Shown: piece by piece, positions 1 through 64,000 of the stretch
Position numbering within the stretch: position 1 is the stretch's first letter
How the letters are laid out: each line of letters begins with the position of its first letter
Origin: a virus
Length of the DNA stretch: 64,000 nucleotides
Virus record (IMG/VR): IMGVR_UViG_3300045988_182214
Reading direction: 5' to 3' (one strand)
Program-made: the position numbers and the translations under genes
Notes under the pieces: model-generated
What the model was told of the DNA's origin: nothing
The model's input: the letters and a program-made list of their open reading frames with translations, nothing else
Databases searched by the model: none

Positions 1-9830: not shown

Positions 9831-10256
9831 ATGTTAGATTTATTTGATATAAAAGAAGAAGACATTGACATATTTGAAAATAATATGTTTGATGAATCAA
9901 TTGGAGAAACAGAGGTCTATATAGATGAAGATGAATCTTACATTTATATGGATAAAAAATTAGTGTTTGGTGAAGGTAAATATGTGCTTTTTATGGGTAG
10001 CGATTGCTATTATACAGATGACGGAATGCCTGAACCAGATTGCAATGTTGTCAGTATTTTTATTAATTCTGATAATATTGACATGAGAAATGATTGCGTA
10101 TATTCAGAATTGCAGTCATCAATTGAAAGCTGTTTACATAACTTCCAGAATATTGTTAAGTCTTACGAAAAAAGAATTAACAAAGAATTTATTCAAAGAG
10201 ATATTGCGGCAGCAAAAAGTTTGACTCATAAGCATACCTATGCACTGTATGCTTGA
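9831..10256 (+). CDS. hypothetical acidic protein
   Basis: SD AAGGAGG 7 nt upstream of ATG 9831 (in frame with ORF-track start 9756). Confidence 0.5.
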   Translation: MLDLFDIKEEDIDIFENNMFDESIGETEVYIDEDESYIYMDKKLVFGEGKYVLFMGSDCYYTDDGMPEPDCNVVSIFINSDNIDMRNDCVYSELQSSIESCLHNFQNIVKSYEKRINKEFIQRDIAAAKSLTHKHTYALYA

Positions 10257-10335
10257 CAATAAATTTTAAACCTCCCTCCTGAATGGCTATGTGAAAACAT
10301 AGCCATTTTTTTATGTAAAAAAAATAAATTAAATA

Positions 10336-10345
10336 TCTGTCATAT
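10336..10345 (+). promoter_or_regulatory. promoter-like motif TCTGTCATAT
   Basis: Followed by dispersed element copy 2 and then ATG 10475. Confidence 0.5.
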
Positions 10346-10383
10346 TATTAATGACTGGCGTAAACAAAATAATTTAAAAGATG

Positions 10384-10441
10384 TTTATCGCAATCAAGCA
10401 AGAAAGCTCCACCCGACTAATGTCGTTTGTGAGTAGTTCAT
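10384..10441 (+). repeat. dispersed structured element, copy 2 (in the 5' UTR of the SPFH gene)
   Basis: TTTATCGCAATCAAGCAAGAAAGCTCCACCCGACTAATGTCGTTTGTGAGTAGTTCAT. Confidence 0.6.
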
Positions 10442-10474
10442 GCTTATTTTTACTAAAAGAAAGGAATAAAATTT

Positions 10475-12049
10475 ATGGGAATTGAAGTAACGATTGGAAT
10501 TGTAGTAGCGGTGGTTGTAGTATTAATTGCATTATTATTTGCAAGTTATATTAAGGCCCCGACAGACAAGGCACTTATTGTATCAGGACTTAGAAAGACA
10601 CCTAAGTATGTAATTGGAAGGTCATCACTTAAGATACCATTTTTACAGAGAGTTGATAAACTTGATTTAAAGATGATTTCTGTTGATGTCAAGACAAAGG
10701 AATCAGTACCAACAAATGAGTATATCAATGTTAATATTGATTCTGCTGTAAAGATTAAGATTGGTTCATCACCTGAAATGCTTGGAAAAGCGGCAAGTAA
10801 CTTCCTTAATAAAAATTCAGATTATATCAGAGAATCAGTTGTAGATGTACTTGAAGGTAATGTCCGTGAAATTATAGGACAGATGAAGCTTGAGGATATT
10901 GTACAGGACAGAAAGTTATTTGCTGAAAAGGTACAGGAGAATGCTGCTCCTGATATGGAAAGAATGGGTCTTGAAATTGTAAGCTTTAATGTTCAGAATG
11001 TTACAGATGAAGGTAATGTTATTGAAAATCTTGGTATTGACAGGGTTGTAAGTATCAGTAAGTCAGCACAGATATCAAGAGCTGAGTCTGAAAGAGATAT
11101 TGCAGTTGCAAAGGCTAATGCTGAAAAGCAGGCAAATGATGCAAGGATTGAAGCTGAGACAGCTATTGCAGAAAGAAATAATGAACTTGAGATAAAGAAG
11201 CAGGAATTAAAGAGAGCAGCAGATGTCAAGAAGGCTGAAGCTGATGCGGCATATGAAATTCAGCAGCAGGAACAGAGAAAGACAATTGAAATTACAACTG
11301 CCAATGCTAATATTGCAAAGCAGGAAAAGGAAATTGAATTAAGAGAAAAGGAAATCACTGTTAAGGAAAAGACACTTGATGCCGATATCCGTAAGCAGGC
11401 TGAAGCTGAAAAGTATGCAGCACAGCAGAAGGCAGATGCAGAACTTTATCAGAGACAGAAGGAAGCAGAAGCAAAGCAGTTTGAAATTCAGAAGCAGGCT
11501 GAAGCTAAGAAATCACAGGCAGAAGCAGACAGATTTGCTAAGGAACAGGAAGCTGAAGCAGTAAAGGCACAGGGCTTTGCAGAAGCAGAGAGTATTAAGG
11601 CAAAAGGTGTTGCTGATGCTGAAAGTATTAAGGCAAGGGGATTAGCTGAAGCTGAAGCTATGGAGAAGAAAGCAGATGCAATGGCTAAGTATGGTAAAGC
11701 TGCCATGACTGAAATGATTATCAAAGTACTTCCAGAGATGGCAGGAGCTATTGCAAAGCCATTAGAAGCCATTGATAAGGTAACTATTATTGACAGTGGT
11801 AATGGTGAAACCGGAGTAGGTTCATTCAGCAGTAATGTACCATCAGTACTTGCAAAGACAATTGAATCCGTTAAGGAAACAACTGGCTTTGATTTAACAG
11901 AAGTAATGAAGGCTAATACATATGATGCCAAGACAACAAAGAATGTGAACTTTACAGGCATTCCAGAAGATGCTGACCCGGAGATTAAGGTAACTGTAAA
12001 GAATGTTCCTGAAAAAGTGTCTAAGTCAGAAAAGAATTCTACTAAGTAA
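10475..12049 (+). CDS. SPFH/band-7 (flotillin-like) membrane protein
   Basis: N-terminal TM helix, SPFH domain, long Ala/Glu/Lys-rich coiled coil (AEAEKYAAQQKADAE...) typical of flotillin/YqiK; G+C looks locally higher. Confidence 0.8.
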   Translation: MGIEVTIGIVVAVVVVLIALLFASYIKAPTDKALIVSGLRKTPKYVIGRSSLKIPFLQRVDKLDLKMISVDVKTKESVPTNEYINVNIDSAVKIKIGSSPEMLGKAASNFLNKNSDYIRESVVDVLEGNVREIIGQMKLEDIVQDRKLFAEKVQENAAPDMERMGLEIVSFNVQNVTDEGNVIENLGIDRVVSISKSAQISRAESERDIAVAKANAEKQANDARIEAETAIAERNNELEIKKQELKRAADVKKAEADAAYEIQQQEQRKTIEITTANANIAKQEKEIELREKEITVKEKTLDADIRKQAEAEKYAAQQKADAELYQRQKEAEAKQFEIQKQAEAKKSQAEADRFAKEQEAEAVKAQGFAEAESIKAKGVADAESIKARGLAEAEAMEKKADAMAKYGKAAMTEMIIKVLPEMAGAIAKPLEAIDKVTIIDSGNGETGVGSFSSNVPSVLAKTIESVKETTGFDLTEVMKANTYDAKTTKNVNFTGIPEDADPEIKVTVKNVPEKVSKSEKNSTK

Positions 12050-12065
12050 AAATATATAATTTTAA

Positions 12066-12100
12066 GGACAGGTCGAAGTATAATCAGCCTGTCCTTTTTA
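12066..12100 (+). terminator. rho-independent terminator
   Basis: GGACAGG ... CCTGTCC followed by TTTTTA. Confidence 0.65.
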
Positions 12101-12228
12101 TAATAAAGGCCTTGGAAATAAAGCAATATTGCATAAAGAAATTAATTTAAAGCTAAGTTAATTAAATAAGAAGCGCTGTGGATATTGATATTAAATTTCA
12201 AGATGGAATTATTGTTACTTTTGAATAT

Positions 12229-12242
12229 TTTTTCTGTCATAT
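12229..12242 (+). promoter_or_regulatory. promoter-like motif TTTTCTGTCATAT
   Basis: 33 nt upstream of ATG 12275. Confidence 0.55.
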
Positions 12243-12274
12243 TTTCTTTATCAAAATAATAAAGGAGATATTTT

Positions 12275-15196
12275 ATGAAAGTATTAAAATCAGAAGAGTT
12301 AAGAGGCAAATATCATTGTCGTCTTATGAAGAACTTAAAAAAGGAAATTGAAGTTACTACAAAGAAAAATGACAATTATGATAATGCTATTATCATTAAG
12401 CAGATTATTATGGGTTATTTAAAAGGTGAGTTTCAGATTAATGAATTTCATGATTTAGTGTCTGAAGGTGTTGAAGAGAATAATTTACCTGCGGAAACTA
12501 ATGAAGGAAGAATTAAGCGTCTTACAGAAATTCTCACAAGATATGCATATTGTGAAAAAAGAAAACTTGAAGTTGAAGTTGATGCTAAGGATATTCCTGT
12601 AAGCCAGGATTATGCAATTCATATTAGACCTGATGCTGTTTCTGTTAATAAAAATGAAATTGAAGCAATCAAGTTTTTTGCTTCAAAGCCCGTGGTAACT
12701 GTCTCAGGCAAGAAACAGGATTTATCTGTTTTAAAGTGTCCGGAAATATATGCATTATATTTATATGCAAAATCATTACTTAAACCAGGTGAAAAAAAGA
12801 TTATTAAAGGATCTTATTATTACTTAAGAAAAAGCACAGATACTTCTAAAAGTATGACTGATGCTGATTTCTTTTCAGGCTATGGCGGTAATGTTGTTTC
12901 ATTTGAAAAAGAAGTTGAATGGGGTAAAGATAGCCTTTGTGGAGAAGAATTAGATTATATTAAGCAGATCAATTTATCTGAGCAGGGGCATATTCAGTGT
13001 ACAGAAGATGATTGTAAAACATGTTCTTATAATATGCTTTGCCATTATACAAAAACTCCTGCACATTTCGAAAAGAAAACGCTTAAGAAGAGAGACAAAA
13101 TTATTTTATCAGACGAACAGCAGCAGATAGTTGACTTTAGAAAAGGAATTGCAAGGGTAATTGCTACAGCCGGTGCAGGTAAAACAGAATGTGTTACTGA
13201 AAGAGGAGCACAAATGTTTGTTGAAGGTGTCAAGCCGGAAGAAATGTTATTTATAACATTTACAGACGCAGGTGCAGCAGAAATGAAAACAAGGATTGCA
13301 AGTAAGTGTTTAACTTATGGACTTTCTGTAAGTCCTGACGATATTCAGGCAATGACTTTTAACAGTTTTGCTTATAATATTGTTAAATTTGAGTATAAGG
13401 AATTGGGATTTACTAATCCTCCTGTTGTAATTGATGATGTAAGAAATCGTAAGATTATTACTCAATTATTAACTGATAATCATATTAACGGAATCGATTA
13501 CTTGAACTTTATGACAGATACACCTAACTTAAGAGGTGCATTAGCTTGTGCTGAAAAATGCTTTGAGTTGATTAAAACTGAACATGTTGATATTACACTT
13601 CCAGATGCAAATAATCAGCTTACAGAACTTTTAAGAGATAAGGGCTATTCAAGATTTATGGGCACTGGTATTGCTGTTACACAGTTAATGGATTTATATT
13701 CTGAATACCAGAAACAGCTACTTGAAGATTCACTTATTACATTTGCTGATCAGGAACCAATGATGTTTAACATTATCAATGCGCATCCGGGTTATTTAGA
13801 AAGATTAGGTTTTAAGCATATTATAGTAGATGAATTTCAGGATTCTAATGATATTCAGATGGATACAATAAAGGAGCTATGTAATTGTAAATGTTTTGAG
13901 TCTTTAATGGTTGTAGGTGATGATTCTCAGAGTATTTATGGGTTCAGACATACATCTCCGGAAAACATGATTCATTTCTTCGATAAGTTAGGCATAAAAG
14001 GTATAGATATTAATCTATCAGTTAATAGAAGAAGTACTCCTGAAATACTTAAGGTCGCAACTGATATAGAAGCACTTAATAAGGAAAGACTTATTAAAGC
14101 TATGAATCCATGTAAGGATCATGGTGCACCTGTAACAGTAAAAGGCTTTTATAGCAAAGATGAAGAAATTGAGTATATTGTAGATACAATTAAAGAGATG
14201 TTGGATTTAAACGAACATATTCCAGAAGACATTGCAGTGCTTACATATACAAAGGCTGAACTTGTTTCTATTGGGGCCGCATTATCAAAAGCAAATATTC
14301 CTTGGGTTATGATGAATCCAATGCCATTAGCTGAAAATGGAAAGGTTAAAGCTGCATTATCTTTAGCAGATGCATTTTATCAGCCTGAAGCAGATAAGCT
14401 TTATTTAGATTATCTGGCTGCGAAATATAATGGAGAAATATTAAATCTTTTATCATTTAATGATATTAATGAGGAAATTTCTAAATTAAAGCAGCAGTTT
14501 ATGAATATGGATATGATAGCAATTCCGTCTCAGAGACAAATCTTCCATAATATGCTTGATGCACTTAAGGGAGATGAAGGAGATGAAATCTATGAATATT
14601 TCTTAGATTTAGTATATGCAAATGAGGATTTACAGTCTGAATTGGAATATATTCAGGATTTCAAAGTATTTGGAACTAATTGCTGTAAGAAAATGGAACA
14701 GACTTACGAAGGTGTTGTACTTACAACAGCTCACTCATCAAAAGGACTTGAATGGCCTGTTATATTTAACAGTGTTACAAAGTATGATAGCAAGCATTTG
14801 CATAGCATCCGTAATAAAGTTAATCATGAAAAAGAAATTGAGGAAATGAGAAGATTATTATTTGTTTCCTTAACCAGAGCAAAGGATGAATTATTTATAA
14901 CAGGTCAATATGTTTGTTATTCAGATAAGGAACATGGAGAAATATATAACACATTCCTTAAGGAAGTGTTTGATGTAACTAATACTAATTATGTTCCTAT
15001 TGATCCAAACAAGGCATTAAAGGAAGCTGCTAAGTTAAGAGAACAGGATGCTAAGATTAAAAAGGTAAGAGCTAATTCTCATGCATCTTCTCCTGCCAAA
15101 GCTAAGAAGAATTCATCAGCACTTGCAAAAATTGATACAAAAAAAATTGCTGCTGCATATAGTACTAAGCCTAAAAATAAGAAGTCTGTATCTTAA
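12275..15196 (+). CDS. Cas4/AddB-like Fe-S PD-(D/E)XK nuclease domain fused to a UvrD/PcrA-type SF1 helicase
   Basis: N-terminal domain has a 4-Cys cluster (CGEEL...CTEDDCKTC...C). Helicase motifs: I GAGKTE, II IIVDEFQDSN, III VVGDDSQSIYGFR, VI TAHSSKGLEWPVIF. Confidence 0.8.
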   Translation: MKVLKSEELRGKYHCRLMKNLKKEIEVTTKKNDNYDNAIIIKQIIMGYLKGEFQINEFHDLVSEGVEENNLPAETNEGRIKRLTEILTRYAYCEKRKLEVEVDAKDIPVSQDYAIHIRPDAVSVNKNEIEAIKFFASKPVVTVSGKKQDLSVLKCPEIYALYLYAKSLLKPGEKKIIKGSYYYLRKSTDTSKSMTDADFFSGYGGNVVSFEKEVEWGKDSLCGEELDYIKQINLSEQGHIQCTEDDCKTCSYNMLCHYTKTPAHFEKKTLKKRDKIILSDEQQQIVDFRKGIARVIATAGAGKTECVTERGAQMFVEGVKPEEMLFITFTDAGAAEMKTRIASKCLTYGLSVSPDDIQAMTFNSFAYNIVKFEYKELGFTNPPVVIDDVRNRKIITQLLTDNHINGIDYLNFMTDTPNLRGALACAEKCFELIKTEHVDITLPDANNQLTELLRDKGYSRFMGTGIAVTQLMDLYSEYQKQLLEDSLITFADQEPMMFNIINAHPGYLERLGFKHIIVDEFQDSNDIQMDTIKELCNCKCFESLMVVGDDSQSIYGFRHTSPENMIHFFDKLGIKGIDINLSVNRRSTPEILKVATDIEALNKERLIKAMNPCKDHGAPVTVKGFYSKDEEIEYIVDTIKEMLDLNEHIPEDIAVLTYTKAELVSIGAALSKANIPWVMMNPMPLAENGKVKAALSLADAFYQPEADKLYLDYLAAKYNGEILNLLSFNDINEEISKLKQQFMNMDMIAIPSQRQIFHNMLDALKGDEGDEIYEYFLDLVYANEDLQSELEYIQDFKVFGTNCCKKMEQTYEGVVLTTAHSSKGLEWPVIFNSVTKYDSKHLHSIRNKVNHEKEIEEMRRLLFVSLTRAKDELFITGQYVCYSDKEHGEIYNTFLKEVFDVTNTNYVPIDPNKALKEAAKLREQDAKIKKVRANSHASSPAKAKKNSSALAKIDTKKIAAAYSTKPKNKKSVS

Positions 15197-15230
15197 TCAA
15201 TATTTAATACAATTGAATATAATAAAAAAT

Positions 15231-15257
15231 AGCAGGTTAATTCCTGCTATTTTTTTT
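15231..15257 (+). terminator. rho-independent terminator
   Basis: AGCAGG TTAATT CCTGCT followed by T8. Confidence 0.7.
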
Positions 15258-15264
15258 GTTTCAC

Positions 15265-15274
15265 TCCGTCATAT
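15265..15274 (+). promoter_or_regulatory. promoter-like motif variant TCCGTCATAT
   Basis: 39 nt upstream of ATG 15313. Confidence 0.45.
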
Positions 15275-15312
15275 TAATATATATAAACTTTTTTTAGGAA
15301 GGAATTATAATA

Positions 15313-15600
15313 ATGGACTTGAATCAAAAATTTAATATTGCAATACAATTAAACAAAGCTTTTAATACAAGAAATGAAGAAAAGAATATTGCGGTAATAA
15401 AATATAGTGAATCAACACAAACTTATTATTCGGATGAAAATTTAGCTAAAGAGCATGTAAAACAAATAACACAAAAAGATATTAATACAGCAAAAACAAA
15501 AGCTTCATTAGAAGATTGTATGCAGCAGATAAAAGACCATTTGGAAATTGAAAAATCATATCAAAATAAAAATAAGGCAAAATGGAGGTCAACAAAATAA
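15313..15600 (+). CDS. hypothetical protein
   Basis: SD AGGAAGG upstream; its stop overlaps the next start (TAATG). Confidence 0.45.
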   Translation: MDLNQKFNIAIQLNKAFNTRNEEKNIAVIKYSESTQTYYSDENLAKEHVKQITQKDINTAKTKASLEDCMQQIKDHLEIEKSYQNKNKAKWRSTK

Positions 15601-16466
15601 TGATTAAACAAATTACAAAGATTATTGGAATAGTATTTGCTTTTCTTATTACTCAAATTGTATGTACATTGGGTGTATTTATTTTTAAATTGTTTTCTGA
15701 TTCACAATGGTATGATAATTTATATGCATATATAGAAACAGGTAATTTACTTTCATATAGTTATCTTAGTATGCTTAGTGAATTAATTATGCCTGCATTA
15801 TTTGTTTCCGATATTATAATACTTGGGTTTGTTATGCTTAAAGAATATAAAGTTAATAAATCAATCATATTTATTTCAAAATTATCATTAAAAGATGTCA
15901 AGACATTTATTTTAACAGGCATTATTATGAATTTTTTAGCTTCTGTGGTAATAGATTCCTTACCTAATAATTTGGTTTCTAATTCATATAATTCTTTGAT
16001 GAATGTTGCTGTAACCGGAAATTGGCTTCAAATACTCTTAATAACAGGTGTTATTACGCCAGTTGTTGAAGAATTAATATTTAGATACGGTATTACAAAA
16101 ATAATAAAGCAAAACAAATTCTTTAAGAAAGCAGATGTAAGCTCAATTTATATATCAGCTTTCGTTTTTGGATTAGTACATTTTAATATTATTCAAAGCA
16201 CTTATGCATTTATTTTCGGTATTATATTAGCCTATGTATATATAAAAACAGATAATTTATTGTCCTCTATTTTAATTCATATTGGAGTTAATGCAAGTAG
16301 TGTATTGTACTCTTTTATGCCTGTTATGTTACAAAATATTTGTCTAATCGTAATGAGTATTATATTTTTCATAATTGTTATCAGAAATATTTTAGTAATA
16401 AGAAATAACAGTTCACATTCTAATGTAAATAATTTTCTGTCATATCTTCTTTATCAAACAAAATAA
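15600..16466 (+). CDS. CPBP-family (CAAX protease / Abi) intramembrane metalloprotease
   Basis: Multi-TM; motifs EELIFRYG, FGLVHFN, HIGVN; GGAGG 11 nt upstream of ATG 15600. Confidence 0.65.
   Translation: MIKQITKIIGIVFAFLITQIVCTLGVFIFKLFSDSQWYDNLYAYIETGNLLSYSYLSMLSELIMPALFVSDIIILGFVMLKEYKVNKSIIFISKLSLKDVKTFILTGIIMNFLASVVIDSLPNNLVSNSYNSLMNVAVTGNWLQILLITGVITPVVEELIFRYGITKIIKQNKFFKKADVSSIYISAFVFGLVHFNIIQSTYAFIFGIILAYVYIKTDNLLSSILIHIGVNASSVLYSFMPVMLQNICLIVMSIIFFIIVIRNILVIRNNSSHSNVNNFLSYLLYQTK
16432..16445 (+). promoter_or_regulatory. promoter-like motif TTTTCTGTCATAT
   Basis: 35 nt upstream of ATG 16480. Confidence 0.55.
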
Positions 16467-16479
16467 AGGAGAATATAAT

Positions 16480-17376
16480 ATGAGTGTTTTATCAAATCTA
16501 TTAGCGGCTTTTAAACCAGGAAAGCAGTTTACACTAAAAGAAGCATATGCTGTTAATCCCTCATATCCAAAAGAGTCAGTTAGAGCAAGAATTTATGAAA
16601 ATTTAGGTAAAGAATTTAAGAAACTATCAAAAGGACTATATGTAACAGATGATGTAGTTCTTATTGAAGGCGATGGAAGAGATTTATCTGTTTTTGAAAA
16701 TGAATCTATGGATTGCATAATTACTGATCATCCATGGGATGATAAGAAATCTAATAATGGTGGTACAAGACATTTAGCTCAGTATGATTGTTTTAAATAT
16801 ACCTTATCAGATTTTATGGAAAAAGCTAGGGTATTAAAGGAAGGTAGTTTCTTAGTAGAAATTTTACCTGCAGAAAATGAGAATAATTTTGATTATTTGT
16901 ATGAGATTAAGAAGATGGCAGAACAGGCAGGATTTAAGTATTATGCAAAAGTTGCATGGAAAAAAGGTACATTTGTAAGTAATACAGGCAGAAAAGCTAA
17001 AAATACAGAAGACATAATGATTTTTAGTAAAGGTAAGCCAAGAGCATTAAGACCAGATAAGCAAAGAGGTGTTATAAATGGAGTACCTACCAGATTTATG
17101 AGTGGAGCTAATGGAATGCTGCCTACTGAATTTAATGTGCAGGCCATTCCTAATAAATTAAAGAATGTCCAGACAGAAAAACCAGTTGCTTTATTTGAAC
17201 AGTTGTTAGAATATTTTACTTTACCTGGTGAATTAGTTTTAGATCAATTTGCGGGTAGTGGCGTTACAGGAGAAGCATGTCTTAATAAAAAAAGGAAATG
17301 TATTTTAATTGAAAAGTGTAAGGAGCATGTAGTAAGTATAATAAACCGGTTAAATTTGCAATGTGCAGTAATTTAG
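16480..17376 (+). CDS. DNA methyltransferase (N6-adenine or N4-cytosine, beta-class motif order)
   Basis: Motif IV DHPW (DPPY/W-like) precedes motif I TEKPVALFEQLL...VLDQFAGSGVTG. Confidence 0.8.
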   Translation: MSVLSNLLAAFKPGKQFTLKEAYAVNPSYPKESVRARIYENLGKEFKKLSKGLYVTDDVVLIEGDGRDLSVFENESMDCIITDHPWDDKKSNNGGTRHLAQYDCFKYTLSDFMEKARVLKEGSFLVEILPAENENNFDYLYEIKKMAEQAGFKYYAKVAWKKGTFVSNTGRKAKNTEDIMIFSKGKPRALRPDKQRGVINGVPTRFMSGANGMLPTEFNVQAIPNKLKNVQTEKPVALFEQLLEYFTLPGELVLDQFAGSGVTGEACLNKKRKCILIEKCKEHVVSIINRLNLQCAVI

Positions 17377-17402
17377 TATGGAAAGAAAAAAAGGAGAACA
17401 TC

Positions 17403-17657
17403 ATGGATAAATATATAGTAGGCATAAGAAAAGGAATAGATAGTGTAATATTTTCTTGTATAATTGAAGCTTTTATGTTCATTCCTGATATTGCTTTTGA
17501 TGTTATTAAGCACTTTAATAACATAATCCCAGGAGTTATTTTAATTGTAGTTAACGCTTTATTTATTGCAAAAATAATATCATCTTATATAATAATAGCT
17601 GATAAAAATGATGTCATTAATATTGATAATATTAATGAAAATATGGATGATAAATAG
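17403..17657 (+). CDS. small membrane protein
   Basis: SD AAGGAGAA upstream of ATG 17403; hydrophobic. Confidence 0.45.
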   Translation: MDKYIVGIRKGIDSVIFSCIIEAFMFIPDIAFDVIKHFNNIIPGVILIVVNALFIAKIISSYIIIADKNDVINIDNINENMDDK

Positions 17658-17681
17658 CATTAATTCATAAAAATAATTTTT

Positions 17682-17711
17682 AGTCCCATTTAATTAAATG
17701 GGACTTTTTTT
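17682..17711 (+). terminator. rho-independent terminator
   Basis: AGTCCCATTTAATTAAATGGGACT followed by T7. Confidence 0.75.
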
Positions 17712-17720
17712 CTGTCATAT
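17707..17720 (+). promoter_or_regulatory. promoter-like motif TTTTCTGTCATAT
   Basis: 35 nt upstream of ATG 17755; overlaps the preceding terminator T-run. Confidence 0.55.
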
Positions 17721-17754
17721 ATTTAATAAATTTTAAGATAAAAGGAGTTAATAT

Positions 17755-17904
17755 ATGAAAGAAAATGGTAAATATACAAGAATAAAAAAAGAAATTCAAA
17801 ATTGGGAAATTAAAAGGGACCAGTATTCGGAATCCGGTAATGAATTAGAAGCTGACAGATGCCAGAACCGCATTGATGAATTATATAATTGCTTATGGCA
17901 TTAG
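17755..17904 (+). CDS. small protein (49 aa)
   Basis: Promoter motif plus SD AAAGGAG plus ATG; MKENGKYTRIKKEIQNWEIK...; below the ORF-track length cutoff. Confidence 0.4.
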   Translation: MKENGKYTRIKKEIQNWEIKRDQYSESGNELEADRCQNRIDELYNCLWH

Positions 17905-17930
17905 TTATTAATTATTAGGAGAATTTCAAT

Positions 17931-18494
17931 ATGGATAAAAAGACAATAATTGCAGTTATAGGGAAAACATCAAGTAGCAAAGATACAGTCGCAAAGGTAT
18001 TAAATGAAAAGTATGGAATTCCTTCAGTTGTTTCAATGACAACAAGGCCCAAAAGAGAATATGAGACAAATGGTGTGGAACATGTATTTATTTCAAAGGA
18101 AGAAATGAGCAATGTTTTAAAAGAAAAAACAATCATAGCTTATACAAAAAATAATAAAACTGGAATAGAATATTGTGCTGCATTAGAAGCTTTACCTTCA
18201 AATATATGCGTATACATTATAAATCCCGATGGCGTTAAATGGTTAAAAGAGCATAATAAACGTAATTTATTTAATTTGATTTGTGTATATGTTGATTTGG
18301 CTGAAAATAAAATAATTAAAAGAGGGCTTCTGAGAGGAGATAATCCTGATACTTTGCGAATACGCTTAGAGAGTGAAAGAGAGGAATTTGATACATATAA
18401 AAATTCAAAAGAATATGATTTTTTAATAACTAACGATAAAGATTTGCAATATTTGTATCATCAGGTTGATTTATTTTATTCGAAATATTTTTAA
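17931..18494 (+). CDS. guanylate kinase-like nucleoside monophosphate kinase
   Basis: P-loop-like IIAVIGKTSSSKDT; SMTTRPKREYETNGVEHVFIS resembles the GMP-kinase TTRxxRxGExxGxDYxFV motif. Confidence 0.5.
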   Translation: MDKKTIIAVIGKTSSSKDTVAKVLNEKYGIPSVVSMTTRPKREYETNGVEHVFISKEEMSNVLKEKTIIAYTKNNKTGIEYCAALEALPSNICVYIINPDGVKWLKEHNKRNLFNLICVYVDLAENKIIKRGLLRGDNPDTLRIRLESEREEFDTYKNSKEYDFLITNDKDLQYLYHQVDLFYSKYF

Positions 18495-18558
18495 ATGATT
18501 TTAGAAAAGAGGTGGCAAAAACCATCTCTTTTTTTATGTAAAAAAATGAGTAATTAAA

Positions 18559-18568
18559 TCTGTCATAT
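18559..18568 (+). promoter_or_regulatory. promoter-like motif TCTGTCATAT
   Basis: 47 nt upstream of ATG 18615. Confidence 0.45.
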
Positions 18569-18614
18569 ATTAAATGTCTTTAAAAAATATTTTAATTAAG
18601 AAAGGATTTAACAA

Positions 18615-18728
18615 ATGGGAATTACAGCAAAGCCTTTTGGCAAGAAGAAATCAATTTTTGTAAAGATGGAGAATAGTCTTTTAAAGGAAAAGGAAGAAAA
18701 CAAGAAGAAAAATAATAAGGCAGAATAA
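18615..18728 (+). CDS. small Lys-rich peptide (37 aa)
   Basis: Motif plus SD AAAGGA plus ATG; MGITAKPFGKKKSIFVKMENSLLKEKEENKKKNNKAE. Confidence 0.3.
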   Translation: MGITAKPFGKKKSIFVKMENSLLKEKEENKKKNNKAE

Positions 18729-18875
18729 TTTATTATTCAGCTTTAACATTTTCCTTTATTGTTTTTCAATAAAAGTAAATAGTGAAACTCAACCTAAGCA
18801 TTTTGCTTACCTGTAAAAGGCAGGATTTTAATAATAAAGATTAGAGAAGAAGAAATAAAATGGGAGGAACAGATT

Positions 18876-19043
18876 ATGTTAGATTTTTTGCATGATTGTG
18901 GCATTTATGTTGTGATGATAGCTATTATTTGGATCAGTGCAATAATGTTTGTGGTAGGCTATGGCATTAGAAATACAGCTAAGAATACGAATGTTGAAAC
19001 ACAGCAGACAGAAGCTGCAGTAGAGAACTATGCAAATGAATAG
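18876..19043 (+). CDS. small membrane protein (55 aa)
   Basis: SD GGGAGGAA 7 nt upstream; one TM helix. Confidence 0.4.
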   Translation: MLDFLHDCGIYVVMIAIIWISAIMFVVGYGIRNTAKNTNVETQQTEAAVENYANE

Positions 19044-19304
19044 CAATTAATGTGTGATGTGTTTTGAGTAGTGTTGATCGATAATAAAGTTATGACTATA
19101 GCTGGTATTTTGAGCAATAAAATGAGGTGAATAAGACGCTCATCGATGGAATACATGCCATTGCCAGTGAAATATCTGAAGATGGGATTTCAGTCGATGT
19201 TTATTTGTATATGATGATATTGAAGTATTAAAAATGCTATTTTAAAACTCTAAGTTAATTTTTAAATTATAGTTTTAGAGTATATTTAAATGTAAGGAGT
19301 TTTT

Positions 19305-19922
19305 ATGTTAAATGTAATAAGCACATGTTTAGGCTGCTTAGGGGTTATCATTGTTGTTACAGGTTTTTTTAATATACTTGGATCGGTTTTAAATGATGAT
19401 GAGTCAGGAGTATCTAGTGGAGTTGGTAACTGTATAGTGGGGACAATCTTGATTTTTTCAAGATTTATATTTTCTATTTTAATTTCAATTTTAAGAACCG
19501 AATATAATACTTCACAAACAGATTCGGAATGTACTACAGAAGCTACAGAAAATATTGGAAATAGCGTAGCAGATGTTTTAACTAATATTCCGATTAAGGG
19601 TATATTAATTTGTATAGGTATTTTTATAGTTATTGTTATTGCAATAATAGTTATTGGTAATATAATTCGTAAGAATAATGAAAAAAGAAAAACTGAAAAG
19701 GAAAAAATGGAGCATGTTCTTAAGACATCATTATCAGATCTTGTAAATGAAGAATTAGAAAAAGCTGATTATGCTAATAATAATTCTCAGAATTTAAGAA
19801 CTGATTTTGATGAATATGTAGATTCTTTGGCAAAAAAGTATGATACAGAAAAGCAAAAATCATATAAAATAAATGATAAAAGAAGTAAATATCAGCAATC
19901 AATTAATTTAAATAAATTTTAA
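19305..19922 (+). CDS. membrane protein
   Basis: SD AAGGAG; 3-4 TM helices; Lys-rich C-terminus. Confidence 0.55.
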   Translation: MLNVISTCLGCLGVIIVVTGFFNILGSVLNDDESGVSSGVGNCIVGTILIFSRFIFSILISILRTEYNTSQTDSECTTEATENIGNSVADVLTNIPIKGILICIGIFIVIVIAIIVIGNIIRKNNEKRKTEKEKMEHVLKTSLSDLVNEELEKADYANNNSQNLRTDFDEYVDSLAKKYDTEKQKSYKINDKRSKYQQSINLNKF

Positions 19923-19935
19923 TAATTAATAAAAA

Positions 19936-19968
19936 ATAGGATTTACAAAAAACAAGTCCTATTTTTTG
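19936..19968 (+). terminator. candidate terminator
   Basis: ATAGGAT ... GTCCTAT followed by T6. Confidence 0.4.
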
Positions 19969-19978
19969 TTTATTTTTA

Positions 19979-19992
19979 TTTTTCTGTCATAT
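19979..19992 (+). promoter_or_regulatory. promoter-like motif TTTTTCTGTCATAT
   Basis: 41 nt upstream of ATG 20033. Confidence 0.55.
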
Positions 19993-20032
19993 GTAATTTG
20001 TATTAAATAAAAAATAAAAGGAGGACTTAATC

Positions 20033-21082
20033 ATGAGAATAAACAAGATTAAGACTAATGTAACAGTATTAAACAAGGTAGACCGTAAGAATTACCAGAT
20101 AATTAATATTGATGGTTCAGGTGATTCCATTAAAGGAACTGCCAAGTTAATCAAGGAGGATGGTTCACTTGATGCTTCGGTTACTGCAGTAATTACAGCT
20201 AATAATGCAATAGCTTACAAGTTGATTGATGATCCTAATATTCCAGATGTTCCAACTGGATATACTGTAGAAAATGGAATTTTGCTTAAGAATGGAGTCC
20301 CTGCTACAGAACAGGGTTCACTTGTAATTAATAGTATTATTGCAGGTGTTGCAGGAAGACTTATTTTATCTGTTGAACCAAGAGAACCAAGAGAAGGTTA
20401 TTTCGATATTATGTCATATACAGTTGAGTCAGATAAGTTTAATAAGCTTATCAGAAGATCTATTCCAGAAGTTACAATCATTGCTTCTTCTGAGAATAAG
20501 ATGCAGTTATATATGACATATTCAAGAACTTATACTAAGGATAAGAAGCTTGAAGATGGAACTATTGAAACAGATAATATCTTTGATGCTGCAGCAATCA
20601 TGTTATATGATGTAATGTCTGATGCAGTTGTTGATCATGTTTCTTTTGCGGAGCCAATTAAGGCTGTAGATTCTGTTAAGGCACCTAATGAAACAATTTT
20701 CGCAATTGAAGCAGATACAGTAGTCGATTCTGACGGAATTATCAAGGAAGATGATTATATTACATTAAGATTTGTTGCTTCTGAAAGCCATTCATTAAGT
20801 CTTTATAAGACAACAGCAATTGACAGTGTTCCAGAATCAATTTCAAAGGGATATAACGCAAGTCTTATTAAAGCTTCTTCAGGCAAGTGGTATATTAATG
20901 ATATCACATATAAGATCCCAGATAAGATAGTTGCTGAGCTTGCAGGTTATAATGTAATTGTGGATATTACATCTAAGGATCATGTTACAAGAATTTCTCT
21001 TGCTAATACAAATACTATGGAGATAAAGACTCTTGTTATTTCTGAAACAAGAGATAGAGGAGACATTATAACCATAGAGTAA
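20033..21082 (+). CDS. hypothetical protein, tandem paralog A
   Basis: SD AAGGAGG; N- and C-termini are homologous to the ORF at 21215 (MRINKIKTNVTVLNKVD... / ...VTRISLAN...EIKTLVISETRDRGDIITIE). Confidence 0.6.
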   Translation: MRINKIKTNVTVLNKVDRKNYQIINIDGSGDSIKGTAKLIKEDGSLDASVTAVITANNAIAYKLIDDPNIPDVPTGYTVENGILLKNGVPATEQGSLVINSIIAGVAGRLILSVEPREPREGYFDIMSYTVESDKFNKLIRRSIPEVTIIASSENKMQLYMTYSRTYTKDKKLEDGTIETDNIFDAAAIMLYDVMSDAVVDHVSFAEPIKAVDSVKAPNETIFAIEADTVVDSDGIIKEDDYITLRFVASESHSLSLYKTTAIDSVPESISKGYNASLIKASSGKWYINDITYKIPDKIVAELAGYNVIVDITSKDHVTRISLANTNTMEIKTLVISETRDRGDIITIE

Positions 21083-21163
21083 TTGATATTAACGGAATTC
21101 TCTATAATTAATTTAAAAAGTAGGGTTAAGGCATGTATATGCTTTAATCCTATTTTGTTTTAT

Positions 21164-21177
21164 TTTTTCTGTCATAT
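21164..21177 (+). promoter_or_regulatory. promoter-like motif TTTTTCTGTCATAT
   Basis: 38 nt upstream of ATG 21215. Confidence 0.55.
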
Positions 21178-21214
21178 TTTATTTGAATAAAATAAAAAAA
21201 GGAGATTTTTCATT

Positions 21215-22366
21215 ATGAGAGAAAACAAAATTTTAGAAAATGTAACAGTATTAAACAAGGTTGACAACAGACAGTATTTAATTACATCTGTTACCGATGG
21301 CGTAGGAACGGCTTGTCTTTTAGAAAATGGTGAAGTAAACGAAGATATATCTGTCATGATATCATCATCTAACGCAATTGCTTTTAGACTTATCAGCAAT
21401 CCTAATATTCCAGATATTCCAGATGGATATTCAGTAGAAGACGGAATTTTACTTAAGGATGGTGTTGCTGCTACACAGCAGGGTTCACTGGTAATTAAGA
21501 GTATCGTTACATCTGTTCCAGGTAAGCTTTTATTAGCTGTATTGCCTAGAGAAAACACAACAGAACATGATGATTATATTGATTTATTTGCTTATAAGCC
21601 GGATGAGGATAAGTTTAAGAAACTTATTCCAGTTTCAATTCCAATGCCGGAAGTTATAGGTGTATGTGACAAATATGTGATACTAAAGACTTCCTATACA
21701 CACTTTGAAACAAAGAAGGATTGTAATGGAAAAGATATTTTCGCTGAATATTTTGATAATGCTGAAATTATCGTTTATGATGGTGCAAAGAATTATATTT
21801 CAAGTTATTTAATGCTTGACGCACCAATAAATAATGTCATTACTGTAAGAAATTCAATGAATGTACCTACATGGGTCATTGAATATACAGAGCAGGTATG
21901 TAATAATAATTATTATAATCCTAATTGTGATTGTGGTTATGACTGCGAAAATGATTGTGGAGATTATGATGAATGCAATAATTGTGACTATCATTTAGAT
22001 ACAATTACTAATACTAAGGAATTAATCGAGATGGATCATATTAAAGCAGAAATGATTGCTCTTAATGGTGGTACATTAATGAGGCTCAATAGCATTAATA
22101 TCCCTTCACATATTAAATCTGTTTCAATTGGTTGGAATAGTGCTGATTTTATCAGACTTGAAGACAGAATTATGATTGGAGAGTATGTTGATAAAATCAT
22201 TACTGATTCAAAGATAATGTCTGCAGTTGAAGGATATGATTGGATTGTCGATACAAGTAAGGAAGATAATGTAACAAGAATTGCTCTTGCAAACGACAAT
22301 ATGGAAATCAAGTATATTGTTATTACTGAAACATCAGATAGAGGAGACGTTGTTAAGGTAAAATAA
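21215..22366 (+). CDS. hypothetical protein, tandem paralog B with Cys-rich insert
   Basis: Homologous ends with 20033..21082; insert CNNNYYNPNCDCGYDCENDCGDYDECNNCDYH. Confidence 0.6.
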   Translation: MRENKILENVTVLNKVDNRQYLITSVTDGVGTACLLENGEVNEDISVMISSSNAIAFRLISNPNIPDIPDGYSVEDGILLKDGVAATQQGSLVIKSIVTSVPGKLLLAVLPRENTTEHDDYIDLFAYKPDEDKFKKLIPVSIPMPEVIGVCDKYVILKTSYTHFETKKDCNGKDIFAEYFDNAEIIVYDGAKNYISSYLMLDAPINNVITVRNSMNVPTWVIEYTEQVCNNNYYNPNCDCGYDCENDCGDYDECNNCDYHLDTITNTKELIEMDHIKAEMIALNGGTLMRLNSINIPSHIKSVSIGWNSADFIRLEDRIMIGEYVDKIITDSKIMSAVEGYDWIVDTSKEDNVTRIALANDNMEIKYIVITETSDRGDVVKVK

Positions 22367-22400
22367 TAAAATAATTAACAATTAAATAATGTGCATTTAT

Positions 22401-22435
22401 ACACCAGTTGACTAATCTCAACTGGTGTATTTTTT
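22401..22435 (+). terminator. rho-independent terminator
   Basis: ACACCAGTTGA ... TCAACTGGTGT followed by T6. Confidence 0.75.
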
Positions 22436-22444
22436 CTGTCATGT
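22431..22444 (+). promoter_or_regulatory. promoter-like motif TTTTTCTGTCATGT
   Basis: 34 nt upstream of ATG 22478. Confidence 0.5.
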
Positions 22445-22477
22445 ATTAATTATAAAATTTATAAAGGAGGAAATTTA

Positions 22478-24271
22478 ATGTCAATGTTTGAACATGTAAA
22501 AATTGGAGAATTAACAAAAAAGGTTATTGAGTCAGGAGTTACAGTGTGTGAACATAACCATCCAGGAGGCTCTTTGTTTGATGCCGTAGATGAACCTAAA
22601 AGTTATTTAGATGCTGCATTTAATGCAGGATATACTAAATTTGCTGTTACGGACCATGCATCATTTTCAGCAATGCAAACATGTATTGATTACGCTAAGA
22701 AAATAAGTACTGAGGAACATCCATTTAATATCATTTATGGCGTAGAGGCTTATATTGAAGTGCCACCATTTAAGATAAATGAACAGATTGGCCATATGAT
22801 TATGTTAGCCACTTCAGAAAGAGGCAAGCATATTATTGATAAGTTAAATTCTAAGGCTTCTGAAAAAAGAATGGGAAAGCCTGTTATTACAATATCAGAT
22901 TTAAAGAAATATAACTTTAACGGTGATATAATAGCAACTTCAGCTTGCGTTTCGGGTGCACCAGCTCTGCAATTATTATCAGATGATGTTTTGGATAAAA
23001 TGATTAACAGAGAAAGAAAAGCACAGCAGCATACTACTGAAAAAGACGAGCTAGTTATACATGATTGTATAAGTCCTGATGATAAAGAATATCTTTCAGC
23101 TAAAGATGAATTTGAAAGGGTATCGGCAGATTTAGATGAATTGATTAATATTCGTGATTCCAAGGAACTTAAATCAGAAAGAACACAGATTTCAAGAAAA
23201 TTAAGAGATGCAAGAAAGTGTTTAAATGATGATGATCCAGAGCTTATTAAACTGATTAACGAATATGAGGAGATAAATAATAAAATTCTGGAAGCTAAAG
23301 ATAAAATTCCTAATGTCAGAAAATTAGTTAATGCTAAGAAAGCCGAGTTGAAGGATATAAGTCTTAAGGTAGAGGAATACATTAATCATGAAAATAAGAT
23401 ACAGCATTATGAATCATTAAAGAAAAGCCCAATAGAATTAATGTCTGAAGCAGAAAAGACAATGCTTTTTTATCAGGAAATTTTTGGAGCAGGTAATTAT
23501 TACATTGAAGTTCAGAATCATGGGCTTGAAATGGAAAGCAGAACATATCCTGTGTTAGCTCAGTTAGCAAGGAAGCATAATATTCCATTAGTTGCTGCTA
23601 ATGATGCACATATGGCAGATAATTCTGATAGAAGTATTGATATGCGTAATGTAGCTAAATTTTTAAGATTTATTAAGATAAGTGAGTCGGAATCAGATAA
23701 AGAGTTATATGTAAAGACACCTTATGAACTTGCTCAGGCCTTATCAGCTATATTAACAGATGATCAGGTTGCAGAAGCACTCAATAACTTAAATGTAATT
23801 GGAAAAAGATGTGCTTATATTCCAGAAAAATCTAATCATTATCCAGTATTTGATAAGAATAAGGATTCAAACGAATTATTAAGATCTGAAGCAATTAAGG
23901 GAATTAATTGGAGATATCCTAACGGAAAAGGATGGGATGAAGAACATCAGAAACGAATGGAATACGAACTTAATATTATCATTCAGATGGGCTTTGCCGA
24001 TTATCATTTAATTGTAAAGGACTTCCTGGAATATGGAAGAATTTGTGGATTAGTACCTATGGATAAACTATCAGAAGTACCTTTAACAATTGAAGGTGCA
24101 AAAGAGTATGTTAAGGCTCACAATTATAATACCGGAATTGGAATAGGCATTGGAAGAGGTTCAGGTGCCGGTTCATTGGTTACATATTTACTTGGTATTA
24201 CCGGAATTGATCCATTTAAGTATAATCTGATTTTTGAACGATTCTTAAATCCAGAAAGAGTAAGTATGCCT
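22478..24271 (+). CDS. dnaE: DNA polymerase III alpha subunit (DnaE-type), exon 1 (PHP domain to ERVSMP)
   Basis: PHP motifs [10 protein letters not shown] and AVTDHASFS; ...[40 protein letters not shown] aligns with E. coli DnaE up to the residue just before the catalytic PDFDVDF. The continuous ORF then runs into intron sequence and stops at 24319. Confidence 0.85.
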
Positions 24272-24696
24272 AAATATATTGGGCGTTCAGCGTGGACTCT
24301 AACTCAGAGGTGTGCTTAATATTTTATTATTAAGTGCTAACGGTAGAAGTTGAATAAGACTGCTATATAAAGTGTCACAACAGGATATATAGCTTAACCC
24401 ATAGACGAAGCAGCTTCGTAAGAGAACCTACGGTCCTAATATTTTTATATAAAAGATATTGAAGGATAGCAGGCGATACCGTGCTAAGATTATAAATAAT
24501 ATTATATAAATAAAAAATTGTTCGTATATAATATTATTTATTTTAAAGTGTAACGACTATCCTTTTTAAGGAGTACAACTGAGAATGGTTACAGTTGGAA
24601 GTGCGTTGAAATATAATATTAATAATATTATATTGAGATATAGTCTAATCCCACTTATACAAGTGTTAAAGTACTACGAAAGTAGGGGTATATTTG
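24272..24696 (+). ncRNA. putative group I self-splicing intron in dnaE (no ORF)
   Basis: Splitting at 24271/24697 restores ...ERVSMP|DIDSDLALG..., colinear with E. coli ...ERVSMPDFDVDF. The upstream exon ends in U and the intron ends in G; GAGATATAGTCT (S-element-like) pairs with an upstream AGACTG for a P7; the intron looks GC-richer and more structured than its surroundings. Confidence 0.6.
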
Positions 24697-25452
24697 GATA
24701 TCGATAGTGATCTTGCTCTTGGAGTAAGAGAAAAGACAATTGAGTATGTAAGAGCTAAATATGGTAGTGAAGCTGTTGTTGGAATTATTACAGAATCAAG
24801 ACAGCAGGCTAAAGGTGCTATCAGAGATGCTGCAAGATATTATGGAAAGAAAGCCTATGATGATGAAAAGAAATTCTTATCTTTAGGAGATCAGATTCGT
24901 AAGAAAGTGCCTGCTAAAGCAACTAATTTTGAAGATATTGTTGGCATGAAAGATACTAATAGGGTTGATGAATTAGGCATTAATATTCAGGACAGCGTTT
25001 CTTTGTTAGATTTTTTAAAGGATGAATATAATAGTAATCCAGATGCTATTTCTATTCTTAATATTGCAGCTCATTGCGAAGGTATGCTTACGACATACGG
25101 ACAACATGCCGCAGGTGTTATTATTTATGATAGTAATGATGTTACTGATTATATTCCTATTAGAGATGGAAAAAAGGGAATTAAAACTACAGAAATGGAC
25201 ATGATTCAGTGCGAAGCTAATGGATTATTAAAAATGGATTTTCTTGGATTAAAAACTCTTACAATTATTACTGACACACTCAGAATGATTCAGAGAGATA
25301 CAGGAGAAGTAATTGATGTAATGAATATTCCATTAGAGGGTCCTAAAGCTGATAAGGTATACAAAGAAGTATATGCAAAAGGAAGAACTAAGAATGTTTT
25401 CCAGTTTGAGTCAGCCGGTATGAGGAATAACCTTAAGAAGTTATGCTCATAG
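24697..25452 (+). CDS. dnaE: DNA polymerase III alpha subunit, exon 2 (palm/fingers, ends ...FQFESAGMRNNLKKLCS)
   Basis: DIDSD catalytic aspartates; GQHAAGVIIYD; LKMDFLGLKTLT; VFQFESAGM matches E. coli VFQLESRGM. The reading frame ends 4 codons after the point where the homologue continues. Confidence 0.85.
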   Translation, partial: DIDSDLALGVREKTIEYVRAKYGSEAVVGIITESRQQAKGAIRDAARYYGKKAYDDEKKFLSLGDQIRKKVPAKATNFEDIVGMKDTNRVDELGINIQDSVSLLDFLKDEYNSNPDAISILNIAAHCEGMLTTYGQHAAGVIIYDSNDVTDYIPIRDGKKGIKTTEMDMIQCEANGLLKMDFLGLKTLTIITDTLRMIQRDTGEVIDVMNIPLEGPKADKVYKEVYAKGRTKNVFQFESAGMRNNLKKLCS

Positions 25453-25505
25453 TGAATAGTTAATTGAATATTTTGTATTAAAACGCATGTCATTATGATG
25501 TGCGT

Positions 25506-25519
25506 TTTTTCTGTCATAT
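25506..25519 (+). promoter_or_regulatory. promoter-like motif TTTTCTGTCATAT
   Basis: 38 nt upstream of ATG 25557. Confidence 0.55.
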
Positions 25520-25556
25520 TTCTTTTAAATTATAATAAATAAAGGAGAACAATATT

Positions 25557-25793
25557 ATGGAGAAAAATAATAAAACTCTTATGCAACGGTTTATTGAGGC
25601 TGGATATTCTGCAAAAGATATATTTCACCATGAATCAGATTTATATGTATTTGTCACACCAATTACTACTAGAGTTATTAATGAATGGTGTAAGGAAACA
25701 GGATTTGATAAGGATTGGCATTGCCCTATATTCACAGATCAGATAACTGAGAAACAAATGTATGATTGTGCATTCCAATACTATACTGAATAA
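25557..25793 (+). CDS. hypothetical protein
   Basis: SD AAAGGAG; first gene of the 5.67-kb insertion in dnaE. Confidence 0.45.
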   Translation: MEKNNKTLMQRFIEAGYSAKDIFHHESDLYVFVTPITTRVINEWCKETGFDKDWHCPIFTDQITEKQMYDCAFQYYTE

Positions 25794-25820
25794 AAATAAA
25801 TAAAGTTTAAGGAGAAAAAT

Positions 25821-26453
25821 ATGGCAATATTTCATGAACATTTACAATACCATCCAGACACAGTAGAGAAACATAAAATTACAGATAAAGAAATCAAATT
25901 TTTGTCTGATTTGCAGCATGAATTAAATACACAGGACCATGTAGGACAAGCTGATCCTCGATTTTGGGTTATTATGGGAAAAGAAAAGTGTATTGTTCCA
26001 GAAGGATATGAAGACGGTGTAACATTAATAGATAATGAGGCAGTCGAAGAAATTGCTGATAATATTGATGATGCAATTGTATTTTTTAATAAGGAATTTG
26101 AAGAAAACGGTGATGCTTGGGTTATTTCAAAAGAATATGATGGATATTATGTTACATCAAAAGAAGATAATGATTACGAGGAATGTTTAGCTGATCTTGA
26201 TGATTTAAAGACTTGGTTGAATGAGCATAATTATGGCAGATATACTTTCACCTGTTATGCATATAGAGATAAAATTTATGAAAACACAATGTTTTTAACA
26301 GAAAAGGCAGCCGCTGAACATCTAAAGGCAAATCGTTATCATTACGATGAGTACGCTCATACCTATGCTATGACTGCATGGAGAAGTCCTGAAGTAGAAG
26401 ATATCATTAAGATTTTACAGTCAGTAGATTTTTCTGCTATTGTTAGAAAATAA
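25821..26453 (+). CDS. hypothetical acidic protein
   Basis: SD AAGGAG upstream. Confidence 0.5.
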   Translation: MAIFHEHLQYHPDTVEKHKITDKEIKFLSDLQHELNTQDHVGQADPRFWVIMGKEKCIVPEGYEDGVTLIDNEAVEEIADNIDDAIVFFNKEFEENGDAWVISKEYDGYYVTSKEDNDYEECLADLDDLKTWLNEHNYGRYTFTCYAYRDKIYENTMFLTEKAAAEHLKANRYHYDEYAHTYAMTAWRSPEVEDIIKILQSVDFSAIVRK

Positions 26454-26461
26454 AAGAATGA

Positions 26462-26520
26462 TATTATCGCAATTAAGCAAAAAACCCCAACCGACAATAG
26501 CCGGTTGTGGGTAGTTCAAT
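26462..26520 (+). repeat. dispersed structured element, copy 3 (intercistronic, upstream of the NTase gene)
   Basis: TATTATCGCAATTAAGCAAAAAACCCCAACCGACAATAGCCGGTTGTGGGTAGTTCAAT; hairpin CAACCGAC/GCCGGTTG. Confidence 0.6.
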
Positions 26521-26541
26521 TACAAGGATAGGAAAGAGAAT

Positions 26542-27531
26542 ATGATAAATAAAAATATATTAAATATGCCTGAGTATTCATTTTTAAAGGAAAATCAAAA
26601 TTTAGATAAGAATATTTGTATACTTGGATTAGGTGGTAGCAGAGCATATGGGACAAATCTTCCAGAAAGCGATATTGATATAAGAGGAGTTGCTGTTAGA
26701 AGAAAAGAAGATATCTTGTTAGGTAATGATTTTGAAAATTTTGTAGATGTTAATACAGATACAACTATTTATAGTTTTGACAAAATTATTGAATTATTAA
26801 CTAAATGCAATCCAAATACTATTGAATTTTTAGGATTAGATGCAGATGATTATATTTATAAAAATGAAATTGGGGAATTATTATTAAAAAATAAAGATAT
26901 TTTTTTATCAAATAGATGTATCAATACATTTAGTGAATATGCATTGCAACAGTTATATCGTATGCAGCAGAAGACCAATGCTGCTTTAACGGAAAAAGAA
27001 TTAAATAGACACATTTCTGGAGTGCTTAATAATATGTCCAAGAAAATGAATGATAAGTACAATTTAGATGAAAATAATGTGTCTTTTTATTTGGTTGATG
27101 GCAAAATCAAATGTAATATTATTGCAACACAGTGTTCAATGGAAGATTTGTCAGGAATGCTTTCAGAATTTAATAACACTTTAAGAGATTACCGGAAAAC
27201 AAGTAAAAGGAATGAACATGCATTAAATCATGGTAAAATAGCAAAACATAGTATGCATTTACTTAGATTATATATGATGGGAATTGATTTAGTTTCTGAA
27301 GGGAAAATTCAAACGAAAAGAATTAAAGAACATGATTTGTTGATGGACATTAGAAATGGTGTATATCTTGATGAAAATGGAATCCCTAATAAACATTTTT
27401 TCAAAATAGTAGATGAATACAAGAATAAGTTTGAAAATGCATGTAAAAACTCTGTATTGCCAGATGAGCCGGATATAGACAAAATCAATAAATTTAGAAT
27501 GGAAATCAATGAGAAAATTGTAAAGTTATAA
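26542..27531 (+). CDS. polbeta-superfamily nucleotidyltransferase (COG3541-like)
   Basis: LGLGGSRAYGTNLPESDIDIRGV fits the hG[GS]x9-13DhD NTase motif. Confidence 0.6.
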   Translation: MINKNILNMPEYSFLKENQNLDKNICILGLGGSRAYGTNLPESDIDIRGVAVRRKEDILLGNDFENFVDVNTDTTIYSFDKIIELLTKCNPNTIEFLGLDADDYIYKNEIGELLLKNKDIFLSNRCINTFSEYALQQLYRMQQKTNAALTEKELNRHISGVLNNMSKKMNDKYNLDENNVSFYLVDGKIKCNIIATQCSMEDLSGMLSEFNNTLRDYRKTSKRNEHALNHGKIAKHSMHLLRLYMMGIDLVSEGKIQTKRIKEHDLLMDIRNGVYLDENGIPNKHFFKIVDEYKNKFENACKNSVLPDEPDIDKINKFRMEINEKIVKL

Positions 27532-27537
27532 AATTAA

Positions 27538-27567
27538 ACTGGTTACTATTAGTAGCCAGTTTTTTTA
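27538..27567 (+). terminator. rho-independent terminator
   Basis: ACTGGTTACT att AGTAGCCAGT followed by T7. Confidence 0.65.
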
Positions 27568-27581
27568 TTTTTCTGTCATTG
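27568..27581 (+). promoter_or_regulatory. promoter-like motif TTTTCTGTCATTG
   Basis: 35 nt upstream of ATG 27616. Confidence 0.5.
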
Positions 27582-27615
27582 TATTATTATAAAATTTAAA
27601 AAGGAGAATAAAATT

Positions 27616-28074
27616 ATGAAAACTAATGCATTTGAAATTAAGGAAAACAACTTAGAAACAGTAAATGATATGATAGAGGCACTATTGGAAGTGCCTAAGA
27701 ATTATTTACTGCATCCATTAGGACAGAAATGCGCAATTGCAGTTGATAATTACCATAAATGTGTATATTTAGACGATCCTAATATGATGAGCGAGTTTAA
27801 ATATGAATTAGAAGAAGATATAAAAGAAAATGATGATTGGGATGGAGAAATCCCTGACGACAGTGATAGCCTTGAAAGATTTTCATTTTATTATGTTTGG
27901 ATAGGATATGAGTCAGATTGCGGAGACAATTCAGGAGAATATTCATATTTTTTAAATGAGGATATGGCAAATGATTTCTTTGAATCTTCTAAAAATACTG
28001 ATAAAACATTAGGAACTGCTTCATTTATAAACGGCAGATTAGAACCTGTTAAAGTTATAAAAAGTACATTGTAA
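27616..28074 (+). CDS. hypothetical acidic protein
   Basis: SD AAGGAG upstream. Confidence 0.5.
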   Translation: MKTNAFEIKENNLETVNDMIEALLEVPKNYLLHPLGQKCAIAVDNYHKCVYLDDPNMMSEFKYELEEDIKENDDWDGEIPDDSDSLERFSFYYVWIGYESDCGDNSGEYSYFLNEDMANDFFESSKNTDKTLGTASFINGRLEPVKVIKSTL

Positions 28075-28089
28075 AAAGAAAGGAATTTT

Positions 28090-28359
28090 ATGAAAACTTT
28101 AAATATTATAAATAACTTTATTAAAACTTCAGAATCAGAAACAGAAAATAATATGTTGAATATCATTAAAAATACTTTAATAAATGAGATTTCAGAAGCT
28201 TCTAAAGAAGTTTCTGAGGCGAGTTGGTTGACTGAAAGTACATATGATGACGATGGATATTCTAACGATGATGGCGAGGAAGTTATTTATGCAGATACAG
28301 CAGTTAATATAATTGAAAGCGTCATATATGATAATTCTGATGAAAATAATAACAACTAA
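28090..28359 (+). CDS. small acidic protein, paralog of 48357..48608
   Basis: MKTLNIINNFIKTSESETENNMLNIIKNTLINEISEASKEVSEASWLTESTYDDDG... versus MKTLNTINELIEKAESENERRILDTVKNTLIGEVKEASNEMSACSWWTGATYDDDE... Confidence 0.5.
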   Translation: MKTLNIINNFIKTSESETENNMLNIIKNTLINEISEASKEVSEASWLTESTYDDDGYSNDDGEEVIYADTAVNIIESVIYDNSDENNNN

Positions 28360-28371
28360 GGAGAATAAATA

Positions 28372-28629
28372 ATGATAATAATAAGAAATGGTAAGGAAAT
28401 AAAATTAACAGATGATGAGATTTATAAGGCTCATAAGGAATTTGTTTCAACATGGATGATTAATACAGCTAAAGAAATTATTCAGCCTCAGTATCATTCT
28501 GATATTACTGAGAATGATTATATTGATATTGGTGAAGCAGCTTATGATACTTACGCAGAAGGTAATGGACTTACTGAATATGAAGCTGTTGAAGATGCTG
28601 TGGAAAAATTCTTAAGTGAAAGAAATTGA
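28372..28629 (+). CDS. hypothetical protein
   Basis: SD AAGGAG upstream. Confidence 0.45.
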   Translation: MIIIRNGKEIKLTDDEIYKAHKEFVSTWMINTAKEIIQPQYHSDITENDYIDIGEAAYDTYAEGNGLTEYEAVEDAVEKFLSERN

Positions 28630-28687
28630 ATATTTTTCATAACTGAATAAGATTTTTTGAAAGCGGGAGACTTATGTTTTCTGCTTT

Positions 28688-28701
28688 TTTTTCTGTCATA
28701 A
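28688..28701 (+). promoter_or_regulatory. promoter-like motif TTTTCTGTCATAA
   Basis: 32 nt upstream of ATG 28733. Confidence 0.5.
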
Positions 28702-28732
28702 ATATATTAAAAATTATAAAGGAGAAAAATTA

Positions 28733-29614
28733 ATGAAAAATATTATGATTTTTGATGGGAATTACATTCTCAGAAGATCTTTTTACGGTGTTCCAGAATT
28801 AAAAACCTCAAAGGGATTTCCGACTAATGCAATTAAAGGAGCTTTAAATACAATTCTATATATGAAAGAAAAGTATAGTCCTGATGAATTAATTGTTGCA
28901 TTTGATACTGCAAAGCCAACTTTCAGGCATTTAATGTATAATGGGTACAAGGCAACTAGAGATCCTGCACCGGAAGAATTTAAGATTCAGAGACAGGCTA
29001 TTGTCCCTATTCTTAAAACAATGAATATATGTGTTATTGAAAAAGAAGGATATGAAGCAGATGATATTATAGGGACAATTTCAACTATTGAAAGTAAAGC
29101 AGGTAATAAAGTAAATATCATATCTGCGGATCATGATTTGTTGCAATTATGTAATGATTTAGTATCATTAATTGTTCCAAACAACCCGGAAGATATTTGG
29201 ACTCCGGCAGAAATTATGAATGAATATTCCGTTACTCCTAAACAGTTTATTGATGTAAAAGCATTAATGGGAGATAAATCGGATAATATTCCTGGAGCTG
29301 CAGGTATTGGACCTAAAACTGCAAGTAAACTAATACATAAGTATGGAAATTTGTTTAACATATATATGAATATTTCAGATATTGAATCTAATATGTCTAA
29401 AGGAAAAAGTATTTCAACTTGTTTGATAAATAGTGAAGATAATATTTTGTTGTCAAAAATTTTAGCAACAATAAAAACAGATGTAGAACTTGATGCTTAT
29501 AACGCTAATGTATCAGATAATATGTTAAATGAAATTAGTGAGCAGATATTAGGTTTGTATGAACTTAACAGTATTATAAGTATACTTAAAAATGGTAACA
29601 TTGTTTGCCTATAA
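28733..29614 (+). CDS. 5'-3' exonuclease / flap endonuclease (Pol I N-terminal FEN family)
   Basis: IFDGNYILRRSF; FDTAKPTFRHLMYNGYKATR; GYEADDIIGT; LMGDKSDNIPGAAGIGPKTASKLI. Colinear with the Taq/E. coli Pol I 5' nuclease domain. Confidence 0.9.
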   Translation: MKNIMIFDGNYILRRSFYGVPELKTSKGFPTNAIKGALNTILYMKEKYSPDELIVAFDTAKPTFRHLMYNGYKATRDPAPEEFKIQRQAIVPILKTMNICVIEKEGYEADDIIGTISTIESKAGNKVNIISADHDLLQLCNDLVSLIVPNNPEDIWTPAEIMNEYSVTPKQFIDVKALMGDKSDNIPGAAGIGPKTASKLIHKYGNLFNIYMNISDIESNMSKGKSISTCLINSEDNILLSKILATIKTDVELDAYNANVSDNMLNEISEQILGLYELNSIISILKNGNIVCL

Positions 29615-29742
29615 TTATATTTAAGGAGAAAATCATGATAATTGAAATTTTAACAAATGGTTAGTGTAATATTAAATTCGAAAAGACAAATTGTAGAGTA
29701 AACGCTTCATATTTAACCGATGTCCAAAATGACTTATTAAAT

Positions 29743-30051
29743 ATGTGCATTAATTATTATAACAATAATACGGCATCCTGTTATTTTGATTCTGAAGGCT
29801 CTACAGCAACGCTAGTTTTGACACCGGATACAGCTTTCATAATTCATGAAGGGGAGCATTTAGGCTTAATTAAACTATTGGAATTACCAAAGGAAATCAT
29901 TGATTGTATAGTAAAGGAAATTGTAAAACAAATTGATTCTGTTGCAAGTTTTTTATCATGTGAATGTGATGATTTATTTCAGTATGAAAAAAGAAAATCT
30001 GAATTAATACAAAAATTATATTTTGTACATGATAAGAGTAATTCAAATTAA
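29743..30051 (+). CDS. hypothetical protein (possibly initiating at 29635 with an in-frame TAG at 29662)
   Basis: ORF-track ATG 29743 has no SD. In the same frame upstream, a perfect SD AAGGAG lies 6-7 nt before ATG 29635, followed by 9 codons, TAG, and then 26 sense codons joining this ORF. Confidence 0.4.
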   Translation: MCINYYNNNTASCYFDSEGSTATLVLTPDTAFIIHEGEHLGLIKLLELPKEIIDCIVKEIVKQIDSVASFLSCECDDLFQYEKRKSELIQKLYFVHDKSNSN

Positions 30052-30065
30052 AACAAATGCTTAAT

Positions 30066-30100
30066 AACAAGTACCCATTAATAGGTACTTGTTATTTTAT
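30066..30100 (+). terminator. rho-independent terminator
   Basis: AACAAGTACCC attaat AGGTACTTGTT followed by ATTTTATTTTT. Confidence 0.7.
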
Positions 30101-30113
30101 TTTTCTGTCATTT
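30100..30113 (+). promoter_or_regulatory. promoter-like motif TTTTCTGTCATTT
   Basis: 38 nt upstream of ATG 30151. Confidence 0.5.
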
Positions 30114-30150
30114 ATTTATTATAACAATAAATGGAAGGAGAGTAAAAAAT

Positions 30151-30732
30151 ATGATTAAAGAATTTAAGGAATTAGTAAATGCAATAAATTCGCCAGATAA
30201 TGAATATAGAGAGAATGATTTAGATATGTTAAATTACAATATGGCCGCATTTGGAGAATATGTACAGATTGTTTATCATCAAAACTATTCAACTCCAATT
30301 AAATATGCTACACTTGAGGGAGAAGAATTACGAGAAGCTATTCAGTCTATGGATAAAAATCGGAGAATTAAACATGAAGCTGCAATAGCTGCGTGTTCCC
30401 AAATCAATAGAGATTGTGAATATTATAATGTTCCTAAGTTTTGCCCTGAAACAACTGATAGACATATAATCGCAGATTTTTGCGCTCAGGTAACGGCTGC
30501 TTTTTATCTTGACGGAATCGGTAGAGATGCTAAAACTATAGATGATGTTATAAAGGCAATGACTCAAAATTGTAAAAGTGTTAATATTAGTAATATAACA
30601 AACAATATTGACACAAATGAACTATCAGATATTGATTTAGATTTAGGCGGAGAAGATGATGAAGATAAAATTATGCCAGATGTAATTCATACTGAAATTA
30701 ATAAAGATAACAGAGAGGAAGAAGTAAGATAA
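30151..30732 (+). CDS. hypothetical protein
   Basis: SD GGAAGGAG upstream. Confidence 0.5.
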   Translation: MIKEFKELVNAINSPDNEYRENDLDMLNYNMAAFGEYVQIVYHQNYSTPIKYATLEGEELREAIQSMDKNRRIKHEAAIAACSQINRDCEYYNVPKFCPETTDRHIIADFCAQVTAAFYLDGIGRDAKTIDDVIKAMTQNCKSVNISNITNNIDTNELSDIDLDLGGEDDEDKIMPDVIHTEINKDNREEEVR

Positions 30733-31037
30733 TGGTAACTTTTATTAGAACATATGAATCCGGTCCATGGATAATAGATGAATACGATAATAAAACATAT
30801 AGAATTCTATTAAGAAGAGATTTAAGAACAGGTAAAGTCATAAGATTCTTTTTTACTCCAAAGATTCCATATTATGATATTGAAATTAAAACCATAAAAG
30901 ATGATTTTTATATTAGTATTACTGGTAATGTTTCATATGATATTAATGATATTGATAAATTAAAAGGCAGAATAGATTATGCTAAAAATTTGATAACTTA
31001 TATAAAAGAAAATATATGTAACAAGTATTCTTTTTAA
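30732..31037 (+). CDS. hypothetical protein
   Basis: Start overlaps the upstream stop. Confidence 0.45.
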   Translation: MVTFIRTYESGPWIIDEYDNKTYRILLRRDLRTGKVIRFFFTPKIPYYDIEIKTIKDDFYISITGNVSYDINDIDKLKGRIDYAKNLITYIKENICNKYSF

Positions 31038-31047
31038 TATTCATGCA

Positions 31048-31073
31048 AGCGTCCAAAATTGGACGCTTTTTTT
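31048..31073 (+). terminator. rho-independent terminator
   Basis: AGCGTCC aaaatt GGACGCT followed by T7. Confidence 0.75.
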
Positions 31074-31074
31074 A

Positions 31075-31088
31075 ATTTTCTGTCATAA
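31075..31088 (+). promoter_or_regulatory. promoter-like motif TTTTCTGTCATAA
   Basis: 36 nt upstream of ATG 31124; drives the dnaE C-terminal cistron. Confidence 0.5.
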
Positions 31089-31123
31089 ATTATATAGTTA
31101 TGAATTGAAAGGAGAAATTTAAA

Positions 31124-32809
31124 ATGAATAAAACAGGTATTGAAGATTTAATAGCAATGAATGCTTTATATCGTCCTGGTCCTGAAAAGTTTATACCTGA
31201 TTTCATAGAAGGTAAAAAGGATGCATCTAAGATTAAATATTTATGTCCTCAATTAGAGCCAATTTTGTCAACTACTTATGGACAGATAGTTTATCAGGAA
31301 CAGGTAATGCAGATTGTTCGTGATTTAGCAGGATATACATGGGGGCGTTCTGATTTAGTCCGTAGAGCTATGTCAAAAAAACATCAGGATGAAATTGATG
31401 CTGAAAGACACACTTTTGTATATGGCAATGCTGATACTAAAAAAGAAAATGAAGCATTAGTACCAGGTTGTATTTCAAATGGAATACCAGAAGAAATTGC
31501 TCATAAAATCTGGGATGCGATGGTTGATTTTGCTAAGTATGCTTTTAATAAGTCACATGCCTCTGCTTATGCTGTTACATCATATTGGACTGCTTTTCTT
31601 AAGTATTATTATCCGGCTTATTATCTTACAAATGTAATAAATCATACTGATAAGATTGATGAAGTCGCTGATGATATTAGTGATGCTCTTGATTTTGGAG
31701 TAAAGGTATTGCCTCCGGACATTAATGCTTCAAATTTACATTGTGATGTTGTAGATGGAAATATTTTGTATGGTCTGAGTAATATTAAGAATGTTGGAGC
31801 AGAAGCAGCTAAAATTATTGAAGATAGAAATGTTAATGGAGAATATTCTGATATTAAGGATTTTATCAAACGAACAAATATTAATGCAGAAGCATTAAGT
31901 TCCTTAATTAAAGCAGGTGCTTTTGATTGCCTTGGTTATACAAGAACAATGATATCATTAGATATGATTTGTATGAAAGAAATTCAGGATACAATCAAGA
32001 AAATCAGAGAGAAGAGTAAGTTTATTGAAAACGCAAGTAAAGTTATTGAATTTGTGGAAGATTATATTGATCTTGATGAGTTTAAGGAAAAAATTTCAGA
32101 AGAAAATATTTCCTTTCAAGTTACTTCAAAAAAGATGCCAACTAAGGATTCCATAATTAAACGTATCAATTCAGCTAAGACAGTTATAGAAAGCTTAGAA
32201 GATGATCTTGAAAATATAGATATTGATTATGTAGAAGATGATTTAGGTCAGATTCTAAATGATGAAAAAGAAGTGTTAGGTGTTTATATTACAGGGCATC
32301 CAATTGATGAGTATAATATTTATACAGATCCCATTTCTGATATTTCAACAGAAGTTAATGATGTATCTGGTATAATTAAAAATCTTGTTATAAGAAAGGA
32401 CAGAAATGGATACGAATGGGTAACTTTTGAGGTAGAAGATAAAACAGGTTCTATTAATGGTGTATGTTTTTCTAAGGATTATGCAAATATTAGAGACTTA
32501 CTTGTTAATGATGCTAAATTATGTTTATCAGGGAAAATTCAAGTAGATGATTTTAGATCTTCAGATGACGAAACTGTATATCAGATTATTGTTAAATCTG
32601 TTAAACCTTTAAAGAAAAATAAGTCTTCATATAGATTTATTTGTACTGTTTCCGAAGTAAACGATGTTCTTGATTCTATTAATGAATATCTGGTGGACGT
32701 TGATGGAGATTATTTATATTGGCTTGATTCAACAACTGGAATTGAACATTTATGTAAGAAATTCATTAACCCTGATATGTCAGCCCCTTCAATAGTACGC
32801 AAATGCTAA
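31124..32809 (+). CDS. dnaE: DNA polymerase III alpha subunit, C-terminal cistron (fingers/thumb/HhH/OB)
   Basis: MNKTGIEDLIAMNALYRPGP...YGQIVYQEQVMQIVRDLAGYTWGRSDLVRRAMSKK...FNKSHASAYAVTSYWTAFLKYYYPAYY is colinear with E. coli DnaE from ...[15 protein letters not shown] onward; its own SD AAAGGAG and ATG. Confidence 0.9.
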   Translation: MNKTGIEDLIAMNALYRPGPEKFIPDFIEGKKDASKIKYLCPQLEPILSTTYGQIVYQEQVMQIVRDLAGYTWGRSDLVRRAMSKKHQDEIDAERHTFVYGNADTKKENEALVPGCISNGIPEEIAHKIWDAMVDFAKYAFNKSHASAYAVTSYWTAFLKYYYPAYYLTNVINHTDKIDEVADDISDALDFGVKVLPPDINASNLHCDVVDGNILYGLSNIKNVGAEAAKIIEDRNVNGEYSDIKDFIKRTNINAEALSSLIKAGAFDCLGYTRTMISLDMICMKEIQDTIKKIREKSKFIENASKVIEFVEDYIDLDEFKEKISEENISFQVTSKKMPTKDSIIKRINSAKTVIESLEDDLENIDIDYVEDDLGQILNDEKEVLGVYITGHPIDEYNIYTDPISDISTEVNDVSGIIKNLVIRKDRNGYEWVTFEVEDKTGSINGVCFSKDYANIRDLLVNDAKLCLSGKIQVDDFRSSDDETVYQIIVKSVKPLKKNKSSYRFICTVSEVNDVLDSINEYLVDVDGDYLYWLDSTTGIEHLCKKFINPDMSAPSIVRKC

Positions 32810-32830
32810 TTTAATATTTATTTTATGTTT

Positions 32831-32860
32831 TACCGCTGTTTATTGCAGCGGTATTTTTTT
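32831..32860 (+). terminator. rho-independent terminator
   Basis: TACCGCTG tttatt GCAGCGGTA followed by T7. Confidence 0.75.
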
Positions 32861-32883
32861 ATGTAAAGATTTTTAAAATTGTA

Positions 32884-32893
32884 TCTGTCATAT
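32884..32893 (+). promoter_or_regulatory. promoter-like motif TCTGTCATAT
   Basis: 29 nt upstream of ATG 32922; heads the CPBP / small ORF / sigma operon. Confidence 0.5.
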
Positions 32894-32921
32894 ATATATT
32901 AGAAAGGTTGGAGGAAAATAT

Positions 32922-33833
32922 ATGATACTTAGTAACAACAACAGTAATATTAAGGAATTAAGAAATAAAAAAAATAAGCATGATTTAAATTCTTATATGG
33001 ATTTTATGGCAAAAAACAAAATGAAAAGTAATTCTTTCTTTTCAAAATCAAAACAGTATATAAAGATTTTTATTCCATTTATTATTTCTGTTTTTATAAT
33101 TTTATTTTCTATGTTTATTGCAACATTTATAGACAGTCTATTAAATATGTATATGAATGATGCAGGAGGAATTTCAACTAAAATAGATTATGAAGGATTT
33201 CGATTAATTTACACAATATCAACATATACATTAATGTTTGTTATGTGCATTATTTGTATAAAAAGCTCATTTTACAATTATAAAAAAGATTTGTTTATGA
33301 AAAATAAATTAGTAGTAAATTGGAATTTTGTATTTTGTTTCATATTAACTTCTGTAATATTGCAGCTTATTTCAGGAATTCAAATGCATTTTGTAAATGT
33401 ATCAAATATTGATTATGGAAGTTTAGGAATAAAAACAATTATATCTACAATAATAGCAACTTTTGTGGCACCTATTATTGAGGAATTGACTTTTAGATAT
33501 ATAATTTATGGCTATGCATATAAAGCAAGCAACAATAAATTATGTGCAAATATAATCCAAGCAGTTTTATTTGGAATAATTCATTTTAATTTTATTTTAT
33601 TCCCTATATATGCTTTTGGCGGATATTTGTTAGGTGCTGTAAGAGATAAATATGGTATTAAACTTAGCAGCTTATATCATATTCTAATAAACTGTGTGGC
33701 ATTAATACCATTTACGTTTTTTATAACAAATATATATTTACAGGTATGCATTTTAATAGTCTGCATAATGAGTTTAATTTATTTTGTAATTAAGTGTTTT
33801 GAAAATATCAATATAGAAATTAAGGAGCAATAA
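32922..33833 (+). CDS. CPBP-family (CAAX protease / Abi) intramembrane metalloprotease, second copy
   Basis: Multi-TM; IIEELTFRYIIYG, FGIIHFNF, HILINC. Confidence 0.65.
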   Translation: MILSNNNSNIKELRNKKNKHDLNSYMDFMAKNKMKSNSFFSKSKQYIKIFIPFIISVFIILFSMFIATFIDSLLNMYMNDAGGISTKIDYEGFRLIYTISTYTLMFVMCIICIKSSFYNYKKDLFMKNKLVVNWNFVFCFILTSVILQLISGIQMHFVNVSNIDYGSLGIKTIISTIIATFVAPIIEELTFRYIIYGYAYKASNNKLCANIIQAVLFGIIHFNFILFPIYAFGGYLLGAVRDKYGIKLSSLYHILINCVALIPFTFFITNIYLQVCILIVCIMSLIYFVIKCFENINIEIKEQ

Positions 33834-33836
33834 TTT

Positions 33837-34232
33837 ATGGAAACAAATATGAATAATGAATTAAAAAATAAGTCTATAAGTGATATCCTTGAAGCTTCTT
33901 CAACGGATTTATATGAATGGTATTTAATTAATTTTAAGAAAGAAATTCCGAGATCAGATGAAATAGATTTATTGGAAATAGGAAATTTATTGAGTGAAGT
34001 AGGAAATTATTTTACCTATTTTTCCTCAATGCATTCTATTTTAGATTCAATGGTAAAAGAAATGAAATTACACAAAGAGTCTTCAGATAAATGTAAAGAG
34101 CTTATGATTAAACGAGATATATTAGGAACCTTTGAAGAGCAATCTAAATTTACATATAATGCAATTAGTAGAATATGTACAATGAAAATAGAAGCAAATA
34201 ATGAATTAAAAATGCTAGGACATCAATGTTAA
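33837..34232 (+). CDS. hypothetical protein directly upstream of the sigma factor
   Basis: SD AAGGAG upstream; 131 aa. Confidence 0.5.
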   Translation: METNMNNELKNKSISDILEASSTDLYEWYLINFKKEIPRSDEIDLLEIGNLLSEVGNYFTYFSSMHSILDSMVKEMKLHKESSDKCKELMIKRDILGTFEEQSKFTYNAISRICTMKIEANNELKMLGHQC

Positions 34233-34244
34233 GAGGAGATTTTT

Positions 34245-35273
34245 ATGGCAGATAAGAATTTATTATTAAATAAAAAAAACAATAAAGATGAATATGTTGA
34301 TGAATTATTTGATACAAATAAACCAATAGAAAACATAAATATTTTATCAGAGGATAATTATACCGATATTTTAAATGATAAAGAGATTTTAAATGAAAAA
34401 GAGAAACTATTATTAGAAAATAATATAACTTATTATATTAAATCATTCGCTGATTATCCGGTTTTATCCAAAGATGAAACTCTTAAATTATTTGAAGAGA
34501 TAAAAAAACATCCTAAAAAGAAAAAAGAAATAACCGAAAAATTGATTTTATCTAATATGCGTTTAGTCATCAGTATTGCTAAAGCCGTTACAGCTAAAAC
34601 GCAAAGTTTTGAAATGGATGATTTATGTCAGGCCGGTATTTTCGGATTATACAGAGCTATACAAATGTTTGATTATAAATTAGGATATGCATTTTCAACT
34701 TATGCAACTCATTGGATTAGACAGAGTATATATAGAGAATTAGCCAATTATGATTTATTAGTTAGATTCCCTGTACATGTAAGAGAACAGGATTCTTTTG
34801 TTAAGACTACATTTGTGGATTTAACTAATAAACTTCAAAGAAAACCTACAATTGATGAATTATATGATGTAGTAAAACAAAGATATCCTCTTTTAACTAA
34901 AGAAATGCTTGTACATATTCAGAGCTTTAATGAATTGGTTTCATTAGATGCACCTATTCAAAGTGATGAAGGCCATGACGATTCGTGTTTGGCTGATTAT
35001 ATAGAAGCTCCTGAACCTAAAGTTGAAGATACGATTATTCAAAAAGAAATGAATGAACTGCTTTGGAAAGAAGTTGAAGATTGTCTCACTCCTAGAGAAT
35101 TATATGTAATTAAGAGTAGAATGGGATATGGTTCAAAGGTTAAAACTTTAAAAGATATAGGTACTGAATGGAATGTTTCCAGAGAACGAATCAGACAAAT
35201 TGAATCAAAAGCAATAAAAAAGATTAGAGTTCGTTTCAGACGGAAAGGATATAGTATACAATCTTTTATGTAA
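34245..35273 (+). CDS. sigma-70 family RNA polymerase sigma factor (phage-encoded)
   Basis: Regions 2.1-2.4 ILSNMRLVISIAKA...GIFGLYRAIQMFDYKLGYAFSTYATHWIRQSIYR; region 4 HTH TLKDIGTEWNVSRERIRQIESKAIKKIR. Confidence 0.9.
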   Translation: MADKNLLLNKKNNKDEYVDELFDTNKPIENINILSEDNYTDILNDKEILNEKEKLLLENNITYYIKSFADYPVLSKDETLKLFEEIKKHPKKKKEITEKLILSNMRLVISIAKAVTAKTQSFEMDDLCQAGIFGLYRAIQMFDYKLGYAFSTYATHWIRQSIYRELANYDLLVRFPVHVREQDSFVKTTFVDLTNKLQRKPTIDELYDVVKQRYPLLTKEMLVHIQSFNELVSLDAPIQSDEGHDDSCLADYIEAPEPKVEDTIIQKEMNELLWKEVEDCLTPRELYVIKSRMGYGSKVKTLKDIGTEWNVSRERIRQIESKAIKKIRVRFRRKGYSIQSFM

Positions 35274-35621
35274 TATATAAATAAAATGCAGTTATCAATA
35301 GGTAGCTGTATTTTTTTATGATTACACTTCCTTTAAGTGTAATATGTCATACACCTTCTTCAAAGCCCTTCTATTATTTTCTTTTTCATTGATACGCTTT
35401 TTATTATTAAAATATAAAAATTAGAGCCTTATATAATACATTTGATTATTCCTTAATAGCGTTTTAAGACTTAATATAATAACCGCCAGAATATTATTAA
35501 GGATTAAAAGCGTATAACTATTATTGTTATATCCTTATACAATATCATTTATCAGCTTAATACATTTTGTGTTTATTTCCCTGGCAATTCCTTACCTGTC
35601 TCTAGCAAGCACTTCATTTAT

Positions 35622-35957
35622 CCCAATTAATGCCTTTAATATACCAATAAATCATATAATTTTCTTATATATAATATATGATAATTACAAAAATTATGAT
35701 TACTAGATTCCTGTAAATCTATTCTTCGCCCTGCAAATGCCTTAGTAAGCCCAATAATCCCATTTCTGTCTCAATAGATGCATTCATATACACTAATTCT
35801 TTCTTATTTGCTCTTAGATCTATTTCCTTTACTCTATCATTTCTATATATGTTCCCAGTAATTCCATTAATTAACTTTAGTAAATAATAATTATATCCCA
35901 TTAATCAGTTATATTTATTTTTCTCACTAATTATACAGTTTATTGTACCCAATTAAT
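35622..35957 (+). repeat. CCCAATTAAT-like boxes (35622, 35750, 35897, 35948; a fifth at 36384)
   Basis: ATCCCAATTAATGCC, GCCCAATAATCCC, ATCCCATTAATCAG, TACCCAATTAATCCA. Confidence 0.45.
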
Positions 35958-36103
35958 CCATATATAATTGCTAATATTACCAATTACATGTTATCAAATT
36001 AACATTTTTTATCTCTTAAATCAGCATATAATAACTACATCATGGTATTATTCTGACACATATAAGGCATTTTATTGGCTATGCAACGGATAATACATTA
36101 CTA

Positions 36104-36354
36104 CATATTGTTATCATTATTACATTTATGTATTAAATATTTAGCTATATATTGTTAATTTTATTGCACAAATTTTTCTATTCTATAACATAATGTTGTT
36201 AGTTTTAATGTATATTAAATCATATTTTATATCTATATATTGTTATTATTTTTGTATCTTAGCTATATTTTAATAAATCTTAAATAACTATATATTGTTA
36301 ATAAAGTTAACATATTAAACTAATATACAACAATAAACGTACAATATATTGTTA
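36104..36354 (+). repeat. five direct iterons (C/T)ATATATTGTTA(A/T)T at 36104, 36146, 36234, 36289 and 36343
   Basis: Spacings of 42, 88, 55 and 54 nt. Confidence 0.6.
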
Positions 36355-36503
36355 TTATTTTTCCCAAGTAAAGGCATAGTATACCCAATAAAGTGCTTAG
36401 AAGAACACAAAAACGGGATATTTTAATAAATAAAAGGCATTTACATTTAGTTACTGACTTATTTTGATACACATCAATTATTTTATGTAAAATAATAATT
36501 CAT

Positions 36504-36517
36504 TTTTTCTGTCATAT
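36504..36517 (+). promoter_or_regulatory. promoter-like motif TTTTTCTGTCATAT
   Basis: 36 nt upstream of ATG 36553. Confidence 0.55.
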
Positions 36518-36552
36518 TAAAAATATAACTAAATAAAAGGAGAACTAATTAT

Positions 36553-37488
36553 ATGCAAAAAATGAATTACGAAGATTTTCTTAAACATCTTAAATTCGAA
36601 TTACTTCAAAATATTGAAGATATTACACCAACAGATATAGTTTACACATCAGATAAGCTTATTTTTCATTCTAAAAATCAGTTTATGCGTCCCTTAGAAT
36701 TTAAATTAAATCAATTATATAAACAATATTTAAATAATTCGTCAATAGAAGAAATTGCATTGTCAATATCTGAAGCATTTTATAGAAACAAAAATTCTAA
36801 TGGTAGTGAATATAAACTTAATAATTTAGCTCCAGAAATTAATTCAAATGATATAAAACACTATATTATGCCTCAATTAATACAAAAGCCGGACAATATG
36901 GAAGATTTAAGCGGCATTCCTCATAAGCCATTTTATGAGTTCGAAATAATTTATAATGTGATCATACCTAAAGAAAATTCAGAAGGTACAATGTTTGTAA
37001 TTGATAATAACTATATGAGGGACATACTGAAAATTAATGAAAACGAATTGTACAATCTTGCAATTCATTCAATATATTCCAACAAATATTTTATCAGTGT
37101 ATTAGGTGATTATTTTTTGACGCAACTGGCAGATGATGATAATTATGAAAAGACAAAGAAAGAATTATCTTTTCTAAGTAATTCTGGTGGGTTTGAGAGC
37201 AAATGTATTAAAGGAATATATGCAATTCAAAATGTAATCGACTTTTATAATACAAGTGCTATTCTGAACAATAATTTGCTTAAGAATATTTCAGAGAAAC
37301 TGAAAACAAATTTATACATTATTCCTGTTACAGCACATATTCTGTTGATATGTAAATACAGTGAATTTACTCCTGAAGAAATTCAAATGGCATTAAAGAT
37401 ATTTGGTATTCAGGAAGAAGAAGATTATCTGAGTTCAGATATATTTATATTTAACAAAGAATCAGGTGAATTAAATAAAATAGAATAA
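36553..37488 (+). CDS. hypothetical protein
   Basis: SD AAGGAG upstream. Confidence 0.55.
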   Translation: MQKMNYEDFLKHLKFELLQNIEDITPTDIVYTSDKLIFHSKNQFMRPLEFKLNQLYKQYLNNSSIEEIALSISEAFYRNKNSNGSEYKLNNLAPEINSNDIKHYIMPQLIQKPDNMEDLSGIPHKPFYEFEIIYNVIIPKENSEGTMFVIDNNYMRDILKINENELYNLAIHSIYSNKYFISVLGDYFLTQLADDDNYEKTKKELSFLSNSGGFESKCIKGIYAIQNVIDFYNTSAILNNNLLKNISEKLKTNLYIIPVTAHILLICKYSEFTPEEIQMALKIFGIQEEEDYLSSDIFIFNKESGELNKIE

Positions 37489-37527
37489 ATAATACAATAT
37501 AATTTAAAACAGAAAGGAAAGAGAAAA

Positions 37528-38070
37528 ATGATTATAACTATATTAATAAATGTAGTCTTTGTTGTTTCATTGATTATGTTTAGTTTTTATTTTGTGACTG
37601 CAATCAAATACGATATAACTCTTATTGATAAGGCATATATGAGCTTACTTATAGGAGTATTCCCGGGAATTGTTAATGTAAGTTTTAAAAATTCTATAGC
37701 TACTGTGATAGTTTTATTAATTAGTGTAACGGCTCTTATATGGATAGCTTTTACAAAATTTTTTGAGAAAGAACATAAAAAAGAAATTCTTTATGATTGT
37801 TTGCTTTATGATATATCACAGGATGATTTAAAGAAATTCAGACATATGAGCCGTAATAAACAGATTGCTTTTCTAAAGTCTGTTATTACAACTGTAGAAT
37901 CAGCAGAAAAAGAAGAGTCCACTGATGAGAACGGTAATAAGGTTATTACAACCAAGACAGTAATACAGCAAGTACCTTTAATTGAAAATGACGAAGAATT
38001 AGCAGAGTATGAACCAATTCTTAGAAAAAATAAAGTATGGAGCATTTATTATGACGCTTACAGGAAATGA
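37528..38070 (+). CDS. membrane protein
   Basis: SD GGAAAGAG upstream; two or three TM helices; C-terminal QIAFLKS...YEPILRK shared with 38632..38922. Confidence 0.5.
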   Translation: MIITILINVVFVVSLIMFSFYFVTAIKYDITLIDKAYMSLLIGVFPGIVNVSFKNSIATVIVLLISVTALIWIAFTKFFEKEHKKEILYDCLLYDISQDDLKKFRHMSRNKQIAFLKSVITTVESAEKEESTDENGNKVITTKTVIQQVPLIENDEELAEYEPILRKNKVWSIYYDAYRK

Positions 38071-38224
38071 TGCTGTTGATTTTTTTTGAATCAATGCAGC
38101 ACCCAGACGAAAGGCAGCAGGAAATATTATCTAAGATTAAAAGCAATATAACCTTAAGGAATATTCCTAATGGGTATGAAGCTGATATAAAGAATTTGGA
38201 CATGTCTTTTTTAGGAGAAAAATA

Positions 38225-38500
38225 ATGACATTTAAAGAAGCTAGAAAAGAAGCAAGAAAAATAGCACAGCAAACTGGATATTGGGGATATATTTTTAAGG
38301 ATAAATCCGGGGAATGGTTTACATCAGACTGTAATAATTTTACTTCTGATAATTCATTCTATGTAAATAAGGATGGTAAGATCCTTAACATGCAAAAATA
38401 TGAGAAGATAAAAAAGAAGCTTGATAAGCAGGGAATTAAAGGACTGTGTTTATTTTCACCCGAATTAATGAAATATATTGAACAGCATGGTGATTATTAG
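38225..38500 (+). CDS. hypothetical protein
   Basis: SD TAGGAGA upstream. Confidence 0.45.
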   Translation: MTFKEARKEARKIAQQTGYWGYIFKDKSGEWFTSDCNNFTSDNSFYVNKDGKILNMQKYEKIKKKLDKQGIKGLCLFSPELMKYIEQHGDY

Positions 38501-38631
38501 AAATATGATAAAAAAATTACAATATATAGTGATTTTTCTTTAATTTAAGTTAGTACATTTACACTACTTAAATATAAAATAGTGTGGATTTTACACTATT
38601 TAGATAGAAGATAATAAATGGGGGGCTATTT

Positions 38632-38922
38632 ATGAAGATTATTATACTTTCGTTTGTTATAACTTTTATGGTAATAATGCTGTTTAAATCAACTATTGAT
38701 TTAATTGACAGAGTAAAAGAGAAGTCATTTCTATATAGTCTTATTGAGCAATGCACTGATTGCAGCCATGATGAGATTATTACCTTTAAGAAGCAGTTAT
38801 CAAGGGAAGAGCAGATGGCATTTTTAAAGTCACTTAAGTATAAGGAGTCTTATAAGAATGGATTTCTTATTACAGAAGAGATAGATTTAAAAATATATGA
38901 ACCAATACTAAAAAGGAGATAA
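38632..38922 (+). CDS. small membrane protein
   Basis: SD GGGGGG upstream; C-terminal QMAFLKSL...YEPILKRR similar to 37528..38070. Confidence 0.45.
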   Translation: MKIIILSFVITFMVIMLFKSTIDLIDRVKEKSFLYSLIEQCTDCSHDEIITFKKQLSREEQMAFLKSLKYKESYKNGFLITEEIDLKIYEPILKRR

Positions 38923-38925
38923 GTT

Positions 38926-39603
38926 ATGAAATTTAAGAAAAAGAAATCATTTTGGAAAGAATTTTTTAATGAGTGTATAGGAGTAATATTAGTCGGGGCA
39001 ATTATAATATATATTGCCTTATCTGCCATTATAGGAAATCTGATATTGCCATACATAAATAATGGAAAAGAAATAAATCCGTATATAGAAGATGTAAGCA
39101 GTAAGTTTACAATATTTTTAATAAAAACAATCATAGGTGCTATATATCTATTTGGCGCAATTTTCATGCTGTTAATTGCTTTTGCTATTATAAGCATAAT
39201 TGTAATAGCAATAGTAACCGGAATAACACATATAACAGCCGTAAAACGATATACATATTTGCCTCTTACAGTAGATGAAGTAAGAGAAGCTATAAATGCA
39301 GGATTATTTAAAGATACTCCTGAAAGCTATACAGATTATCTTACAAAACAGATGAAGTATTTTGATGGCAGTATAACCTTTTCAGTTGATGATATGAAAA
39401 TAATAACAAAAACAATAAAAGAAATATGGGATGAATCATTTAAACTTAATAAAGATTATCTTATCAGGAATAAAATAGAAAGTTATGATTATCTCCCATT
39501 TGAATTTAGGGATGACAGAGATGATTTATTTTGCCAGTTAAAGAAAGGCAAAACAGTAACTTTTGATATGGATGAAGGGTCTTTGATTCAGACTATTAAA
39601 TAA
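38926..39603 (+). CDS. membrane protein
   Basis: SD AAGGAG upstream; three TM helices. Confidence 0.5.
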   Translation: MKFKKKKSFWKEFFNECIGVILVGAIIIYIALSAIIGNLILPYINNGKEINPYIEDVSSKFTIFLIKTIIGAIYLFGAIFMLLIAFAIISIIVIAIVTGITHITAVKRYTYLPLTVDEVREAINAGLFKDTPESYTDYLTKQMKYFDGSITFSVDDMKIITKTIKEIWDESFKLNKDYLIRNKIESYDYLPFEFRDDRDDLFCQLKKGKTVTFDMDEGSLIQTIK

Positions 39604-39619
39604 AAGAGAGAGGCATGGA

Positions 39620-39982
39620 ATGAAAAAAATTGGGACTATAATATTATATTTTATAATCGGAGTTACAGTCATAGCAGTTATGAAAGAAACCACAGAAGAA
39701 GTCCAGCTTTACAGTATCAGTACGGATAAGGAATATGAAGGTTCATTTGTATTAGGTTCAGGAAGTATTGATTCACAGGAATATATAACTGCTTATCAAA
39801 TTACAGAAGATGGTGGTAAGAAGTATTTCAAAATGAATAGAGATAAAGTAACAATCTATGAGACATTAAACAATAATGAACAGGCTTATGCCGTGATAAA
39901 AAAGGCTTTATTAGGTATTGAAGAAATTAAATTGTATGTTCCAAAAAATACAATAGAAAAGGAAATTAATCTTAATTTATAG
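39620..39982 (+). CDS. signal-anchored small protein
   Basis: SD GAGAGG upstream; N-terminal hydrophobic segment. Confidence 0.5.
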   Translation: MKKIGTIILYFIIGVTVIAVMKETTEEVQLYSISTDKEYEGSFVLGSGSIDSQEYITAYQITEDGGKKYFKMNRDKVTIYETLNNNEQAYAVIKKALLGIEEIKLYVPKNTIEKEINLNL

Positions 39983-40001
39983 TAGGGATAAATTTTGGAT
40001 T

Positions 40002-40091
40002 GACAGATATGATTTATTTTGCCAGTTAGAGAGAAACAAAACAGTTGCTTTTGATATTGATGGTTGTTCTTTAATTCAAAATGTCAAATAA
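40002..40091 (+). pseudogene. 3'-terminal remnant of a paralog of 38926..39603
   Basis: DRYDLFCQLERNKTVAFDIDGCSLIQNVK* versus the C-terminus DRDDLFCQLKKGKTVTFDMDEGSLIQTIK* of 38926..39603; no start codon. Confidence 0.55.
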
Positions 40092-40187
40092 AGAAAAAGG
40101 AAAAATTTTGATACATTTGATGATACTGATATAAAAAATCAAAAAGACAAAATTAATAAAGAATCATTAATAGTAGGAGAATAAGGT

Positions 40188-40709
40188 ATGAATTTAAAAT
40201 TAAAAACACATAACGAATATTTGAATATTAATTTTGATAATGCGACTGATGAAAATATTAATAAATCTTTATCAAAAAAACGAATAGCTAAAATTGTTTT
40301 AGCAGGTATTCTTATATGTTTTATTTTAAGAATTATAAGTTTGATTATAAAACTTACATTTATTTCAATAATTGCGTTAATAGGTTTTAGTGTTTTTATA
40401 TATTTAAGTTTATTTATATTTATCAGTAAAGACATTGATTCCACTGTTATAGGTATTAAAAATTTAAAATATTGGGATAAAATAATAGCTTTAAAAAAGG
40501 TTATTCAAGAAATAGACATGAATAAAGAAGTATATTTTCAATCAGATTTTACAGAGCTTCTTTATTTTAAAAAAAATAGCAGCATATATTCTGAATATAA
40601 GTTACCTTTAAGTGAAATAAAATATTCTGAATCAGATAACTTTGATTTAACTTATGACAAAAATACATTAAATATAATTTTGTATGTTCCTATAAAATAC
40701 ATGTATTGA
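40188..40709 (+). CDS. membrane protein
   Basis: SD TAGGAGA upstream; TM helices. Confidence 0.5.
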   Translation: MNLKLKTHNEYLNINFDNATDENINKSLSKKRIAKIVLAGILICFILRIISLIIKLTFISIIALIGFSVFIYLSLFIFISKDIDSTVIGIKNLKYWDKIIALKKVIQEIDMNKEVYFQSDFTELLYFKKNSSIYSEYKLPLSEIKYSESDNFDLTYDKNTLNIILYVPIKYMY

Positions 40710-40759
40710 AAAAGCAACAAATGATTTTATTCTTAATTCTAAAAGAAAGGATGATCGTT

Positions 40760-41050
40760 ATGACAGATAAAGAATTTCATGATTTGAATAATTATAAAAA
40801 AGAAATAGGAAAAATGAGTGTTGAAATGGCAAATGCAAAATTCCATAAAGGATATTCTGATGATTCTGATGGATATAGTTTTGAAGATTCAATAGCTGAT
40901 TTAGAATTTAAGCGAGATATTCTAAGAGGAGTTGATCCTATTGACGCATTATGTGACCTACAAGAGAAAACACTTGTATATCAATTATTAAATCCTAATC
41001 CAAATATTTATGAGCAGGAAGAAATTTTTGATTACGATGAGGATTATTAA
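40760..41050 (+). CDS. hypothetical acidic protein
   Basis: SD AAAGGA 9 nt upstream of ATG 40760 (in frame with ORF-track start 40706). Confidence 0.45.
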   Translation: MTDKEFHDLNNYKKEIGKMSVEMANAKFHKGYSDDSDGYSFEDSIADLEFKRDILRGVDPIDALCDLQEKTLVYQLLNPNPNIYEQEEIFDYDEDY

Positions 41051-41248
41051 TTACAGTAAAATAAAATCTACCATAGGAGCAGGAACGAATTTCTTCTCAA
41101 AGAAAGCAAGAAAAGAACAATCGAAAATATTGAAACTAATGGCTTTGAAGAATATGACATTGAAACTGAAGAAGAATGGAAAGTTATTAAAAATGAAATT
41201 TTAGATATTTGTATTGAATGTATTAAGAAGCTAAACCTTTGGAGACCC

Positions 41249-41272
41249 ACTTATACCTTGTACTCAGCATAA
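41249..41272 (+). repeat. bracket box L, copy A (ACTTATACCTTGTACTCAGCATA)
   Basis: Matches 51837..51859 ACTTATGCTTTGTACTCAGTATA. Confidence 0.5.
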
Positions 41273-41520
41273 TTTTATCAGCTATCCAATATAGTATTAA
41301 ATTTGCACTTTAGAATTTATATCCTGACATACCACATTAAAACTAAATACAATCTGATTTTTGTATAGAAGATGATTGAAGCCATACCCTGTTATATTAA
41401 ACTGCTAAACACATGTATAGCTCTTAATGTTAACAGGGTATTTTATGTTTTTCTCTGACATTCAGATACTTCTGTTTGGATATCAGATCATATGCTTATT
41501 TTTACATATAGGTTCCCCAT

Positions 41521-41550
41521 CAAACCATAAATTAGTAACTTAAAGCTTCG
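41521..41550 (+). repeat. bracket box R, copy A (CAAACCATAAATTAGTAACTTAAAGCTTCG)
   Basis: Matches 51994..52023 CAAACCATAAATTTGTAACTTAAAACTTCA. Confidence 0.5.
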
Positions 41551-41691
41551 GCAGGATTACTGATATTACTTGAAAATATAAACGGCACACTTAATGATAT
41601 ATGCTTTTTATGTCAAAAATTTAATTTAAAATTCTGCCATATTAACTTTAGCAATTTAAATTTCTGAATAAAAAATTTAAATATTATTTAT

Positions 41692-41701
41692 TCTGTCATA
41701 T
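41692..41701 (+). promoter_or_regulatory. promoter-like motif TCTGTCATAT
   Basis: 38 nt upstream of ATG 41739. Confidence 0.5.
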
Positions 41702-41738
41702 TAATAAATAAAAAATATAAATAAGAAAGGAAATAAAA

Positions 41739-42086
41739 ATGAGTAAAATACAATTATTAAAAAGAAGCAAAAAAATGTTTTATTGTTTCCCGGCAATTTG
41801 TCTGTTGTTATCAGGATGTGGATTATTTAATAATAGTGTGCAACCAATTAATATAGTTACAGAGGAAAGTACTGTTTCAAACAATAATCAGACTTATATT
41901 GATAACAAAGAATATGACAAAATAGTTATAAACAGTGAAGAAGAAGCTGAAGCTTTATTAAATGCCAATACATTACCGGTAACAATCAATACTGAATCAA
42001 TTTCTTATGATGGTCCTATAGACCCTGAAACTATTAATCAAGAAGTAAAAGAAAAATATGGAGAAAATGCTGAATTTGACATGTAG
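41739..42086 (+). CDS. lipoprotein (lipobox LLSGC); the frame continues past its TAG to 42296
   Basis: Signal peptide plus LLSGC. After the TAG at 42084..42086, the same frame reads 69 sense codons (EWNIKITTYTLPDGTKLQTSNETSF...QAIKEQIN*). Confidence 0.55.
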   Translation: MSKIQLLKRSKKMFYCFPAICLLLSGCGLFNNSVQPINIVTEESTVSNNNQTYIDNKEYDKIVINSEEEAEALLNANTLPVTINTESISYDGPIDPETINQEVKEKYGENAEFDM

Positions 42087-42328
42087 GAATGGAATATCAA
42101 AATAACTACATACACATTACCGGATGGAACAAAACTTCAAACAAGTAATGAAACTTCTTTTAATTCAGGAAGCAGTTTTATATTTAATGATAATAACAAT
42201 AATGAGTATCGTTTTTATAATTTTATGGAAAACCAAGAGGGTTTTTATGTAATTCCCAGCAAATTATATCAAGCTATAAAAGAGCAGATTAATTAATGAA
42301 AATCAAAAAATAAGAAAGGAAACATAAA

Positions 42329-42592
42329 ATGATAAAAAATTCTGATACTTTCAAAAATTGTACAAATTTAACAGAAATTGTAGGTATTAATAATTGTACA
42401 AGTTTAACAGAGATAACAATACCAGATAGTGTAAAAACTATAAGTATGTACGCATTTAATAAATGTACTAATTTAACAAGTGTAATATATAAAGGAACTA
42501 CATATACAACTAAAAGTAGCTTATCCAGTGCTTTAAAAGCTAATGGTGTAAAATGTGATTCAGATGCATTTAATAATGCAGGATTAAAATAA
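42329..42592 (+). CDS. leucine-rich-repeat (BspA-type) fragment
   Basis: FKNCTNLTEIVGINNCTSLTEITIPDSVKTISMYAFNKCTNLTSV. Confidence 0.5.
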   Translation: MIKNSDTFKNCTNLTEIVGINNCTSLTEITIPDSVKTISMYAFNKCTNLTSVIYKGTTYTTKSSLSSALKANGVKCDSDAFNNAGLK

Positions 42593-42607
42593 AATATAAA
42601 TATCTTT

Positions 42608-42637
42608 AAGCCGGTTACTTTTGTAGCCGGCTTTTCT
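42608..42637 (+). terminator. candidate terminator
   Basis: AAGCCGGTTAC tttt GTAGCCGGCTT followed by TTCTG; a similar hairpin occurs at 58939. Confidence 0.45.
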
Positions 42638-42766
42638 GATGCGTTTTTAAATCATTTAATACTATAAAAATTGTTAGCATTGTATATAATTAAATGACAA
42701 AAACAAATACAAGAACCATTAAAAAAGATATTGAAAACAAATATTTTGTGTCAAATAATTTATTTA

Positions 42767-42780
42767 ATTTTCTGTCATAT
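42767..42780 (+). promoter_or_regulatory. promoter-like motif TTTTCTGTCATAT
   Basis: 38 nt upstream of ATG 42818. Confidence 0.55.
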
Positions 42781-42817
42781 AGTATAGGAAAATATATTAT
42801 ATAAAGGAGAATTCACT

Positions 42818-43255
42818 ATGTTAATTGATGATTTAAGAAACAATATTAAAATTTCTTTAAAGGAGAAGATTGAAACAAGAAATAGTATTAATTATTCTGT
42901 ATACAAGAATATATTAGACAAGGCTCAGAAAGATGCAAAAGAAAATAAATGTGATGTAATTGCTGATGAATATATAATAAGAGCAGCAAGAAAGGAATTA
43001 AAGCAGCTTGAGGATACTCTTTCATATATTACAAACGAGAGTGATCCAAAGAGATTTTCAGAGCTTACAGAAAGCATTGCAGTTGTAAATAATTTCTTAC
43101 CTAAGTCTGTATCAAAGCAGGAAATTGCTGAATATTTATTAGACTCTCATATTGAAAAGAATATGGGAATATGTATGAAATCACTTAAGCTCAAGTTTGG
43201 AGCATTGTTAGACAGTAAAATTGCATCAGAAGTTGTAAAGGAATATATTAAATAA
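42818..43255 (+). CDS. GatB/YqeY-domain protein
   Basis: About 145 aa; ...EYLLD..., MGICMKSLKLKFGALLDSKIASEVVKEYIK resembles the YqeY C-terminal MG.VM...G.ADGK.V...VK..L. Confidence 0.5.
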   Translation: MLIDDLRNNIKISLKEKIETRNSINYSVYKNILDKAQKDAKENKCDVIADEYIIRAARKELKQLEDTLSYITNESDPKRFSELTESIAVVNNFLPKSVSKQEIAEYLLDSHIEKNMGICMKSLKLKFGALLDSKIASEVVKEYIK

Positions 43256-43285
43256 TATGAATAAAAGAAAAGAGAGGTATTAAAT

Positions 43286-43483
43286 ATGCTTGGTTGCCCA
43301 TTTTGCGGTCATTCTGATGGGAATGATGATGAAATCATTGAGAAAGAAATTAATTATATGAATAATGAAGAATGCCAGATTGATATTATAAAAGAATGTG
43401 ATATATGTGGAAAAAAGTATAAGGTTGAAAAGACATTCACTAAATCCTATGAAAAGTATTCTTATGATTATGATTGTAATTAA
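43286..43483 (+). CDS. Zn-ribbon protein (GCPFCGH ... CDICG)
   Basis: Two CxxC pairs; SD GAGAGG upstream. Confidence 0.45.
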   Translation: MLGCPFCGHSDGNDDEIIEKEINYMNNEECQIDIIKECDICGKKYKVEKTFTKSYEKYSYDYDCN

Positions 43484-43688
43484 ATATTAGTCAAATAAAA
43501 TAATTAATTAAAAAATAAATGAGTGATTATTTTAAAGCATACTTTTTCTAAGTGTATATAAATATTGATAGATATCCACATAAAGAAATGGTTCGAGAAA
43601 TAATATTAATGGCTTTGTACAGTGTTAAAAATTTTTAGAATATAAGGAAATAGAATATAGGTAAATTTAACCGGATTGAGGTGATACT

Positions 43689-44039
43689 TTGAAAAATAAA
43701 CAGGCGATAGCAATGATAAAAGATAAATTAATACAAAAAATAAAATGGGAATTGCCAAATTCTCCCCAAATGGAAATGTTTATGTATGGTGAAGCAAGCG
43801 TGGAAGCTAATAAAGAGATGCAGGGACCATTAGAGAAATTGTATCAATATGAAAATCAACCAGACATGAGAGAAAAAGTAAGAGAATATATTAATCAACT
43901 TGATAAGGAGATTAAAAGAGCTGAAAGTGAAATTGTTAATACAGACGATAAAAATTATGAAGCTCGTATGATGTCAAGACTTAATACATTAACAGAAGTC
44001 AGAAATGATTTACTTGGAAGATTGGAAGAGGTGGTATAA
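43689..44039 (+). CDS. hypothetical protein
   Basis: TTG start with SD GAGGTGA upstream. Confidence 0.4.
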   Translation: MKNKQAIAMIKDKLIQKIKWELPNSPQMEMFMYGEASVEANKEMQGPLEKLYQYENQPDMREKVREYINQLDKEIKRAESEIVNTDDKNYEARMMSRLNTLTEVRNDLLGRLEEVV

Positions 44040-44040
44040 G

Positions 44041-44205
44041 ATGACTAATTTAGAGAAATTAAGAACTGGAACAGATGAAGAAGTATTACATCTTATGCAG
44101 CGATTTGCATATAGAAGTCTTAGTTATACTTATCAAGAACTTCAGACGGAGGAATTTTTGCAAGAAGAATGTCATGTAAATTATAAAGGCGAAGCTATAA
44201 AATAG
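44041..44205 (+). CDS. small protein
   Basis: SD GAGGTGG; ATG 1 nt after the upstream stop. Confidence 0.35.
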   Translation: MTNLEKLRTGTDEEVLHLMQRFAYRSLSYTYQELQTEEFLQEECHVNYKGEAIK

Positions 44206-44392
44206 GAAGGGAAACGGATAAAAATATTAAAGAATAAGGTAAATAAGATAAAGGCAAAACTGATTGTAGAAGTTGAAGGAAAATTTTATGATAATGAATC
44301 GTCAGAAGAGACATTGAGATACTGTGTCGAACAGGACCTTGAAGATGCAGGATTCAATATCATTGATGTGTCGGTAATGAAGTGAGGTGTGA

Positions 44393-44602
44393 TTGATGGA
44401 AAGATATATGGAATGTTCTACATGTGGCAAGTCATTACTTGAAAATTCAATTATTGTTGTAAGAACTGGGTTTACAGATAAATATTGTTCATATGGTTGT
44501 GCAGCAATTGGTAGTGGATTTTTTAAAAATATAAAATTAACTGATGAAATTGTCCAAGAACACAAATCTTGTGATGGAAGAGATTGGCTAATAGGAGATT
44601 GA
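44393..44602 (+). CDS. Zn-binding small protein (CSTCG ... CSYGC)
   Basis: SD GAGGTG upstream. Confidence 0.4.
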   Translation: MMERYMECSTCGKSLLENSIIVVRTGFTDKYCSYGCAAIGSGFFKNIKLTDEIVQEHKSCDGRDWLIGD

Positions 44603-44612
44603 TGTGATATAA

Positions 44613-44813
44613 ATGAGCCAAATTAATAAAACACAAAATAATTTGCAGTCAGTATGGAATAATTTGGATCTTGCTTATGAACATATGGAAAGAGCTATTG
44701 AGGATTTATCGCAAATGACTGGACTACCTGATGAATTAGAGAAAATGATTGGGCAGTATGATTTATCGGAAATTAGTATGATAAAGCAGGAAGTTGAAGA
44801 ATTGATGAAATGA
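44613..44813 (+). CDS. small protein
   Basis: SD GGAGA upstream. Confidence 0.4.
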   Translation: MSQINKTQNNLQSVWNNLDLAYEHMERAIEDLSQMTGLPDELEKMIGQYDLSEISMIKQEVEELMK

Positions 44814-44823
44814 GGTAATGTAG

Positions 44824-45087
44824 ATGGAAAATAAAAAAACATTAAAATATTTAAATGATATGAAGAATAGTAAAATGCCACCATTTGATAGTCAATATGA
44901 ATTTTTCTTTGCTACACTGGAAAATTATTATATTGCAAAATCAAATGGTGCAAAGATTATAAAAGAGGAGCTTGTGGAATGGGATTCTGAAGCACAAAAA
45001 GAAATTGTTAATATATTGGCTGATATTATAGAATCTGATGAATTAATTGGCTTTGATAGAAATGATATTTTATCGTTAGCTGATTAA
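44824..45087 (+). CDS. small protein
   Basis: SD GAGGTAA upstream. Confidence 0.45.
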   Translation: MENKKTLKYLNDMKNSKMPPFDSQYEFFFATLENYYIAKSNGAKIIKEELVEWDSEAQKEIVNILADIIESDELIGFDRNDILSLAD

Positions 45088-45127
45088 ATGATGATTTCTG
45101 GGTAAATAGATTGGAGATAATAATAAA

Positions 45128-45406
45128 ATGGTAAAATTAAAAGTAGGCAGAGATATACTTAATATTGATAATAATGATTTAATTTTGGATAATGGAGCTT
45201 GTTATCAAATTATTACGAAAGAAAAGAACGAAGGTTTTAAATCTTACCCAGTTAGAATGAGTAAGAAACTATTTAATGATTTAAAAAAGTACGATCTGAT
45301 TTTTACAAATGAAGGATTAAAACAAGATGCTATTAAAAGATATAGTGTGCTAAATGTAACTTATTGGAAATTTAACATAGAAAAAATGCAAAGATTTGGA
45401 TATTGA
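45128..45406 (+). CDS. small protein
   Basis: SD GGAGA upstream. Confidence 0.45.
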   Translation: MVKLKVGRDILNIDNNDLILDNGACYQIITKEKNEGFKSYPVRMSKKLFNDLKKYDLIFTNEGLKQDAIKRYSVLNVTYWKFNIEKMQRFGY

Positions 45407-45505
45407 AGATTTTATAATATCAAATAATATCGGCAAAACCCCGAAGCTTAAAGCTTCGTGGGATAAGCCGATTTTTTTATGCTTTAGACAAAATTATATT
45501 TTAGC

Positions 45506-45515
45506 TCTGTCATAT
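45506..45515 (+). promoter_or_regulatory. promoter-like motif TCTGTCATAT
   Basis: Two nt upstream of dispersed element copy 4; no ORF downstream. Confidence 0.5.
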
Positions 45516-45516
45516 T

Positions 45517-45575
45517 AATTATCGAAGAATAGCACGAAAACTCCATTCAACAAAAATCGGTTGCGAATAGTTCAT
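45517..45575 (+). repeat. dispersed structured element, copy 4 (promoter - element - terminator; candidate sRNA)
   Basis: AATTATCGAAGAATAGCACGAAAACTCCATTCAACAAAAATCGGTTGCGAATAGTTCAT. Confidence 0.6.
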
Positions 45576-45623
45576 AGAAACTGAAATGTAAAATATATAC
45601 TTAACAATAATTTAAGAATTGTC

Positions 45624-45660
45624 ACACTAAAAAATTTCTTAGTGTAAGATCCTTTTTTTT
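45624..45660 (+). terminator. candidate terminator
   Basis: ACACTAA aaaatttc TTAGTGT, then aagatcc, then T8. Confidence 0.4.
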
Positions 45661-45669
45661 CTGTCATAT
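45656..45669 (+). promoter_or_regulatory. promoter-like motif TTTTTCTGTCATAT
   Basis: 35 nt upstream of ATG 45704. Confidence 0.55.
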
Positions 45670-45703
45670 ATAAATTATCAAAATGAAAAGGAGAAACAAA
45701 TTT

Positions 45704-46243
45704 ATGAATAATGCATACACATACAAGGCAAAGAAAATAAATTGGAGAACCAGTACTAAAGATGAAGAAGAGCAGTATGTAACAGGTAATATTGTTACTG
45801 TAAACGGCAGATATTTTATTGTTAATCCTGAAATAGTAACTGATTGTGGACTTACAGGGTTATCTTTTGATAGTGGTTTTACAGAAATAGATAAAGATAC
45901 AATCGAACCGGTAATTAGCCCTGTTATTGATAAGAAGAAAGAAGTATTAATAAAGGTTCATTCAGAGCTTATTGACCTTTCGGATTCTACAACCGGGGAA
46001 GAACTTGCAGCTCTTTGTGATGCATGTGGTTATGATTATGATACGTTAAGAGAATGGGATAAGGAGTGCAAAGTATACATATCCGGTAATATAGAATATA
46101 GTAATTTTACCAGAGCATTAGCTGAAAGCAACTATGATAATAATGCACTGATTGATTATGCTAAAAAGTATAAAGAATTTATGAATGAACCGCTTGTAAA
46201 GACAAATAATATTAAATCAAAGATTTTTGACAAAGAACTTTAA
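45704..46243 (+). CDS. hypothetical protein
   Basis: SD AAAGGAG upstream of ATG 45704 (in frame with ORF-track start 45683). Confidence 0.5.
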   Translation: MNNAYTYKAKKINWRTSTKDEEEQYVTGNIVTVNGRYFIVNPEIVTDCGLTGLSFDSGFTEIDKDTIEPVISPVIDKKKEVLIKVHSELIDLSDSTTGEELAALCDACGYDYDTLREWDKECKVYISGNIEYSNFTRALAESNYDNNALIDYAKKYKEFMNEPLVKTNNIKSKIFDKEL

Positions 46244-46252
46244 ATTTTAAGA

Positions 46253-46293
46253 CTGGTACTTAAATGTGATATATTTTTGTACCAGCTCTTTTA
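46253..46293 (+). terminator. rho-independent terminator
   Basis: CTGGTAC ... GTACCAG followed by CTCTTTTAATT. Confidence 0.55.
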
Positions 46294-46468
46294 ATTAGTT
46301 TTTTACAATGTTTTACCATAAAATAATTATAATTAAGTCAAGAAATAAAATTGAAGAACTAAATTATGATTAAAAAGACAATAGACCTGATAAATAAAGA
46401 TATAAAGCTTTTTCTGAACGGGATAAAAAAACAGCAAAGCTTAAAAAACATATGAAGGAGAATTTTTT

Positions 46469-46942
46469 ATGAATGGTTATGAAAAGATTTCAGATGAATC
46501 AAAAAGACAGGAAAAAGTCAATAGATTAAAGAGTAAGATACTGACTGATATAAATAAAAAGATAGATGTATGTAAACGGGAGTTACATTCAGATACTACT
46601 TCAGATGAAGATTATTCTTTTTGGGTATACAGATATTTTTATCTGTTAGAACTAAAAAAATATATTGAAGATAAATATACATTTATGTGTTGGACATATG
46701 AATATAAAGATAAAGATATTAGGATTTATATAATAAAGGATCTTTATCTTGATATCTGGCTTCAGGATGATTATCCATTTGTTAATACTTTTTTGTATAA
46801 CTTAGAATTTGAGACAGAGATAAAATGTAATTACAGTAATATATATTCTTATCTGAATGATAATTATTTCGGTTATAATTTTACAGATATAGTTGATGAA
46901 GTCTTATATAAGCAAAAGCTTCAGAAAAACTGCCATGAGTAA
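46469..46942 (+). CDS. hypothetical protein
   Basis: SD AAGGAG upstream. Confidence 0.5.
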   Translation: MNGYEKISDESKRQEKVNRLKSKILTDINKKIDVCKRELHSDTTSDEDYSFWVYRYFYLLELKKYIEDKYTFMCWTYEYKDKDIRIYIIKDLYLDIWLQDDYPFVNTFLYNLEFETEIKCNYSNIYSYLNDNYFGYNFTDIVDEVLYKQKLQKNCHE

Positions 46943-47029
46943 TTAGTCATGCAAGATGAGCAGCTACGAAGTAAATGTAAGAGAAGAATAAACAAATAAG
47001 AATTATTGGCTTCATTAGGAGGTAAAGTA

Positions 47030-47413
47030 TTGGGACGATTATGGGAAAAAGTAGAAAATAAGTTAAATAAAAGTGGTCGAAAATGGAAAGAAAGTGAATA
47101 CATACCATATAGATGTGCTGAACTATTTTGTGAAAAATGCGGTAAGAGTATGGGTGTACAAGATATTATATGCACCGATTTGCGAACACTTATATACTGC
47201 AATGCTTGTGTTAAACCGTATATACGACAAGTACCATATAATTTGGCAGACGATAAAGAGATAGTTTTTGATAATGGTTTAACCATTGAAATCAAATATA
47301 AGGACAATTATTATCATGACCTGACTTGTAATAAGATTTGTTATTTTAATAAAAAAGGAAGATATATCAAGATTAAAGGAAAAACTTATTACTTAAATAT
47401 TAATCAAAAATAG
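47030..47413 (+). CDS. Cys-rich (Zn-binding) protein
   Basis: TTG start 7 nt after GGAGGT (in frame with ORF-track start 47006); CAELFCEKCG ... CNAC. Confidence 0.4.
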   Translation: MGRLWEKVENKLNKSGRKWKESEYIPYRCAELFCEKCGKSMGVQDIICTDLRTLIYCNACVKPYIRQVPYNLADDKEIVFDNGLTIEIKYKDNYYHDLTCNKICYFNKKGRYIKIKGKTYYLNINQK

Positions 47414-47451
47414 TACCAAGAAATTTCGATTTTTTATGAGGAGAAAAATTT

Positions 47452-48189
47452 ATGAGTATTGAGTTAAAGGATGCCAGACATGAACTGGATATTTTAGAAA
47501 ATTTTATTAATAACCCTGAATTAATTATGTCTGATTTATCCGTATACGGAATAAGCGATTATAATTTTTTATTTAAGAACATAATTGTTAATGGTAAAAC
47601 ATTTTATGCTTCATTAATAGAATATCTGAAGCAGGCTGAAGTATTTAATAATGATGATATATTTTTAACGCCTTATTCAGATGTTGATAATGTAACGGTT
47701 AAGATTTCTTCATTTGACGAATTTCGCAGTCAAAATATTATGTGCATAGATTTCATAAATCATACTTACAAGATTATTGACGATTGCATCAAATATTATA
47801 ATAAAATAATGAATGATGAACCTGAGTATGAGCCTTATGAGATACAGGATATTTTTAAAAGATACGAAAATTATACATTTAAAAAGAGACTGGCTAATGC
47901 ACGACATTGTTTATTTAACAAAGATAAGACATGCAGTGTCAGGATATCTGATTTCTTTTTCAGCTTATTTGTGTCTAAGCAGTATTTAAAAAAGATATTT
48001 GATAAGGAATATAAAAGAGCTGAAGAAGCAAATAAATGTTTAAAAAAGAGTTATGATAAAGATATAGAACGGCAGAAACTATATATCCAGAAAGCTCCTG
48101 AGCAGATACTTAAAATAAAACAGAAGCAGAAAGAGATTGCTAAATACCTGTCTAAATACGGATTTAAAGAAATAATAAAGGATAATTAA
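47452..48189 (+). CDS. hypothetical protein
   Basis: SD GAGGAG upstream. Confidence 0.5.
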   Translation: MSIELKDARHELDILENFINNPELIMSDLSVYGISDYNFLFKNIIVNGKTFYASLIEYLKQAEVFNNDDIFLTPYSDVDNVTVKISSFDEFRSQNIMCIDFINHTYKIIDDCIKYYNKIMNDEPEYEPYEIQDIFKRYENYTFKKRLANARHCLFNKDKTCSVRISDFFFSLFVSKQYLKKIFDKEYKRAEEANKCLKKSYDKDIERQKLYIQKAPEQILKIKQKQKEIAKYLSKYGFKEIIKDN

Positions 48190-48356
48190 ATAATATATGG
48201 GAAAAGTTAAAAGAAAAATGCGGCCACAGCCCCCTAAATGGTGGATGGTGGATAATGACAATTGTTGGTTCTGTAAAAATAGGAATAATTGTGGAAGCTG
48301 TAAATTATTAAAAAAACAGGCTGCAATAGCTGTTAATATAAGGAGAAATAATAATT

Positions 48357-48608
48357 ATGAAGACACTTAATACAATAAATGAACTAATAGAAAAAGCAGA
48401 ATCAGAAAATGAAAGACGTATATTAGATACAGTAAAAAATACTTTAATAGGAGAAGTTAAAGAAGCCTCTAATGAGATGTCTGCTTGCAGTTGGTGGACT
48501 GGGGCTACATATGATGATGACGAATGTTTGAATAATAATAATAAAGAAGTAGTTATATCTGTAGACAAGGCTGTTGATATCGTTGAGAGTATTATCGCAA
48601 TCAAGTAA
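48357..48608 (+). CDS. small acidic protein, paralog of 28090..28359
   Basis: See 28090; its 3' end overlaps dispersed element copy 5. Confidence 0.5.
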   Translation: MKTLNTINELIEKAESENERRILDTVKNTLIGEVKEASNEMSACSWWTGATYDDDECLNNNNKEVVISVDKAVDIVESIIAIK

Positions 48609-48650
48609 AAAAACTCCATTCAACATTAGTTGATTGTGAGATGAATTGCA
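48590..48650 (+). repeat. dispersed structured element, copy 5
   Basis: TATTATCGCAATCAAGTAAAAAAACTCCATTCAACATTAGTTGATTGTGAGATGAATTGCA; the hairpin keeps pairing through a compensatory CAAC/GTTG change. Confidence 0.55.
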
Positions 48651-48779
48651 CAATAATCTAATTTTAAAGTATTTCCAAATATAAAAGGATAGGATCAAGG
48701 GATAGTAGCATCCAATATGCTGTAACGATTGCGTAATGTAATTATTACAGGGTTACTTACATGTTGAAAAAATATGTAA

Positions 48780-48822
48780 CATAGAAACTTCATCTGACTA
48801 ATGTCGGTTGTGAGTAGTTCAT
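48780..48822 (+). repeat. dispersed structured element, copy 6 (3' core only)
   Basis: CATAGAAACTTCATCTGACTAATGTCGGTTGTGAGTAGTTCAT. Confidence 0.55.
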
Positions 48823-48933
48823 AACCGCAGCAAAGATATATGGAGAAGGAGGATACCAGGATAAAGAAATTTTAATTAACTGTAGTCAGATTGTATCTGT
48901 AGAAAAATATTTGTAAAAGATTGCAGCGACAAT

Positions 48934-48972
48934 ATCTCATCCAAAATTAATTGGGTGAGATATTTTTATTTT
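48934..48972 (+). terminator. rho-independent terminator
   Basis: ATCTCATCC aaaattaatt GGGTGAGAT followed by ATTTTTATTTT. Confidence 0.6.
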
Positions 48973-48981
48973 CTGTCATAT
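48968..48981 (+). promoter_or_regulatory. promoter-like motif TTTTCTGTCATAT
   Basis: 41 nt upstream of ATG 49022. Confidence 0.55.
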
Positions 48982-49021
48982 TTTTCATAGTAAATAATAT
49001 AAAGGAGAAATAAAATAATGT

Positions 49022-49351
49022 ATGAGAAAATTTAATTTTAAATGTAATATAAATGAACATGAAATTCTGGAAACAATTAAAAATCACGACTGTTATGACT
49101 CCTGGGGAGATGTAATGTATGGAAATAGCAGACAGGCAGTGGAGTATAACATCTGCGTAGATAATTCTACAGACAAGACAGAATATTTAAGTGCTTTCTA
49201 TAGACTTTCAAAGGACAAGGATGGCGTGTGGCAGCATGACAATTGTCAGGAATGGTATGCATACGAAATTAATTTTACCGATAACAGATGGAAGGAAAAA
49301 TTAAAAGAAGCTGCTGTAAAGGCATACAAAGCTTTATGGGAAGAAAATTAA
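49022..49351 (+). CDS. hypothetical protein
   Basis: SD AAAGGAG 14 nt upstream. Confidence 0.45.
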   Translation: MRKFNFKCNINEHEILETIKNHDCYDSWGDVMYGNSRQAVEYNICVDNSTDKTEYLSAFYRLSKDKDGVWQHDNCQEWYAYEINFTDNRWKEKLKEAAVKAYKALWEEN

Positions 49352-49376
49352 CTAATAAGTATAGGAGAAATGATAT

Positions 49377-49892
49377 ATGGCACGATATAAAATGATAATT
49401 AATACAGATAAATATAAATGTAAAAGATGCAGCAAAAAGAATTGGGAGCCAGGAACATTGAATGATTATATGATCGCAATAAATGGAATCACAAAGACTC
49501 TTTATAATATGCGTGAAGTTATGTGGCAACTTAAATTGTTCCAAGGTTGTTCATTTTTATCATCAGAATGGAGTGAAGATAACCCAAAAGAAAATTTTGG
49601 CTTATCTGACAGATATATTAAATTTCTAAAGAAAAATACCATAAAATATCATGACAGATTATGTAATTTGGACAGACAACATTATTTATCAGGTTATGGA
49701 TTTATGCAAGGTTATTTCGATATTGACGAAATAATGGGAAAATTAAAGGATGAAAGAACTGTAAAAGTACCTTTCAAATGGCTATATGATATCAGACAGT
49801 ATGATAAGTGTATGGATGGCTGTTATATGAAAATGATAGATATTCTGCGACATTATATGATAAGAATGGAAATCCACAGCGTCCATATCTGA
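49377..49892 (+). CDS. hypothetical protein
   Basis: SD TAGGAGA upstream. Confidence 0.5.
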   Translation: MARYKMIINTDKYKCKRCSKKNWEPGTLNDYMIAINGITKTLYNMREVMWQLKLFQGCSFLSSEWSEDNPKENFGLSDRYIKFLKKNTIKYHDRLCNLDRQHYLSGYGFMQGYFDIDEIMGKLKDERTVKVPFKWLYDIRQYDKCMDGCYMKMIDILRHYMIRMEIHSVHI

Positions 49893-49975
49893 ATAGTGAA
49901 AACTTAGAGGAACTTATTGGACAGATTTTGGAAACCGAATGAAACGAATTTCTTAATGTAAAAGGAGAAAATATA

Positions 49976-50173
49976 ATGAAGCGTGATTTAGTAGATGAAT
50001 TGTATAAAATTGCATATAAGCGATATAGAGAAAAATATCCAAATAAAGATTTTGCATCTATTCCCAATTTTTTAGATTCACTTTGGTTTAGCATTGAAGG
50101 TGAACTTAATAGAAATGGATATAATGCGGCAAAGAAATATGTCGAAGAAGCAGAGTTAATTGAATTAAAGTAA
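49976..50173 (+). CDS. small protein
   Basis: SD AAAGGAG upstream. Confidence 0.4.
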   Translation: MKRDLVDELYKIAYKRYREKYPNKDFASIPNFLDSLWFSIEGELNRNGYNAAKKYVEEAELIELK

Positions 50174-50183
50174 ATGAATTGGC

Positions 50184-50223
50184 GATTTACTGGTATGCAT
50201 GAGTAGACAAGAGTTTCTTTAGA
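50184..50223 (+). repeat. linker repeat GATTTACTGGTATGCATGAGTAGACAAGAGTTTCTTTAGA, copy 1
   Basis: 39/40 identical to 50628..50667; contains the remnant start ATGAGTAGACAAGAGTTTCTTTAG (MSRQEFL*), homologous to the 5' end of the gene at 52777. Confidence 0.6.
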
Positions 50224-50239
50224 AGATTGGAGGAAAGAT

Positions 50240-50626
50240 ATGACCTATTTAGAATTAGCAAGAAAGATAAAGAATGCATATAAGGAATTAAAGCAAAATG
50301 AAGTATATAAACTTTTCAATGTCATATGGAATAATGACCTTGGAGAGTCAGAAATTACAGTTGAAAATGATGCTGGATTTAGAGCAATTATTATTGGTAA
50401 TACAAGCGGTATAAAAAAATCAAGAGGTTACATGTATTTGTTTTATACCAATAATGACACAGAATCATTTCCGACTATTAAAGAAATAGAACACAGATTA
50501 AGAGTAGTTGCAAATCAAGAAATTTTAACAGATAAAAATGTGAATTATTTTGATTGGGAACAGTATGGTTCTTTAGAAGAACAGAGAAAATATTTTTCAG
50601 AAATAATTTTAAATACAACAAAATGA
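50240..50626 (+). CDS. hypothetical protein
   Basis: SD GGAGGAA upstream. Confidence 0.45.
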   Translation: MTYLELARKIKNAYKELKQNEVYKLFNVIWNNDLGESEITVENDAGFRAIIIGNTSGIKKSRGYMYLFYTNNDTESFPTIKEIEHRLRVVANQEILTDKNVNYFDWEQYGSLEEQRKYFSEIILNTTK

Positions 50627-50627
50627 T

Positions 50628-50667
50628 GATTTACTGGTATGAATGAGTAGACAAGAGTTTCTTTAGA
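50628..50667 (+). repeat. linker repeat, copy 2
   Basis: GATTTACTGGTATGAATGAGTAGACAAGAGTTTCTTTAGA. Confidence 0.6.
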
Positions 50668-50687
50668 TTAAAAGGAGAGTGTAAACT

Positions 50688-50885
50688 ATGGCATATATAT
50701 TAGGAAGATTGATTTCATGGAATATAAAATTTGAAAAAGTTGATAGTAAATGCGTAAGAGTATATGGAAACTTTGATGGTTTTTCTGTAGTAAGAGAATC
50801 AGAACAGGAAAACTATATCGAAGTGGATGGAAGGCTTATTGACTATGAGAATTTTGAAGATTGGCTATATGTTATTAAGCAATGA
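50688..50885 (+). CDS. small protein
   Basis: SD AAAGGAG upstream. Confidence 0.4.
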   Translation: MAYILGRLISWNIKFEKVDSKCVRVYGNFDGFSVVRESEQENYIEVDGRLIDYENFEDWLYVIKQ

Positions 50886-50942
50886 AACGATGATTGACTA
50901 AGAAAGTGAAAAAATAATATAGTAAGAAAAATTAACAATAAA

Positions 50943-51215
50943 TTGTATAAAGTTAATACATATTTTTCTGCACACATTATTGAAGTAGATGATAATTATG
51001 ATGAAGAAGTACAGAAACTAAGAAAAGAAATCCAGTTTGACAGTATTGGATACAAATTGAACTTACTTGTATATCTTGCCACATTAACGGTACAAGGATA
51101 TGCAATTTTAAGCGTAACAGAATTTAATATTGATGGAAGTAAGCCTAGAGTTGCTTATGCAAGTAATAAAGATTTCAAGAAAATTGTTAAATATTATTTT
51201 GGAAAGAAAGCATAG
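50943..51215 (+). CDS. hypothetical protein (weak start)
   Basis: TTG start with no SD; ORF only. Confidence 0.3.
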   Translation: MYKVNTYFSAHIIEVDDNYDEEVQKLRKEIQFDSIGYKLNLLVYLATLTVQGYAILSVTEFNIDGSKPRVAYASNKDFKKIVKYYFGKKA

Positions 51216-51248
51216 GAATCAGAAATTTACTATTAGGAAGGATATCAA

Positions 51249-51301
51249 AGGAAATTAGAAAGTAATTGGTTTAGAAAAACAGATGTAACTGGCAGTTTCA
51301 A
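51249..51301 (+). repeat. second linker repeat family, copy 1
   Basis: GGATATCAAAGGAAATTAGAAAGTAATTGGTTTAGAAAAACAGATGTAACTGG; encodes the remnant GYQRKLESNWFRKTDVTG. Confidence 0.55.
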
Positions 51302-51316
51302 TAGGAGGAAAAATAA

Positions 51317-51583
51317 ATGAAATTAAAAAAGGATAGAAACGATAAAACGATAACGGATAATATAAAACTTTCAAAGACTGCTGAAGAACTATTAGAAGCC
51401 ATGAAAACTGAGTACTTACGAAGGATAGAATCAGCACATGTGCTGTCAGTAAAAAATGCGTGGTATTATTCGTATTTAGGTTCATTAGATTTTGCTAGAC
51501 AAATGGGACTTATTTCCGAGGAACATCGACAAGAGTTATGTCGGGAATTTAGTAAAGCTATTACGAATATAATAACGAAATAA
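51317..51583 (+). CDS. small protein
   Basis: SD AGGAGG upstream. Confidence 0.4.
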   Translation: MKLKKDRNDKTITDNIKLSKTAEELLEAMKTEYLRRIESAHVLSVKNAWYYSYLGSLDFARQMGLISEEHRQELCREFSKAITNIITK

Positions 51584-51629
51584 TGAAACGATGTAAATGC
51601 TCGAAATGCAAGACATCTTACGGTTGCAT

Positions 51630-51682
51630 GGATACCAAAAGAAATTAGAAAGTAATTGGTTTGGAAAAATAGATGTAACTGG
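51630..51682 (+). repeat. second linker repeat family, copy 2
   Basis: GGATACCAAAAGAAATTAGAAAGTAATTGGTTTGGAAAAATAGATGTAACTGG; encodes the remnant GYQKKLESNWFGKIDVTG with no start codon. Confidence 0.55.
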
Positions 51683-51836
51683 TAATTGGAAATATAATCG
51701 CATAGAATAACAAAAACTTAAAAAATTGCGAAGCAAATTTTAGATAATTAAATAATAAGGAATAAATAAGGGATTGATTAATTTAATCCCTTATTTTTTA
51801 TTTGGATACACTTCGAAGCTTTGGTCTAGGATATTT

Positions 51837-51859
51837 ACTTATGCTTTGTACTCAGTATA
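51837..51859 (+). repeat. bracket box L, copy B
   Basis: ACTTATGCTTTGTACTCAGTATA. Confidence 0.5.
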
Positions 51860-51993
51860 TAACTTCAACTGCATAGCTTGATTACATGTTCATATTAAAG
51901 CCCGGCCTTTCATAAAAACGAGAAATATAATCCACCATATGTATGATAGGAAATATAATATTTTTTTTGACACAAAAAATTGGTTTATCCCAG

Positions 51994-52023
51994 CAAACCA
52001 TAAATTTGTAACTTAAAACTTCA
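51994..52023 (+). repeat. bracket box R, copy B
   Basis: CAAACCATAAATTTGTAACTTAAAACTTCA. Confidence 0.5.
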
Positions 52024-52065
52024 GAGTTTTATCTATATTGTTTGATATTATAACAAAATAAATGT

Positions 52066-52079
52066 TTTTTCTGTCATAT
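52066..52079 (+). promoter_or_regulatory. promoter-like motif TTTTTCTGTCATAT
   Basis: 35 nt upstream of ATG 52114. Confidence 0.55.
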
Positions 52080-52113
52080 ATAAATTAAATAATTTTTTAA
52101 AGGAGGCCATTAA

Positions 52114-52203
52114 ATGGGAACAAAGAAAAATAATAATGTAAAAGAATTAATAGAAAAACTCAGAAAAACGGCTTTATTAAAGGAAATTTTAAAAATAGAA
52201 TAA
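52114..52203 (+). CDS. tiny peptide (29 aa)
   Basis: Motif plus SD AAAGGAGG plus ATG; MGTKKNNNVKELIEKLRKTALLKEILKIE. Confidence 0.3.
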   Translation: MGTKKNNNVKELIEKLRKTALLKEILKIE

Positions 52204-52296
52204 TTTTATACATATAAAATATTCAACCAAAATTCTTGTTGAATTTTCAGATGGAACATCTAAATGATATTAAAAGTAAAGAGAGGACAAAACTAT

Positions 52297-52761
52297 ATGA
52301 GTTACAGAACAAATGTAAATGGTACACAGATTTTTGGCGATAACGAATGGTATGGCGAATGGGGCAAATACCTTATAAGTAAAGGTATAAAAATCAGTGA
52401 TGAAGGTTTATATGAGGGCGAACTTGATGATTTTATGGAAGCCTTAGAAGTCATTGAAAAGATTACAATGAATATTGAAGCTAAAAGACGAGAGCGTAAG
52501 GAAGCCGGAGGAAAATTTTTCAGCCAGAGTATTTTTGATAATGGAGACATTTACGATAGTCTGGTTAATGATGACGAACATTATGAAAGCCTGTTTGATA
52601 AGGAAATTGAGATTATTAAACATGGGTATATGTTTCTTCCTATACAGTTCTTTAAAGCGTGTGAAGATATGCTTGAATATACAGGCATTGATTTAAAGGG
52701 CAGCCGCACTTATACATATAAGCTTAAGGATGGATGCAAGATAAAAGTAACAGCAGGCTGA
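52297..52761 (+). CDS. hypothetical protein
   Basis: SD AGAGAGGA upstream of ATG 52297 (in frame with ORF-track start 52264). Confidence 0.5.
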   Translation: MSYRTNVNGTQIFGDNEWYGEWGKYLISKGIKISDEGLYEGELDDFMEALEVIEKITMNIEAKRRERKEAGGKFFSQSIFDNGDIYDSLVNDDEHYESLFDKEIEIIKHGYMFLPIQFFKACEDMLEYTGIDLKGSRTYTYKLKDGCKIKVTAG

Positions 52762-52776
52762 TAAGAAAGGGTATGT

Positions 52777-52968
52777 ATGAGTAAACAAGAGTTTCAAGGG
52801 AAAGGCAAATATATGAAAGTAAAAGAATTTTTAGAAAATTTCACAGGAGATAATCATATTAAAATTTATGATATGCATAGCTTTGATACGCATAGATATA
52901 ATAATGCAAATGAAGCTATAAGACAATTTGGTTATTATACAGATGGAAAATTATTGATAATGTCTTAA
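52777..52968 (+). CDS. small protein (MSKQEFQG...); intact member of the family whose 5' remnants form the linker repeats
   Basis: SD AAGAAAGGG upstream; 5' end ATGAGTAAACAAGAGTTTC. Confidence 0.45.
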   Translation: MSKQEFQGKGKYMKVKEFLENFTGDNHIKIYDMHSFDTHRYNNANEAIRQFGYYTDGKLLIMS

Positions 52969-53001
52969 AAATAACTATTAGAACACAATTCTAAAAATGA
53001 G

Positions 53002-53190
53002 GTGAATTATATGCACATAACAAAGGAAATGAATATGCATAATTGTCAATTATGTAGAAAAGAATGGCTTGGAAGATGTTTCGGAAAGAAATATGGGAAA
53101 GATGTATCTGTTGATAATGAACCATGTAAGTGTTACGAATTTGGCGGTTCAGAAGAGAGACTAAAAGAAATTGAGAATAATATGAAATGA
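53002..53190 (+). CDS. small Cys-containing protein
   Basis: SD GAGGTGA upstream. Confidence 0.4.
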   Translation: MNYMHITKEMNMHNCQLCRKEWLGRCFGKKYGKDVSVDNEPCKCYEFGGSEERLKEIENNMK

Positions 53191-53218
53191 GGATTTACAA
53201 GGAAGCGAGGTATACAGT

Positions 53219-53524
53219 ATGGATGAATTATTGAAACAAATCCAAGAATATATAAAAGCGTATAAAGAACCGCCATACGGAAAAGAAGTAGAAGGAACAA
53301 CGGAAATTCTTGAAAAATCTTCTCAAACTTTGATAAAGACAGCACATAGAGTAGTGCTTTTGGAAAATCAATTTATTGATGGAATGAAGGTAAAGTATCA
53401 AGGTGATGATGAAATGGACGGTATTGAATGTCCTATATGTAAATATGAGGTCGCAACAAATGATGATTATGCAGAAATGCGACCAAAACATTGTCCAGAA
53501 TGTGGCACAAAACTTATTTATTAG
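53219..53524 (+). CDS. Zn-ribbon protein (CPICK ... CPECG)
   Basis: SD GAGGT upstream. Confidence 0.45.
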   Translation: MDELLKQIQEYIKAYKEPPYGKEVEGTTEILEKSSQTLIKTAHRVVLLENQFIDGMKVKYQGDDEMDGIECPICKYEVATNDDYAEMRPKHCPECGTKLIY

Positions 53525-53602
53525 AATCCAATGAAAAGGTGACTTACTTAGAAAAGGAATTAGATAATGAACAAAAAGCTTTAAAAGAAATGAGGGATAG
53601 AA

Positions 53603-53794
53603 ATGGTACTTGTAAGAATAAAAGATAAGAGATACCACATCGGCTACAATATAAAATTTTTTAAAACTGACACTATAACAGATGAAGTTATACAGTTTAT
53701 AAAAAGTCATCCAAAAGCTTATTGGGTAGAATGCGGTGAAAAAATTTATCGCAGTAGAGAAGAATTGAAAGAATTGTTAAATCCAAGGAAATAA
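53603..53794 (+). CDS. small protein
   Basis: SD GAGGGA upstream. Confidence 0.4.
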   Translation: MVLVRIKDKRYHIGYNIKFFKTDTITDEVIQFIKSHPKAYWVECGEKIYRSREELKELLNPRK

Positions 53795-53795
53795 T

Positions 53796-53827
53796 GATTT
53801 ACAGGTGCATGAGTAAACAGAGTTTCA
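53796..53827 (+). repeat. linker repeat, degenerate copy 3
   Basis: GATTTACAGGTGCATGAGTAAACAGAGTTTCAG (MSKQSFS* remnant). Confidence 0.45.
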
Positions 53828-53875
53828 GTTGAATCTTTAACTATAAGAAAAGGTTAAAACAGAAAGGAAAATATT

Positions 53876-54106
53876 ATGCTTAATATAGTTATTATCAATT
53901 GTGATGATAAGTATGTAGAATATGAATGGACTTCAAAAGAAGCATTTGCACAGGATATGCAAAGTGATAATGAAAACATCCCAATGCTCGATGATGCTTT
54001 GGCAGAAGTAAATACACAAGACGATAATTTACTGTTATGGTGGAGAAACACAGATGGATTAACAGTAGATGATTTGTTAGAAGAATGTAAACAGGAATTA
54101 AATTAG
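53876..54106 (+). CDS. small acidic protein
   Basis: SD GAAAGGAA upstream. Confidence 0.4.
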   Translation: MLNIVIINCDDKYVEYEWTSKEAFAQDMQSDNENIPMLDDALAEVNTQDDNLLLWWRNTDGLTVDDLLEECKQELN

Positions 54107-54120
54107 ATAGGAGTGATAAA

Positions 54121-54300
54121 ATGGAATGTCCGATATGTAAAAATACACTAGGCTTTAATTGTGGAACATGTATTGAGTGTGGATACAATTATCTGAATGG
54201 AAAGTTTGAACATATAAGAGTTTATGTTGATGATTTAAAAAATATTGTTCCGTTGGATATTTTAGAAGAATTGATAGAAGAACATAAAAGATTGTACTGA
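54121..54300 (+). CDS. Zn-ribbon protein (CPICK ... CGTCIECG), 59 aa
   Basis: SD TAGGAGTGA upstream. Confidence 0.35.
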   Translation: MECPICKNTLGFNCGTCIECGYNYLNGKFEHIRVYVDDLKNIVPLDILEELIEEHKRLY

Positions 54301-54426
54301 TGATGAAGAAGATGATGAATCTTTATGAATTTAATTATAAAGTCTGCTTTATCAAATATGAAAGCTGTTAATAAGAATTTTGAACGAGATAATTTTAGAT
54401 AGAAATAAAAAGGGAAAGTAAAAAAT

Positions 54427-54741
54427 ATGGATTTAATTGATAGAAATTATTTATTAAAAAATATAATAAGTTGGGGAAAATTAGTAAAAGGCAATAATGC
54501 AAAGAAATTACTTACAGAAGTAATCAATTATATTCAAATACAAGATACTATTGTTGATATGCAGAAGCTTATAGATGGAGTGAATTTTCAAAAAATAGGT
54601 TTGGAATATTTAGATGATAAAGACATTAAAGATGCAACTATTTATAATGGAGCAATAGATGATGGTATAAATGAAATTAAAAACGCTATGAATCCTAATT
54701 ATATAAAAGCTTTTGATTGGGATAAAACAGAAGGATTTTAG
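54427..54741 (+). CDS. hypothetical protein
   Basis: SD AAAGGGAAAG upstream. Confidence 0.45.
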   Translation: MDLIDRNYLLKNIISWGKLVKGNNAKKLLTEVINYIQIQDTIVDMQKLIDGVNFQKIGLEYLDDKDIKDATIYNGAIDDGINEIKNAMNPNYIKAFDWDKTEGF

Positions 54742-54763
54742 ATAGGAATAAAAAGGTGAATTT

Positions 54764-54955
54764 ATGGAAAGTGAAATTAACATTAAACTTAAATACTGCC
54801 CTTTTTGTGGTGGACATGCAACAATGATATATGATAATCAGGAAGGATATTATATATATTGTGACGACTGTTGTATTATGACTGGCAATAGTTTTGATAA
54901 AGAAAAGATAATTAATACATGGAATAATAGAGTAGTAATTAACGAAAGGGAATAA
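54764..54955 (+). CDS. Lar-like restriction alleviation family protein (tentative)
   Basis: KYCPFCGGHATMIY...YCDDCC...TWNNR matches the CPFCGG ... WNRR architecture of the Lar family. Confidence 0.4.
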   Translation: MESEINIKLKYCPFCGGHATMIYDNQEGYYIYCDDCCIMTGNSFDKEKIINTWNNRVVINERE

Positions 54956-54957
54956 TT

Positions 54958-55149
54958 ATGAAAGAAATGTGTTTGATTAATGCGATTATGTATGAAATGT
55001 ATCTACATGGCGAAGACGAGAACTATGAAACTTATGAAGAAAGAGAAGAAAAGCTTAAGAATGACCCAGAGCTTCAGAATCTAATAAAGCAAAGCATGGA
55101 CATTATTAATGAAACAGATAAATTATTAAAGGAATATGATAACGAATAG
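54958..55149 (+). CDS. small acidic protein
   Basis: SD AAAGGGAA upstream. Confidence 0.4.
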   Translation: MKEMCLINAIMYEMYLHGEDENYETYEEREEKLKNDPELQNLIKQSMDIINETDKLLKEYDNE

Positions 55150-55201
55150 AGATGAATTATAATAACAGATGAATGATGGCTTAATAGCAGAAAGGGAACT
55201 T

Positions 55202-55570
55202 ATGTTTAATTTGACAAAAGAACAGGTATTACAAACATTAGAAAATTATGAAAAAATCATGGATAGAGTAGCAGAAGTAATTGATGAGATTGGCTTTACA
55301 AATGAGGAGTTTGATGCATTTGAATCAGAAAAAACCGATTTTGGAAAAGATACAGTTTATGTAACTGCATATGACAGCCATTATGATTTGTATGACTCAA
55401 GAGGTGGCTCTTTTCCTTTAGATTTTCTGTTTGAAGATGAAGAACAGCATAAAGACTGGTATAAAAACAAGCAGGAGCAGGCAGAGCAGGAAAGGCTACG
55501 AGAAGAAGAACAAAAACAGCAAGAACAGGAATTAGCTGAATTGAAGAGGTTAAAGGAAAAGTATGAGTAG
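55202..55570 (+). CDS. hypothetical coiled-coil protein
   Basis: SD AAAGGGAA upstream of ATG 55202 (in frame with ORF-track start 55169). Confidence 0.4.
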   Translation: MFNLTKEQVLQTLENYEKIMDRVAEVIDEIGFTNEEFDAFESEKTDFGKDTVYVTAYDSHYDLYDSRGGSFPLDFLFEDEEQHKDWYKNKQEQAEQERLREEEQKQQEQELAELKRLKEKYE

Positions 55571-55606
55571 TATGAAAAATAAAAAGAAAATGGAGGAAAT
55601 AATAAC

Positions 55607-55948
55607 ATGAAATATGTAAGTAATGCAAAGATGAATACTTCTGTAGAAAGCGGAACAATTTTCGAGGGGAAATGCGGATTAGTTGATATCACTATCCATT
55701 TATATCGGAAAAATAAATTTTCTGGTCGTGGTGATACATTTTATCTATCCTCAAACTGTGTTGGAATATCAAATATGAAATTGGAGAGTAAAAGTATCAT
55801 TACGGCTATCCAAGAGGCTGAAATTATTGTAAATAAGGAAATAATCACCATGAAAAATGATGCTGACAAGATGCTAAATAGTAATATTGAAATTTCAAGG
55901 GAATGTGATGCTGATAACTGTATGGATTGTGATTACAGAGAAATGTGA
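55607..55948 (+). CDS. hypothetical protein
   Basis: SD GGAGGAAA upstream. Confidence 0.45.
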   Translation: MKYVSNAKMNTSVESGTIFEGKCGLVDITIHLYRKNKFSGRGDTFYLSSNCVGISNMKLESKSIITAIQEAEIIVNKEIITMKNDADKMLNSNIEISRECDADNCMDCDYREM

Positions 55949-55970
55949 ACCATTATAAAGGAGAAAAAGT

Positions 55971-56276
55971 ATGAAATTAGTTATGGATAAAGAAACCTTA
56001 ATAACACTGGAAGAATACAGAGCTGCTCACAATCTGCCAAAGATTGAGAATTATGGAATGAGCGTTGAGCATAATCCGAAATCAAAAGAAATTTATGATT
56101 TCATCAGTGAGGTGGACTTTGTAAATGGGGATGCGTTCTGCTTCAAATGTGGTGGAGACGGAGATAATGGAGAGATGTTTATGTCTCTGTTGGATGAGTA
56201 TTTTAAGCAAAAAGAGTGTAAATTAGCTAAAGAGTCTGATGAAAATGAAGAAATAAATGACATTGATTTAGACTAA
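55971..56276 (+). CDS. hypothetical protein
   Basis: SD AAAGGAG upstream. Confidence 0.45.
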   Translation: MKLVMDKETLITLEEYRAAHNLPKIENYGMSVEHNPKSKEIYDFISEVDFVNGDAFCFKCGGDGDNGEMFMSLLDEYFKQKECKLAKESDENEEINDIDLD

Positions 56277-56621
56277 AGTATCTCTAAAATTCATCGAAAA
56301 GGTTATAGTTGGCAGATGAAATTTGGTACTCTTATCAAAGATAGGTTTAAAAATGATGAAGTAAATGCTATTTTAGATTATCTTTCAGAATCAGAGATAA
56401 AAGATAAATTAGCAATAGAAACATTACAGGTAATTTTTATAGAAATTGGAGATAAAAATGGTTTTAATCAATAAATATAAATATACAAAATATGCCGAAA
56501 GGGGTGAGTATCATTGCGATATAAGCAAATTCCTTGATGAACAAGCAGGTATTAAAAAAGAAGATAGATGGTTAAGTCCTATTTTTGGTTAAAAAAATTG
56601 AAAGAAAAAGGAGAAAAGTAC

Positions 56622-57185
56622 ATGAAAGTTTATGATACAGGATTAATATGTGGACGATTTCAGACATTTCATAAAGGACATGAACGCCTTGTAGATACAG
56701 GATTATTGTTGTGTGACCGGTTATTGATATTGATAGGTTCTGCACAGGAATGTGGTACAGAGCGAAATCCTTTTAATATTAATACAAGGACTAAGATTCT
56801 TAAAGAGATATATGGCGATAGACCGGAAGTGATGATTTATGGTTTAGCTGATTTAACAGATGAAAATGATATCCGCCCGGAATGGGGCAGATACTTACTT
56901 AATAATACTGACAGATACATTCATAAGAATCCTGAAATAATGATTTATGGAAATGATGAATCCCGAAGCAATTGGTTTGATAAGAAAGACCTTGCTAATA
57001 CAGCAGAACTTATTATGAACCGCTATGATATGCCTATCTCTGCTACAATGGTCAGAACCGCTATGGCTAAAGATGATAGGAAGCTCTGGATGTCTTATGT
57101 AAATCCCAGATTGCATAAAATGTATGATGAGCTAAGAGAAGAACTTATGACAGTTGAATTCTATAAGAATCTGGCTAAAGAATAA
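56622..57185 (+). CDS. nicotinamide-nucleotide adenylyltransferase (NadM-type NMNAT)
   Basis: GRFQTFHKGH matches the NadM/NadR signature GRFQPFHxGH of the (H/T)xGH nucleotidyltransferases; ISATMVR matches ISSTxIR; SD AAAGGAGAA upstream. Confidence 0.75.
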   Translation: MKVYDTGLICGRFQTFHKGHERLVDTGLLLCDRLLILIGSAQECGTERNPFNINTRTKILKEIYGDRPEVMIYGLADLTDENDIRPEWGRYLLNNTDRYIHKNPEIMIYGNDESRSNWFDKKDLANTAELIMNRYDMPISATMVRTAMAKDDRKLWMSYVNPRLHKMYDELREELMTVEFYKNLAKE

Positions 57186-57209
57186 TATGTAAATATAAAG
57201 GAGTTTATT

Positions 57210-57518
57210 ATGGCATTTAAAAATTTTTTAGATTTAAAGGTTGGAGACAAAGTGGTATGTTTAGATGAGTATTCAGGGGGAACATCTTACCATGAATTAG
57301 TAATTAATGAAATAGAAGATGATAGTGAATACGCTACTGAAACCAATCCTACCGGCAGACGATATTTTGGAACAGACCAAGCTTATGTGGACGAGAACGG
57401 AAACTTTGATGAAGGAGATAATGAATATCTGACTGTCGTAGATGAAGGAAACTATTTATATGTGGTTGACAAAGATGCTGCATCAAAAGAAAACTATGAT
57501 TGTGATTATGACAGATAA
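57210..57518 (+). CDS. hypothetical acidic protein
   Basis: SD AAAGGAG upstream. Confidence 0.45.
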   Translation: MAFKNFLDLKVGDKVVCLDEYSGGTSYHELVINEIEDDSEYATETNPTGRRYFGTDQAYVDENGNFDEGDNEYLTVVDEGNYLYVVDKDAASKENYDCDYDR

Positions 57519-57563
57519 AAATGGTCAAAGGTTTAATTATAAAGCCTGATTAAAGGAGTTAAT

Positions 57564-57731
57564 ATGGATAATGCAAGCATTAATGATAGATTGATAAAAA
57601 TAGAACATAAGGCAGAGCAGATGGATTTAACATACTTTAAGGATTCAGACGGTAAGTATTGTATATGTGATGTTGACTGGATTGGCAGATTTGATACATT
57701 GGAAAAGTTAGAAAACTATCTTGACTTATAG
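57564..57731 (+). CDS. small protein (55 aa)
   Basis: SD TAAAGGAG upstream; below the ORF-track cutoff. Confidence 0.35.
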   Translation: MDNASINDRLIKIEHKAEQMDLTYFKDSDGKYCICDVDWIGRFDTLEKLENYLDL

Positions 57732-57744
57732 GCAGGTGGATGAA

Positions 57745-57945
57745 ATGGTAAAATGCTGTGCTAATTGTAAAAATTGTGTAGCTATTCCAAGGAATAATAG
57801 CTATAACGATATTGATTATCTATGCGTAATAAGCAGCTATTTTGTTATAAGCGTACATAAGGATATAAACAGGATAAAGCATTTGACTCCGGGTGGTAGA
57901 GAACTGGAATGTAAATATGAACCTGATGAAAGGAGATTGACATGA
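57745..57945 (+). CDS. Cys-rich small protein (CCANCKNC)
   Basis: SD AGGTGGA upstream of ATG 57745 (in frame with ORF-track start 57721). Confidence 0.4.
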   Translation: MVKCCANCKNCVAIPRNNSYNDIDYLCVISSYFVISVHKDINRIKHLTPGGRELECKYEPDERRLT

Positions 57946-58151
57946 ATTTATTAGAAAGCTATATAAAGGAAATACATTCAGTTAATGATGTTACAGAAGA
58001 CTTTATGAAGCATTGTGGCTATGAACCTAAAGAGACATTATTTGAAGTAGACTTAACTTCTGTATGCTATGGTGTTACTGAAAGAACAAAGAAGATGTTC
58101 TGGAAGAGTGAATTTGAGAAAGTAAAGAAGGATGGCTATTATATGTCATAA
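57942..58151 (+). CDS. small protein
   Basis: SD AAAGGAG upstream; overlaps the upstream stop. Confidence 0.4.
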   Translation: MNLLESYIKEIHSVNDVTEDFMKHCGYEPKETLFEVDLTSVCYGVTERTKKMFWKSEFEKVKKDGYYMS

Positions 58152-58163
58152 AGGAGATAAAAT

Positions 58164-58496
58164 ATGAAAATATATTTTGAAGATGGAAGATTAGATAACC
58201 CACCATTTTGTGATTATCATGTAGATGCCGCTGAAGGAGTAATGGCTAATATATATTGGCTGGATGCTATTAAAGAAAAAGTACCGGATTCAGTTATTTA
58301 TACCAATTCAATTTTTGCCTTTGATAATACATATGCTTGGGATAATGAACTTAATAGACCTGAAATTTATTTAAGAGATTCATCAGGCGAATTTAAAAAT
58401 ATAACTGAATTTACAGCAAGATTATTAAAAGAAGGACATAATCTTGCTAAATTATATATAGCCGGGGAATTTAAGAGAAAGGACATATGCATATGA
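58164..58496 (+). CDS. hypothetical protein
   Basis: SD AAGGAG upstream. Confidence 0.45.
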   Translation: MKIYFEDGRLDNPPFCDYHVDAAEGVMANIYWLDAIKEKVPDSVIYTNSIFAFDNTYAWDNELNRPEIYLRDSSGEFKNITEFTARLLKEGHNLAKLYIAGEFKRKDICI

Positions 58497-58867
58497 TTAA
58501 ATGTAATAGCAAATTTGCCTATTGTGATAAATGTGTGGCAGATATGGACGCACAGCAAAGTTTAGGCGGAACAATATGTTGTGATACAGCAGAAGATCTT
58601 GAATACAATAAAGAAAATATTTTAACTCATTGTGAATACGCTGAACTTATAAAAGATAATAAGCCGTCTATAAAACTTGAAAACATCTTTTTGTTTGATG
58701 TTGCAGATGGTTGTAATGGAGGATTAATAATTGCAAATGATTTAGATGACGCATGGGAAAAGCTGGCAGCAGATAGAGATTGCCCAGTAAAGGATTTTAA
58801 AAAAATGGCTTGTATAGCTCCAATTACGACATTAGATTTAACAAGAAATATACATAACTTATATTAA
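58487..58867 (+). CDS. hypothetical Cys-containing protein
   Basis: SD AGAAAGGA upstream. Confidence 0.45.
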   Translation: MHMIKCNSKFAYCDKCVADMDAQQSLGGTICCDTAEDLEYNKENILTHCEYAELIKDNKPSIKLENIFLFDVADGCNGGLIIANDLDDAWEKLAADRDCPVKDFKKMACIAPITTLDLTRNIHNLY

Positions 58868-58938
58868 AGGCTAATGCTTGAAAATATAATAATGTAAATA
58901 AAACCATGAAGTTTTAAATTCATAATATGTTCAATGAA

Positions 58939-58970
58939 CACCGGTTACATTTGTAGCCGGTGCTTTTTTA
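58939..58970 (+). terminator. rho-independent terminator
   Basis: CACCGGTTAC attt GTAGCCGGTG followed by CTTTTTTA; near-duplicate of the hairpin at 42608. Confidence 0.7.
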
Positions 58971-58983
58971 TTTTCTGTCATAT
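58970..58983 (+). promoter_or_regulatory. promoter-like motif TTTTCTGTCATAT
   Basis: 36 nt upstream of ATG 59019. Confidence 0.55.
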
Positions 58984-59018
58984 TTATTTCAAATCATTTT
59001 ATAAAGGAGAAAATATAT

Positions 59019-60299
59019 ATGGCAGAGAAATTTACATGGAACTTTAGCAGCATTGCCCCAGAATGTTTATACAGTGAATACAAGAAAGTAAGAATAGGTA
59101 TTGAAGGAGTATATGCTTATGGAACAGGATATCTGGTTGATAAAACTGCATTTGAAAGAGAGTTATATCCAGAACTTGCAATAGCCGGATATCTGGTTGA
59201 TTTTTCAAGAACTTATGGTGTCTGTGATGAATTAAGGCTTGTAAGTAAAGACAGTTTAAGAAATAATATATGTCTTAATCCCGAAGCATTATTTAATGTA
59301 TATATGCATCCGGCAGAATTTACAGGATATATGAAAGATAGTGATGTTGAAGAAATCACTGAAATTTTAAAGAAGAACAGCTTTGTAAAAAATGTAGAAG
59401 TTACATATAAAAAGCCAGTACTTAATCTTACGAACAATGAATATAAAAAGGTCATAAGAGATAATTTCACAAATATCTGTAAATATATAGCACATTTAAA
59501 GGAATTAAAATATTCAGATATAGATGCAGCATTTGAATTTGCAAGAAATTACGGCAACATAACACTGGAAGATCCTAAGACTGTTCTTAGCAGTGATACT
59601 GTAGAAGTAAGATATATAACAGAATTCTTGGATAATTTAAAAAGCTTAGAAATAGATATAAGAGATCTTAATAAGCTATCTAAAGAAAAAAGTATATCAG
59701 CTAAAAAGGATAATGAAAAGTCAAAGCTTAAGATTCCAGATATCATAAAGGATTTATTTTTAGATTCTAAAATTATAATTAGGATAAATAATGAACGTGA
59801 GCATCAGATATTTTTGGAGAATTTTAAAAACGATATGAAATTAATATCTTTATCGTATAAGTCTGAATATACTTATTATTTAGCAGACAATGGTGGTAAC
59901 AATCTCACAAGATATTCAACAGCAATATTGGAGCCTGATTTAGATGATAAATTAGAGCTTAATTTAGAAGAAATATACGAAATTTCTCAAATTAAAAAAA
60001 TACCGGATGTTATTATAAATATGTTTATAAATAAAGAGATTGCTATTCAGGTTAATAGTAAACTGGAACAGTATATGTTATTTTTGACATTATATGGTTC
60101 AGGTAAATTTACAATCATTCTTAAAGATTATCCTTTTTATCACAAAAAGCATCCATTTTATTGTATTAATACGGTGAATAAAGTTGATGATAAACAGTAT
60201 ATGGAAGATATTGCTGAAATAGATAACATAAAGCAGTTTGTAGAATTTAATGATTGGGATAATATTCAGAGAATAACTGAAGACAAACAATATATATAA
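59019..60299 (+). CDS. hypothetical protein (426 aa)
   Basis: SD AAAGGAG upstream. Confidence 0.55.
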   Translation: MAEKFTWNFSSIAPECLYSEYKKVRIGIEGVYAYGTGYLVDKTAFERELYPELAIAGYLVDFSRTYGVCDELRLVSKDSLRNNICLNPEALFNVYMHPAEFTGYMKDSDVEEITEILKKNSFVKNVEVTYKKPVLNLTNNEYKKVIRDNFTNICKYIAHLKELKYSDIDAAFEFARNYGNITLEDPKTVLSSDTVEVRYITEFLDNLKSLEIDIRDLNKLSKEKSISAKKDNEKSKLKIPDIIKDLFLDSKIIIRINNEREHQIFLENFKNDMKLISLSYKSEYTYYLADNGGNNLTRYSTAILEPDLDDKLELNLEEIYEISQIKKIPDVIINMFINKEIAIQVNSKLEQYMLFLTLYGSGKFTIILKDYPFYHKKHPFYCINTVNKVDDKQYMEDIAEIDNIKQFVEFNDWDNIQRITEDKQYI

Positions 60300-60343
60300 C
60301 AGATAAGAAGCCAATACATAAAAATGAAAAGGAGAGAAAAATT

Positions 60344-62023
60344 ATGTTGATTGATACTCAGAGAATTGAAGATTTTTTAAAAACACATAGCTGCCACATA
60401 ATAAACGAAGAGAAGACCTTGGAAGATAAGGTAACTTATCCGGATTTTACCACAAACAGATACGAGAGCGTATTCAAGCAGCTACAGACTGATATCGAAG
60501 TTGAGAAAACTTATGATGCACTTGAGGATGTGTTATTTGTTGAAAATAAGGATGGAGATTTAGTATTAGCTGGACCTTATGAATTTACGATAAATGAAAA
60601 GATATATTCATATGAAGCAGGTACACCAAGAGAACCAATCTGGAAAGATATGTTTAATCTTCATAGTAAAGGAGCAGAGTTTACATATAGTACAGAATAT
60701 GAAGATGTTAATTATGAAACAGTAGAGAGGAACAATAATAAAGAGACTCCTTATATGAATATACTTAACAATCAGAATTTAAAGAAGAAATATGATAGTG
60801 GTGAAATAAGAATACCCGATAATATTATGTCAAAATATATGAATGAAAAAGTTGTCTTTGTAATAGATAATAAGGAAGAAAGAGATATATTAGCCTATAA
60901 TATAGCTAGATTCTCTTATACTGGGATTATTCCTGAATATAATTCAAATAAGCCTTACTGGTTTAAAAATAATGATATAACTTGCAGTAACTTTAAGACA
61001 ATTCCATTTAAGTTTCAATTTATGATTTATACAGATTTTTCAATAATCCTTGAACAAAGTAAATATAAATCAATGTGTTTTAAGGATAAAAAAATAGCTG
61101 AGTATGGTTATGAGTTTAATGATGGCGACCAAATATGGAGTGATACAACAGAAATTTATAAGACGGATAATGATAACCTTTTTATAAAAAAATACGAAGA
61201 TGGATATAATGAAAAAGTTAAATATTCCACAATAAGTCTCAATAACTTAATAAAAGAAATCCAACAGCATAAGAAAGATAAAGGTAAAAGTAGAAGAGGT
61301 GGTTGTTTTATTGTAAAAGACATTCCGAATGAATATTATAAAATAGGAGAAAAGAATATAGAATTGGATATACCTTCAAATAATGAAAAACATAATACAA
61401 AAGCCCTGTTATCACAGGCTGAATATATTGGAAGAGAAGATATAGAGCATAAACTTGAGGCTGGAGAAGAATGTGATGAGGACATGACATCAATATTATA
61501 TTTCAGACTTCCAAAGGATAACTCTTATATAGCAGAAGCTTATGAAAAAGAAACTGTTGAAGCTGCAAAGGAAGTAGGTTTAAAAATAATATTTCCATAT
61601 AAGAAATTGAATCCGGCATCAGGAGAAGCTTATCTTACAGCAGATGTTGATGGGGATGCATTTAAACTTGATACTTTGATAAATCTTAAACCAGAGGATA
61701 TAAGCAAGTTAATTACAAACTCCTATATTAAAAACTTTTGTAATGGTGATATCGCAATTAAGATAAATTCACAGGAAGAACTTGATATACTTTTATCCCA
61801 GCTACAAAATAAAGATGTAAAAGCACCCGTTTATATACATTATAATTCAAGATTTCCATATTTCTATATTGACAGAATTTCTGGTAGGCTTAAAGCAAAC
61901 CATAATTTTAATAATATAAATAGCGTTCATTGCATAGAGCATTGCTATAATTTTTCTGATTTAATAGATAAGGATAAACAAGATAATAAACAGGAAGATG
62001 AACCTGTTATAGATTTAGATTAA
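60344..62023 (+). CDS. hypothetical protein (559 aa)
   Basis: SD AAAGGAG upstream. Confidence 0.55.
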   Translation: MLIDTQRIEDFLKTHSCHIINEEKTLEDKVTYPDFTTNRYESVFKQLQTDIEVEKTYDALEDVLFVENKDGDLVLAGPYEFTINEKIYSYEAGTPREPIWKDMFNLHSKGAEFTYSTEYEDVNYETVERNNNKETPYMNILNNQNLKKKYDSGEIRIPDNIMSKYMNEKVVFVIDNKEERDILAYNIARFSYTGIIPEYNSNKPYWFKNNDITCSNFKTIPFKFQFMIYTDFSIILEQSKYKSMCFKDKKIAEYGYEFNDGDQIWSDTTEIYKTDNDNLFIKKYEDGYNEKVKYSTISLNNLIKEIQQHKKDKGKSRRGGCFIVKDIPNEYYKIGEKNIELDIPSNNEKHNTKALLSQAEYIGREDIEHKLEAGEECDEDMTSILYFRLPKDNSYIAEAYEKETVEAAKEVGLKIIFPYKKLNPASGEAYLTADVDGDAFKLDTLINLKPEDISKLITNSYIKNFCNGDIAIKINSQEELDILLSQLQNKDVKAPVYIHYNSRFPYFYIDRISGRLKANHNFNNINSVHCIEHCYNFSDLIDKDKQDNKQEDEPVIDLD

Positions 62024-62099
62024 AAATAAGGCTTTAGCTGGAAAAAATAACAGTTAGAGCCTTCTAAACAAAAAAACAAAACAGAAGGAATAAAATATT

Positions 62100-62528
62100 A
62101 TGAATGAATTAAAACTTAAAATAGGAGATAAAGTACTTATAACTAATGGACTTCCAACAGAAGATAAAATAGGAACAGTAATAAAAATTACTCCAACCGG
62201 AAGAATAAAGTTAGATATATATACAGACTATCAGTTTGATAAATATGGCAGACAGATGGGAAACAGAGATATATGGAGCAGAAGCAAAAGCATAAGAATC
62301 CCTGATAAAGAAGATTATAACAGAGTCCATAAAAATGAAATTATAGGGCATATTTATTCAAAAATTAAACAGGTCAATATTCAGAATTTTTATGATACAA
62401 ATATTAATACACTTGAGATTTTAGATAATTGTCTGGATTTAATAGGAGAAAGTAAAGAGCCTGAATATATAAAATCAAATGCAGATAATTCAAATAACCA
62501 GAGTATTGATTTGAATGAAGAAAGGTAA
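62100..62528 (+). CDS. hypothetical protein
   Basis: SD GAAGGAA upstream. Confidence 0.5.
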   Translation: MNELKLKIGDKVLITNGLPTEDKIGTVIKITPTGRIKLDIYTDYQFDKYGRQMGNRDIWSRSKSIRIPDKEDYNRVHKNEIIGHIYSKIKQVNIQNFYDTNINTLEILDNCLDLIGESKEPEYIKSNADNSNNQSIDLNEER

Positions 62529-62542
62529 AAGAGTATAGCTTT

Positions 62543-62896
62543 ATGGAGAATAAAAGTGTTAGAATAAAATTAGACATTATAGATAAATTAAAAAATGCTA
62601 AACATCAGATATCTTTAGATGATGAAGATTTAGAACACTATCAGGAAGCTATAGATGATGCAATTGAGATAGTAAAATCTTCAATTATTCCTGAACCTGT
62701 AAAGAAATTAACAAGAAAAGAGCAGGGCAAAATAATATGTGAGCATTTAAAACATGATGGTGATGATTTAGATGAAACAGTAATGATAAGTTCTGTATGG
62801 GATGCTTTAAAAGAGATTGAAAAGATTAATGACAGTAAAGGTATAAAAGAATCTAATTGTCCTGCATTATATTTCCATGCAATAGAAAAGGAATAG
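62543..62896 (+). CDS. hypothetical acidic protein
   Basis: Weak SD. Confidence 0.45.
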   Translation: MENKSVRIKLDIIDKLKNAKHQISLDDEDLEHYQEAIDDAIEIVKSSIIPEPVKKLTRKEQGKIICEHLKHDGDDLDETVMISSVWDALKEIEKINDSKGIKESNCPALYFHAIEKE

Positions 62897-62914
62897 GTAA
62901 ACAGATTATCAAAA

Positions 62915-62948
62915 AAGCTTCTATGTAAACTCATAGGAGCTTTTTTTT
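62915..62948 (+). terminator. rho-independent terminator
   Basis: AAGCTTCTATG taaac TCATAGGAGCTT followed by T8. Confidence 0.75.
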
Positions 62949-62975
62949 GATATATATGTTAATTTATTAATTTTA

Positions 62976-62989
62976 TTTTTCTGTCATAT
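62976..62989 (+). promoter_or_regulatory. promoter-like motif TTTTTCTGTCATAT
   Basis: 36 nt upstream of ATG 63025. Confidence 0.55.
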
Positions 62990-63024
62990 TTTCATTAAAT
63001 AATTTATTTAAAGGAGACAAAGAT

Positions 63025-63375
63025 ATGAAAAAGTTCATTTACAACAAAATAGTAACAGATTATAGCAAAAAATCAAAAGAAGAACTTATACAGGAGATCA
63101 TGGCACTAGAAAGAATTGAATGCTCTGATAGATGTTTCGCTAATCAGTGCGAAGCAGGTAATGCTATAGCAAATATCAATAGATTGTTTGCAGCATTAAA
63201 CGATACGCCAGAAATATCTAATTATGTTCGCAGTATAATAGTTGATGCAGAAATCAGTTGGGAATATATTACAAGTGGAATTAGTACAATTAATGATGAT
63301 TCAAGATGCGAAAATGCATTAATAGAATTTAAAAACAGAGTTGCTGAAGCTACTGATGATGACGATTGTATTTAA
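63025..63375 (+). CDS. hypothetical protein
   Basis: SD AAAGGAG upstream. Confidence 0.5.
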   Translation: MKKFIYNKIVTDYSKKSKEELIQEIMALERIECSDRCFANQCEAGNAIANINRLFAALNDTPEISNYVRSIIVDAEISWEYITSGISTINDDSRCENALIEFKNRVAEATDDDDCI

Positions 63376-63407
63376 ACTTAACAAGGTATTAAAAAGGAGA
63401 TAAGTAT

Positions 63408-63632
63408 ATGAATAGATATATTGTAGCAATTCACAGGATAGATGACGAGGACCCATTGTTATTTTTAGTTTTTGCGGATGATACAAGAGAATATGTAAAC
63501 CAGGTAATAATTGATGCACAAAAGGAATTTCATTTTTTAGATTGCTGTGATCTTATGGACTATGTATGCGATACCTATGATTTTAAATGGGAAGATTTTT
63601 CATATGATATTAGTTTTGATATGAATTTGTAA
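63408..63632 (+). CDS. small acidic protein
   Basis: SD AAAGGAG upstream. Confidence 0.45.
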   Translation: MNRYIVAIHRIDDEDPLLFLVFADDTREYVNQVIIDAQKEFHFLDCCDLMDYVCDTYDFKWEDFSYDISFDMNL

Positions 63633-63711
63633 TGTAGAAAAAATAAAAATAAACACATAAAAGCGTATTTCCTATGCTTAGAAGTATTTGTATGAAAACA
63701 TATTTTGATAA

Positions 63712-63852
63712 AAAAACGATACGGCAGAAAGTAATTGGAACTACGTTAAAAATGGAATTGCTGAAATTAACGATAATTCAAGATGCAGTAAGGCGTTAAA
63801 AAATTTTAAAAACAGAGTAACAAAAGTATCTGATGATAATGATAGTATTTGA
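63712..63852 (+). pseudogene. remnant of a paralog of 63025..63375 (C-terminal part only, no start codon)
   Basis: ...SNWNYVKNGIAEINDNSRCSKALKNFKNRVTKVSDDNDSI* versus ...ISWEYITSGISTINDDSRCENALIEFKNRVAEATDDDDCI*. Confidence 0.5.
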
Positions 63853-63890
63853 AATTCGCATTTCAACAGAAAGGAAAAGGAGGATAAATT

Positions 63891-64000
63891 ATGTCACATT
63901 TTATTACATTAGTATTTACAAAAGAAAACGGGAAATCAGTTGAGGAGTTGCTTGCTCCATTTGATGAAAATATTGAATATGCTCCATATGTTAAGTATAC
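63891..64000 (+). CDS. hypothetical protein (partial; continues beyond window end)
   Basis: SD AAAGGAGG 7 nt upstream of ATG 63891; MSHFITLVFTKENGKSVEELLAPFDENIEYAPYVKY... Confidence 0.45.
   Translation, partial: MSHFITLVFTKENGKSVEELLAPFDENIEYAPYVKY

Follow-up and report, generated by a model that had tools for sequence, protein, structure and literature searches.

Group I introns in phage genes for DNA polymerase, ribonucleotide reductase and terminase are classical (PMC3984707). Introns in the DNA polymerase genes of the Bacillus phages SPO1, SP82 and Bastille are described together with the nicking HNH endonucleases I-HmuI, I-HmuII and I-BasI (PMC3984707, PMC3428280). A full-text search of the literature for a phage dnaE gene with a group I intron found no paper describing one. 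Group IA2 introns of the Staphylococcus phages Twort and K/812 were reportedly characterized by Landthaler and Shub in 1999, and a crystal structure of the Twort ribozyme is said to have been published by Golden et al. in 2005. In phage IA introns, P7 follows P6, and the order downstream is P7.1-P7.2-P3'. Here, we describe an interruption of dnaE in phage DNA (24272..24696) that is very probably a self-splicing group I intron of the phage IA type. It separates, in phase 0, the Pro codon from the first Asp codon of the PDxDxD motif of the DNA polymerase III (Pol III) alpha subunit, as judged from the nucleotide and protein comparisons below. Since group I introns of the phage polymerase type are classical, the mechanism holds no surprise. 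The intron is a normal kind of phage mobile element, at an insertion site that is undescribed in the literature searched. With it, an intron that is widespread in gut and Bacillota phages is documented in a family C (DnaE) polymerase, exactly at the catalytic aspartates.

The window, which is the whole stretch of 64,000 nt that was analysed, comes from virus record IMGVR_UViG_3300045988_182214 and is A+T-rich phage DNA (28.9% G+C); all features are given on its + strand. Exon 1 of dnaE (22478..24271, 598 codons) encodes the PHP domain and the palm up to ERVSMP, and exon 2 (24697..25452, 251 codons plus the stop) starts with DIDSD and encodes the remaining palm and the first third of the fingers. 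The Pfam matches are divided at the same point: PHP and DNA_pol3_alpha are found in exon 1, the latter ending at profile position 102 of 260 at residue 598, and DNA_pol3_alpha restarts at position 103 with residue 1 of exon 2, where it continues to position 260 and is followed by DNA_pol3_finger 1-59. The ORF listing agreed with the sequence-only reading in that the ORF 22478..24319 follows DnaE up to ERVSMP and then diverges, and that the following ORF (24694..25452) has no real start; in the former, 15 unrelated codons precede the stop. The TTG of the latter is the last three bases of the intron, and the ORF reads (M)DIDSDLALGVREKTIEYV, with the exon 2 protein beginning DIDSDLALGV... after the TTG. 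The proposed joining of 24271 to 24697 indeed gives ERVSMP|DIDSD, which is exact in the Pfam profile, and the joined peptide recreates the motif of Thermus aquaticus Pol III alpha in a gap-free match of 18 residues. The last base of the 5' exon is U24271 and the last base of the intron is G24696, also as proposed.

The closest DnaE relatives were unannotated human faecal phage contigs, with up to 40% identity. Other relatives were located in prophage-like regions of Lachnospiraceae and other Clostridia, mostly at no more than 41% identity and at up to 55% over partial matches. The phage host is probably a gut member of Bacillota. Exon 1 contains an insertion of about 155 residues rich in Lys and Glu (residues about 177-331) in the N-terminal region of DnaE. 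When related phage DnaE genes are compared by tblastn, nothing corresponds to this insertion, their matches covering residues 26-176 and 332-598 only. Directly upstream of dnaE are two tandem paralogous ORFs, 20033-21082 (349 aa) and 21215-22366 (383 aa), with similar N-termini (MRINKIKTNVTVLNKVD.. and MRENKILENVTVLNKVD..) and similar C-termini.

A protein-guided scan of IMG/VR yielded two contigs that were 97-99% identical to the window. The contig L009 (IMGVR_UViG_3300029581_000240) is about 98% identical on both flanks and lacks exactly 24272..24696 (425 nt), since its blastn segments end at window position 24271 and resume at 24697. Its junction reads ...AGTATGCCT|GATATCGAT... (longer downstream stretch: GATATCGATAGCGAT). 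The intron boundaries are fixed by this natural intron-less allele, independent of any model. Excision at the exact boundaries leaves an uninterrupted conserved reading frame, and intron-less alleles exist, based on Pfam, blastn and the T. aquaticus alignment. The other contig, L008/L040 (IMGVR_UViG_3300045988_182851), carries the intron with a single base changed, at 24623 in the P8 loop, and a cassette of 515 nt (8037-8551 in L008), inserted after window position 24512/24513 in the loop L6. The cassette encodes a protein of 172 aa with the Pfam domains HNH_3 (5.9e-9) and NUMOD4. It supplies its own GGAGG ribosome-binding site (RBS), and the endonuclease frame closes in the 3' strand of P6a, with its last codons and stop in sequence that is retained in the window (AAAATTGTTCGTATATAA). 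The claim that no homing endonuclease ORF is present was therefore right for the window copy, in which the sole ORF of at least 30 aa in the ORF listing is one of 40 aa at 24585-24707 that extends into exon 2, but wrong for the sibling L008, which has an HNH gene in L6. The three near-identical genomes represent an empty site, an intron with an endonuclease gene and an intron alone, and this set of three alleles lends itself directly to work on the homing cycle and on how endonuclease genes are gained or lost. Position 24708 in exon 2 is T in the window (GATAGTGAT) and C in both sibling contigs, including the intron-less one, so it is a marker telling the spliced RNA of this allele from intron-less DNA.

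To describe the secondary structure, we built alignment A1 from 14 distinct introns at the dnaE site, leaving out the P6 interior and including 8 nt of each flanking exon, and scored a hand-built helix model on it against shuffles (n=500) and slid controls. Standard pairs made up 96.0% of 1067 cells, compared with 73.5 +/- 0.8% in the shuffles (0/500 reached the observed value) and 35-46% in the slid controls. Compensatory changes on both sides were observed in 53 of the 78 pairs, and the covariation score was 0.607 versus 0.07-0.105 in the slid controls. RNAalifold, run without the model, returned P1, P3 (8 bp), P3.1, P3.2, P4, P5, the inner P5 helix, P5a-c, P6, P6a, P7.1, P7.2, P8 and P9.1; the pseudoknot strand P7 and P9.0 are not among its helices. 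The single-sequence fold of the intron had an MFE z-score of -3.8. The canonical group I order P3-P4-P5-P6-P7-P3'-P8-P7', with the P3/P7 pseudoknot, is present and has comparative support from the A1 pairing and RNAalifold.

In P1 (24266..24286), the exon end AUGCCU (24266-71) pairs with the internal guide GGGCGU (24281-86) around a loop at 24272-80, which places the wobble U24271.G24281 at the 5' splice site. The U.G, C-G and C-G pairs are invariant (14/14), and the next pair covaries with the exon (GC in 10, AU in 3 and CG in 1). At other insertion sites the guide tracks the exon as well (GGUCA with UGGCU; GCUCA with UGGGU). The strand AUAUU (24276..24280) is a weak candidate for the 5' strand of P10, which might pair with the start of exon 2 (GAUAU, 24697-24701) and has only 2-5 bp in relatives. 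P3 adjoins P1 with no P2 between them, and is formed by UCAGCGUG (24287..24294) and UGCGUUGA (24602..24609), both in the A1 model and as 8 bp in RNAalifold; it is 100% paired, with 5/6 core pairs compensatory, and the 'YGC' of GAAGYGC belongs to this 8-bp helix in RNAalifold. Two other candidates for P3 were rejected. AAGGAU (24460) with AUCCUU (24557) failed since AUCCUU...AAGGA is the local hairpin P7.1, which covaries in relatives, and GUGC/GUGC (a P3.2 strand with the conserved GAAGUGC) failed since the variants of phage G, EF1 and CB457 fit the local hairpin only. Downstream of the P3 5' strand are the hairpin P3.1, CUCU/AGAG (24297..24309; 3/4 pairs compensatory), and the hairpin P3.2, GUGCUUAAUA/UAUUAAGUGC (24312..24337), which lies directly 5' of J3/4 and has five basal pairs that are 100% paired, three of them compensatory, and 8 pairs in RNAalifold.

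P4 pairs ACGGUA (24340..24345) with UACCGU (24477-24482); it is 100% paired, with 3/6 pairs compensatory. The expanded P5 domain (24346..24476) consists of P5 itself, GAAGUUG (24346-52) with CAGCUUC (24411-17), and of the inner P5 helix, GACU (24358-61) with AGAC (24403-06), the P5a/P5b hairpin (24362-24393) and the P5c hairpin (24434-24466); the domain is supported by both the A1 model and RNAalifold. P5a was scored in the majority register (81.5% paired); MAFFT shifts the window by one column there, and the window register was checked by eye. The invariant strings of the domain, GUUGAAUAAGAC and GACGAAG, are the most conserved sequence of the family. Two unpaired A1 columns in the internal loop around P5c, 176 and 216 (window 24430 and 24471), change together, with A and U in 8 sequences and C and A in 6; the two positions may form a pair, non-canonical or tertiary, or may just separate two clades. 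P6 (domain 24483..24549) pairs GCU (24483-85) with AGU (24547-49), and its pair 231/249 is CG in 5, GC in 5, UA in 3 and AU in 1. The A+U hairpin P6a (24489-24544) has compensatory changes in all 6 basal pairs, with two U.U mismatches at its base in the window copy, and its loop L6 is the site of the endonuclease gene in relatives.

The 5' strand of P7, A[C]GACU (24553..24558), contains the bulged C24554 and belongs to the R element GUGUAACGACUA; it is invariant (14/14) and complementary to AGUCU (24642-46). The S-element-like GAGATATAGTCT was correctly recognized at 24635-24646, where J8/7 and the P7 3' strand read GAGAUAU-AGUCU, are invariant in relatives and match the RF00028 consensus AAGAUAUAGUCuaauc at a posterior probability of about 1. 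The two P7 strands and J8/7 (GAGAUAUAGUC) are correctly placed and invariant, so that P7 is assigned by sequence and position, and covariation cannot confirm it. The P7 partner suggested earlier, AGACUG (24357-62), had to be replaced: it is complementary to AGUCU in the window copy but is located inside the P5 extension, in the wrong topology, where the partner of U24361 is A24403, and these two positions covary in the 14-sequence alignment (UA in 10 sequences, CG in 4). Between P7 and P3' are the hairpins P7.1, UCCUU/AAGGA (24560..24572; 3/3 basal pairs compensatory, missing in three relatives), and P7.2, CAACUG/CAGUUG (24576..24597; 6/6 pairs compensatory, 98.8% paired). The P8 hairpin (24610..24634) consists of 11 bp of A+U only, with 5/5 basal pairs compensatory, and is matched by RF00028 as P8. 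The 3' domain (24650..24696) contains P9.0, CCC (24650-52) with GGG (24686-88), P9 (24653-64), P9.1, CUAC-GAAA-GUAG (24674-85), and the omega G at 24696; compensatory changes were found in 2/3 pairs of P9.0 and 4/4 of P9.1. The terminal G24696, the U at the 5' splice site and its G partner are all invariant in A1.

The refuting condition named in the sequence-only reading, that no group I covariance model matches, technically applies at the gathering score of RF00028 (50 bits), at which there was no match. A focused search of 651 nt gave a sub-threshold score of 23.6 bits (E 8.5e-4), in a partial match covering P8, J8/7 and P9. Rfam scans of the whole window, at gathering and at E <= 0.1, returned nothing for the intron. 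RF00028 matches were also lacking in the controls, namely the annotated recA intron of phage 812, the Twort stretch that matches the 3' domain of the intron (L081) and five dnaE relatives. Because the same model misses these, its miss here is uninformative on the intron and says more about the model. Rfam and GISSD models may fail on phage variants, and the phage introns called 'IA2' are heterogeneous, according to a 2025 survey (PMC11878797). The present locus is another case of the Rfam model missing genuine phage introns, with the consequence that deposited genomes list DnaE as two genes.

Comparisons by blastn with deposited phages showed pieces of the intron at the ..P|D[IV]D[IV]D boundary in five phages, and homologous introns occupy this site in six deposited phage genomes. 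The five phages are Staphylococcus phage SPbeta-like (KT429160), with the intron between 'dnaE_2' and 'dnaE_1'; Bacillus phage G (JN638751), with the DnaE-like gp329 and the homing endonuclease gp330; Enterococcus phage EF1/EF5 (MF001358), in which two 'DNA polymerase III alpha' ORFs flank an 'HNH homing endonuclease # Phage intron' in the depositor's note for EF1; Mammaliicoccus phage phi116; and Clostridium phage CS266P1. These isolate-phage introns are known from annotation only and are unpublished. The invariant P5-extension pattern, GTTGAATAAGAC N30-55 GACGAAG, was used as a search motif in IMG/VR and found 71 loci on viral contigs, and at least 33 loci (21 distinct sequences) carry the intron at the PD|DxD site of dnaE. 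The P6 loops are as short as 0-8 nt in some dnaE-site loci and exceed 500 nt, with an ORF, in others. Enterocloster phages, along with other contigs, carry the family at a second position in dnaE, ..FG[YLI]|..FN..HS.., which we take to be that of the cyanobacterial split DnaE intein. The second-site loci are L004 (2440-2900), L007, L015, L026, L033 and L059, and some second-site copies have a large insertion in P8, not P6. The intron family was absent from the 80 DnaE loci of Clostridia genomes that were searched. In the window, a one-mismatch motif at 19126 was considered as a second family copy and rejected as a chance match, as all other intron elements are missing there.

The intron-less allele, the same-site homologues, the covariation and the sub-threshold RF00028 match together uphold the original proposal of a group I intron at the catalytic PDxDxD of dnaE, with the splice sites originally given. 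Counted against it are the RF00028 score below gathering, the invariant P7, the U.U mismatches of P6a and the departure from textbook IA2. The same mismatches, and the missing endonuclease gene, would fit a splicing-dead group I relic, with dnaE then broken or working as fragments. We consider this improbable, given that a single loop nucleotide outside the cassette differs from the endonuclease-bearing copy, that all core helices and family-invariant bases are intact, and that the reading frames of the two exons and of the C-terminal gene farther downstream are open and conserved, with 99% protein identity among the three genomes.

A fission of the gene without splicing, by which proteins of 613 aa and 252 aa would be translated separately and associate, is very unlikely. 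The TTG at 24694, with GGGG a few bases upstream, could in principle start exon 2 separately, and farther downstream this dnaE is certainly divided, as two independent genes, at 25452/31124. However, the break at the intron separates P from D within the catalytic loop, the GGGG takes part in the pairing of P9.0, the intron-less alleles are continuous, and what lies between the halves is a ribozyme fold that is conserved, unlike the terminator/promoter/RBS unit at the real fission. For another element (an intein, a group II intron or an IS/MITE) or an assembly artefact, nothing speaks beyond the interruption itself, and the probability is negligible. The exon frame reaches a stop 15 codons into the insert, so that it cannot be an intein; there is no match to group II introns or other Rfam families at E <= 0.1 and no ORF of a group II intron; and independent assemblies as well as the genomes of isolated phages show the same structure.

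Two-step splicing initiated by guanosine is the established chemistry of group I introns. We infer that this group I intron would splice, and would do so without the help of proteins, because its core is intact and conserved and a functional polymerase is needed. The pre-mRNA would fold into the P3-P8 and P4-P6 domains, and pairing of the guide with the exon end would create P1, placing U24271.G24281 at the splice site. In the first step, a free guanosine held in P7 would attack after U24271, G24696 would then occupy the G site, and the 5' exon would attack after G24696. The predicted product is one mRNA with a CCU|GAU junction, in the window allele ...AGTATGCCT|GATATCGATAGTGAT, which would encode an 849-residue N-terminal polypeptide of DnaE with an intact active site. 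The intron family appears to be mobile and to be colonising the PD|DxD site of dnaE in many Bacillota phages, with mobility normally provided by a homing endonuclease gene in L6, of the HNH type in the sibling. As it lacks this gene, the window copy would be a passive passenger that is inherited vertically and is not autonomously mobile; its mobilisation would depend on recombination or on an endonuclease acting in trans during co-infection.

Apart from the intron, dnaE is divided into two genes (regions 25440-25520 and 31040-32809). The N-terminal one ends at 25452 (..FQFESAGMRNNLKKLCS*; finger 1-59) before a terminator-like hairpin, and the C-terminal gene (31124..32809; fingers 63-162, HhH and OB by Pfam) has its own RBS and start and is not joined by the intron. 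Between the halves are 5.7 kb with about ten ORFs, including an RlaP-type nucleotidyltransferase, a 5'-3' exonuclease and DUF3232, and the gap 25452/31124 shows neither an intein signature nor an intron signature. The stop and the terminator after exon 2 are also found in L009. In the more distant relatives L011, L014, L020 and L057, both dnaE parts form one continuous frame. That the intron-bearing gene is, in addition, divided between two cistrons bears on the fragmentation tolerated by a replicative polymerase.

Comparison with the known classes shows the mark of subgroup IA, that is, the extra pairings P7.1 and P7.2 between P7 and P3', both covarying. In IA2 introns of the Twort/td type, P2 lies between P1 and P3 and the P3 5' strand comes right before J3/4. 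Here there is no P2 and two covarying hairpins (24297-24337) separate P3 from J3/4, so the intron is filed as IA-like and not strictly IA2. Of the two hairpins, P3.1 is known as an optional pairing (PMC3873408). Homing introns are marked by an endonuclease gene in a peripheral loop, which is found in the sibling L008 and not in the window copy. It is conceivable, though somewhat doubtful, that the family is a structurally distinct, unclassified IA-type lineage specialised on DnaE-type polymerase genes at two or more conserved sites; the traits that point to this are P3 abutting P1 without P2, the two hairpins before J3/4, the large P5 extension and the invariant GUUGAAUAAGAC...GACGAAG. If so, this polymerase would be made from three coding segments by two mechanisms, splicing and non-covalent assembly with a separate C-terminal half.

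The dnaE introns of the isolate phages EF1/EF5, G, SPbeta-like, phi116 and CS266P1 share with the window intron the insertion point and a homologous ribozyme with all helices alignable, and their endonuclease gene, when present, is in L6. Their host gene has 24-29% protein identity to that of the window, where the locus spans the whole gene. Most of them carry an HNH/I-HmuI-like or other endonuclease gene, whereas the window copy carries none, and the window intron has a longer P5c and a longer P8 of A+U only. The 3' 55-65 nt of the intron are 80-88% identical to introns of Twort/K-like staphylococcal phages, and this holds for J8/7-P7-P9.0-P9-P9.1 in the group IA2 introns of Twort and K/812, whose host genes are terminase, recA, polA, nrdE and lysin, in contrast to dnaE in the window. 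The Twort intron has the same R element and P7.1/P7.2 arrangement and has P2 between P1 and P3, whereas in the window intron P3 abuts P1 and is followed by two hairpins, and the P5 domain is much larger. The td intron of phage T4 likewise has the R/S core sequences, P7.1/P7.2 and the ORF site in P6 in common with the window intron, and differs in its P2, small P5, GIY-YIG endonuclease and host gene, thymidylate synthase. SPO1, SP82 and Bastille share with the window a group I intron in a replicative DNA polymerase gene in a phage of Gram-positive bacteria, and the HNH and NUMOD4 endonuclease of the sibling L008 resembles theirs in type. Their polymerases are of family A (PolA-like), whereas that of the window is of family C (DnaE) and is cut at the catalytic aspartates.

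Follow-up and report, generated by a model that had tools for sequence, protein, structure and literature searches.

The dnaE gene of the phage studied here is divided into two cistrons, and the split is an old gene fission common to a clade of uncultured human-gut phages and phage-plasmids. The whole stretch of 64,000 nucleotides that was analysed is called the window; the genes, the intron and the hairpin modules described in it all lie on the plus strand. The explanation that we favour, with a probability of roughly 0.8, is that a full-length C-family DnaE underwent an old fission, that it now works as two chains, likely held together non-covalently, and that the gap between the genes is changeable phage gene space.

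Two cistrons and a break within the fingers domain

The first cistron, dnaE-N, stops at 25452, and the second, dnaE-C, starts at 31124, so that they are 5,671 nt apart (interval 25453-31123). Exon 1 of dnaE-N (22478-24271; its boundary taken from the intron-less relative L002) carries the PHP domain and the first part of the palm (Pfam PHP and DNA_pol3_alpha). Exon 2 (24697-25452) carries the DIDSD catalytic motif, the remaining palm and the thumb, and the first ~60 fingers residues. Once a 425-nt intron is removed, dnaE-N encodes 849 aa (~97 kDa). Its tail reads ...VFQFESAGMRNNLKKLCS and ends in GMRNNLKKLCS, followed by TAG at 25450-25452 and, directly 3', by TGA. The dnaE-C ORF (31124-32809; 561 aa, ~64 kDa) opens with MNKTGIEDLIAMNALYRPGP and covers the remaining fingers, the helix-hairpin-helix (HhH) domain, the OB fold and the C-terminal region.

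The PHP domain of exon 1 is matched by Pfam with an E of 1.4e-18. The pol-beta-like palm, with its PDxDxD catalytic motif, gives a DNA_pol3_alpha match in both exons, and the spliced catalytic region reads ...ERVSMPDIDSDLA. In dnaE-C, HHH_6 (E 7.5e-27) and the OB fold (tRNA_anti-codon, E 3.7e-09) are recognised, and the protein matches PDB 2HPI with an E of 3.5e-64. The DnaE-type domain set (PHP, palm, fingers, HhH, OB) is therefore complete across the two products, distributed over two polypeptides rather than one. In at least one NCBI record, the C half is labelled as an ‘OB-fold nucleic acid binding domain-containing protein’.

The position of the break was defined by profile and by structure. 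On the DNA_pol3_finger profile of Pfam (166 positions), the N piece occupies positions 1-59 and the C piece positions 63-162, with no loss and no duplication. In the alignment with E. coli alpha, residue 249 of the N piece corresponds to 623 and residue 6 of the C half to 628, which puts the break near residues 624-627. With Taq alpha, the N alignment stops at 679, five residues short of the end of the N half, and residue 5 of the C half corresponds to 686; the break thus falls at ~684/685 by extrapolation. The sequence-only reading had placed the cut between the palm and the fingers; by Pfam and the structure alignments, it is ~60-65 residues into the fingers domain.

N exon 2 and the C half were modelled as one fused chain with AlphaFold2 (mean pLDDT 87), and the top structural matches of the model are DnaE structures (E about 1e-43). 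The junction in this model is a 6-residue loop (251-256) joining helices 240-250 and 257-267, and these flanking finger helices pack against each other. Since a short inter-helix loop of the fingers holds the break, association of the halves would rebuild the normal polymerase fold. Neither half shows an obvious dedicated docking element at its new terminus.

Expression signals and genes between the halves

The motif TTCTGTCAT is present in 23 copies in the window against 1.4 expected. In and around the gap, it occurs at 25509, 27571, 28691, 30103 and 31078. It repeatedly follows a predicted terminator hairpin. Upstream of dnaE-N, such a module lies at 22399-22442 (hairpin 22399-22430, motif 22434-22442; dG -18.8 kcal/mol, z -8.3). 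Directly 3' of the dnaE-N stop codon, an intrinsic-terminator hairpin with a U-tract is followed by the motif at 25509-25517 (module 25480-25517; dG -13.9 kcal/mol, z -5.3). Further modules are found at 27536-27579, at 28659-28699 and at 30063-30111, and the last, at 31047-31086 (hairpin 31047-31068, motif 31078-31086; dG -13.8 kcal/mol, z -4.8), stands before dnaE-C. As the earlier reading had noted, dnaE-C has its own promoter motif, a ribosome-binding site (AAAGGAG) just 5' of its ATG, and the ATG itself; a terminator hairpin also follows the gene (32831-32853). Thus, judged from the nucleotide sequence, each half has its own predicted terminator, promoter-like motif, ribosome-binding site and start codon in the window. 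A comparable hairpin and motif are present ahead of the C halves of relatives. The motif had been ascribed to each of about ten genes in the gap; four motifs are actually found there, which corresponds to four or five transcription units. Likewise, no ‘dispersed structured element’ was found in the gap; its intergenic pieces recur elsewhere in the window only as these terminator/promoter modules. As the motif is spread across the whole window and the GC content is uniform, the gap looks native and not foreign.

The genes of the gap differ in how widely they are shared. A lineage-specific block at 25557-28359 holds five ORFs of 78, 210, 329, 152 and 89 aa and includes the module at 27536. The 210-aa ORF belongs to phrog_3205, and the 329-aa ORF (26542-27531) is an RlaP/pol-beta-type nucleotidyltransferase. 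The block has no homologue in the L081 and L088 stretches that cover the inter-half gap of each of these relatives. Next to it, an 85-aa ORF (28372-28629) has a homologue directly after dnaE-N in L088 (12552-12782, 67% identity). The FEN-type 5'-3' exonuclease (28733-29614; Pfam 5_3_exonuc_N and 5_3_exonuc), downstream of the module at 28659, is the most recurrent inter-half gene, being found in this position in L081 and L088 too. The exonuclease and the nucleotidyltransferase that had been proposed for the gap are both present.

An ORF with a good ribosome-binding site (29635-30051) carries an in-frame TAG at 29662-29664, leaving 29743-30051 (102 aa) as its longest uninterrupted stretch. L001 has TGG at this codon, where the window and L002 have TAG, and the ORF is, like the block above, specific to the window lineage. 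The last two ORFs (30151-31037), of 193 aa (DUF3232) and 101 aa, are both found just 5' of dnaE-C in L081. The inter-half genes of L081 are homologues of the FEN, the DUF3232 protein and the 101-aa ORF; those of L088 include the FEN and the homologue of the 85-aa ORF. As read from these sequences, the interval is a mosaic of normal phage early/replication gene space that gains and loses genes. The earlier description of it as a 5.67-kb insertion is therefore misleading, as the split predates this phage.

The gene does contain a genuine intervening element elsewhere. A mobile intron of 425 nt, without an ORF, occupies 24272-24696, 760 nt 5' of the break. L002 lacks precisely this stretch, which upholds the earlier ‘exon 2’ label. 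The last nucleotide is U in the 5' exon and G in the intron, whose fold has a z-score of -3.4; in L001, the intron holds an inserted ORF for a 172-aa HNH endonuclease, at window position 24513. The element is probably a group I intron, a class taken from its traits (the frame-restoring absence in L002, the U/G boundaries and the optional homing endonuclease ORF in L001), since the Intron_gpI core of Rfam gave no match to it at the gathering score or at E up to 1 (24150-25650).

The presence of this intron in the same gene, together with the standing of DnaE as a classic split-intein host in cyanobacteria and in ‘fractured genes’ (PMC2677866), favours the idea that the 5.67 kb form, as a whole, an intervening element whose removal yields a single polymerase. 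The idea is, however, highly improbable. A terminator follows the N stop, and the C half is provided with a promoter-like motif, a ribosome-binding site and an ATG. Rfam intron families gave no match in the window, or in 24150-25650 with E allowed up to 1, and a group I or II intron spanning the interval was rejected on the lack of an Rfam hit and on the terminators and promoter-like motifs inside it and at both ends. An excisable skin-like or phage-like element was rejected as well: there is no recombinase among the ten ORFs of the gap, the only flanking direct repeats are the promoter modules, and recombination between these would not fuse the reading frames.

A split intein fares no better. 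In agreement with the earlier reading, neither half shows intein blocks or a Hint/intein match in Pfam. The reported parts of split inteins measure 88-105 and 33-54 residues (PMC2677866), whereas the tails here are of 1-4 residues in N halves and 2-10 in most C halves. On the N side, only 1-4 residues follow LKxL, with no ~90-105-residue N-intein starting with Cys, and the Cys of ...KKLCS is not conserved. On the C side, the C half of the window starts with MNKTG and then IEDLI, with no ~33-54-residue C-intein ending in HN before a Cys, Ser or Thr; the longer C-half extensions of some relatives have no matching partner on the N side. Against one removable element as a whole, fused forms are absent among the listed members of the 90%-identity cluster, and one relative carries 18.4 kb with opposite-strand genes between its halves.

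Conservation of the split and probable assembly of two chains

The same split is present in two independent metagenome assemblies, L001 and L002, which are 98-99% identical, and it is found in large protein clusters of 203 and 251 members. In the 203-member C-half cluster (90% identity), all 15 listed members are of 561 aa or less and none is fused. As independent assemblies agree and no listed member is fused, the split is not a sequencing error, one of the outcomes that the earlier reading had named as fatal to it. That reading had also suggested looking for an uninterrupted dnaE among relatives; apart from these 15 unfused members, the cassette content was seen to vary, as in L081 and L088. 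The basic claim of two dnaE cistrons, one ending at 25452 and the next beginning at 31124, is hence confirmed, with a clean break in Pfam and the same arrangement in L001 and L002.

Beyond the window, the N-half family shows 47-78% identity and lengths of 808-893 aa. All N halves, over 47-99% identity, finish with ...GMRxxLKxL and 1-4 residues. The stand-alone C halves (43-70% identity, complete ones 536-658 aa) contain the finger, HHH_6 and OB domains only, and all start with M and 2-85 residues, mostly 2-10, before IEDIIAMNALYRPGP. The ends of the N halves and the starts of the C halves coincide at one alignment position across the family, and the sequence on both sides of the break is conserved to the same degree as in unsplit relatives. 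The spacing, on the other hand, varies between genomes: the halves are 2.0 kb and 3 genes apart in L081, 4.0 kb and 8 genes apart in L088, 3.9 kb apart in L170 (with AAA_5 and CobT_C genes in the gap) and 18.4 kb apart on the contig of L083/L087, with opposite-strand genes in the gap. No N half was found in the 10 kb upstream of the C half in L171, nor in the 3.4 kb upstream of it in L085, where the contig ends. Wherever the contig is long enough, both halves are present in one genome.

A neighbour-joining tree groups the split forms into one clade (bootstrap 100), with unsplit outgroups. A full-length protein, P0127 (1,403 aa), nests within the split clade (bootstrap 82 with P0129), and P0141, unsplit at the fingers site, also groups inside it, weakly (bootstrap 54). 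Given these placements, the history was not one of a simple single irreversible fission, unless the neighbour-joining tree is at fault.

Purifying selection acts on both halves (pN/pS 0.01-0.15). Against L001 and L002, respectively, the pN/pS is 0.013 and 0.032 for N exon 1 and 0.155 and 0.074 for N exon 2; for the C half against L001, it is 0.073 (21 synonymous and 6 non-synonymous changes). No internal stop or frameshift is present in either half in the three strains. The interruption itself and the nonsense polymorphism of one gap gene might suggest a decaying gene, or else an assembly artefact, in a phage that relies on the host polymerase. Against the intact frames, this selection, a break point conserved across 47-99% identity and the agreement of independent assemblies from many samples, such an explanation is barely credible.

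It could also be imagined that the halves are functionally independent, the N half being, for instance, a PHP exonuclease or crippled polymerase and the C half a host-partnered DNA- or clamp-binding factor. Their distance and lack of co-transcription in some genomes, the N-terminal extension of 39-76 residues gained by some C halves and the missing docking element would fit this. Nevertheless, the break bisects a single folded domain whose flanking helices pack together in the AlphaFold2 model, and the break-flanking conservation, the presence of both halves per genome and the strong purifying selection on both argue against it; we hold it to be improbable.

The two-chain reading, one of the two options left by the sequence-only reading, is strongly supported by the conserved break point, the varying spacers, the separate signals and the purifying selection; the other option, an unusually large intervening element, is effectively excluded. 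The cut in the fingers domain is fixed and bears neither intein nor splicing signal, which indicates that the enzyme is probably made of two assembled protein chains. The phage would make two polypeptides from two separate transcription units. DnaE-N would supply the PHP domain, the palm with the catalytic aspartates, the thumb and the first ~60 fingers residues, and DnaE-C the remaining fingers, the HhH domain and the OB fold. The chains would most likely associate non-covalently, and the complex may act as the phage replicase. No second DNA polymerase, of family B or otherwise, was found among 20 larger ORFs scanned elsewhere in the 64-kb window (of a genome of ~95-103 kb); RecJ, RecA, a primase Zn-ribbon protein and a UvrD helicase were among them.

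Known split polymerases and significance

Marine metagenomes contain ‘fractured’ DnaE genes, in which both halves stand at one locus, separated by another gene (Dassa et al. 2009, PMC2677866). These and the Ssp/Npu DnaE split intein likewise yield the alpha subunit from two separate genes. Split-intein DnaE halves, however, are ligated into one chain, whereas the phage halves have no intein sequence. Whereas a homing endonuclease separates the halves of the fractured genes, the phage spacers hold 2 to more than 15 unrelated genes. The cyanobacterial intein site, which we take to lie just before the FNKSH motif, is ~140 residues downstream of the phage break.

A minimal split Pol III alpha, predicted as two proteins, was described in group 2.2 jumbo phages (Iyer et al. 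2021, PMC7824862). It is likewise intein-less and separately encoded by genes far apart. Yet it has been strongly reduced to a catalytic module that lacks PHP, HhH and OB, while the DnaE here is full-length; it is split between the NTP-binding and Mg/template-binding subdomains, not in the fingers; and it accompanies a family B polymerase, whereas DnaE is apparently the only polymerase of the present region. In Microbacterium phages, an intein-less DnaE is annotated as two genes, with a PHP/core split (2020, PMC7302621). There, the genes are adjacent, 10 nt apart, and cut after PHP (345 aa + 767 aa), and the fingers site is continuous, unlike in the present split.

Other families offer more distant parallels. 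The PolB of Methanothermobacter is split into two polypeptides, and the phiKZ-type RNA polymerase subunits are also split. T7-like cyanophage PolA has separate exo and pol genes (Czernecki et al. 2023, PMC10201439). All three likewise involve fission into two chains thought to reassemble non-covalently, with solvent-exposed new termini. Their cuts, however, lie between domains and not within one, and the PolA halves are adjacent genes, whereas the DnaE halves drift apart in the genome.

Replicative C-family polymerases are, to our knowledge, treated as single-chain catalytic subunits, the natural exception known to us being the cyanobacterial DnaE, which is repaired by its intein. Because the C half is annotated in at least one NCBI record as an OB-fold protein, pipelines will miscount the polymerases of these phages. 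The loop equivalent to E. coli alpha 624-627 offers a natural split site for protein-complementation work.

Tentatively, and at rather low probability, the fission may have been kept as useful: the replicase would be an obligate-heterodimer, two-key enzyme, the gap a privileged landing site and P0127 a natural re-fusion. If so, separate expression or titration of the halves would give a switch for the onset of phage DNA synthesis, and the landing site would gain and lose replication accessories (FEN, nucleotidyltransferase, AAA+ proteins). A re-fused P0127 would mean that both fission and fusion of a replicative polymerase are tolerated, and the conserved loop would be a ready, intein-free split site for engineering C-family polymerases.

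On the favoured reading of an old fission, the split provides a clean case study of an essential gene that is broken, gains its own terminator and promoter and has its halves drift apart in the genome. In a whole clade of abundant gut phages, a full-length DnaE is maintained with a cut in the fingers and nothing to re-join it, and the fingers domain thus appears to tolerate a two-chain construction.

Position and integrity of the broken dnaE

The gene for the alpha subunit of Pol III lies in low-GC phage DNA (about 27-34% GC, uniform across the locus), in which the + strand carries nearly all genes of the window. Its N-terminal part, dnaE-N (22478-25452), is made up of two exons, the ORFs 22478-24319 and 24694-25452. 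The stretch 24272-24696 is exactly absent in L002, a 99% identical metagenomic relative, where ...ERVSMP is joined to DIDSDLA in frame. The spliced product of 849 aa ends in ...VFQFESAGMRNNLKKLCS, with TAG at 25450-25452 and TGA immediately after. The C-terminal part, dnaE-C (31124-32809), encodes 561 aa and starts with MNKTGIEDLIAMNALYRPGP. The interval between them, 25453-31123, measures 5,671 nt and holds ten ORFs.

The Pfam profile DNA_pol3_finger matches the end of the N protein with its positions 1-59 and the start of the C protein with 63-162. Similarly, in alignments to solved structures, residue 249 of exon 2 corresponds to E. coli alpha 623 and residue 6 of the C piece to 628. As these positions adjoin, the break is clean and lies some 60-65 residues into the fingers domain, at about Taq alpha 684/685 by extrapolation from the bracketing alignments. 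Thus, the division of dnaE into two cistrons, claimed by the sequence-only reading, is confirmed, but the cut falls inside the fingers and not between palm and fingers. In 2006, Lamers et al. reportedly assigned residues 561-911 of E. coli alpha to the fingers. Within exon 1 of the N half (22478-24271), a Lys/Glu-rich stretch of ~150 residues with the look of a coiled coil interrupts the PHP region (residues about 172-321); it is skipped in tblastn alignments to most relatives.

An assembly artefact or a decaying gene is excluded by strain and cluster data. L001 (103 kb) and L002 (95 kb), viral contigs assembled independently from separate metagenomes, share the gap (~5.68 kb) at 98-99% identity. 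The C-protein cluster (90% identity) has 203 members, and the 15 listed are all 561 aa or shorter fragments, with none fused. The N-protein cluster has 251 members; the forms seen are 849 aa (intron-less) or 613 + 252 aa (with the intron). Among three strains, 19 synonymous changes stand against 1 non-synonymous in N exon 1 and 21 against 6 in the C half, no internal stop is present in either half, and pN/pS of the halves is 0.01-0.15. Purifying selection acts on the N and C halves alike. The window's proteins also occur on some contigs of 400-700 kb, which may reflect integration or mis-assembly.

The intron of dnaE-N is found in three states: absent (L002 3566/3567), 425 nt without an ORF (window 24272-24696) and ORF-bearing (L001 2869-3382), the ORF encoding an HNH homing endonuclease of 172 aa inserted at window position 24513. 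No intron family was matched by Rfam across the whole window at gathering thresholds, nor in 24150-25650 at E up to 1; all that these scans gave was a chance sRNA match. The distant relatives' proteins P0133, P0134, P0146 and P0148 read through the intron site into the conserved ...SITQRCA tail, and the intron is therefore spread across the clade. Insertions of 0.4-2.3 kb are present in other distant DnaE genes of phages too (L004 1655-3941, L026 8759-9161, L028 8252-9308 and L044 7993-9299), three of them at the MP|DID site of the window intron and one near N residue 505. The gene seems to attract intervening elements.

A split shared by a clade, with a variable spacer

Comparison with related genomes, proposed earlier as a check for an uninterrupted dnaE and for the cassette, brought out a whole clade of split genes with spacers of 2.0-18.4 kb and differing genes. 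Searching with the C half gave a series of proteins at 43-70% identity, the complete ones 536-658 aa long, whose only domains are finger, HHH_6 and OB. With the spliced N half a counterpart series was found, 808-893 aa long and 47-78% identical, whose domains are PHP, pol3_alpha and an incomplete finger. The N halves all end in ...VFQFESxGMRxxLKxL followed by 1-4 residues; in every C half, an initial M and a further 2-10 residues (39-76 in a subset) precede (S)IEDIIAMNALYRPGP. Across the break site, unsplit relatives are continuous (...LKQLNPSNIEDIVAMNALYRPGP), and the two regions are contiguous in >70 further viral relatives, none above 41% identity. The longer extension of 39-76 residues precedes the IE(D/L)IIAM helix in the C halves P0012, P0016, P0017, P0018, P0021, P0022, P0026 and P0030, and is lacking in that of the window; a role in docking or regulation is conceivable.

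The distance between the halves and the genes lying there differ from one relative to another. In L081 the gap is 2.0 kb, with three genes in the order FEN (5'-3' exonuclease), DUF3232 protein and the 101-aa protein of the window (a 107-aa ORF there). In L088 it is 4.0 kb, with the 85-aa protein (82 aa there), FEN and six small ORFs, and in L170 3.9 kb, with AAA_5 and CobT_C-like genes. On one 110.6-kb contig (L087 and L083) the halves lie 18.4 kb apart, separated by opposite-strand MCM-like AAA+, HNH and metallophosphatase genes and also UvrD, PARP, ParA and Rep3. The N half is absent from the 10 kb upstream of C in L171 and from the 3.4 kb between C and the contig end in L085.

Neighbour joining of the N region puts all split forms in one clade (bootstrap 100), whose outgroups, P0139, P0145 and then P0147-P0153, are unsplit; the split-type C halves occupy roughly six to ten 50%-identity clusters. 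This clade-wide split with a variable spacer is the decisive result. P0127 (L089 10001-14212), a full-length DnaE of 1,403 aa, lies inside the clade beside the split P0129 (bootstrap 82), and its junction LKELLHDGKGSIEDII is without the proline that unsplit forms keep. It may be a secondary, natural re-fusion of the halves, which these features fit rather than prove. P0141, unsplit at the break site, is weakly grouped inside the clade (bootstrap 54).

GenBank phages gave no megablast match to the locus. Protein searches there (with the window C half and with P0011 and P0128, both halves of a relative) and among PLSDB plasmids (window C half) turned up relatives, but none above 41% identity. 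The clade is therefore without a deposited or cultured representative in these collections. In the listed GenBank phage records matched by both halves, the halves are adjacent. GTDB species representatives yielded mostly cellular Lachnospiraceae DnaE at ~40% identity, the only two closer matches being partial (L128, L157). Lachnospira pectinoschiza, named in a MAG label, is a candidate host. PMBT24, an Enterocloster phage of ~100 kb considered as a relative from its gene list, was set aside, as no GenBank phage record exceeds about 41% identity.

ParA lies near the polymerase genes in several relatives of the DnaE clade (L083, L085, L089), a Rep3-type initiator is also present in the split members L083 and L085, and in the unsplit L089 a weak match to ParB was seen. 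Some members of the clade may accordingly be phage-plasmids. A tRNA scan found none.

Contents and expression signals of the interval

The ORFs of the interval start at 25557 (78 aa), 25821 (210 aa, phrog_3205), 26542 (329 aa, RlaP/pol-beta nucleotidyltransferase), 27616 (152 aa), 28090 (89 aa), 28372 (85 aa), 28733 (293 aa, FEN), 29635/29743 (to 30051, TAG-interrupted), 30151 (193 aa, DUF3232) and 30732 (101 aa). Subsets of these genes sit between the halves in L081 and L088, and nothing corresponding to the block 25557-28359 or to the 29635 ORF occurs in the stretches compared from these two relatives. Because of this piecemeal sharing, which contradicts the single 5.67-kb insertion first proposed, the interval is read from gene content as a mosaic grown by several events. 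Its flanks are syntenic, with a 349-383-aa protein family upstream of N and an Rce1-like protease, a 131-aa protein and a sigma factor downstream of C. No recombinase is encoded in the interval, no repeats flank it apart from promoter modules, and nine of its ten ORFs (all but FEN) gave no defence-system match in PADLOC.

Two tandem paralogues, 20033-21082 (349 aa) and 21215-22366 (383 aa, with a Cys/Asp-rich insert CNNNYYNPNCDCGYDCENDCGDYDECNNCDYH), each with its own motif, stand just upstream of dnaE-N, against only one such gene in L081 and L088. The replication region has two genes for Rce1-like membrane proteins of the CAAX protease family, at 15582-16466 and 32922-33833; one lies directly downstream of dnaE-C, a position kept in L081, L083 and L088.

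The motif TTCTGTCAT occurs 23 times in the window (1099 to 62979) against 1.4 expected, with 22 copies on the + strand. It typically lies 38-48 nt upstream of start codons, often directly after a terminator hairpin and usually with a T run before and AT after it. This putative promoter is possibly what the phage sigma factor (34245-35273) recognises. A hairpin with a U-tract (25480-25508; dG -13.9 kcal/mol, z -5.3) directly follows the N stop codon. Ahead of the C half, a hairpin at 31047-31068 (dG -13.8) precedes TTCTGTCAT at 31078-31086, which is followed by AAAGGAG and the dnaE-C ATG. Relatives have a hairpin and the same motif, or the variants TTCTGACAT, TTCGGTCAT and TTCGTCAT, before their own C halves. 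Hairpin/motif modules also stand before dnaE-N (22399-22442) and in the gap (27536-27579, 28659-28699 and 30063-30111), and a module follows dnaE-C (32831-32853). As the modules inside the gap match those across the window, the gap genes share the regulatory grammar and composition of the phage itself, and the interval bears no foreign mark. A motif had been ascribed to each of about ten gap genes; motifs are indeed present, but four serve ten ORFs, which therefore form four or five units.

ORF 29635-30051 has a strong ribosome-binding site and, after nine codons, an in-frame TAG at 29662-29664. This codon is TAG in the window and L002 and TGG (Trp) in L001, a nonsense polymorphism in a gap gene. 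Stop-codon reassignment was rejected, since long ORFs end in TAA (40), TGA (9) and TAG (9) and L001 has TGG at 29662.

The dispersed structured element once placed in the gap was not borne out, as the intergenic segments recur elsewhere only as terminator/promoter modules. A GC-rich hairpin at 26487-26507, between the 210-aa ORF and the nucleotidyltransferase gene, may be what was meant. Its sequence would form an intrinsic terminator in minus-strand orientation only, a strand that shows no gene here, and it has no second copy in the window.

A probable polymerase of two chains

The defining features of splicing, trans-splicing, intein ligation and DNA excision are all absent at the locus. With the variable spacers, this rejects the large intervening element, one of the two options offered by the sequence-only reading. 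The other, a two-chain enzyme, is well supported by the clade-wide split, the selection on both halves and their separate signals. In a model of exon 2 fused to the C half (mean pLDDT 87), helices 240-250 and 257-267 are linked by a six-residue loop (251-256) that contains the break; the best structural matches of the model are the DnaE structures 7PU7, 2HPI and 5FKU (E about 1e-43). In the simplest reading, joint folding of the two chains at the loop would restore a normal Pol III alpha, with the PHP domain and catalytic aspartates coming from the N chain and the larger part of the fingers, the duplex-binding HhH domain and the OB fold from the C chain. No other DNA polymerase is present among 20 larger ORFs scanned elsewhere in the window, which include RecJ, RecA, a primase zinc-ribbon protein, UvrD, a methylase and the sigma factor. 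Since the halves also co-occur wherever the contig is long enough and selection acts on both, we infer assembly of the two chains into a complex that serves as the replicase.

Split DnaE of cyanobacteria and of marine 'fractured genes' always comes with split inteins, and is cut at other sites than that of the window (PMC2677866). Iyer et al. predicted that the minimal Pol III alpha module of group 2.2 jumbo phages is divided between two distant genes; unlike the present case, it is without accessory domains, cut in the catalytic core and found beside a family B polymerase (PMC7824862). The intein-less DnaE of Microbacterium phage AnnaSerena, annotated as two genes (PMC7302621), differs in that the genes are adjacent and cut after the PHP domain, the fingers site being continuous, as was checked in its sequence. 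In T7-like cyanophages, PolA has undergone fission into exo and pol genes (PMC10201439). A search of open-access literature turned up neither a full-length DnaE that is split in the fingers without an intein nor DnaE halves drifting apart in the genome. The finding is a natural fission of a polymerase gene, of moderate interest, with relevance to replication, protein engineering and phage genome evolution.

What the first reader, a model, noticed from the sequence alone, without database searches (positions are those of the whole stretch)
35274..36552. 1.28-kb gene-free AT-rich region with two iteron families downstream of the sigma gene
Five direct copies of (C/T)ATATATTGTTA(A/T)T lie at 36104, 36146, 36234, 36289 and 36343, with roughly 42-88 nt spacing. 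Four or five CCCAATTAAT-like boxes lie at 35622, 35750, 35897, 35948 and 36384. There is no convincing ORF on either strand, although the ORF track has two 60-aa ORFs in this interval. The region separates the replication/regulatory block from the small-gene block. Iteron arrays in AT-rich DNA are the classic architecture of phage and plasmid replication origins and of pac or partition sites.
Basis: seen in the sequence. Interest (0 to 1): 0.6.

Follow-up and report, generated by a model that had tools for sequence, protein, structure and literature searches.

The report
Phased NrdR-box array in prophage spacer
The repeats in this gene-free stretch of a large gut prophage are real and look like eight evenly phased binding sites for NrdR, the host repressor of DNA-building-block synthesis, so the phage may soak up or listen to that repressor rather than start replication here.

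Summary
The 1.28-kb gap is real. It is the longest non-coding stretch and the lowest-GC stretch of the window. The ATATATTGTTA repeat family is real and larger than reported: eight 16-bp dyads (TAAC-N8-GTTA) at 35978-36354, spaced 44/54-55/66 bp, all on an ~11-bp lattice. The array recurs in two diverged lineages (L005, L155). Five dyads carry all six positions that define an NrdR box, the operator of the host ribonucleotide-reductase repressor. The same 16-mer, paired canonically, sits in front of RNR genes in bacteria, including Lachnospiraceae; one lineage is integrated in Lachnospira eligens. No RNR gene is found in the window, and linkers (28-50 bp) exceed the published 15-16 or 24-27 bp. 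My best reading (about 0.5) is an NrdR-binding platform that acts as a decoy and/or a dNTP-sensitive operator. An origin is not excluded, but I found no initiator link, no DnaA boxes and no skew switch. The CCCAATTAAT family is not above chance, yet the C-rich 0.75-kb spacer has an inverted GC skew in all three lineages, which is unexplained. Unrelated viral contigs carry clear NrdR-operator arrays (28 boxes in L060), so this may be a wider phage strategy. I found no paper describing it.

The parts
35283..35314 (+). Intrinsic-terminator-like hairpin plus T-run that ends the sigma-factor gene. The A-run before it would let it also work for leftward transcripts.
   Evidence: 14-pair stem followed by TTTATGATTA; sequence.
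35325..35354 (+). Conserved left-boundary element: the hairpin ACACTT-N5-AAGTGT overlapping the 20-mer AAGTGTAATATGTCATACAC (35335-35354). The 20-mer contains a TGTCATA core like the element's promoters.
   Evidence: The 20-nt exact identity with L005 is the longest shared word between the two gaps. The same 19-mer heads the gap in lineage C. It also recurs at host-like chromosomal loci. Function unexplained.
35355..35977 (.). Pyrimidine-rich spacer with inverted strand composition (GC skew down to -0.5). It holds the degenerate CCC boxes and a long imperfect hairpin (35392-35515). Its sequence is not conserved between lineages; only its composition and length are.
   Evidence: negative skew in all three lineages; the other intergenic gaps pool to +0.14. 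(5-7 variable sites per 100 bp between 98%-identical strains, against about 1-2 in neighbouring DNA). (no Rfam hit; weak fold z-scores). (no RNR remnant).
35978..35993 (.). Box 1, TACCAATTACATGTTA (3 of 6 NrdR positions; weak; on the lattice).
36032..36047 (.). Box 2, TAACTACATCATGGTA (5 of 6).
36098..36113 (.). Box 3, TTACTACATATTGTTA (6 of 6).
36142..36157 (.). Box 4, TAGCTATATATTGTTA (6 of 6). Its 12-nt core is identical to E. coli nrdEF box 1.
36186..36201 (.). Box 5, TAACATAATGTTGTTA (5 of 6).
36230..36245 (.). Box 6, TATCTATATATTGTTA (6 of 6).
36285..36300 (.). Box 7, TAACTATATATTGTTA (6 of 6). It matches the reverse complement of Listeria nrdDG box 2 at 15 of 16 positions. The TAACWATATATWGTTA pattern that contains it was found, paired with a second box at canonical spacing, beside RNR genes in bacteria.
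36339..36354 (.). Box 8, GTACAATATATTGTTA (6 of 6; contains the 12-bp perfect palindrome ACAATATATTGT). It is followed by TGTTATTAT, an extended -10-like element.
   Evidence: (I11).
36478..36516 (+). Promoter of the element's own type for the DUF5688 gene: TTATTTTATGTAAAA, then 16 nt, then CTGTCATA.
   Evidence: 25 plus-strand copies of CTGTCATA, against 2.1 expected on both strands; most lie about 40-50 nt upstream of start codons. (the same motif in L005).
36536..36555 (+). Shine-Dalgarno sequence AAAGGAGA and the ATG of the 311-aa DUF5688 gene (36553-37488).

Best explanation
The right-hand third of the gap (35978-36354) is an array of eight 16-bp dyads, TAAC-N8-GTTA with core C-W-A-T-A-T-A-T-W-G. 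They are NrdR boxes in sequence. All lie on one face of the helix (44, 54-55 or 66 bp start to start; period about 11 bp).

I propose that host NrdR binds them. NrdR is the Zn-ribbon/ATP-cone repressor that, as a tetramer loaded with dATP and ATP, bridges two boxes and shuts off ribonucleotide-reductase operons. Neighbouring boxes four or five helical turns apart could be bridged in the same way.

No RNR gene is detected in the window, so the array cannot be an ordinary nrd operator. I see two outputs that do not exclude each other:
(a) Titration. Once the element replicates, hundreds of copies of an eight-box array draw NrdR off the host nrd promoters. Host RNR stays on and dNTP supply stays high.
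(b) Gating. Every box carries the same asymmetric right flank, TGTTAT(W)A(W), which resembles an extended -10. NrdR occupancy could therefore couple rightward transcription into the accessory gene block (DUF5688 and the small genes) to the dATP/ATP state of the cell.

I commit to NrdR binding as the core of the mechanism and to titration as its main consequence.

Shown: the array itself, its phasing, its conservation in three lineages, and the identity of its 16-mer with boxes at real nrd promoters.

Inferred: NrdR binding. Speculative: which output matters.

The left two-thirds of the gap (the conserved 20-mer and the C-rich spacer) is part of the conserved module but remains unexplained.
For: 1. 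The array is real, unique in the window and phased.

2. The NrdR box is defined by C4, A6, A8, T9, T11 and G13 (PMC13584703). Five boxes meet 6 of 6 and two meet 5 of 6. Box density is 17 per kb here against 2.1 per kb elsewhere, and 0 of 5000 shuffles reach the observed count.

3. Experimentally bound boxes are nearly the same sequence. E. coli nrdEF box 1 is TTGCTATATATTGTGT. Listeria nrdDG box 2, reverse-complemented, is TAACTATATATTGTGT, against TAACTATATATTGTTA in the window.

4. A scan of 185,579 species genomes for TAACWATATATWGTTA plus a second box after a canonical 14-17-bp linker gave 36 sites. Of 10 large neighbouring ORFs tested, 7 are RNR large subunits and 1 is dnaA. The hits include Lachnospiraceae and Clostridia.

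5. Lineage C is integrated in Lachnospira eligens, a member of the Lachnospiraceae.

6. Three lineages keep an array at the same place in the module, on the same ~11-bp lattice, while the DNA between boxes diverges. One of them has only 51% sigma-factor identity to the window. Among the lineage C boxes the core differs mainly at positions 5 and 10, which NrdR does not constrain.

7. Unrelated viral contigs carry clear NrdR-operator arrays away from any detected RNR gene. L060 has 28 boxes with C4, A6, A8, T9, T11 and G13 invariant, positions 5, 7 and 12 variable, unconserved 16-bp linkers and 32/15-bp alternation, next to the terminase gene.

8. Four-turn box spacing does bind NrdR in vitro and is the native spacing in Streptococcus (PMC12051234).
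Against: 1. Linkers are 28, 38-39 and 50 bp. Published functional linkers are 14-18 and 24-27 bp; 28 bp was not tested.

2. A weight matrix built only from published Firmicutes boxes scores the array boxes at 7-11.5 bits, against 10-20 for its training set. It does not separate them from scattered background hits in this AT-rich window, and L005 boxes fall below 6 bits.

3. In AT-rich DNA the six-position rule carries little information. Nine other 6-of-6 sites lie scattered across the window.

4. Across the three lineages the best-conserved bases are T1, A2, C4 and T12-G13-T14-T15-A16. A6 and T11 are conserved in only 17 and 14 of 24 sites. This asymmetry is not the NrdR logo and hints at another constraint or another protein.

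5. No canonical box pair and no RNR gene lie nearby, and no NrdR-like ORF was seen in the window.

6. Between 98%-identical strains the boxes are not significantly less variable than the linkers: 2 of 11 variable sites fall in boxes, against 3.1 expected.
Confidence: 0.5

Rival explanations
1. Replication origin. The phased dyads are iterons bound by an initiator that the element encodes. Binding wraps the DNA and melts the flanking DNA, which has the lowest GC of the window.
For: - The array sits in the lowest-GC DNA of the window.
- The repeats are helically phased, and L005 has a 22-bp tandem register like plasmid iterons.
- It lies at the end of the replication gene block.
- It is conserved in relatives.
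- In two lineages a 311-329-aa protein gene follows directly, as in iteron-rep layouts.
- One bacterial pair of these boxes lies upstream of dnaA.
Against: - There are no DnaA boxes in the gap.
- GC skew and gene orientation are the same on both sides.
- DUF5688 has enzyme-like conserved residues and no detectable link to Rep proteins. Four distant homologues have no array upstream, and the L005 lineage has the array but no DUF5688 gene next to it.
- DUF5688 is absent from the plasmid collection.
- The half-sites are unchanged between lineages with 51% sigma identity and equal a universal host operator. That is unexpected for a private initiator-iteron pair.
Confidence: 0.15
2. A control region of the element itself. 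The array is a set of tandem rightward promoters (extended -10, TGTTATWAW) and/or operators for a regulator encoded by the element, and it switches the downstream accessory gene block on or off. The resemblance to NrdR boxes is coincidental.
For: - All boxes have the same orientation, with a conserved asymmetric right flank TGTTAT(W)A(W). L155 site 1017 reads TGTTATAAT.
- In lineage C the last site (TGGTATTAT) lies about 30 nt upstream of the DUF5688 ribosome-binding site, with no CTGTCATA promoter in between.
- The element is temperate, so it needs operators.
- The asymmetry of conservation does not fit the NrdR logo.
Against: - No -35 element is conserved.
- About half of the hexamers lack the T at the last position (sequences).
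- The consensus promoter scan finds no excess in the region: 18 sites against 18.2 in shuffles.
- The element's own promoter type (CTGTCATA) is different and is already present in front of the DUF5688 gene in the window.
- Six to eight promoters 44 bp apart with nothing to transcribe between them have no obvious purpose.
Confidence: 0.15
3. A site for DNA transactions other than replication: attP-type recombination arms, or a packaging or partition site.
For: - The element is integrative. Two tyrosine integrases lie 1.4-2.9 kb downstream of the DUF5688 gene in lineage C.
- The 19-20-mer at the left edge of the gap is identical to a sequence found at several host-like chromosomal loci. It recurs just after a peptide deformylase gene, with variable DNA beyond it, like an att core.
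- In L060 an NrdR-type array lies directly upstream of the terminase gene.
Against: - In contigs of 322-400 kb the sigma-gap-DUF5688 order is unbroken, so the gap is not the crossover point there.
- Among the larger ORFs of the window that were scanned, none gave an integrase, ParA/ParB or terminase hit.
- Strict 11-bp phasing of six to eight dyads is not the usual pattern of integrase arm sites.
Confidence: 0.07
4. The left 0.75 kb is a decayed gene or a leftward non-coding RNA, and the boxes are what is left of its operator.
For: - The inverted GC/AT skew is unique among the intergenic regions of the window and recurs in all three lineages.
- The minus strand folds somewhat better than shuffled sequence (z = -2.6 with 20 shuffles).
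- The sigma terminator could act in both directions.
Against: - There are 25-27 stops per minus-strand frame, of all three kinds.
- There is no Pfam, PHROG, RNR or window-protein similarity and no Rfam family.
- The spacer sequence is not conserved between lineages and is the most variable part between near-identical strains.
- No promoter of the element's own type lies on the minus strand here.
Confidence: 0.08

Closest known systems
NrdR operator (paired NrdR boxes at ribonucleotide-reductase promoters; Rodionov and Gelfand 2005, recalled from memory; PMC9110341, PMC12051234, PMC13584703)
   Same: A 16-bp partly palindromic box with C4, A6, A8, T9, T11 and G13. The box sequences are 13-15 of 16 identical to boxes shown to bind NrdR. 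The boxes are spaced by whole helical turns. The same 16-mer is used at nrdD promoters of Lachnospiraceae.
   Different: There are eight boxes instead of two (rarely three or four). Linkers are 28-50 bp instead of 15-16 or 24-27 bp. No RNR gene is detected in the window. The boxes lie in a 1.3-kb non-coding spacer of a prophage. An extra, asymmetric flank (TGTTATWAW) is conserved.
Transcription-factor titration by decoy site clusters (for example the E. coli datA locus for DnaA or P1 incA iterons for RepA, both recalled from memory; decoy-site theory in PMC8599769, title and abstract only)
   Same: A cluster of high-affinity sites, not tied to the regulated promoter, whose copy number changes the free concentration of the factor.
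   Different: Here the sites sit on a mobile element and would target a host metabolic repressor. No experiment supports titration in this case.
Iteron origins of plasmids and phages (lambda ori, R6K, P1, pSC101; recalled from memory)
   Same: Repeated, helically phased sites of about 16-22 bp in very AT-rich DNA next to replication genes. L005 shows a 22-bp register.
   Different: There is no adjacent initiator that can be linked to the repeats, no DnaA boxes and no skew switch. The repeat equals a host repressor operator.
NrdR-operator arrays in unrelated viral contigs found here (L060, L085/L096, L063, L113)
   Same: Many NrdR-type boxes in a gene-free spacer of a phage, with no RNR gene detected nearby.
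   Different: In L060 the boxes are symmetric (GTAC...GTAC or ACAC...GTGG). They are arranged as canonical 16-bp-linker pairs repeated every 47 bp, in 40% GC DNA, so their NrdR identity is much clearer than in the window.

Membership tests
NrdR operator | A 16-bp partly palindromic box with C4, A6, A8, T9, T11 and G13 (C4 and G13 are critical). | tested here: met
   Five boxes score 6 of 6 and two score 5 of 6. The definition comes from PMC13584703. The boxes are near-identical to bound boxes. A weight matrix from 14 published Firmicutes boxes is inconclusive in this AT-rich DNA.
NrdR operator | Two boxes separated by 15-16 bp (or the minor 24-27 bp class), that is, three or four helical turns centre to centre. 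| tested here: not met
   Linkers are 38, 50, 28, 28, 28, 39 and 38 bp (start-to-start 54, 66, 44, 44, 44, 55, 54). All are whole turns of an ~11-bp helix, but they fall outside the published ranges. In L005 the stronger boxes lie 42-45 bp apart start to start (linkers of about 26-29 bp).
NrdR operator | Lies at, and overlaps, the promoter of an RNR operon (or of nrdR itself). | tested here: not met
   tblastn with NrdD and class I/II RNR large subunits found no hit in the window or in L005. The flanking genes are a sigma factor and DUF5688.
NrdR operator | Bound by the dATP/ATP-loaded NrdR tetramer. | not testable with these tools
   Needs EMSA, MST or ChIP.
Iteron-type replication origin | Three or more phased direct repeats in AT-rich DNA. 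| tested here: met
Iteron-type replication origin | An adjacent gene for the initiator that binds the iterons. | tested here: inconclusive
   A DUF5688 gene follows the array in two lineages but not in L005. The family has no known fold or function, and the single-sequence model is poor (pLDDT 45). Distant homologues have no arrays upstream.
Iteron-type replication origin | DnaA boxes and/or a switch of strand skew at the origin. | tested here: not met
   No TTATCCACA-like site lies in the gap. Cumulative skew rises on both sides with only a local dip. The window covers only part of the genome.
Tandem sigma-A-type promoters | -35 and -10 hexamers at 16-18-bp spacing, or TGn plus a good -10 hexamer ending in T. 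| tested here: inconclusive
   TG-N-TAxxxx follows every box, but no -35 is conserved and about half of the hexamers end in A. The scan shows no excess over shuffles.
attP / partition / pac site | Adjacent integrase, ParAB or terminase, and a crossover or cleavage point inside the region. | tested here: inconclusive
   Integrases lie 1.4-2.9 kb downstream of the DUF5688 gene in lineage C only. The 20-mer is shared with host-like loci. The gap is unbroken in contigs of 322-400 kb. DNA ends were not testable.

The most novel reading that the evidence does not exclude
Temperate and lytic phages carry non-coding arrays of NrdR operators as DNA sponges. As the phage genome is copied, the arrays sequester the host's dATP-sensing repressor and so keep the host ribonucleotide-reductase genes switched on. 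This would be a few-hundred-base substitute for carrying RNR genes. The window array (8 boxes) and the arrays of 22-28 boxes in L060 and L085/L096 would be instances of one widespread strategy.
Probability: 0.25. Interest if true: 0.85.

Novelty: new variant of a known kind. Interest (0 to 1): 0.7.

Why it matters
NrdR is the near-universal switch for dNTP synthesis in bacteria. Phages are known to boost dNTP supply by encoding their own reductases. A non-coding operator array that hijacks or reads the host switch would be a different and much cheaper route.

It would give a function to one of the long 'empty' spacers of large gut prophages. It would also be directly testable, by NrdR binding assays, by placing the array on a plasmid and by deleting the array.

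The same screen found unmistakable NrdR-operator arrays, and canonical NrdR operators in front of genes with no detected similarity to RNR large subunits, in many uncultivated phage contigs. The NrdR regulon may therefore reach well beyond RNR genes in the virome. Even if NrdR proves not to be the ligand, a phased array conserved in three lineages marks a real cis-acting site in a Lachnospira prophage family.

Tried and rejected
- Hidden gene or recoded gene in the gap: rejected. There are many stops of all three kinds in every frame, and no Pfam or PHROG hit.
- RNR pseudogene, or a duplicate of a window gene: rejected.
- Known RNA family or tRNA: none found.
- Structured RNA: folding z-scores are weak (+ strand -0.1; - strand -2.6 with only 20 shuffles). 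Between lineages no sequence is conserved, so covariation could not be tested.
- CCCAATTAAT as a second iteron family: rejected statistically.
- PWM from E. coli and Streptomyces boxes: misleading, because G/C flanks dominate the score against an AT-rich background.
- PWM from published Firmicutes boxes: inconclusive.
- Finding more relatives through the sigma factor: only two lineages exist in 5.8 billion proteins, and the degenerate-pattern scan was unproductive.
- The viral scan for the 20-mer gave only the window's own lineage plus chance hits in coding DNA.
- DUF5688 as a Rep protein: no support. Structure prediction without an alignment failed (pLDDT 45).
- Several tandem 'arrays' from the three-core viral scan are coding repeats or plain tandem repeats, not operators: L079/L092, L104/L115, L088, L089, L106, L112.
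- Literature searches for CTGTCATA, DUF5688 and NrdR plus phage or decoy found nothing relevant.
Full report
CONTEXT. The window is part of a large, 28% GC mobile element with all genes on the + strand. Positions 1-35.3 kb form a replication and recombination block: RecJ, RecA, a primase-like protein, a UvrD helicase, a methylase, a DnaE polymerase split over three ORFs, a 5'-3' exonuclease, CAAX proteases and an RpoD-like sigma factor at 34245-35273. After the gap come a 311-aa DUF5688 protein (36553-37488) and about 27 kb of mostly small ORFs without family hits. No GenBank phage resembles it. IMG/VR holds two 98%-identical contigs of 95 and 103 kb.

THE OBSERVATION. The gap 35274-36552 holds only 41-60-aa ORFs. 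All six frames carry many stops of all three kinds. The conceptual minus-strand peptides hit nothing. It is the longest non-coding interval of the window, and 36000-36400 has the lowest GC of the window (17.7%).

ATATATTGTTA occurs exactly four times in 64 kb, all within 36147-36354, with a fifth copy one mismatch away at 36103.

The CCCAATTAAT family does not stand up. Two copies are exact and the rest are degenerate. The window count with one mismatch or fewer equals chance (13 against 11.3). One copy is mutated twice in a 98%-identical strain.

What is real on that side is composition. GC skew falls to -0.5 over 35300-36100, against about +0.25 in the rest of the window. The other intergenic regions pool to +0.14, so this gap is the exception.

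ANATOMY. From left to right the gap holds:
- the sigma terminator (35283-35314);
- a hairpin plus the 20-mer AAGTGTAATATGTCATACAC (35335-35354);
- about 620 bp of pyrimidine-rich DNA;
- the repeat array;
- about 120 bp of further non-coding DNA;
- a promoter of the element's own type, TTTATGTAAAA-N-CTGTCATA, 44 nt before the DUF5688 start codon.

That promoter motif, TTTTTTCTGTCATAT, occurs 25 times on the + strand (31 on both strands, against 2.1 expected by chance). Most copies lie about 40-50 nt upstream of start codons.

THE REPEAT IS A PHASED DYAD. Aligning the copies shows a conserved C exactly 8 nt before the G of TTGTTA, which gives the 16-mer TAAC-N8-GTTA. Eight copies lie at 35978, 36032, 36098, 36142, 36186, 36230, 36285 and 36339. 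The spacings are 54, 66, 44, 44, 44, 55 and 54 bp, all multiples of about 11. The resultant length is 0.98 at a period of 10.95 bp, and none of 5000 random placements reaches it.

RELATIVES. The sigma factor has only one other lineage in the protein collection (P0003, 51% identity). Its contigs (L005-L008) keep the order DnaE pieces-CAAX-128 aa-sigma. They add a 324-aa gene unrelated to DUF5688, then show a 1.33-kb gene-free gap followed by small genes.

That gap starts with the same 20-mer and has negative GC skew throughout. It carries eight TAAC-N8-GTTA-type sites at 10850-11149 in a 22/44-bp register and ends with the same CTGTCATA promoter. Apart from these pieces the two gaps share no sequence.

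A metagenome scan with the 20-mer added a third lineage (L136, L140, L155, L160). It has the 20-mer, about 750 bp with skew of -0.25 to -0.68, and then boxes at 797, 841, 885, 929, 973 and 1017 (exactly 44 bp apart), plus 1083 and 1161. A DUF5688 gene follows at once. Phasing is again about 11.0 bp.

This lineage lacks the sigma and CAAX genes upstream. Two tyrosine integrases follow the DUF5688 gene, and then come chromosomal genes. One of these is, residue for residue, the lactaldehyde reductase of Lachnospira eligens. The family is therefore integrative, and the contigs of 322-458 kb are most likely host chromosome carrying the element.

WHAT THE DYAD IS. The 16-mer fits the NrdR box. PMC13584703 lists C4, A6, A8, T9, T11 and G13 as the highly conserved positions. 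Five window boxes satisfy all six and two satisfy five.

Boxes shown to bind NrdR include E. coli nrdEF box 1, TTGCTATATATTGTGT, and Listeria nrdDG box 2, which reverse-complemented reads TAACTATATATTGTGT. The window has TAGCTATATATTGTTA and TAACTATATATTGTTA.

As an independent test I scanned one genome of each of 185,579 species for TAACWATATATWGTTA followed, after a canonical 14-17-bp linker, by a minimal second box. This gave 36 sites in diverse taxa, including Lachnospiraceae, Clostridia, Bacillota and Desulfobacterales. Of 10 large adjacent ORFs, 7 are RNR large subunits (NrdD five times, class I/II twice) and one is dnaA. The phage 16-mer is therefore a sequence that bacteria of the host's family use as an NrdR box.

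Box density is 17 per kb in the window array and 13 per kb in the L005 array, against 2-3 per kb elsewhere. None of 5000 shuffles reaches the observed counts.

CAVEATS.
- The six-position rule is cheap in AT-rich DNA: nine other 6-of-6 sites are scattered over the window.
- A weight matrix from 14 published Firmicutes boxes gives the array only 7-11.5 bits and misses the L005 boxes.
- Linkers are 28, 38-39 and 50 bp. Published functional linkers are 14-18 or 24-27 bp, and NrdR needs two boxes to bind.
- Over the three lineages the most conserved bases are T1, A2, C4 and T12-A16. This asymmetric pattern reads TGTTAT(W)A(W) with its flank, like an extended -10, and is not the NrdR logo.
- No -35 element is conserved, and the promoter scan shows no excess.
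- No RNR gene, RNR remnant or NrdR-like ORF was found in the window.

A WIDER PATTERN. A scan of IMG/VR for three strong box cores within about 100 bp returned 73 stretches. Some are coding or plain tandem repeats. Many are canonical 31-32-bp pairs or triplets in front of phage genes that show no similarity to the NrdD and class I/II large subunits used as queries, in contigs of 100-180 kb. A few are unmistakable arrays.

L060 (40% GC) has 28 boxes over 680 bp. A3, C4, A6, A8, T9, T11 and G13 are invariant, while positions 5, 7 and 12 vary. The 16-bp linkers are unconserved, and the spacing alternates 32 and 15 bp. The array lies in a gene-free interval directly upstream of the terminase and portal genes. 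L085 and L096 are relatives with about 22 boxes.

Only one of 78 viral loci had a detectable RNR large subunit nearby. Five literature searches found no description of NrdR boxes in phages or of NrdR decoys (DUF5688).

MECHANISM. My best reading is that host NrdR, in its dATP/ATP form, binds the array by bridging boxes four or five turns apart. With no RNR gene in the window, the output would be one or both of the following. The first is titration of NrdR once the element is amplified, which keeps host RNR derepressed. The second is dNTP-state gating of rightward transcription from the extended -10-like elements built into each box. Binding is inferred and the output is speculative.

RIVALS.
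- An origin with a private initiator remains possible. However, there are no DnaA boxes and no skew or orientation switch. DUF5688 shows no Rep features. It is a large family with enzyme-like invariant residues. It has no solved relative and is absent from the plasmid collection. Four distant homologues have no array upstream, and the gene is absent next to the L005 array.
- A private regulator or tandem-promoter reading explains the asymmetric flank, but not the exact coincidence with a host operator.
- An att, pac or par role is hinted at only by the 20-mer. It recurs at host-like loci, repeatedly just after a peptide deformylase gene, with variable DNA beyond it. The gap is unbroken in the large contigs.

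UNEXPLAINED. Two things remain open: why the 0.6-0.75-kb spacer keeps an inverted, pyrimidine-rich composition in three lineages while its sequence drifts freely, and what the 20-mer does.

Noticed in passing
window, 25 plus-strand sites, e.g. 2987, 3566, 12234, 19984, 28693, 31080, 32885, 36509, 58975, 62981; also L005 561, 4172, 4822, 6638, 11405, 11588: A family-specific promoter-like motif, TTTTTTCTGTCATAT. It occurs 31 times on both strands against 2.1 expected. Most plus-strand copies lie about 40-50 nt upstream of start codons. A subclass has TTTATGTAAAA about 19 nt further upstream. The element's own sigma factor may read it (my inference, not tested).
   Followed up: partly
window 22478-24319, 24694-25452, 31124-32809 (L005 606-2471, 3346-4116, 4864-6573): The DnaE-type polymerase is split into three ORFs. 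About 5.7 kb of other genes (nucleotidyltransferase, 5'-3' exonuclease and others) lie between the second and third pieces. In L005 an HNH endonuclease gene sits between pieces 1 and 2.
   Followed up: no
window 38000-38700 and 39600-41400 versus L001/L002: Between strains that are otherwise 98% identical, whole segments of the small-gene block are replaced. These are mosaic accessory-gene cassettes.
   Followed up: no
L060 4521-5200 (IMGVR_UViG_3300010338_001427); L085 5531-6000; L096: Arrays of 22-28 perfect NrdR boxes arranged as canonical 16-bp-linker pairs repeated every 47 bp. The linkers are unconserved. The array lies in a gene-free spacer directly upstream of the terminase and portal genes of a 40% GC phage.
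   Followed up: partly
L057 2365-2412, L061 3851-3928, L077 525-603, L120 3825-3902 and about 15 similar loci from IMG/VR sample 3300045988: Canonical NrdR operator pairs or triplets (31-32 bp start to start) lie just upstream of small phage genes in gut phage contigs of 100-180 kb. The loci gave no hit to the NrdD and class I/II RNR large subunits used as queries.
   Followed up: partly
L127-L166 with about 38% GC, e.g. L128, L134, L135, L139, L143, L145, L146: The 19-mer AGTGTAATATGTCATACAC also occurs in host-like chromosomal DNA. It recurs just after the terminator of a peptide deformylase gene. AGTGTAATACACT precedes it, and different genes follow it in different samples. It may be a host regulatory site, an att-like core or the end of a mobile element.
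   Followed up: partly
L155 3529-4854, 5005-5940, 6496-12842: Lineage C ends with two tyrosine integrases next to Lachnospira eligens chromosomal genes (lactaldehyde reductase, a flavodiiron protein, a Na:alanine symporter). The family is therefore made of integrated elements, and the contigs of 322-458 kb are most likely host chromosome.
   Followed up: partly
L017 2377-2422 (Parablautia muri): A canonical pair of TAAC...GTTA NrdR boxes lies about 210 bp upstream of dnaA rather than of an RNR gene.
   Followed up: no
window 38517-38532: A lone 6-of-6 NrdR-type box, TTACAATATATAGTGA, lies in the intergenic region before the gene at 38632. No partner box lies at 31-32 or 41-45 bp.
   Followed up: partly
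L136 4103-5395 (minus strand): An IS605-type TnpB gene (OrfB_IS605 plus the Cas12f-like TNB domain) lies 1.6 kb upstream of the 20-mer in lineage C.
   Followed up: no
L169 1696-2160 and 4001-4921: A distant DUF5688 homologue lies in a bacterial chromosome 1.8 kb downstream of an nrdR gene. The sequence just upstream of it looks like a tRNA gene by eye. The proximity is probably coincidence.
   Followed up: no

Follow-up and report, generated by a model that had tools for sequence, protein, structure and literature searches.

What are the short repeats that recur between small genes at 49.9-53.9 kb of this viral DNA, and are they recombination linkers, remnants of gene starts or expression signals? 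The stretch analysed here (64,000 nucleotides; the window) is AT-rich, carries its genes on a single strand and belongs to a widespread, uncultured jumbo phage of the human gut. When the region was compared with 50,697 phage records by blastn, the sole match covered 226 bp, and a tblastn search with the polymerase gave no match above 40% identity. The phage has genes for a UvsX-like recombinase and a RecJ-like exonuclease. The repeats, which fall into two families, A and B, are concentrated in a hyperplastic region filled with ORFans: Pfam gave no useful matches for about 30 small proteins, except for a Lar restriction-alleviation match (54764-54955) and weak zinc-ribbon matches; all cassette genes examined lacked a Pfam match; and of ten small proteins scanned against PHROGs, 2 had matches, only weak and to families of unknown function. 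Our best explanation, which we hold with a probability of roughly 0.7, is that A acts as a linker between small ORFan genes in two polycistronic operons and represents a promoterless, intra-operon form of linker-mediated modular shuffling.

An inter-cistronic module, A

A first-pass annotation, made from the sequence alone, had reported a repeat at 50184 and 50628 differing by one base, and a degenerate copy at 53796. Both observations hold up. The repeat, 34-40 nt long, reads GATTTACTGGTATG[C/A]ATGAGTAGACAAGAGTTTC(TTTAGA), with one mismatch between the two sites and 0 occurrences expected in shuffled sequence, and the degenerate copy (53796-53827) is recovered by nhmmer with E=2e-11. A 19-nt core, ATGAGTARACAAGAGTTTC, is also found at 52777, giving 3 core matches against 0.07 expected. 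An HMM of A searched against the 64-kb window found four sites only, all on the + strand. The unit is larger than the repeat first noticed: A is a whole inter-cistronic module of 55-75 nt that comprises the stop region of the upstream gene, the core and a Shine-Dalgarno leader. In addition to the four copies, the window contains three fragments overlooked in the first pass, two 5' halves and one 3' remnant (AGTTTCAATAGGAGG, 51293-51309, upstream of gene 51317), and all seven lie within 50.1-53.9 kb (Table 1). A diverged relative (L048) has a full A ahead of its homologue of gene 51317. We also tried AATGAAACGATGA as an independent motif and rejected it, with 8 matches against 5.7 expected window-wide; it is relevant only as the 5' part of A. 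The same arrangement of repeats is found again in many independent metagenome assemblies and is therefore not an assembly artefact.

Table 1. Repeats, fragments and cassette genes, with positions in the window.
Feature	Position	Strand	Context
10-nt repeat ATATGAAAAT (49825-49834), then g12 remnant	49825-49942	+	~640 bp missing here
A1	50172-50239	+	full module between genes 49976-50173 and 50240-50626; core 50199-50217; leader TTTAGAAGATTGGAGGAAAGAT
g9 cassette gene, 128-aa ORFan	50240-50626	+	flanked by A1 and A2
A2	50616-50687	+	between g9 and gene 50688-50885; core 50643-50661
A 5'-half fragment AATGAAACGATGATTGACTA	50880-50899	+	at stop of gene 50688-50885; L022 breakpoint here
B1	51240-51297	+	start-less; directly 5' of g5 cassette
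A 3' remnant with ribosome-binding site AGTTTCAATAGGAGGAAAAATAA	51293-51316	+	leads gene 51317
g5 cassette gene, 88-aa ORFan	51317-51583	+	between B1 and B2
B2	51630-51687	+	within 37-aa ORF 51597-51710; 5' of terminator 51764-51796
A3	52770-52812	+	without 5' half; core 52777-52795; 3' of conserved gene g1 (52297-52761)
A 5'-half fragment ATGAAATGAGGATTTACAAGG	53181-53201	+	3' of gene 53002-53190
A4	53784-53875	+	1-nt core deletion; long leader to gene 53876-54106
Gene 54427-54741 with 22-nt direct repeats (54392-54413, 54735-54756)	54392-54756	+	

The first-pass annotation had interpreted the repeats as "decapitated gene starts", that is, as the 5' pieces of an authentic start (MSKQEF...) that stayed behind when illegitimate recombination decapitated copies of a gene whose intact form survives at 52777. 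The ORF from ATG 52777 is indeed in frame with the downstream gene, the collection's gene caller picked this ATG in an identical relative (L015), and genuine decapitated remnants occur nearby (the g12 tail at 49835-49942 and a g5 tail in L007). However, calling 52777 the true start is an interpretation that we doubt, as an alternative ATG at 52813 has its own Shine-Dalgarno sequence. In full copies the ATG of A has no Shine-Dalgarno sequence, and in most copies it is stopped, with the ORF ending after 3-7 codons, or out of frame. In the L074-type copy its frame differs from that of the real start; in the g18 copies, the stop codon of the upstream gene lies inside the core and is overlapped by the ATG; and in L009, the stop-containing form of A occupies the same site 3' of g1, with another gene behind it. 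The C-terminal MKQ or MKR tails of upstream genes are encoded in the 5' half of A, which is not part of a downstream gene. The ATG within A is probably not a gene start, and we consider an origin of A by decapitation unlikely.

A second alternative is that A serves a set of early genes mainly as a translation signal or functional RNA, such as a leader, enhancer, operator for a translational repressor or RNase processing site, conserved by selection and only incidentally involved in recombination, as with the PeSL cassettes discussed below. The first-pass annotation had itself named a conserved distance to start codons as a mark of transcription or translation signals, and for translation this is partly what we see: in most distinct copies the core lies at a fairly constant 17-28 nt ahead of the start codon and 10-16 nt ahead of GGAGG. 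Such spacing before the start codon would fit a translational or RNA-level function under selection. In addition, A1 contains, as read from its sequence, a 10-nt perfect anti-16S Shine-Dalgarno sequence, and the core is retained in a lineage with 88% identity in a conserved neighbouring protein. The conserved distance follows from the inclusion of a Shine-Dalgarno leader in the element, and A is thus both a carrier of a translation signal and a recombination junction.

Several observations speak against a primarily regulatory role. A is limited to ~4 kb of the 64-kb window, whereas the phage's recurrent promoter-like motif, TTTCTGTCATAT, which is found in neither A nor B, occurs window-wide. 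By single-sequence and alignment folding, A folds no better than shuffled controls (z from -1 to +1), with no covariation and a consensus fold of 4 pairs at -0.16 kcal/mol. A has no Rfam match; the search with Rfam 15 gave nothing at E<=1 in 47-57 kb and nothing at the gathering score window-wide. Many genomes carry the core deletion seen in A4 as well as several core substitutions, half-elements persist, and A has no matches in distant relatives (~60% identity in g1; 62% in a 130-aa gene). We therefore regard a mainly regulatory A as possible but distinctly the lesser reading. The relatives with ~60% identity in g1 have their own terminator-plus-promoter-like repeats instead of A.

The same searches bear on transcription. 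All copies of A lie inside operons, between promoter-like motifs (48970 and 52068) and terminators. Among the promoter-like sites listed, all but the 13 weaker ones, none lies inside A1-A4, B1 or B2, and the only nearby one, at 50894-50923, starts in the half-fragment at 50880; neither terminator-like sites nor inverted repeats were found in A or B. B2 with its flank folds slightly better than shuffled sequence (z = -2), through flank sequence that is missing from B1.

Junctions and breakpoints among relatives

The repeats sit at gene junctions and vary in both their partner genes and their crossover positions. Across 58 related loci, A is found in 30 junction types that combine 17 upstream contexts with 19 downstream genes. 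Close relatives share blocks at 95-100% identity, yet their gene content differs around the retained repeats, as had been anticipated for gene-boundary sequences tied to recombination; the same A joins many gene pairs. The conserved gene g1 (154 aa) is linked via A to 5 different genes, which in relatives are led by the same truncated form of A as in A3, and three different genes precede g69 (56 aa) via A; the beta haplotype has no A 3' of g1. The g9 cassette occupies three contexts, flanked by A on either side in each; it has other neighbours in L008 and L080, and is missing in L007 and L022. A4 forms the right-hand edge of two alternative five-gene blocks, and in L007 the homology of a translocated copy of gene 53002-53190 stops at the 5'-half fragment 3' of that gene.

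We found that 9 of the 13 distinct breakpoints in 49.9-54.3 kb fall within the 12% of sequence derived from A or B (P=2.5e-6). Crossover points occupy at least four positions in A: its 5' edge, within the core, at the boundary of core and leader, and within the leader. In one genome A1 contains a patch of the A2 type, pointing to gene conversion. The edges of shared blocks record ancestral events, and exchanges of whole blocks could instead have had their crossovers in the conserved genes on either side.

Is the region more plastic where A is present? Among 23 relatives we counted 175 distinct gene adjacencies in ~20 kb, and in the same 20 kb, 125 of 162 non-A junction types were variable, compared with 11 of 13 for A. 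Non-A junctions are about equally variable, so plasticity does not depend on A, which may not make exchange any more frequent; given this promiscuity control, we dropped the claim that A raises plasticity. For the same reason, the earlier description of the region as "built with" two repeat families goes too far. Other indels in the region occurred at unrelated 10-44-nt homologies around ribosome sites or stops. At a 10-nt repeat upstream of A1, this genome lacks ~640 bp that most relatives have; the lost segment held 2-3 genes, among them g12, of which only the decapitated 3' tail remains. Similarly, gene 54427-54741 is missing in several relatives, which retain one copy of its 22-nt repeat.

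Family B and the g5 cassette

The second family reported in the first pass is real and, like A, far exceeds what chance would give, with two 58-nt copies that are 90% identical, but the first copy begins at 51240 and not at 51249. Its description as start-less applies to B1, which has a TAG two codons upstream, and not to B2, which lies within an ORF with its own ATG. B flanks a cassette that is present or absent among relatives. In L008-type genomes g5 is missing and one B copy is retained, and in L007 g5 is reduced to a decapitated 3' remnant. At least six independent assemblies have a single B that carries all four B1 SNPs and is followed by the sequence downstream of B2, with no g5. The switch point falls in the final 12 nt of B.

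Alleles with one or two copies of B are now in circulation. Judged from these sequences, either a deletion would have produced the single-copy form or an insertion the double-copy form. The direct duplication of B most likely came about when an A-led g5 cassette and B-bearing downstream sequence were joined beside a resident B copy.

A probable promoterless linker and its known counterparts

The occurrence of the same sequence between many unrelated genes supports reading A as a portable homology patch. Recombination between non-allelic copies, homologous or driven by short homology, would swap, insert, delete or relocate promoterless cassettes, with the partner copies located in one genome or in co-infecting relatives. 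The cassettes would remain properly joined to translation signals after each exchange, and a copy of the linker would travel with every one, maintaining the family and leaving half-elements as scars. The enzymology would presumably be that of the phage's own UvsX-type recombination system. We infer the direction of individual events, as well as the absence of an extra regulatory role for A.

Experimental evidence for linker-mediated modular shuffling comes mainly from T4-type coliphages. The arrangement described here reveals no new kind of mechanism; it extends an already known way of genome reshuffling to an abundant uncultured human-gut jumbo phage. In this phage the linker provides a stop region and a ribosome-binding leader only, without promoter or terminator. 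The 30 natural junction types in 58 loci provide a data set for minimal homology, crossover placement and the turnover rate of ORFan cassettes, and A1/A2 around g9 and B1/B2 around g5 are concrete targets for PCR and long-read sequencing.

The A array resembles integron attC arrays in that promoterless, co-oriented small cassettes alternate with repeats that are 50-70 nt or more in length, and close relatives differ in cassette content. A could accordingly be the site of a dedicated site-specific recombinase, or a small mobile element that duplicates its target; some relatives do carry mobile elements in this region (TnpB in L033, a tyrosine-recombinase set in L107 and L109). However, integrons have an adjacent tyrosine-recombinase integrase with attI and Pc, whereas the ~40 window proteins scanned included neither an integrase nor a transposase. 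An attC site is an imperfect palindrome with inverse core sites that forms a hairpin, features that A lacks, and it has one fixed crossover position, whereas the varied positions in A make exchange look homology-driven. Other cassettes in the region have unrelated short repeats at their edges. We consider a dedicated recombinase site or mobile element very improbable. Somewhat less improbable, but still a long shot, is a dedicated cassette-exchange system in which a phage factor binds the conserved core AGTAAACAAGAGTTTC, either to target recombination or as a translational operator protein that co-regulates interchangeable host-takeover or anti-defence ORFans, forming an integrase-free, integron-like library of promoterless genes.

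The linker reading has a closer counterpart in the promoter-early stem-loop (PeSL) cassettes of T4-type phages (Arbiol et al. 2010, PMC2839356; Comeau et al. 2014, PMC4122927), to which the first-pass annotation had likened the repeats. The likeness stands as a functional analogy of shuffling, but, taken strictly, neither A nor B is a PeSL. PeSLs and the repeats described here have in common that they are short, conserved and intergenic, and that they cluster in a hyperplastic, ORFan-filled region; close relatives have gained, lost or replaced the genes they flank, and a relative without the gene retains a single (hybrid) copy. Recombination between flanking PeSLs yields mini-circles. PeSL crossovers are located between Shine-Dalgarno sequence, ATG and -10 box, and less than 50 bp of homology is enough (PMC2839356); crossover points here likewise vary around the Shine-Dalgarno sequence and ATG, and a T4-like UvsX recombinase is present in PeSL-bearing phages and in this one. 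In contrast, a PeSL carries a sigma-70-like early promoter (-35, -10 and an AT-rich upstream element) and a stable stem-loop terminator, neither of which is present in A or B. Because A and B lie inside operons, their cassettes are promoterless and not transcriptionally insulated. Unlike a PeSL, A also reaches into the last codons of the upstream gene.

More broadly, the boundary sequences of lambdoid phages are an example of linkers in modular phage evolution. The linker idea of Susskind and Botstein belongs to the modular theory of phage evolution (discussed in PMC2839356). Like the linkers of that theory, A provides short boundary homology that lets unrelated segments be exchanged; whereas those linkers join functional modules between different phages, A joins single small genes within the operon of one phage species complex.

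Anatomy of the family A repeat

Inspection bore out the first-pass annotation's description of the sequence. The family A repeat, GATTTACTGGTATG[C/A]ATGAGTAGACAAGAGTTTC, has copies at 50184 and 50628 that differ at one position, a pair with no like in shuffled sequence. Its 19-nt core, ATGAGTARACAAGAGTTTC, is present at 52777 as well (three matches against 0.07 expected), and a further copy at 53796 carries a 1-nt deletion. A profile built from eleven copies found these four sites and no others in the 64-kb window, each of them on the + strand; a search with a half-profile added 5' fragments at 50880 and 53181. Gene 51317 is preceded by a 3' remnant, at 51293.

Alignment of the distinct copies shows A to be a whole inter-cistronic module of three parts: 5' half, core and leader. 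The 5' half reaches over the upstream gene's stop codon and, frequently, the codons just before it, so that several upstream proteins with no relation to one another carry MKQ or MKR at the C terminus. Copies are complete, lack the 5' half (A3 and the g18 copies) or survive as half-fragments. None of the promoter-like or terminator-like sites listed lies within A. The ATG in the core had been read as a conserved gene start, intact at 52777 and decapitated elsewhere, but that reading fails. Full copies lack a Shine-Dalgarno sequence ahead of this ATG, and in most copies a stop comes 3–7 codons after it. In the related locus L009 the copy next to gene g1 has the stop form, and the gene beyond it is a different one. 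The ATG of the L074-type copy does not share the reading frame of the real start, and in the g18 copies the upstream gene's stop sits within the core. Even at 52777 the proposed start is doubtful, as the ATG at 52813 (GGGAAAGG, 7 nt, ATG) is at least as good.

The promoter-like motif TTTCTGTCATAT has 24 sites on the + strand and, counting both strands, 27 matches in the window against 1.6 expected; this conserved motif, also given as TTTTTCTGTCATAT, is found about 25–35 nt upstream of the AGGAG ribosome sites of many genes and is probably the main promoter class of the phage. Between 45.7 and 58.9 kb it has just two sites, 48970 and 52068, and terminator-like hairpins lie at 48931–48964 and 51764–51796. 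Every copy of A and of the second repeat, family B, therefore lies inside two polycistronic units, which consist of small ORFan genes. A 63-aa protein at 54764–54955 matches the Lar restriction-alleviation family (PF14354, E=7e-12), the only functional hint of host-takeover or anti-defence genes in the cassette region.

Features of the window and of one distant relative
Feature	Position	Strand	Description
A 5' half			(A)ATGAAAYRATGA-TTTAC[T/A][G/A]GTATGC
A core			ATGAGTA[G/A]ACAAGAGTTTC
A leader			10–16 nt, ends GGAGG; start codon 6–9 nt beyond
Promoter-like motif, example sites	4729, 8467, 12231, 21166, 36506, 45658, 48970, 52068, 58972, 62978	+	TTTTTCTGTCATAT
Repeat pair 1	20033–21082 and 21215–22366		repeats fall within these adjacent ORFs
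Repeat pair 2	39503–39604 and 39991–40092		
Repeat pair 3	63247–63398 and 63724–63875		
Cassette indel	46983–47026		44-nt direct repeat, unrelated to A/B
Cassette indel, gene 54427–54741	54392–54413 and 54735–54756		22-nt direct repeats, unrelated to A/B
Cassette indel	56605–56626		11–22-nt direct repeats, unrelated to A/B
Cassette indel	59709–59720		12-nt direct repeat, unrelated to A/B
Hairpin repeat, ~62 nt	8309–8370, 10384–10445, 26482–26519, 45518–45579, 48591–48652, 48785–48822		
Composite repeat of L106	2–103, 2006–2104, 3680–3778, 6302–6387		GC-rich hairpin, T-run and AT-rich promoter-like segment

Junctions among relatives and the proposed role of family A

The comparison with related phages that the first-pass annotation had proposed was run on four IMG/VR contigs and twenty contigs of other assemblies, which share blocks of 95–100% identity with the window yet are strongly mosaic. 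Breakpoints concentrate in repeat-derived sequence: 9 of the 13 distinct breakpoints in 49.9–54.3 kb fall within the 12% derived from A or B (P=2.5e-6). A metagenome scan for the A core added 35 related loci. Across the resulting 58 loci, A forms 30 junction types, in which 17 upstream contexts and 19 downstream genes are variously joined. The conserved gene g1 (154 aa, 52297–52761) is followed by five different genes via the same truncated A, g69 (56 aa) is joined via A to three different upstream genes, and g9 (50240–50626) occurs in three contexts with A flanking both sides. Two alternative five-gene blocks, each ending at copy A4, interchange on backbones at least 99% identical.

Switch points between A copies vary, falling at the 5' edge, within the core, at the core/leader boundary or within the leader, and one genome carries an A2-type patch within A1. 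This variation argues for homology-driven exchange and gene conversion rather than a site-specific enzyme. The best-supported reading is that A acts as a portable homology patch. Non-allelic copies would recombine and reshuffle promoterless cassettes, each of which would stay joined to a ribosome-binding leader; copying of the linker at each transfer would maintain the family and leave half-elements as scars. We infer that the phage's own UvsX-type machinery carries this out; for T4, homology of less than 50 bp is enough for UvsX-type recombination (discussed in PMC2839356).

The main rival gives the core an additional function, at the RNA level or in translation, for which selection would keep it; its fairly constant distance to the start codon would fit this. 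However, no structure was found for A: it folded no better than shuffled controls, yielded no consensus structure and had no match in Rfam. The core also tolerates a 1-nt deletion and several substitutions, half-elements survive, and A is confined to about 4 kb, with no matches in more distant relatives.

The window encodes a UvsX-like recombinase, a RecJ-like exonuclease, a helicase and a sigma-70-family protein (34245–35273). Its DNA polymerase is split between two genes about 7 kb apart (22478–24319 and 31124–32809), matching the N-terminal and C-terminal parts of one PHROG profile. GC content is 29%, and almost all long ORFs lie on the + strand. A human-gut metagenome contig is 100% identical to 42297–62761, and relatives occur on contigs of 14–688 kb from many independent gut metagenomes; the phage is therefore widespread, uncultured and probably a jumbo phage. 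Database searches for a cultured relative found none. Three pairs of neighbouring segments carry repeats (71–80% identity over 100–155 nt), of which those within two adjacent ORFs suggest tandem gene duplications.

Family B and plasticity beyond the repeats

Both copies of the reported family B pair are real (58 nt, 90% identical), although the first begins at 51240 rather than 51249; the second is at 51630. Twenty or more genomes share the arrangement in which B1 and B2 enclose gene g5. At least six independent assemblies (L008 type) lack g5 and have a single B, with all four B1-specific SNPs followed by B2's downstream sequence; the switch point lies in the final 12 nt of the repeat. In L007-type genomes B2 is the sole copy, and ahead of it lies what is left of g5, a decapitated 3' remnant. 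The interval from B1 to g5 is an A remnant, and in L048, a diverged relative, a complete A precedes the g5 homolog. The alleles and this remnant together indicate that B is a direct duplication flanking a cassette led by A; the two-copy form may be the product of an insertion, or the one-copy form of a repeat-mediated deletion. That the B peptide is conserved as a protein is unlikely: B1 offers no start codon, and the copy in L008-type genomes is missing the first part of the 37-aa ORF in which B2 lies.

Plasticity extends beyond A and is not peculiar to it. When gene adjacencies were compared across 23 genomes, 11 of 13 A junction types varied, against 125 of the 162 types lacking A. The short direct repeats that border other indels (10–44 nt) are unrelated to A and B; most take in either a ribosome-binding site with a start or the region of a stop, and some events have breakpoints within genes. 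The window, L021 and L028 share a ~640-bp deletion (49825–49942) between 10-nt repeats (ATATGAAAAT) at 49825. It removes 2–3 genes that most relatives have, runs gene 49377 on into foreign sequence and leaves a start-less 3' remnant of a lost gene.

Another family of intergenic repeats (about 62 nt) shares a conserved 11-pair hairpin in which 3 pairs show compensatory changes; it has no match in Rfam. Its copies at 48.6–48.8 kb bracket a 212-bp segment that is deleted in some relatives and replaced by 2.3 kb in others. In one relative (L033, 5798–6904, corresponding to about 51.8–52.0 kb of the window), the stretch separating the operon terminator from the next promoter holds an inserted IS605-family OrfB/TnpB (Cas12f-like) gene, encoded on the opposite strand. 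In the distant relatives L107 and L109 (1–2468, against 223–2531 of L106), a block with two tyrosine-recombinase genes and a DUF6262 gene stands in place of several small genes that lie upstream of the g1 homolog (g1 ~59% identical; contigs of 62–309 kb).

Comparison with PeSL cassettes

A and B had been likened to the promoter-early stem-loop (PeSL) cassettes of T4-type phages, a family whose definition includes a promoter and a stem-loop (PMC2839356). Both defining features are missing from A and from B and, unlike a PeSL, the A linker is intra-operonic, with neither promoter nor terminator. Much nearer to true PeSL architecture is a ~99-nt composite repeat with four copies in L106, a distant relative without A. 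The phenomenon is thus already known in kind, as linker- or PeSL-mediated modular shuffling; what sets this case apart as a variant is an intra-operonic linker without promoter or terminator, in an uncultured gut phage that is probably a jumbo phage, with an unusually rich natural set of junctions.
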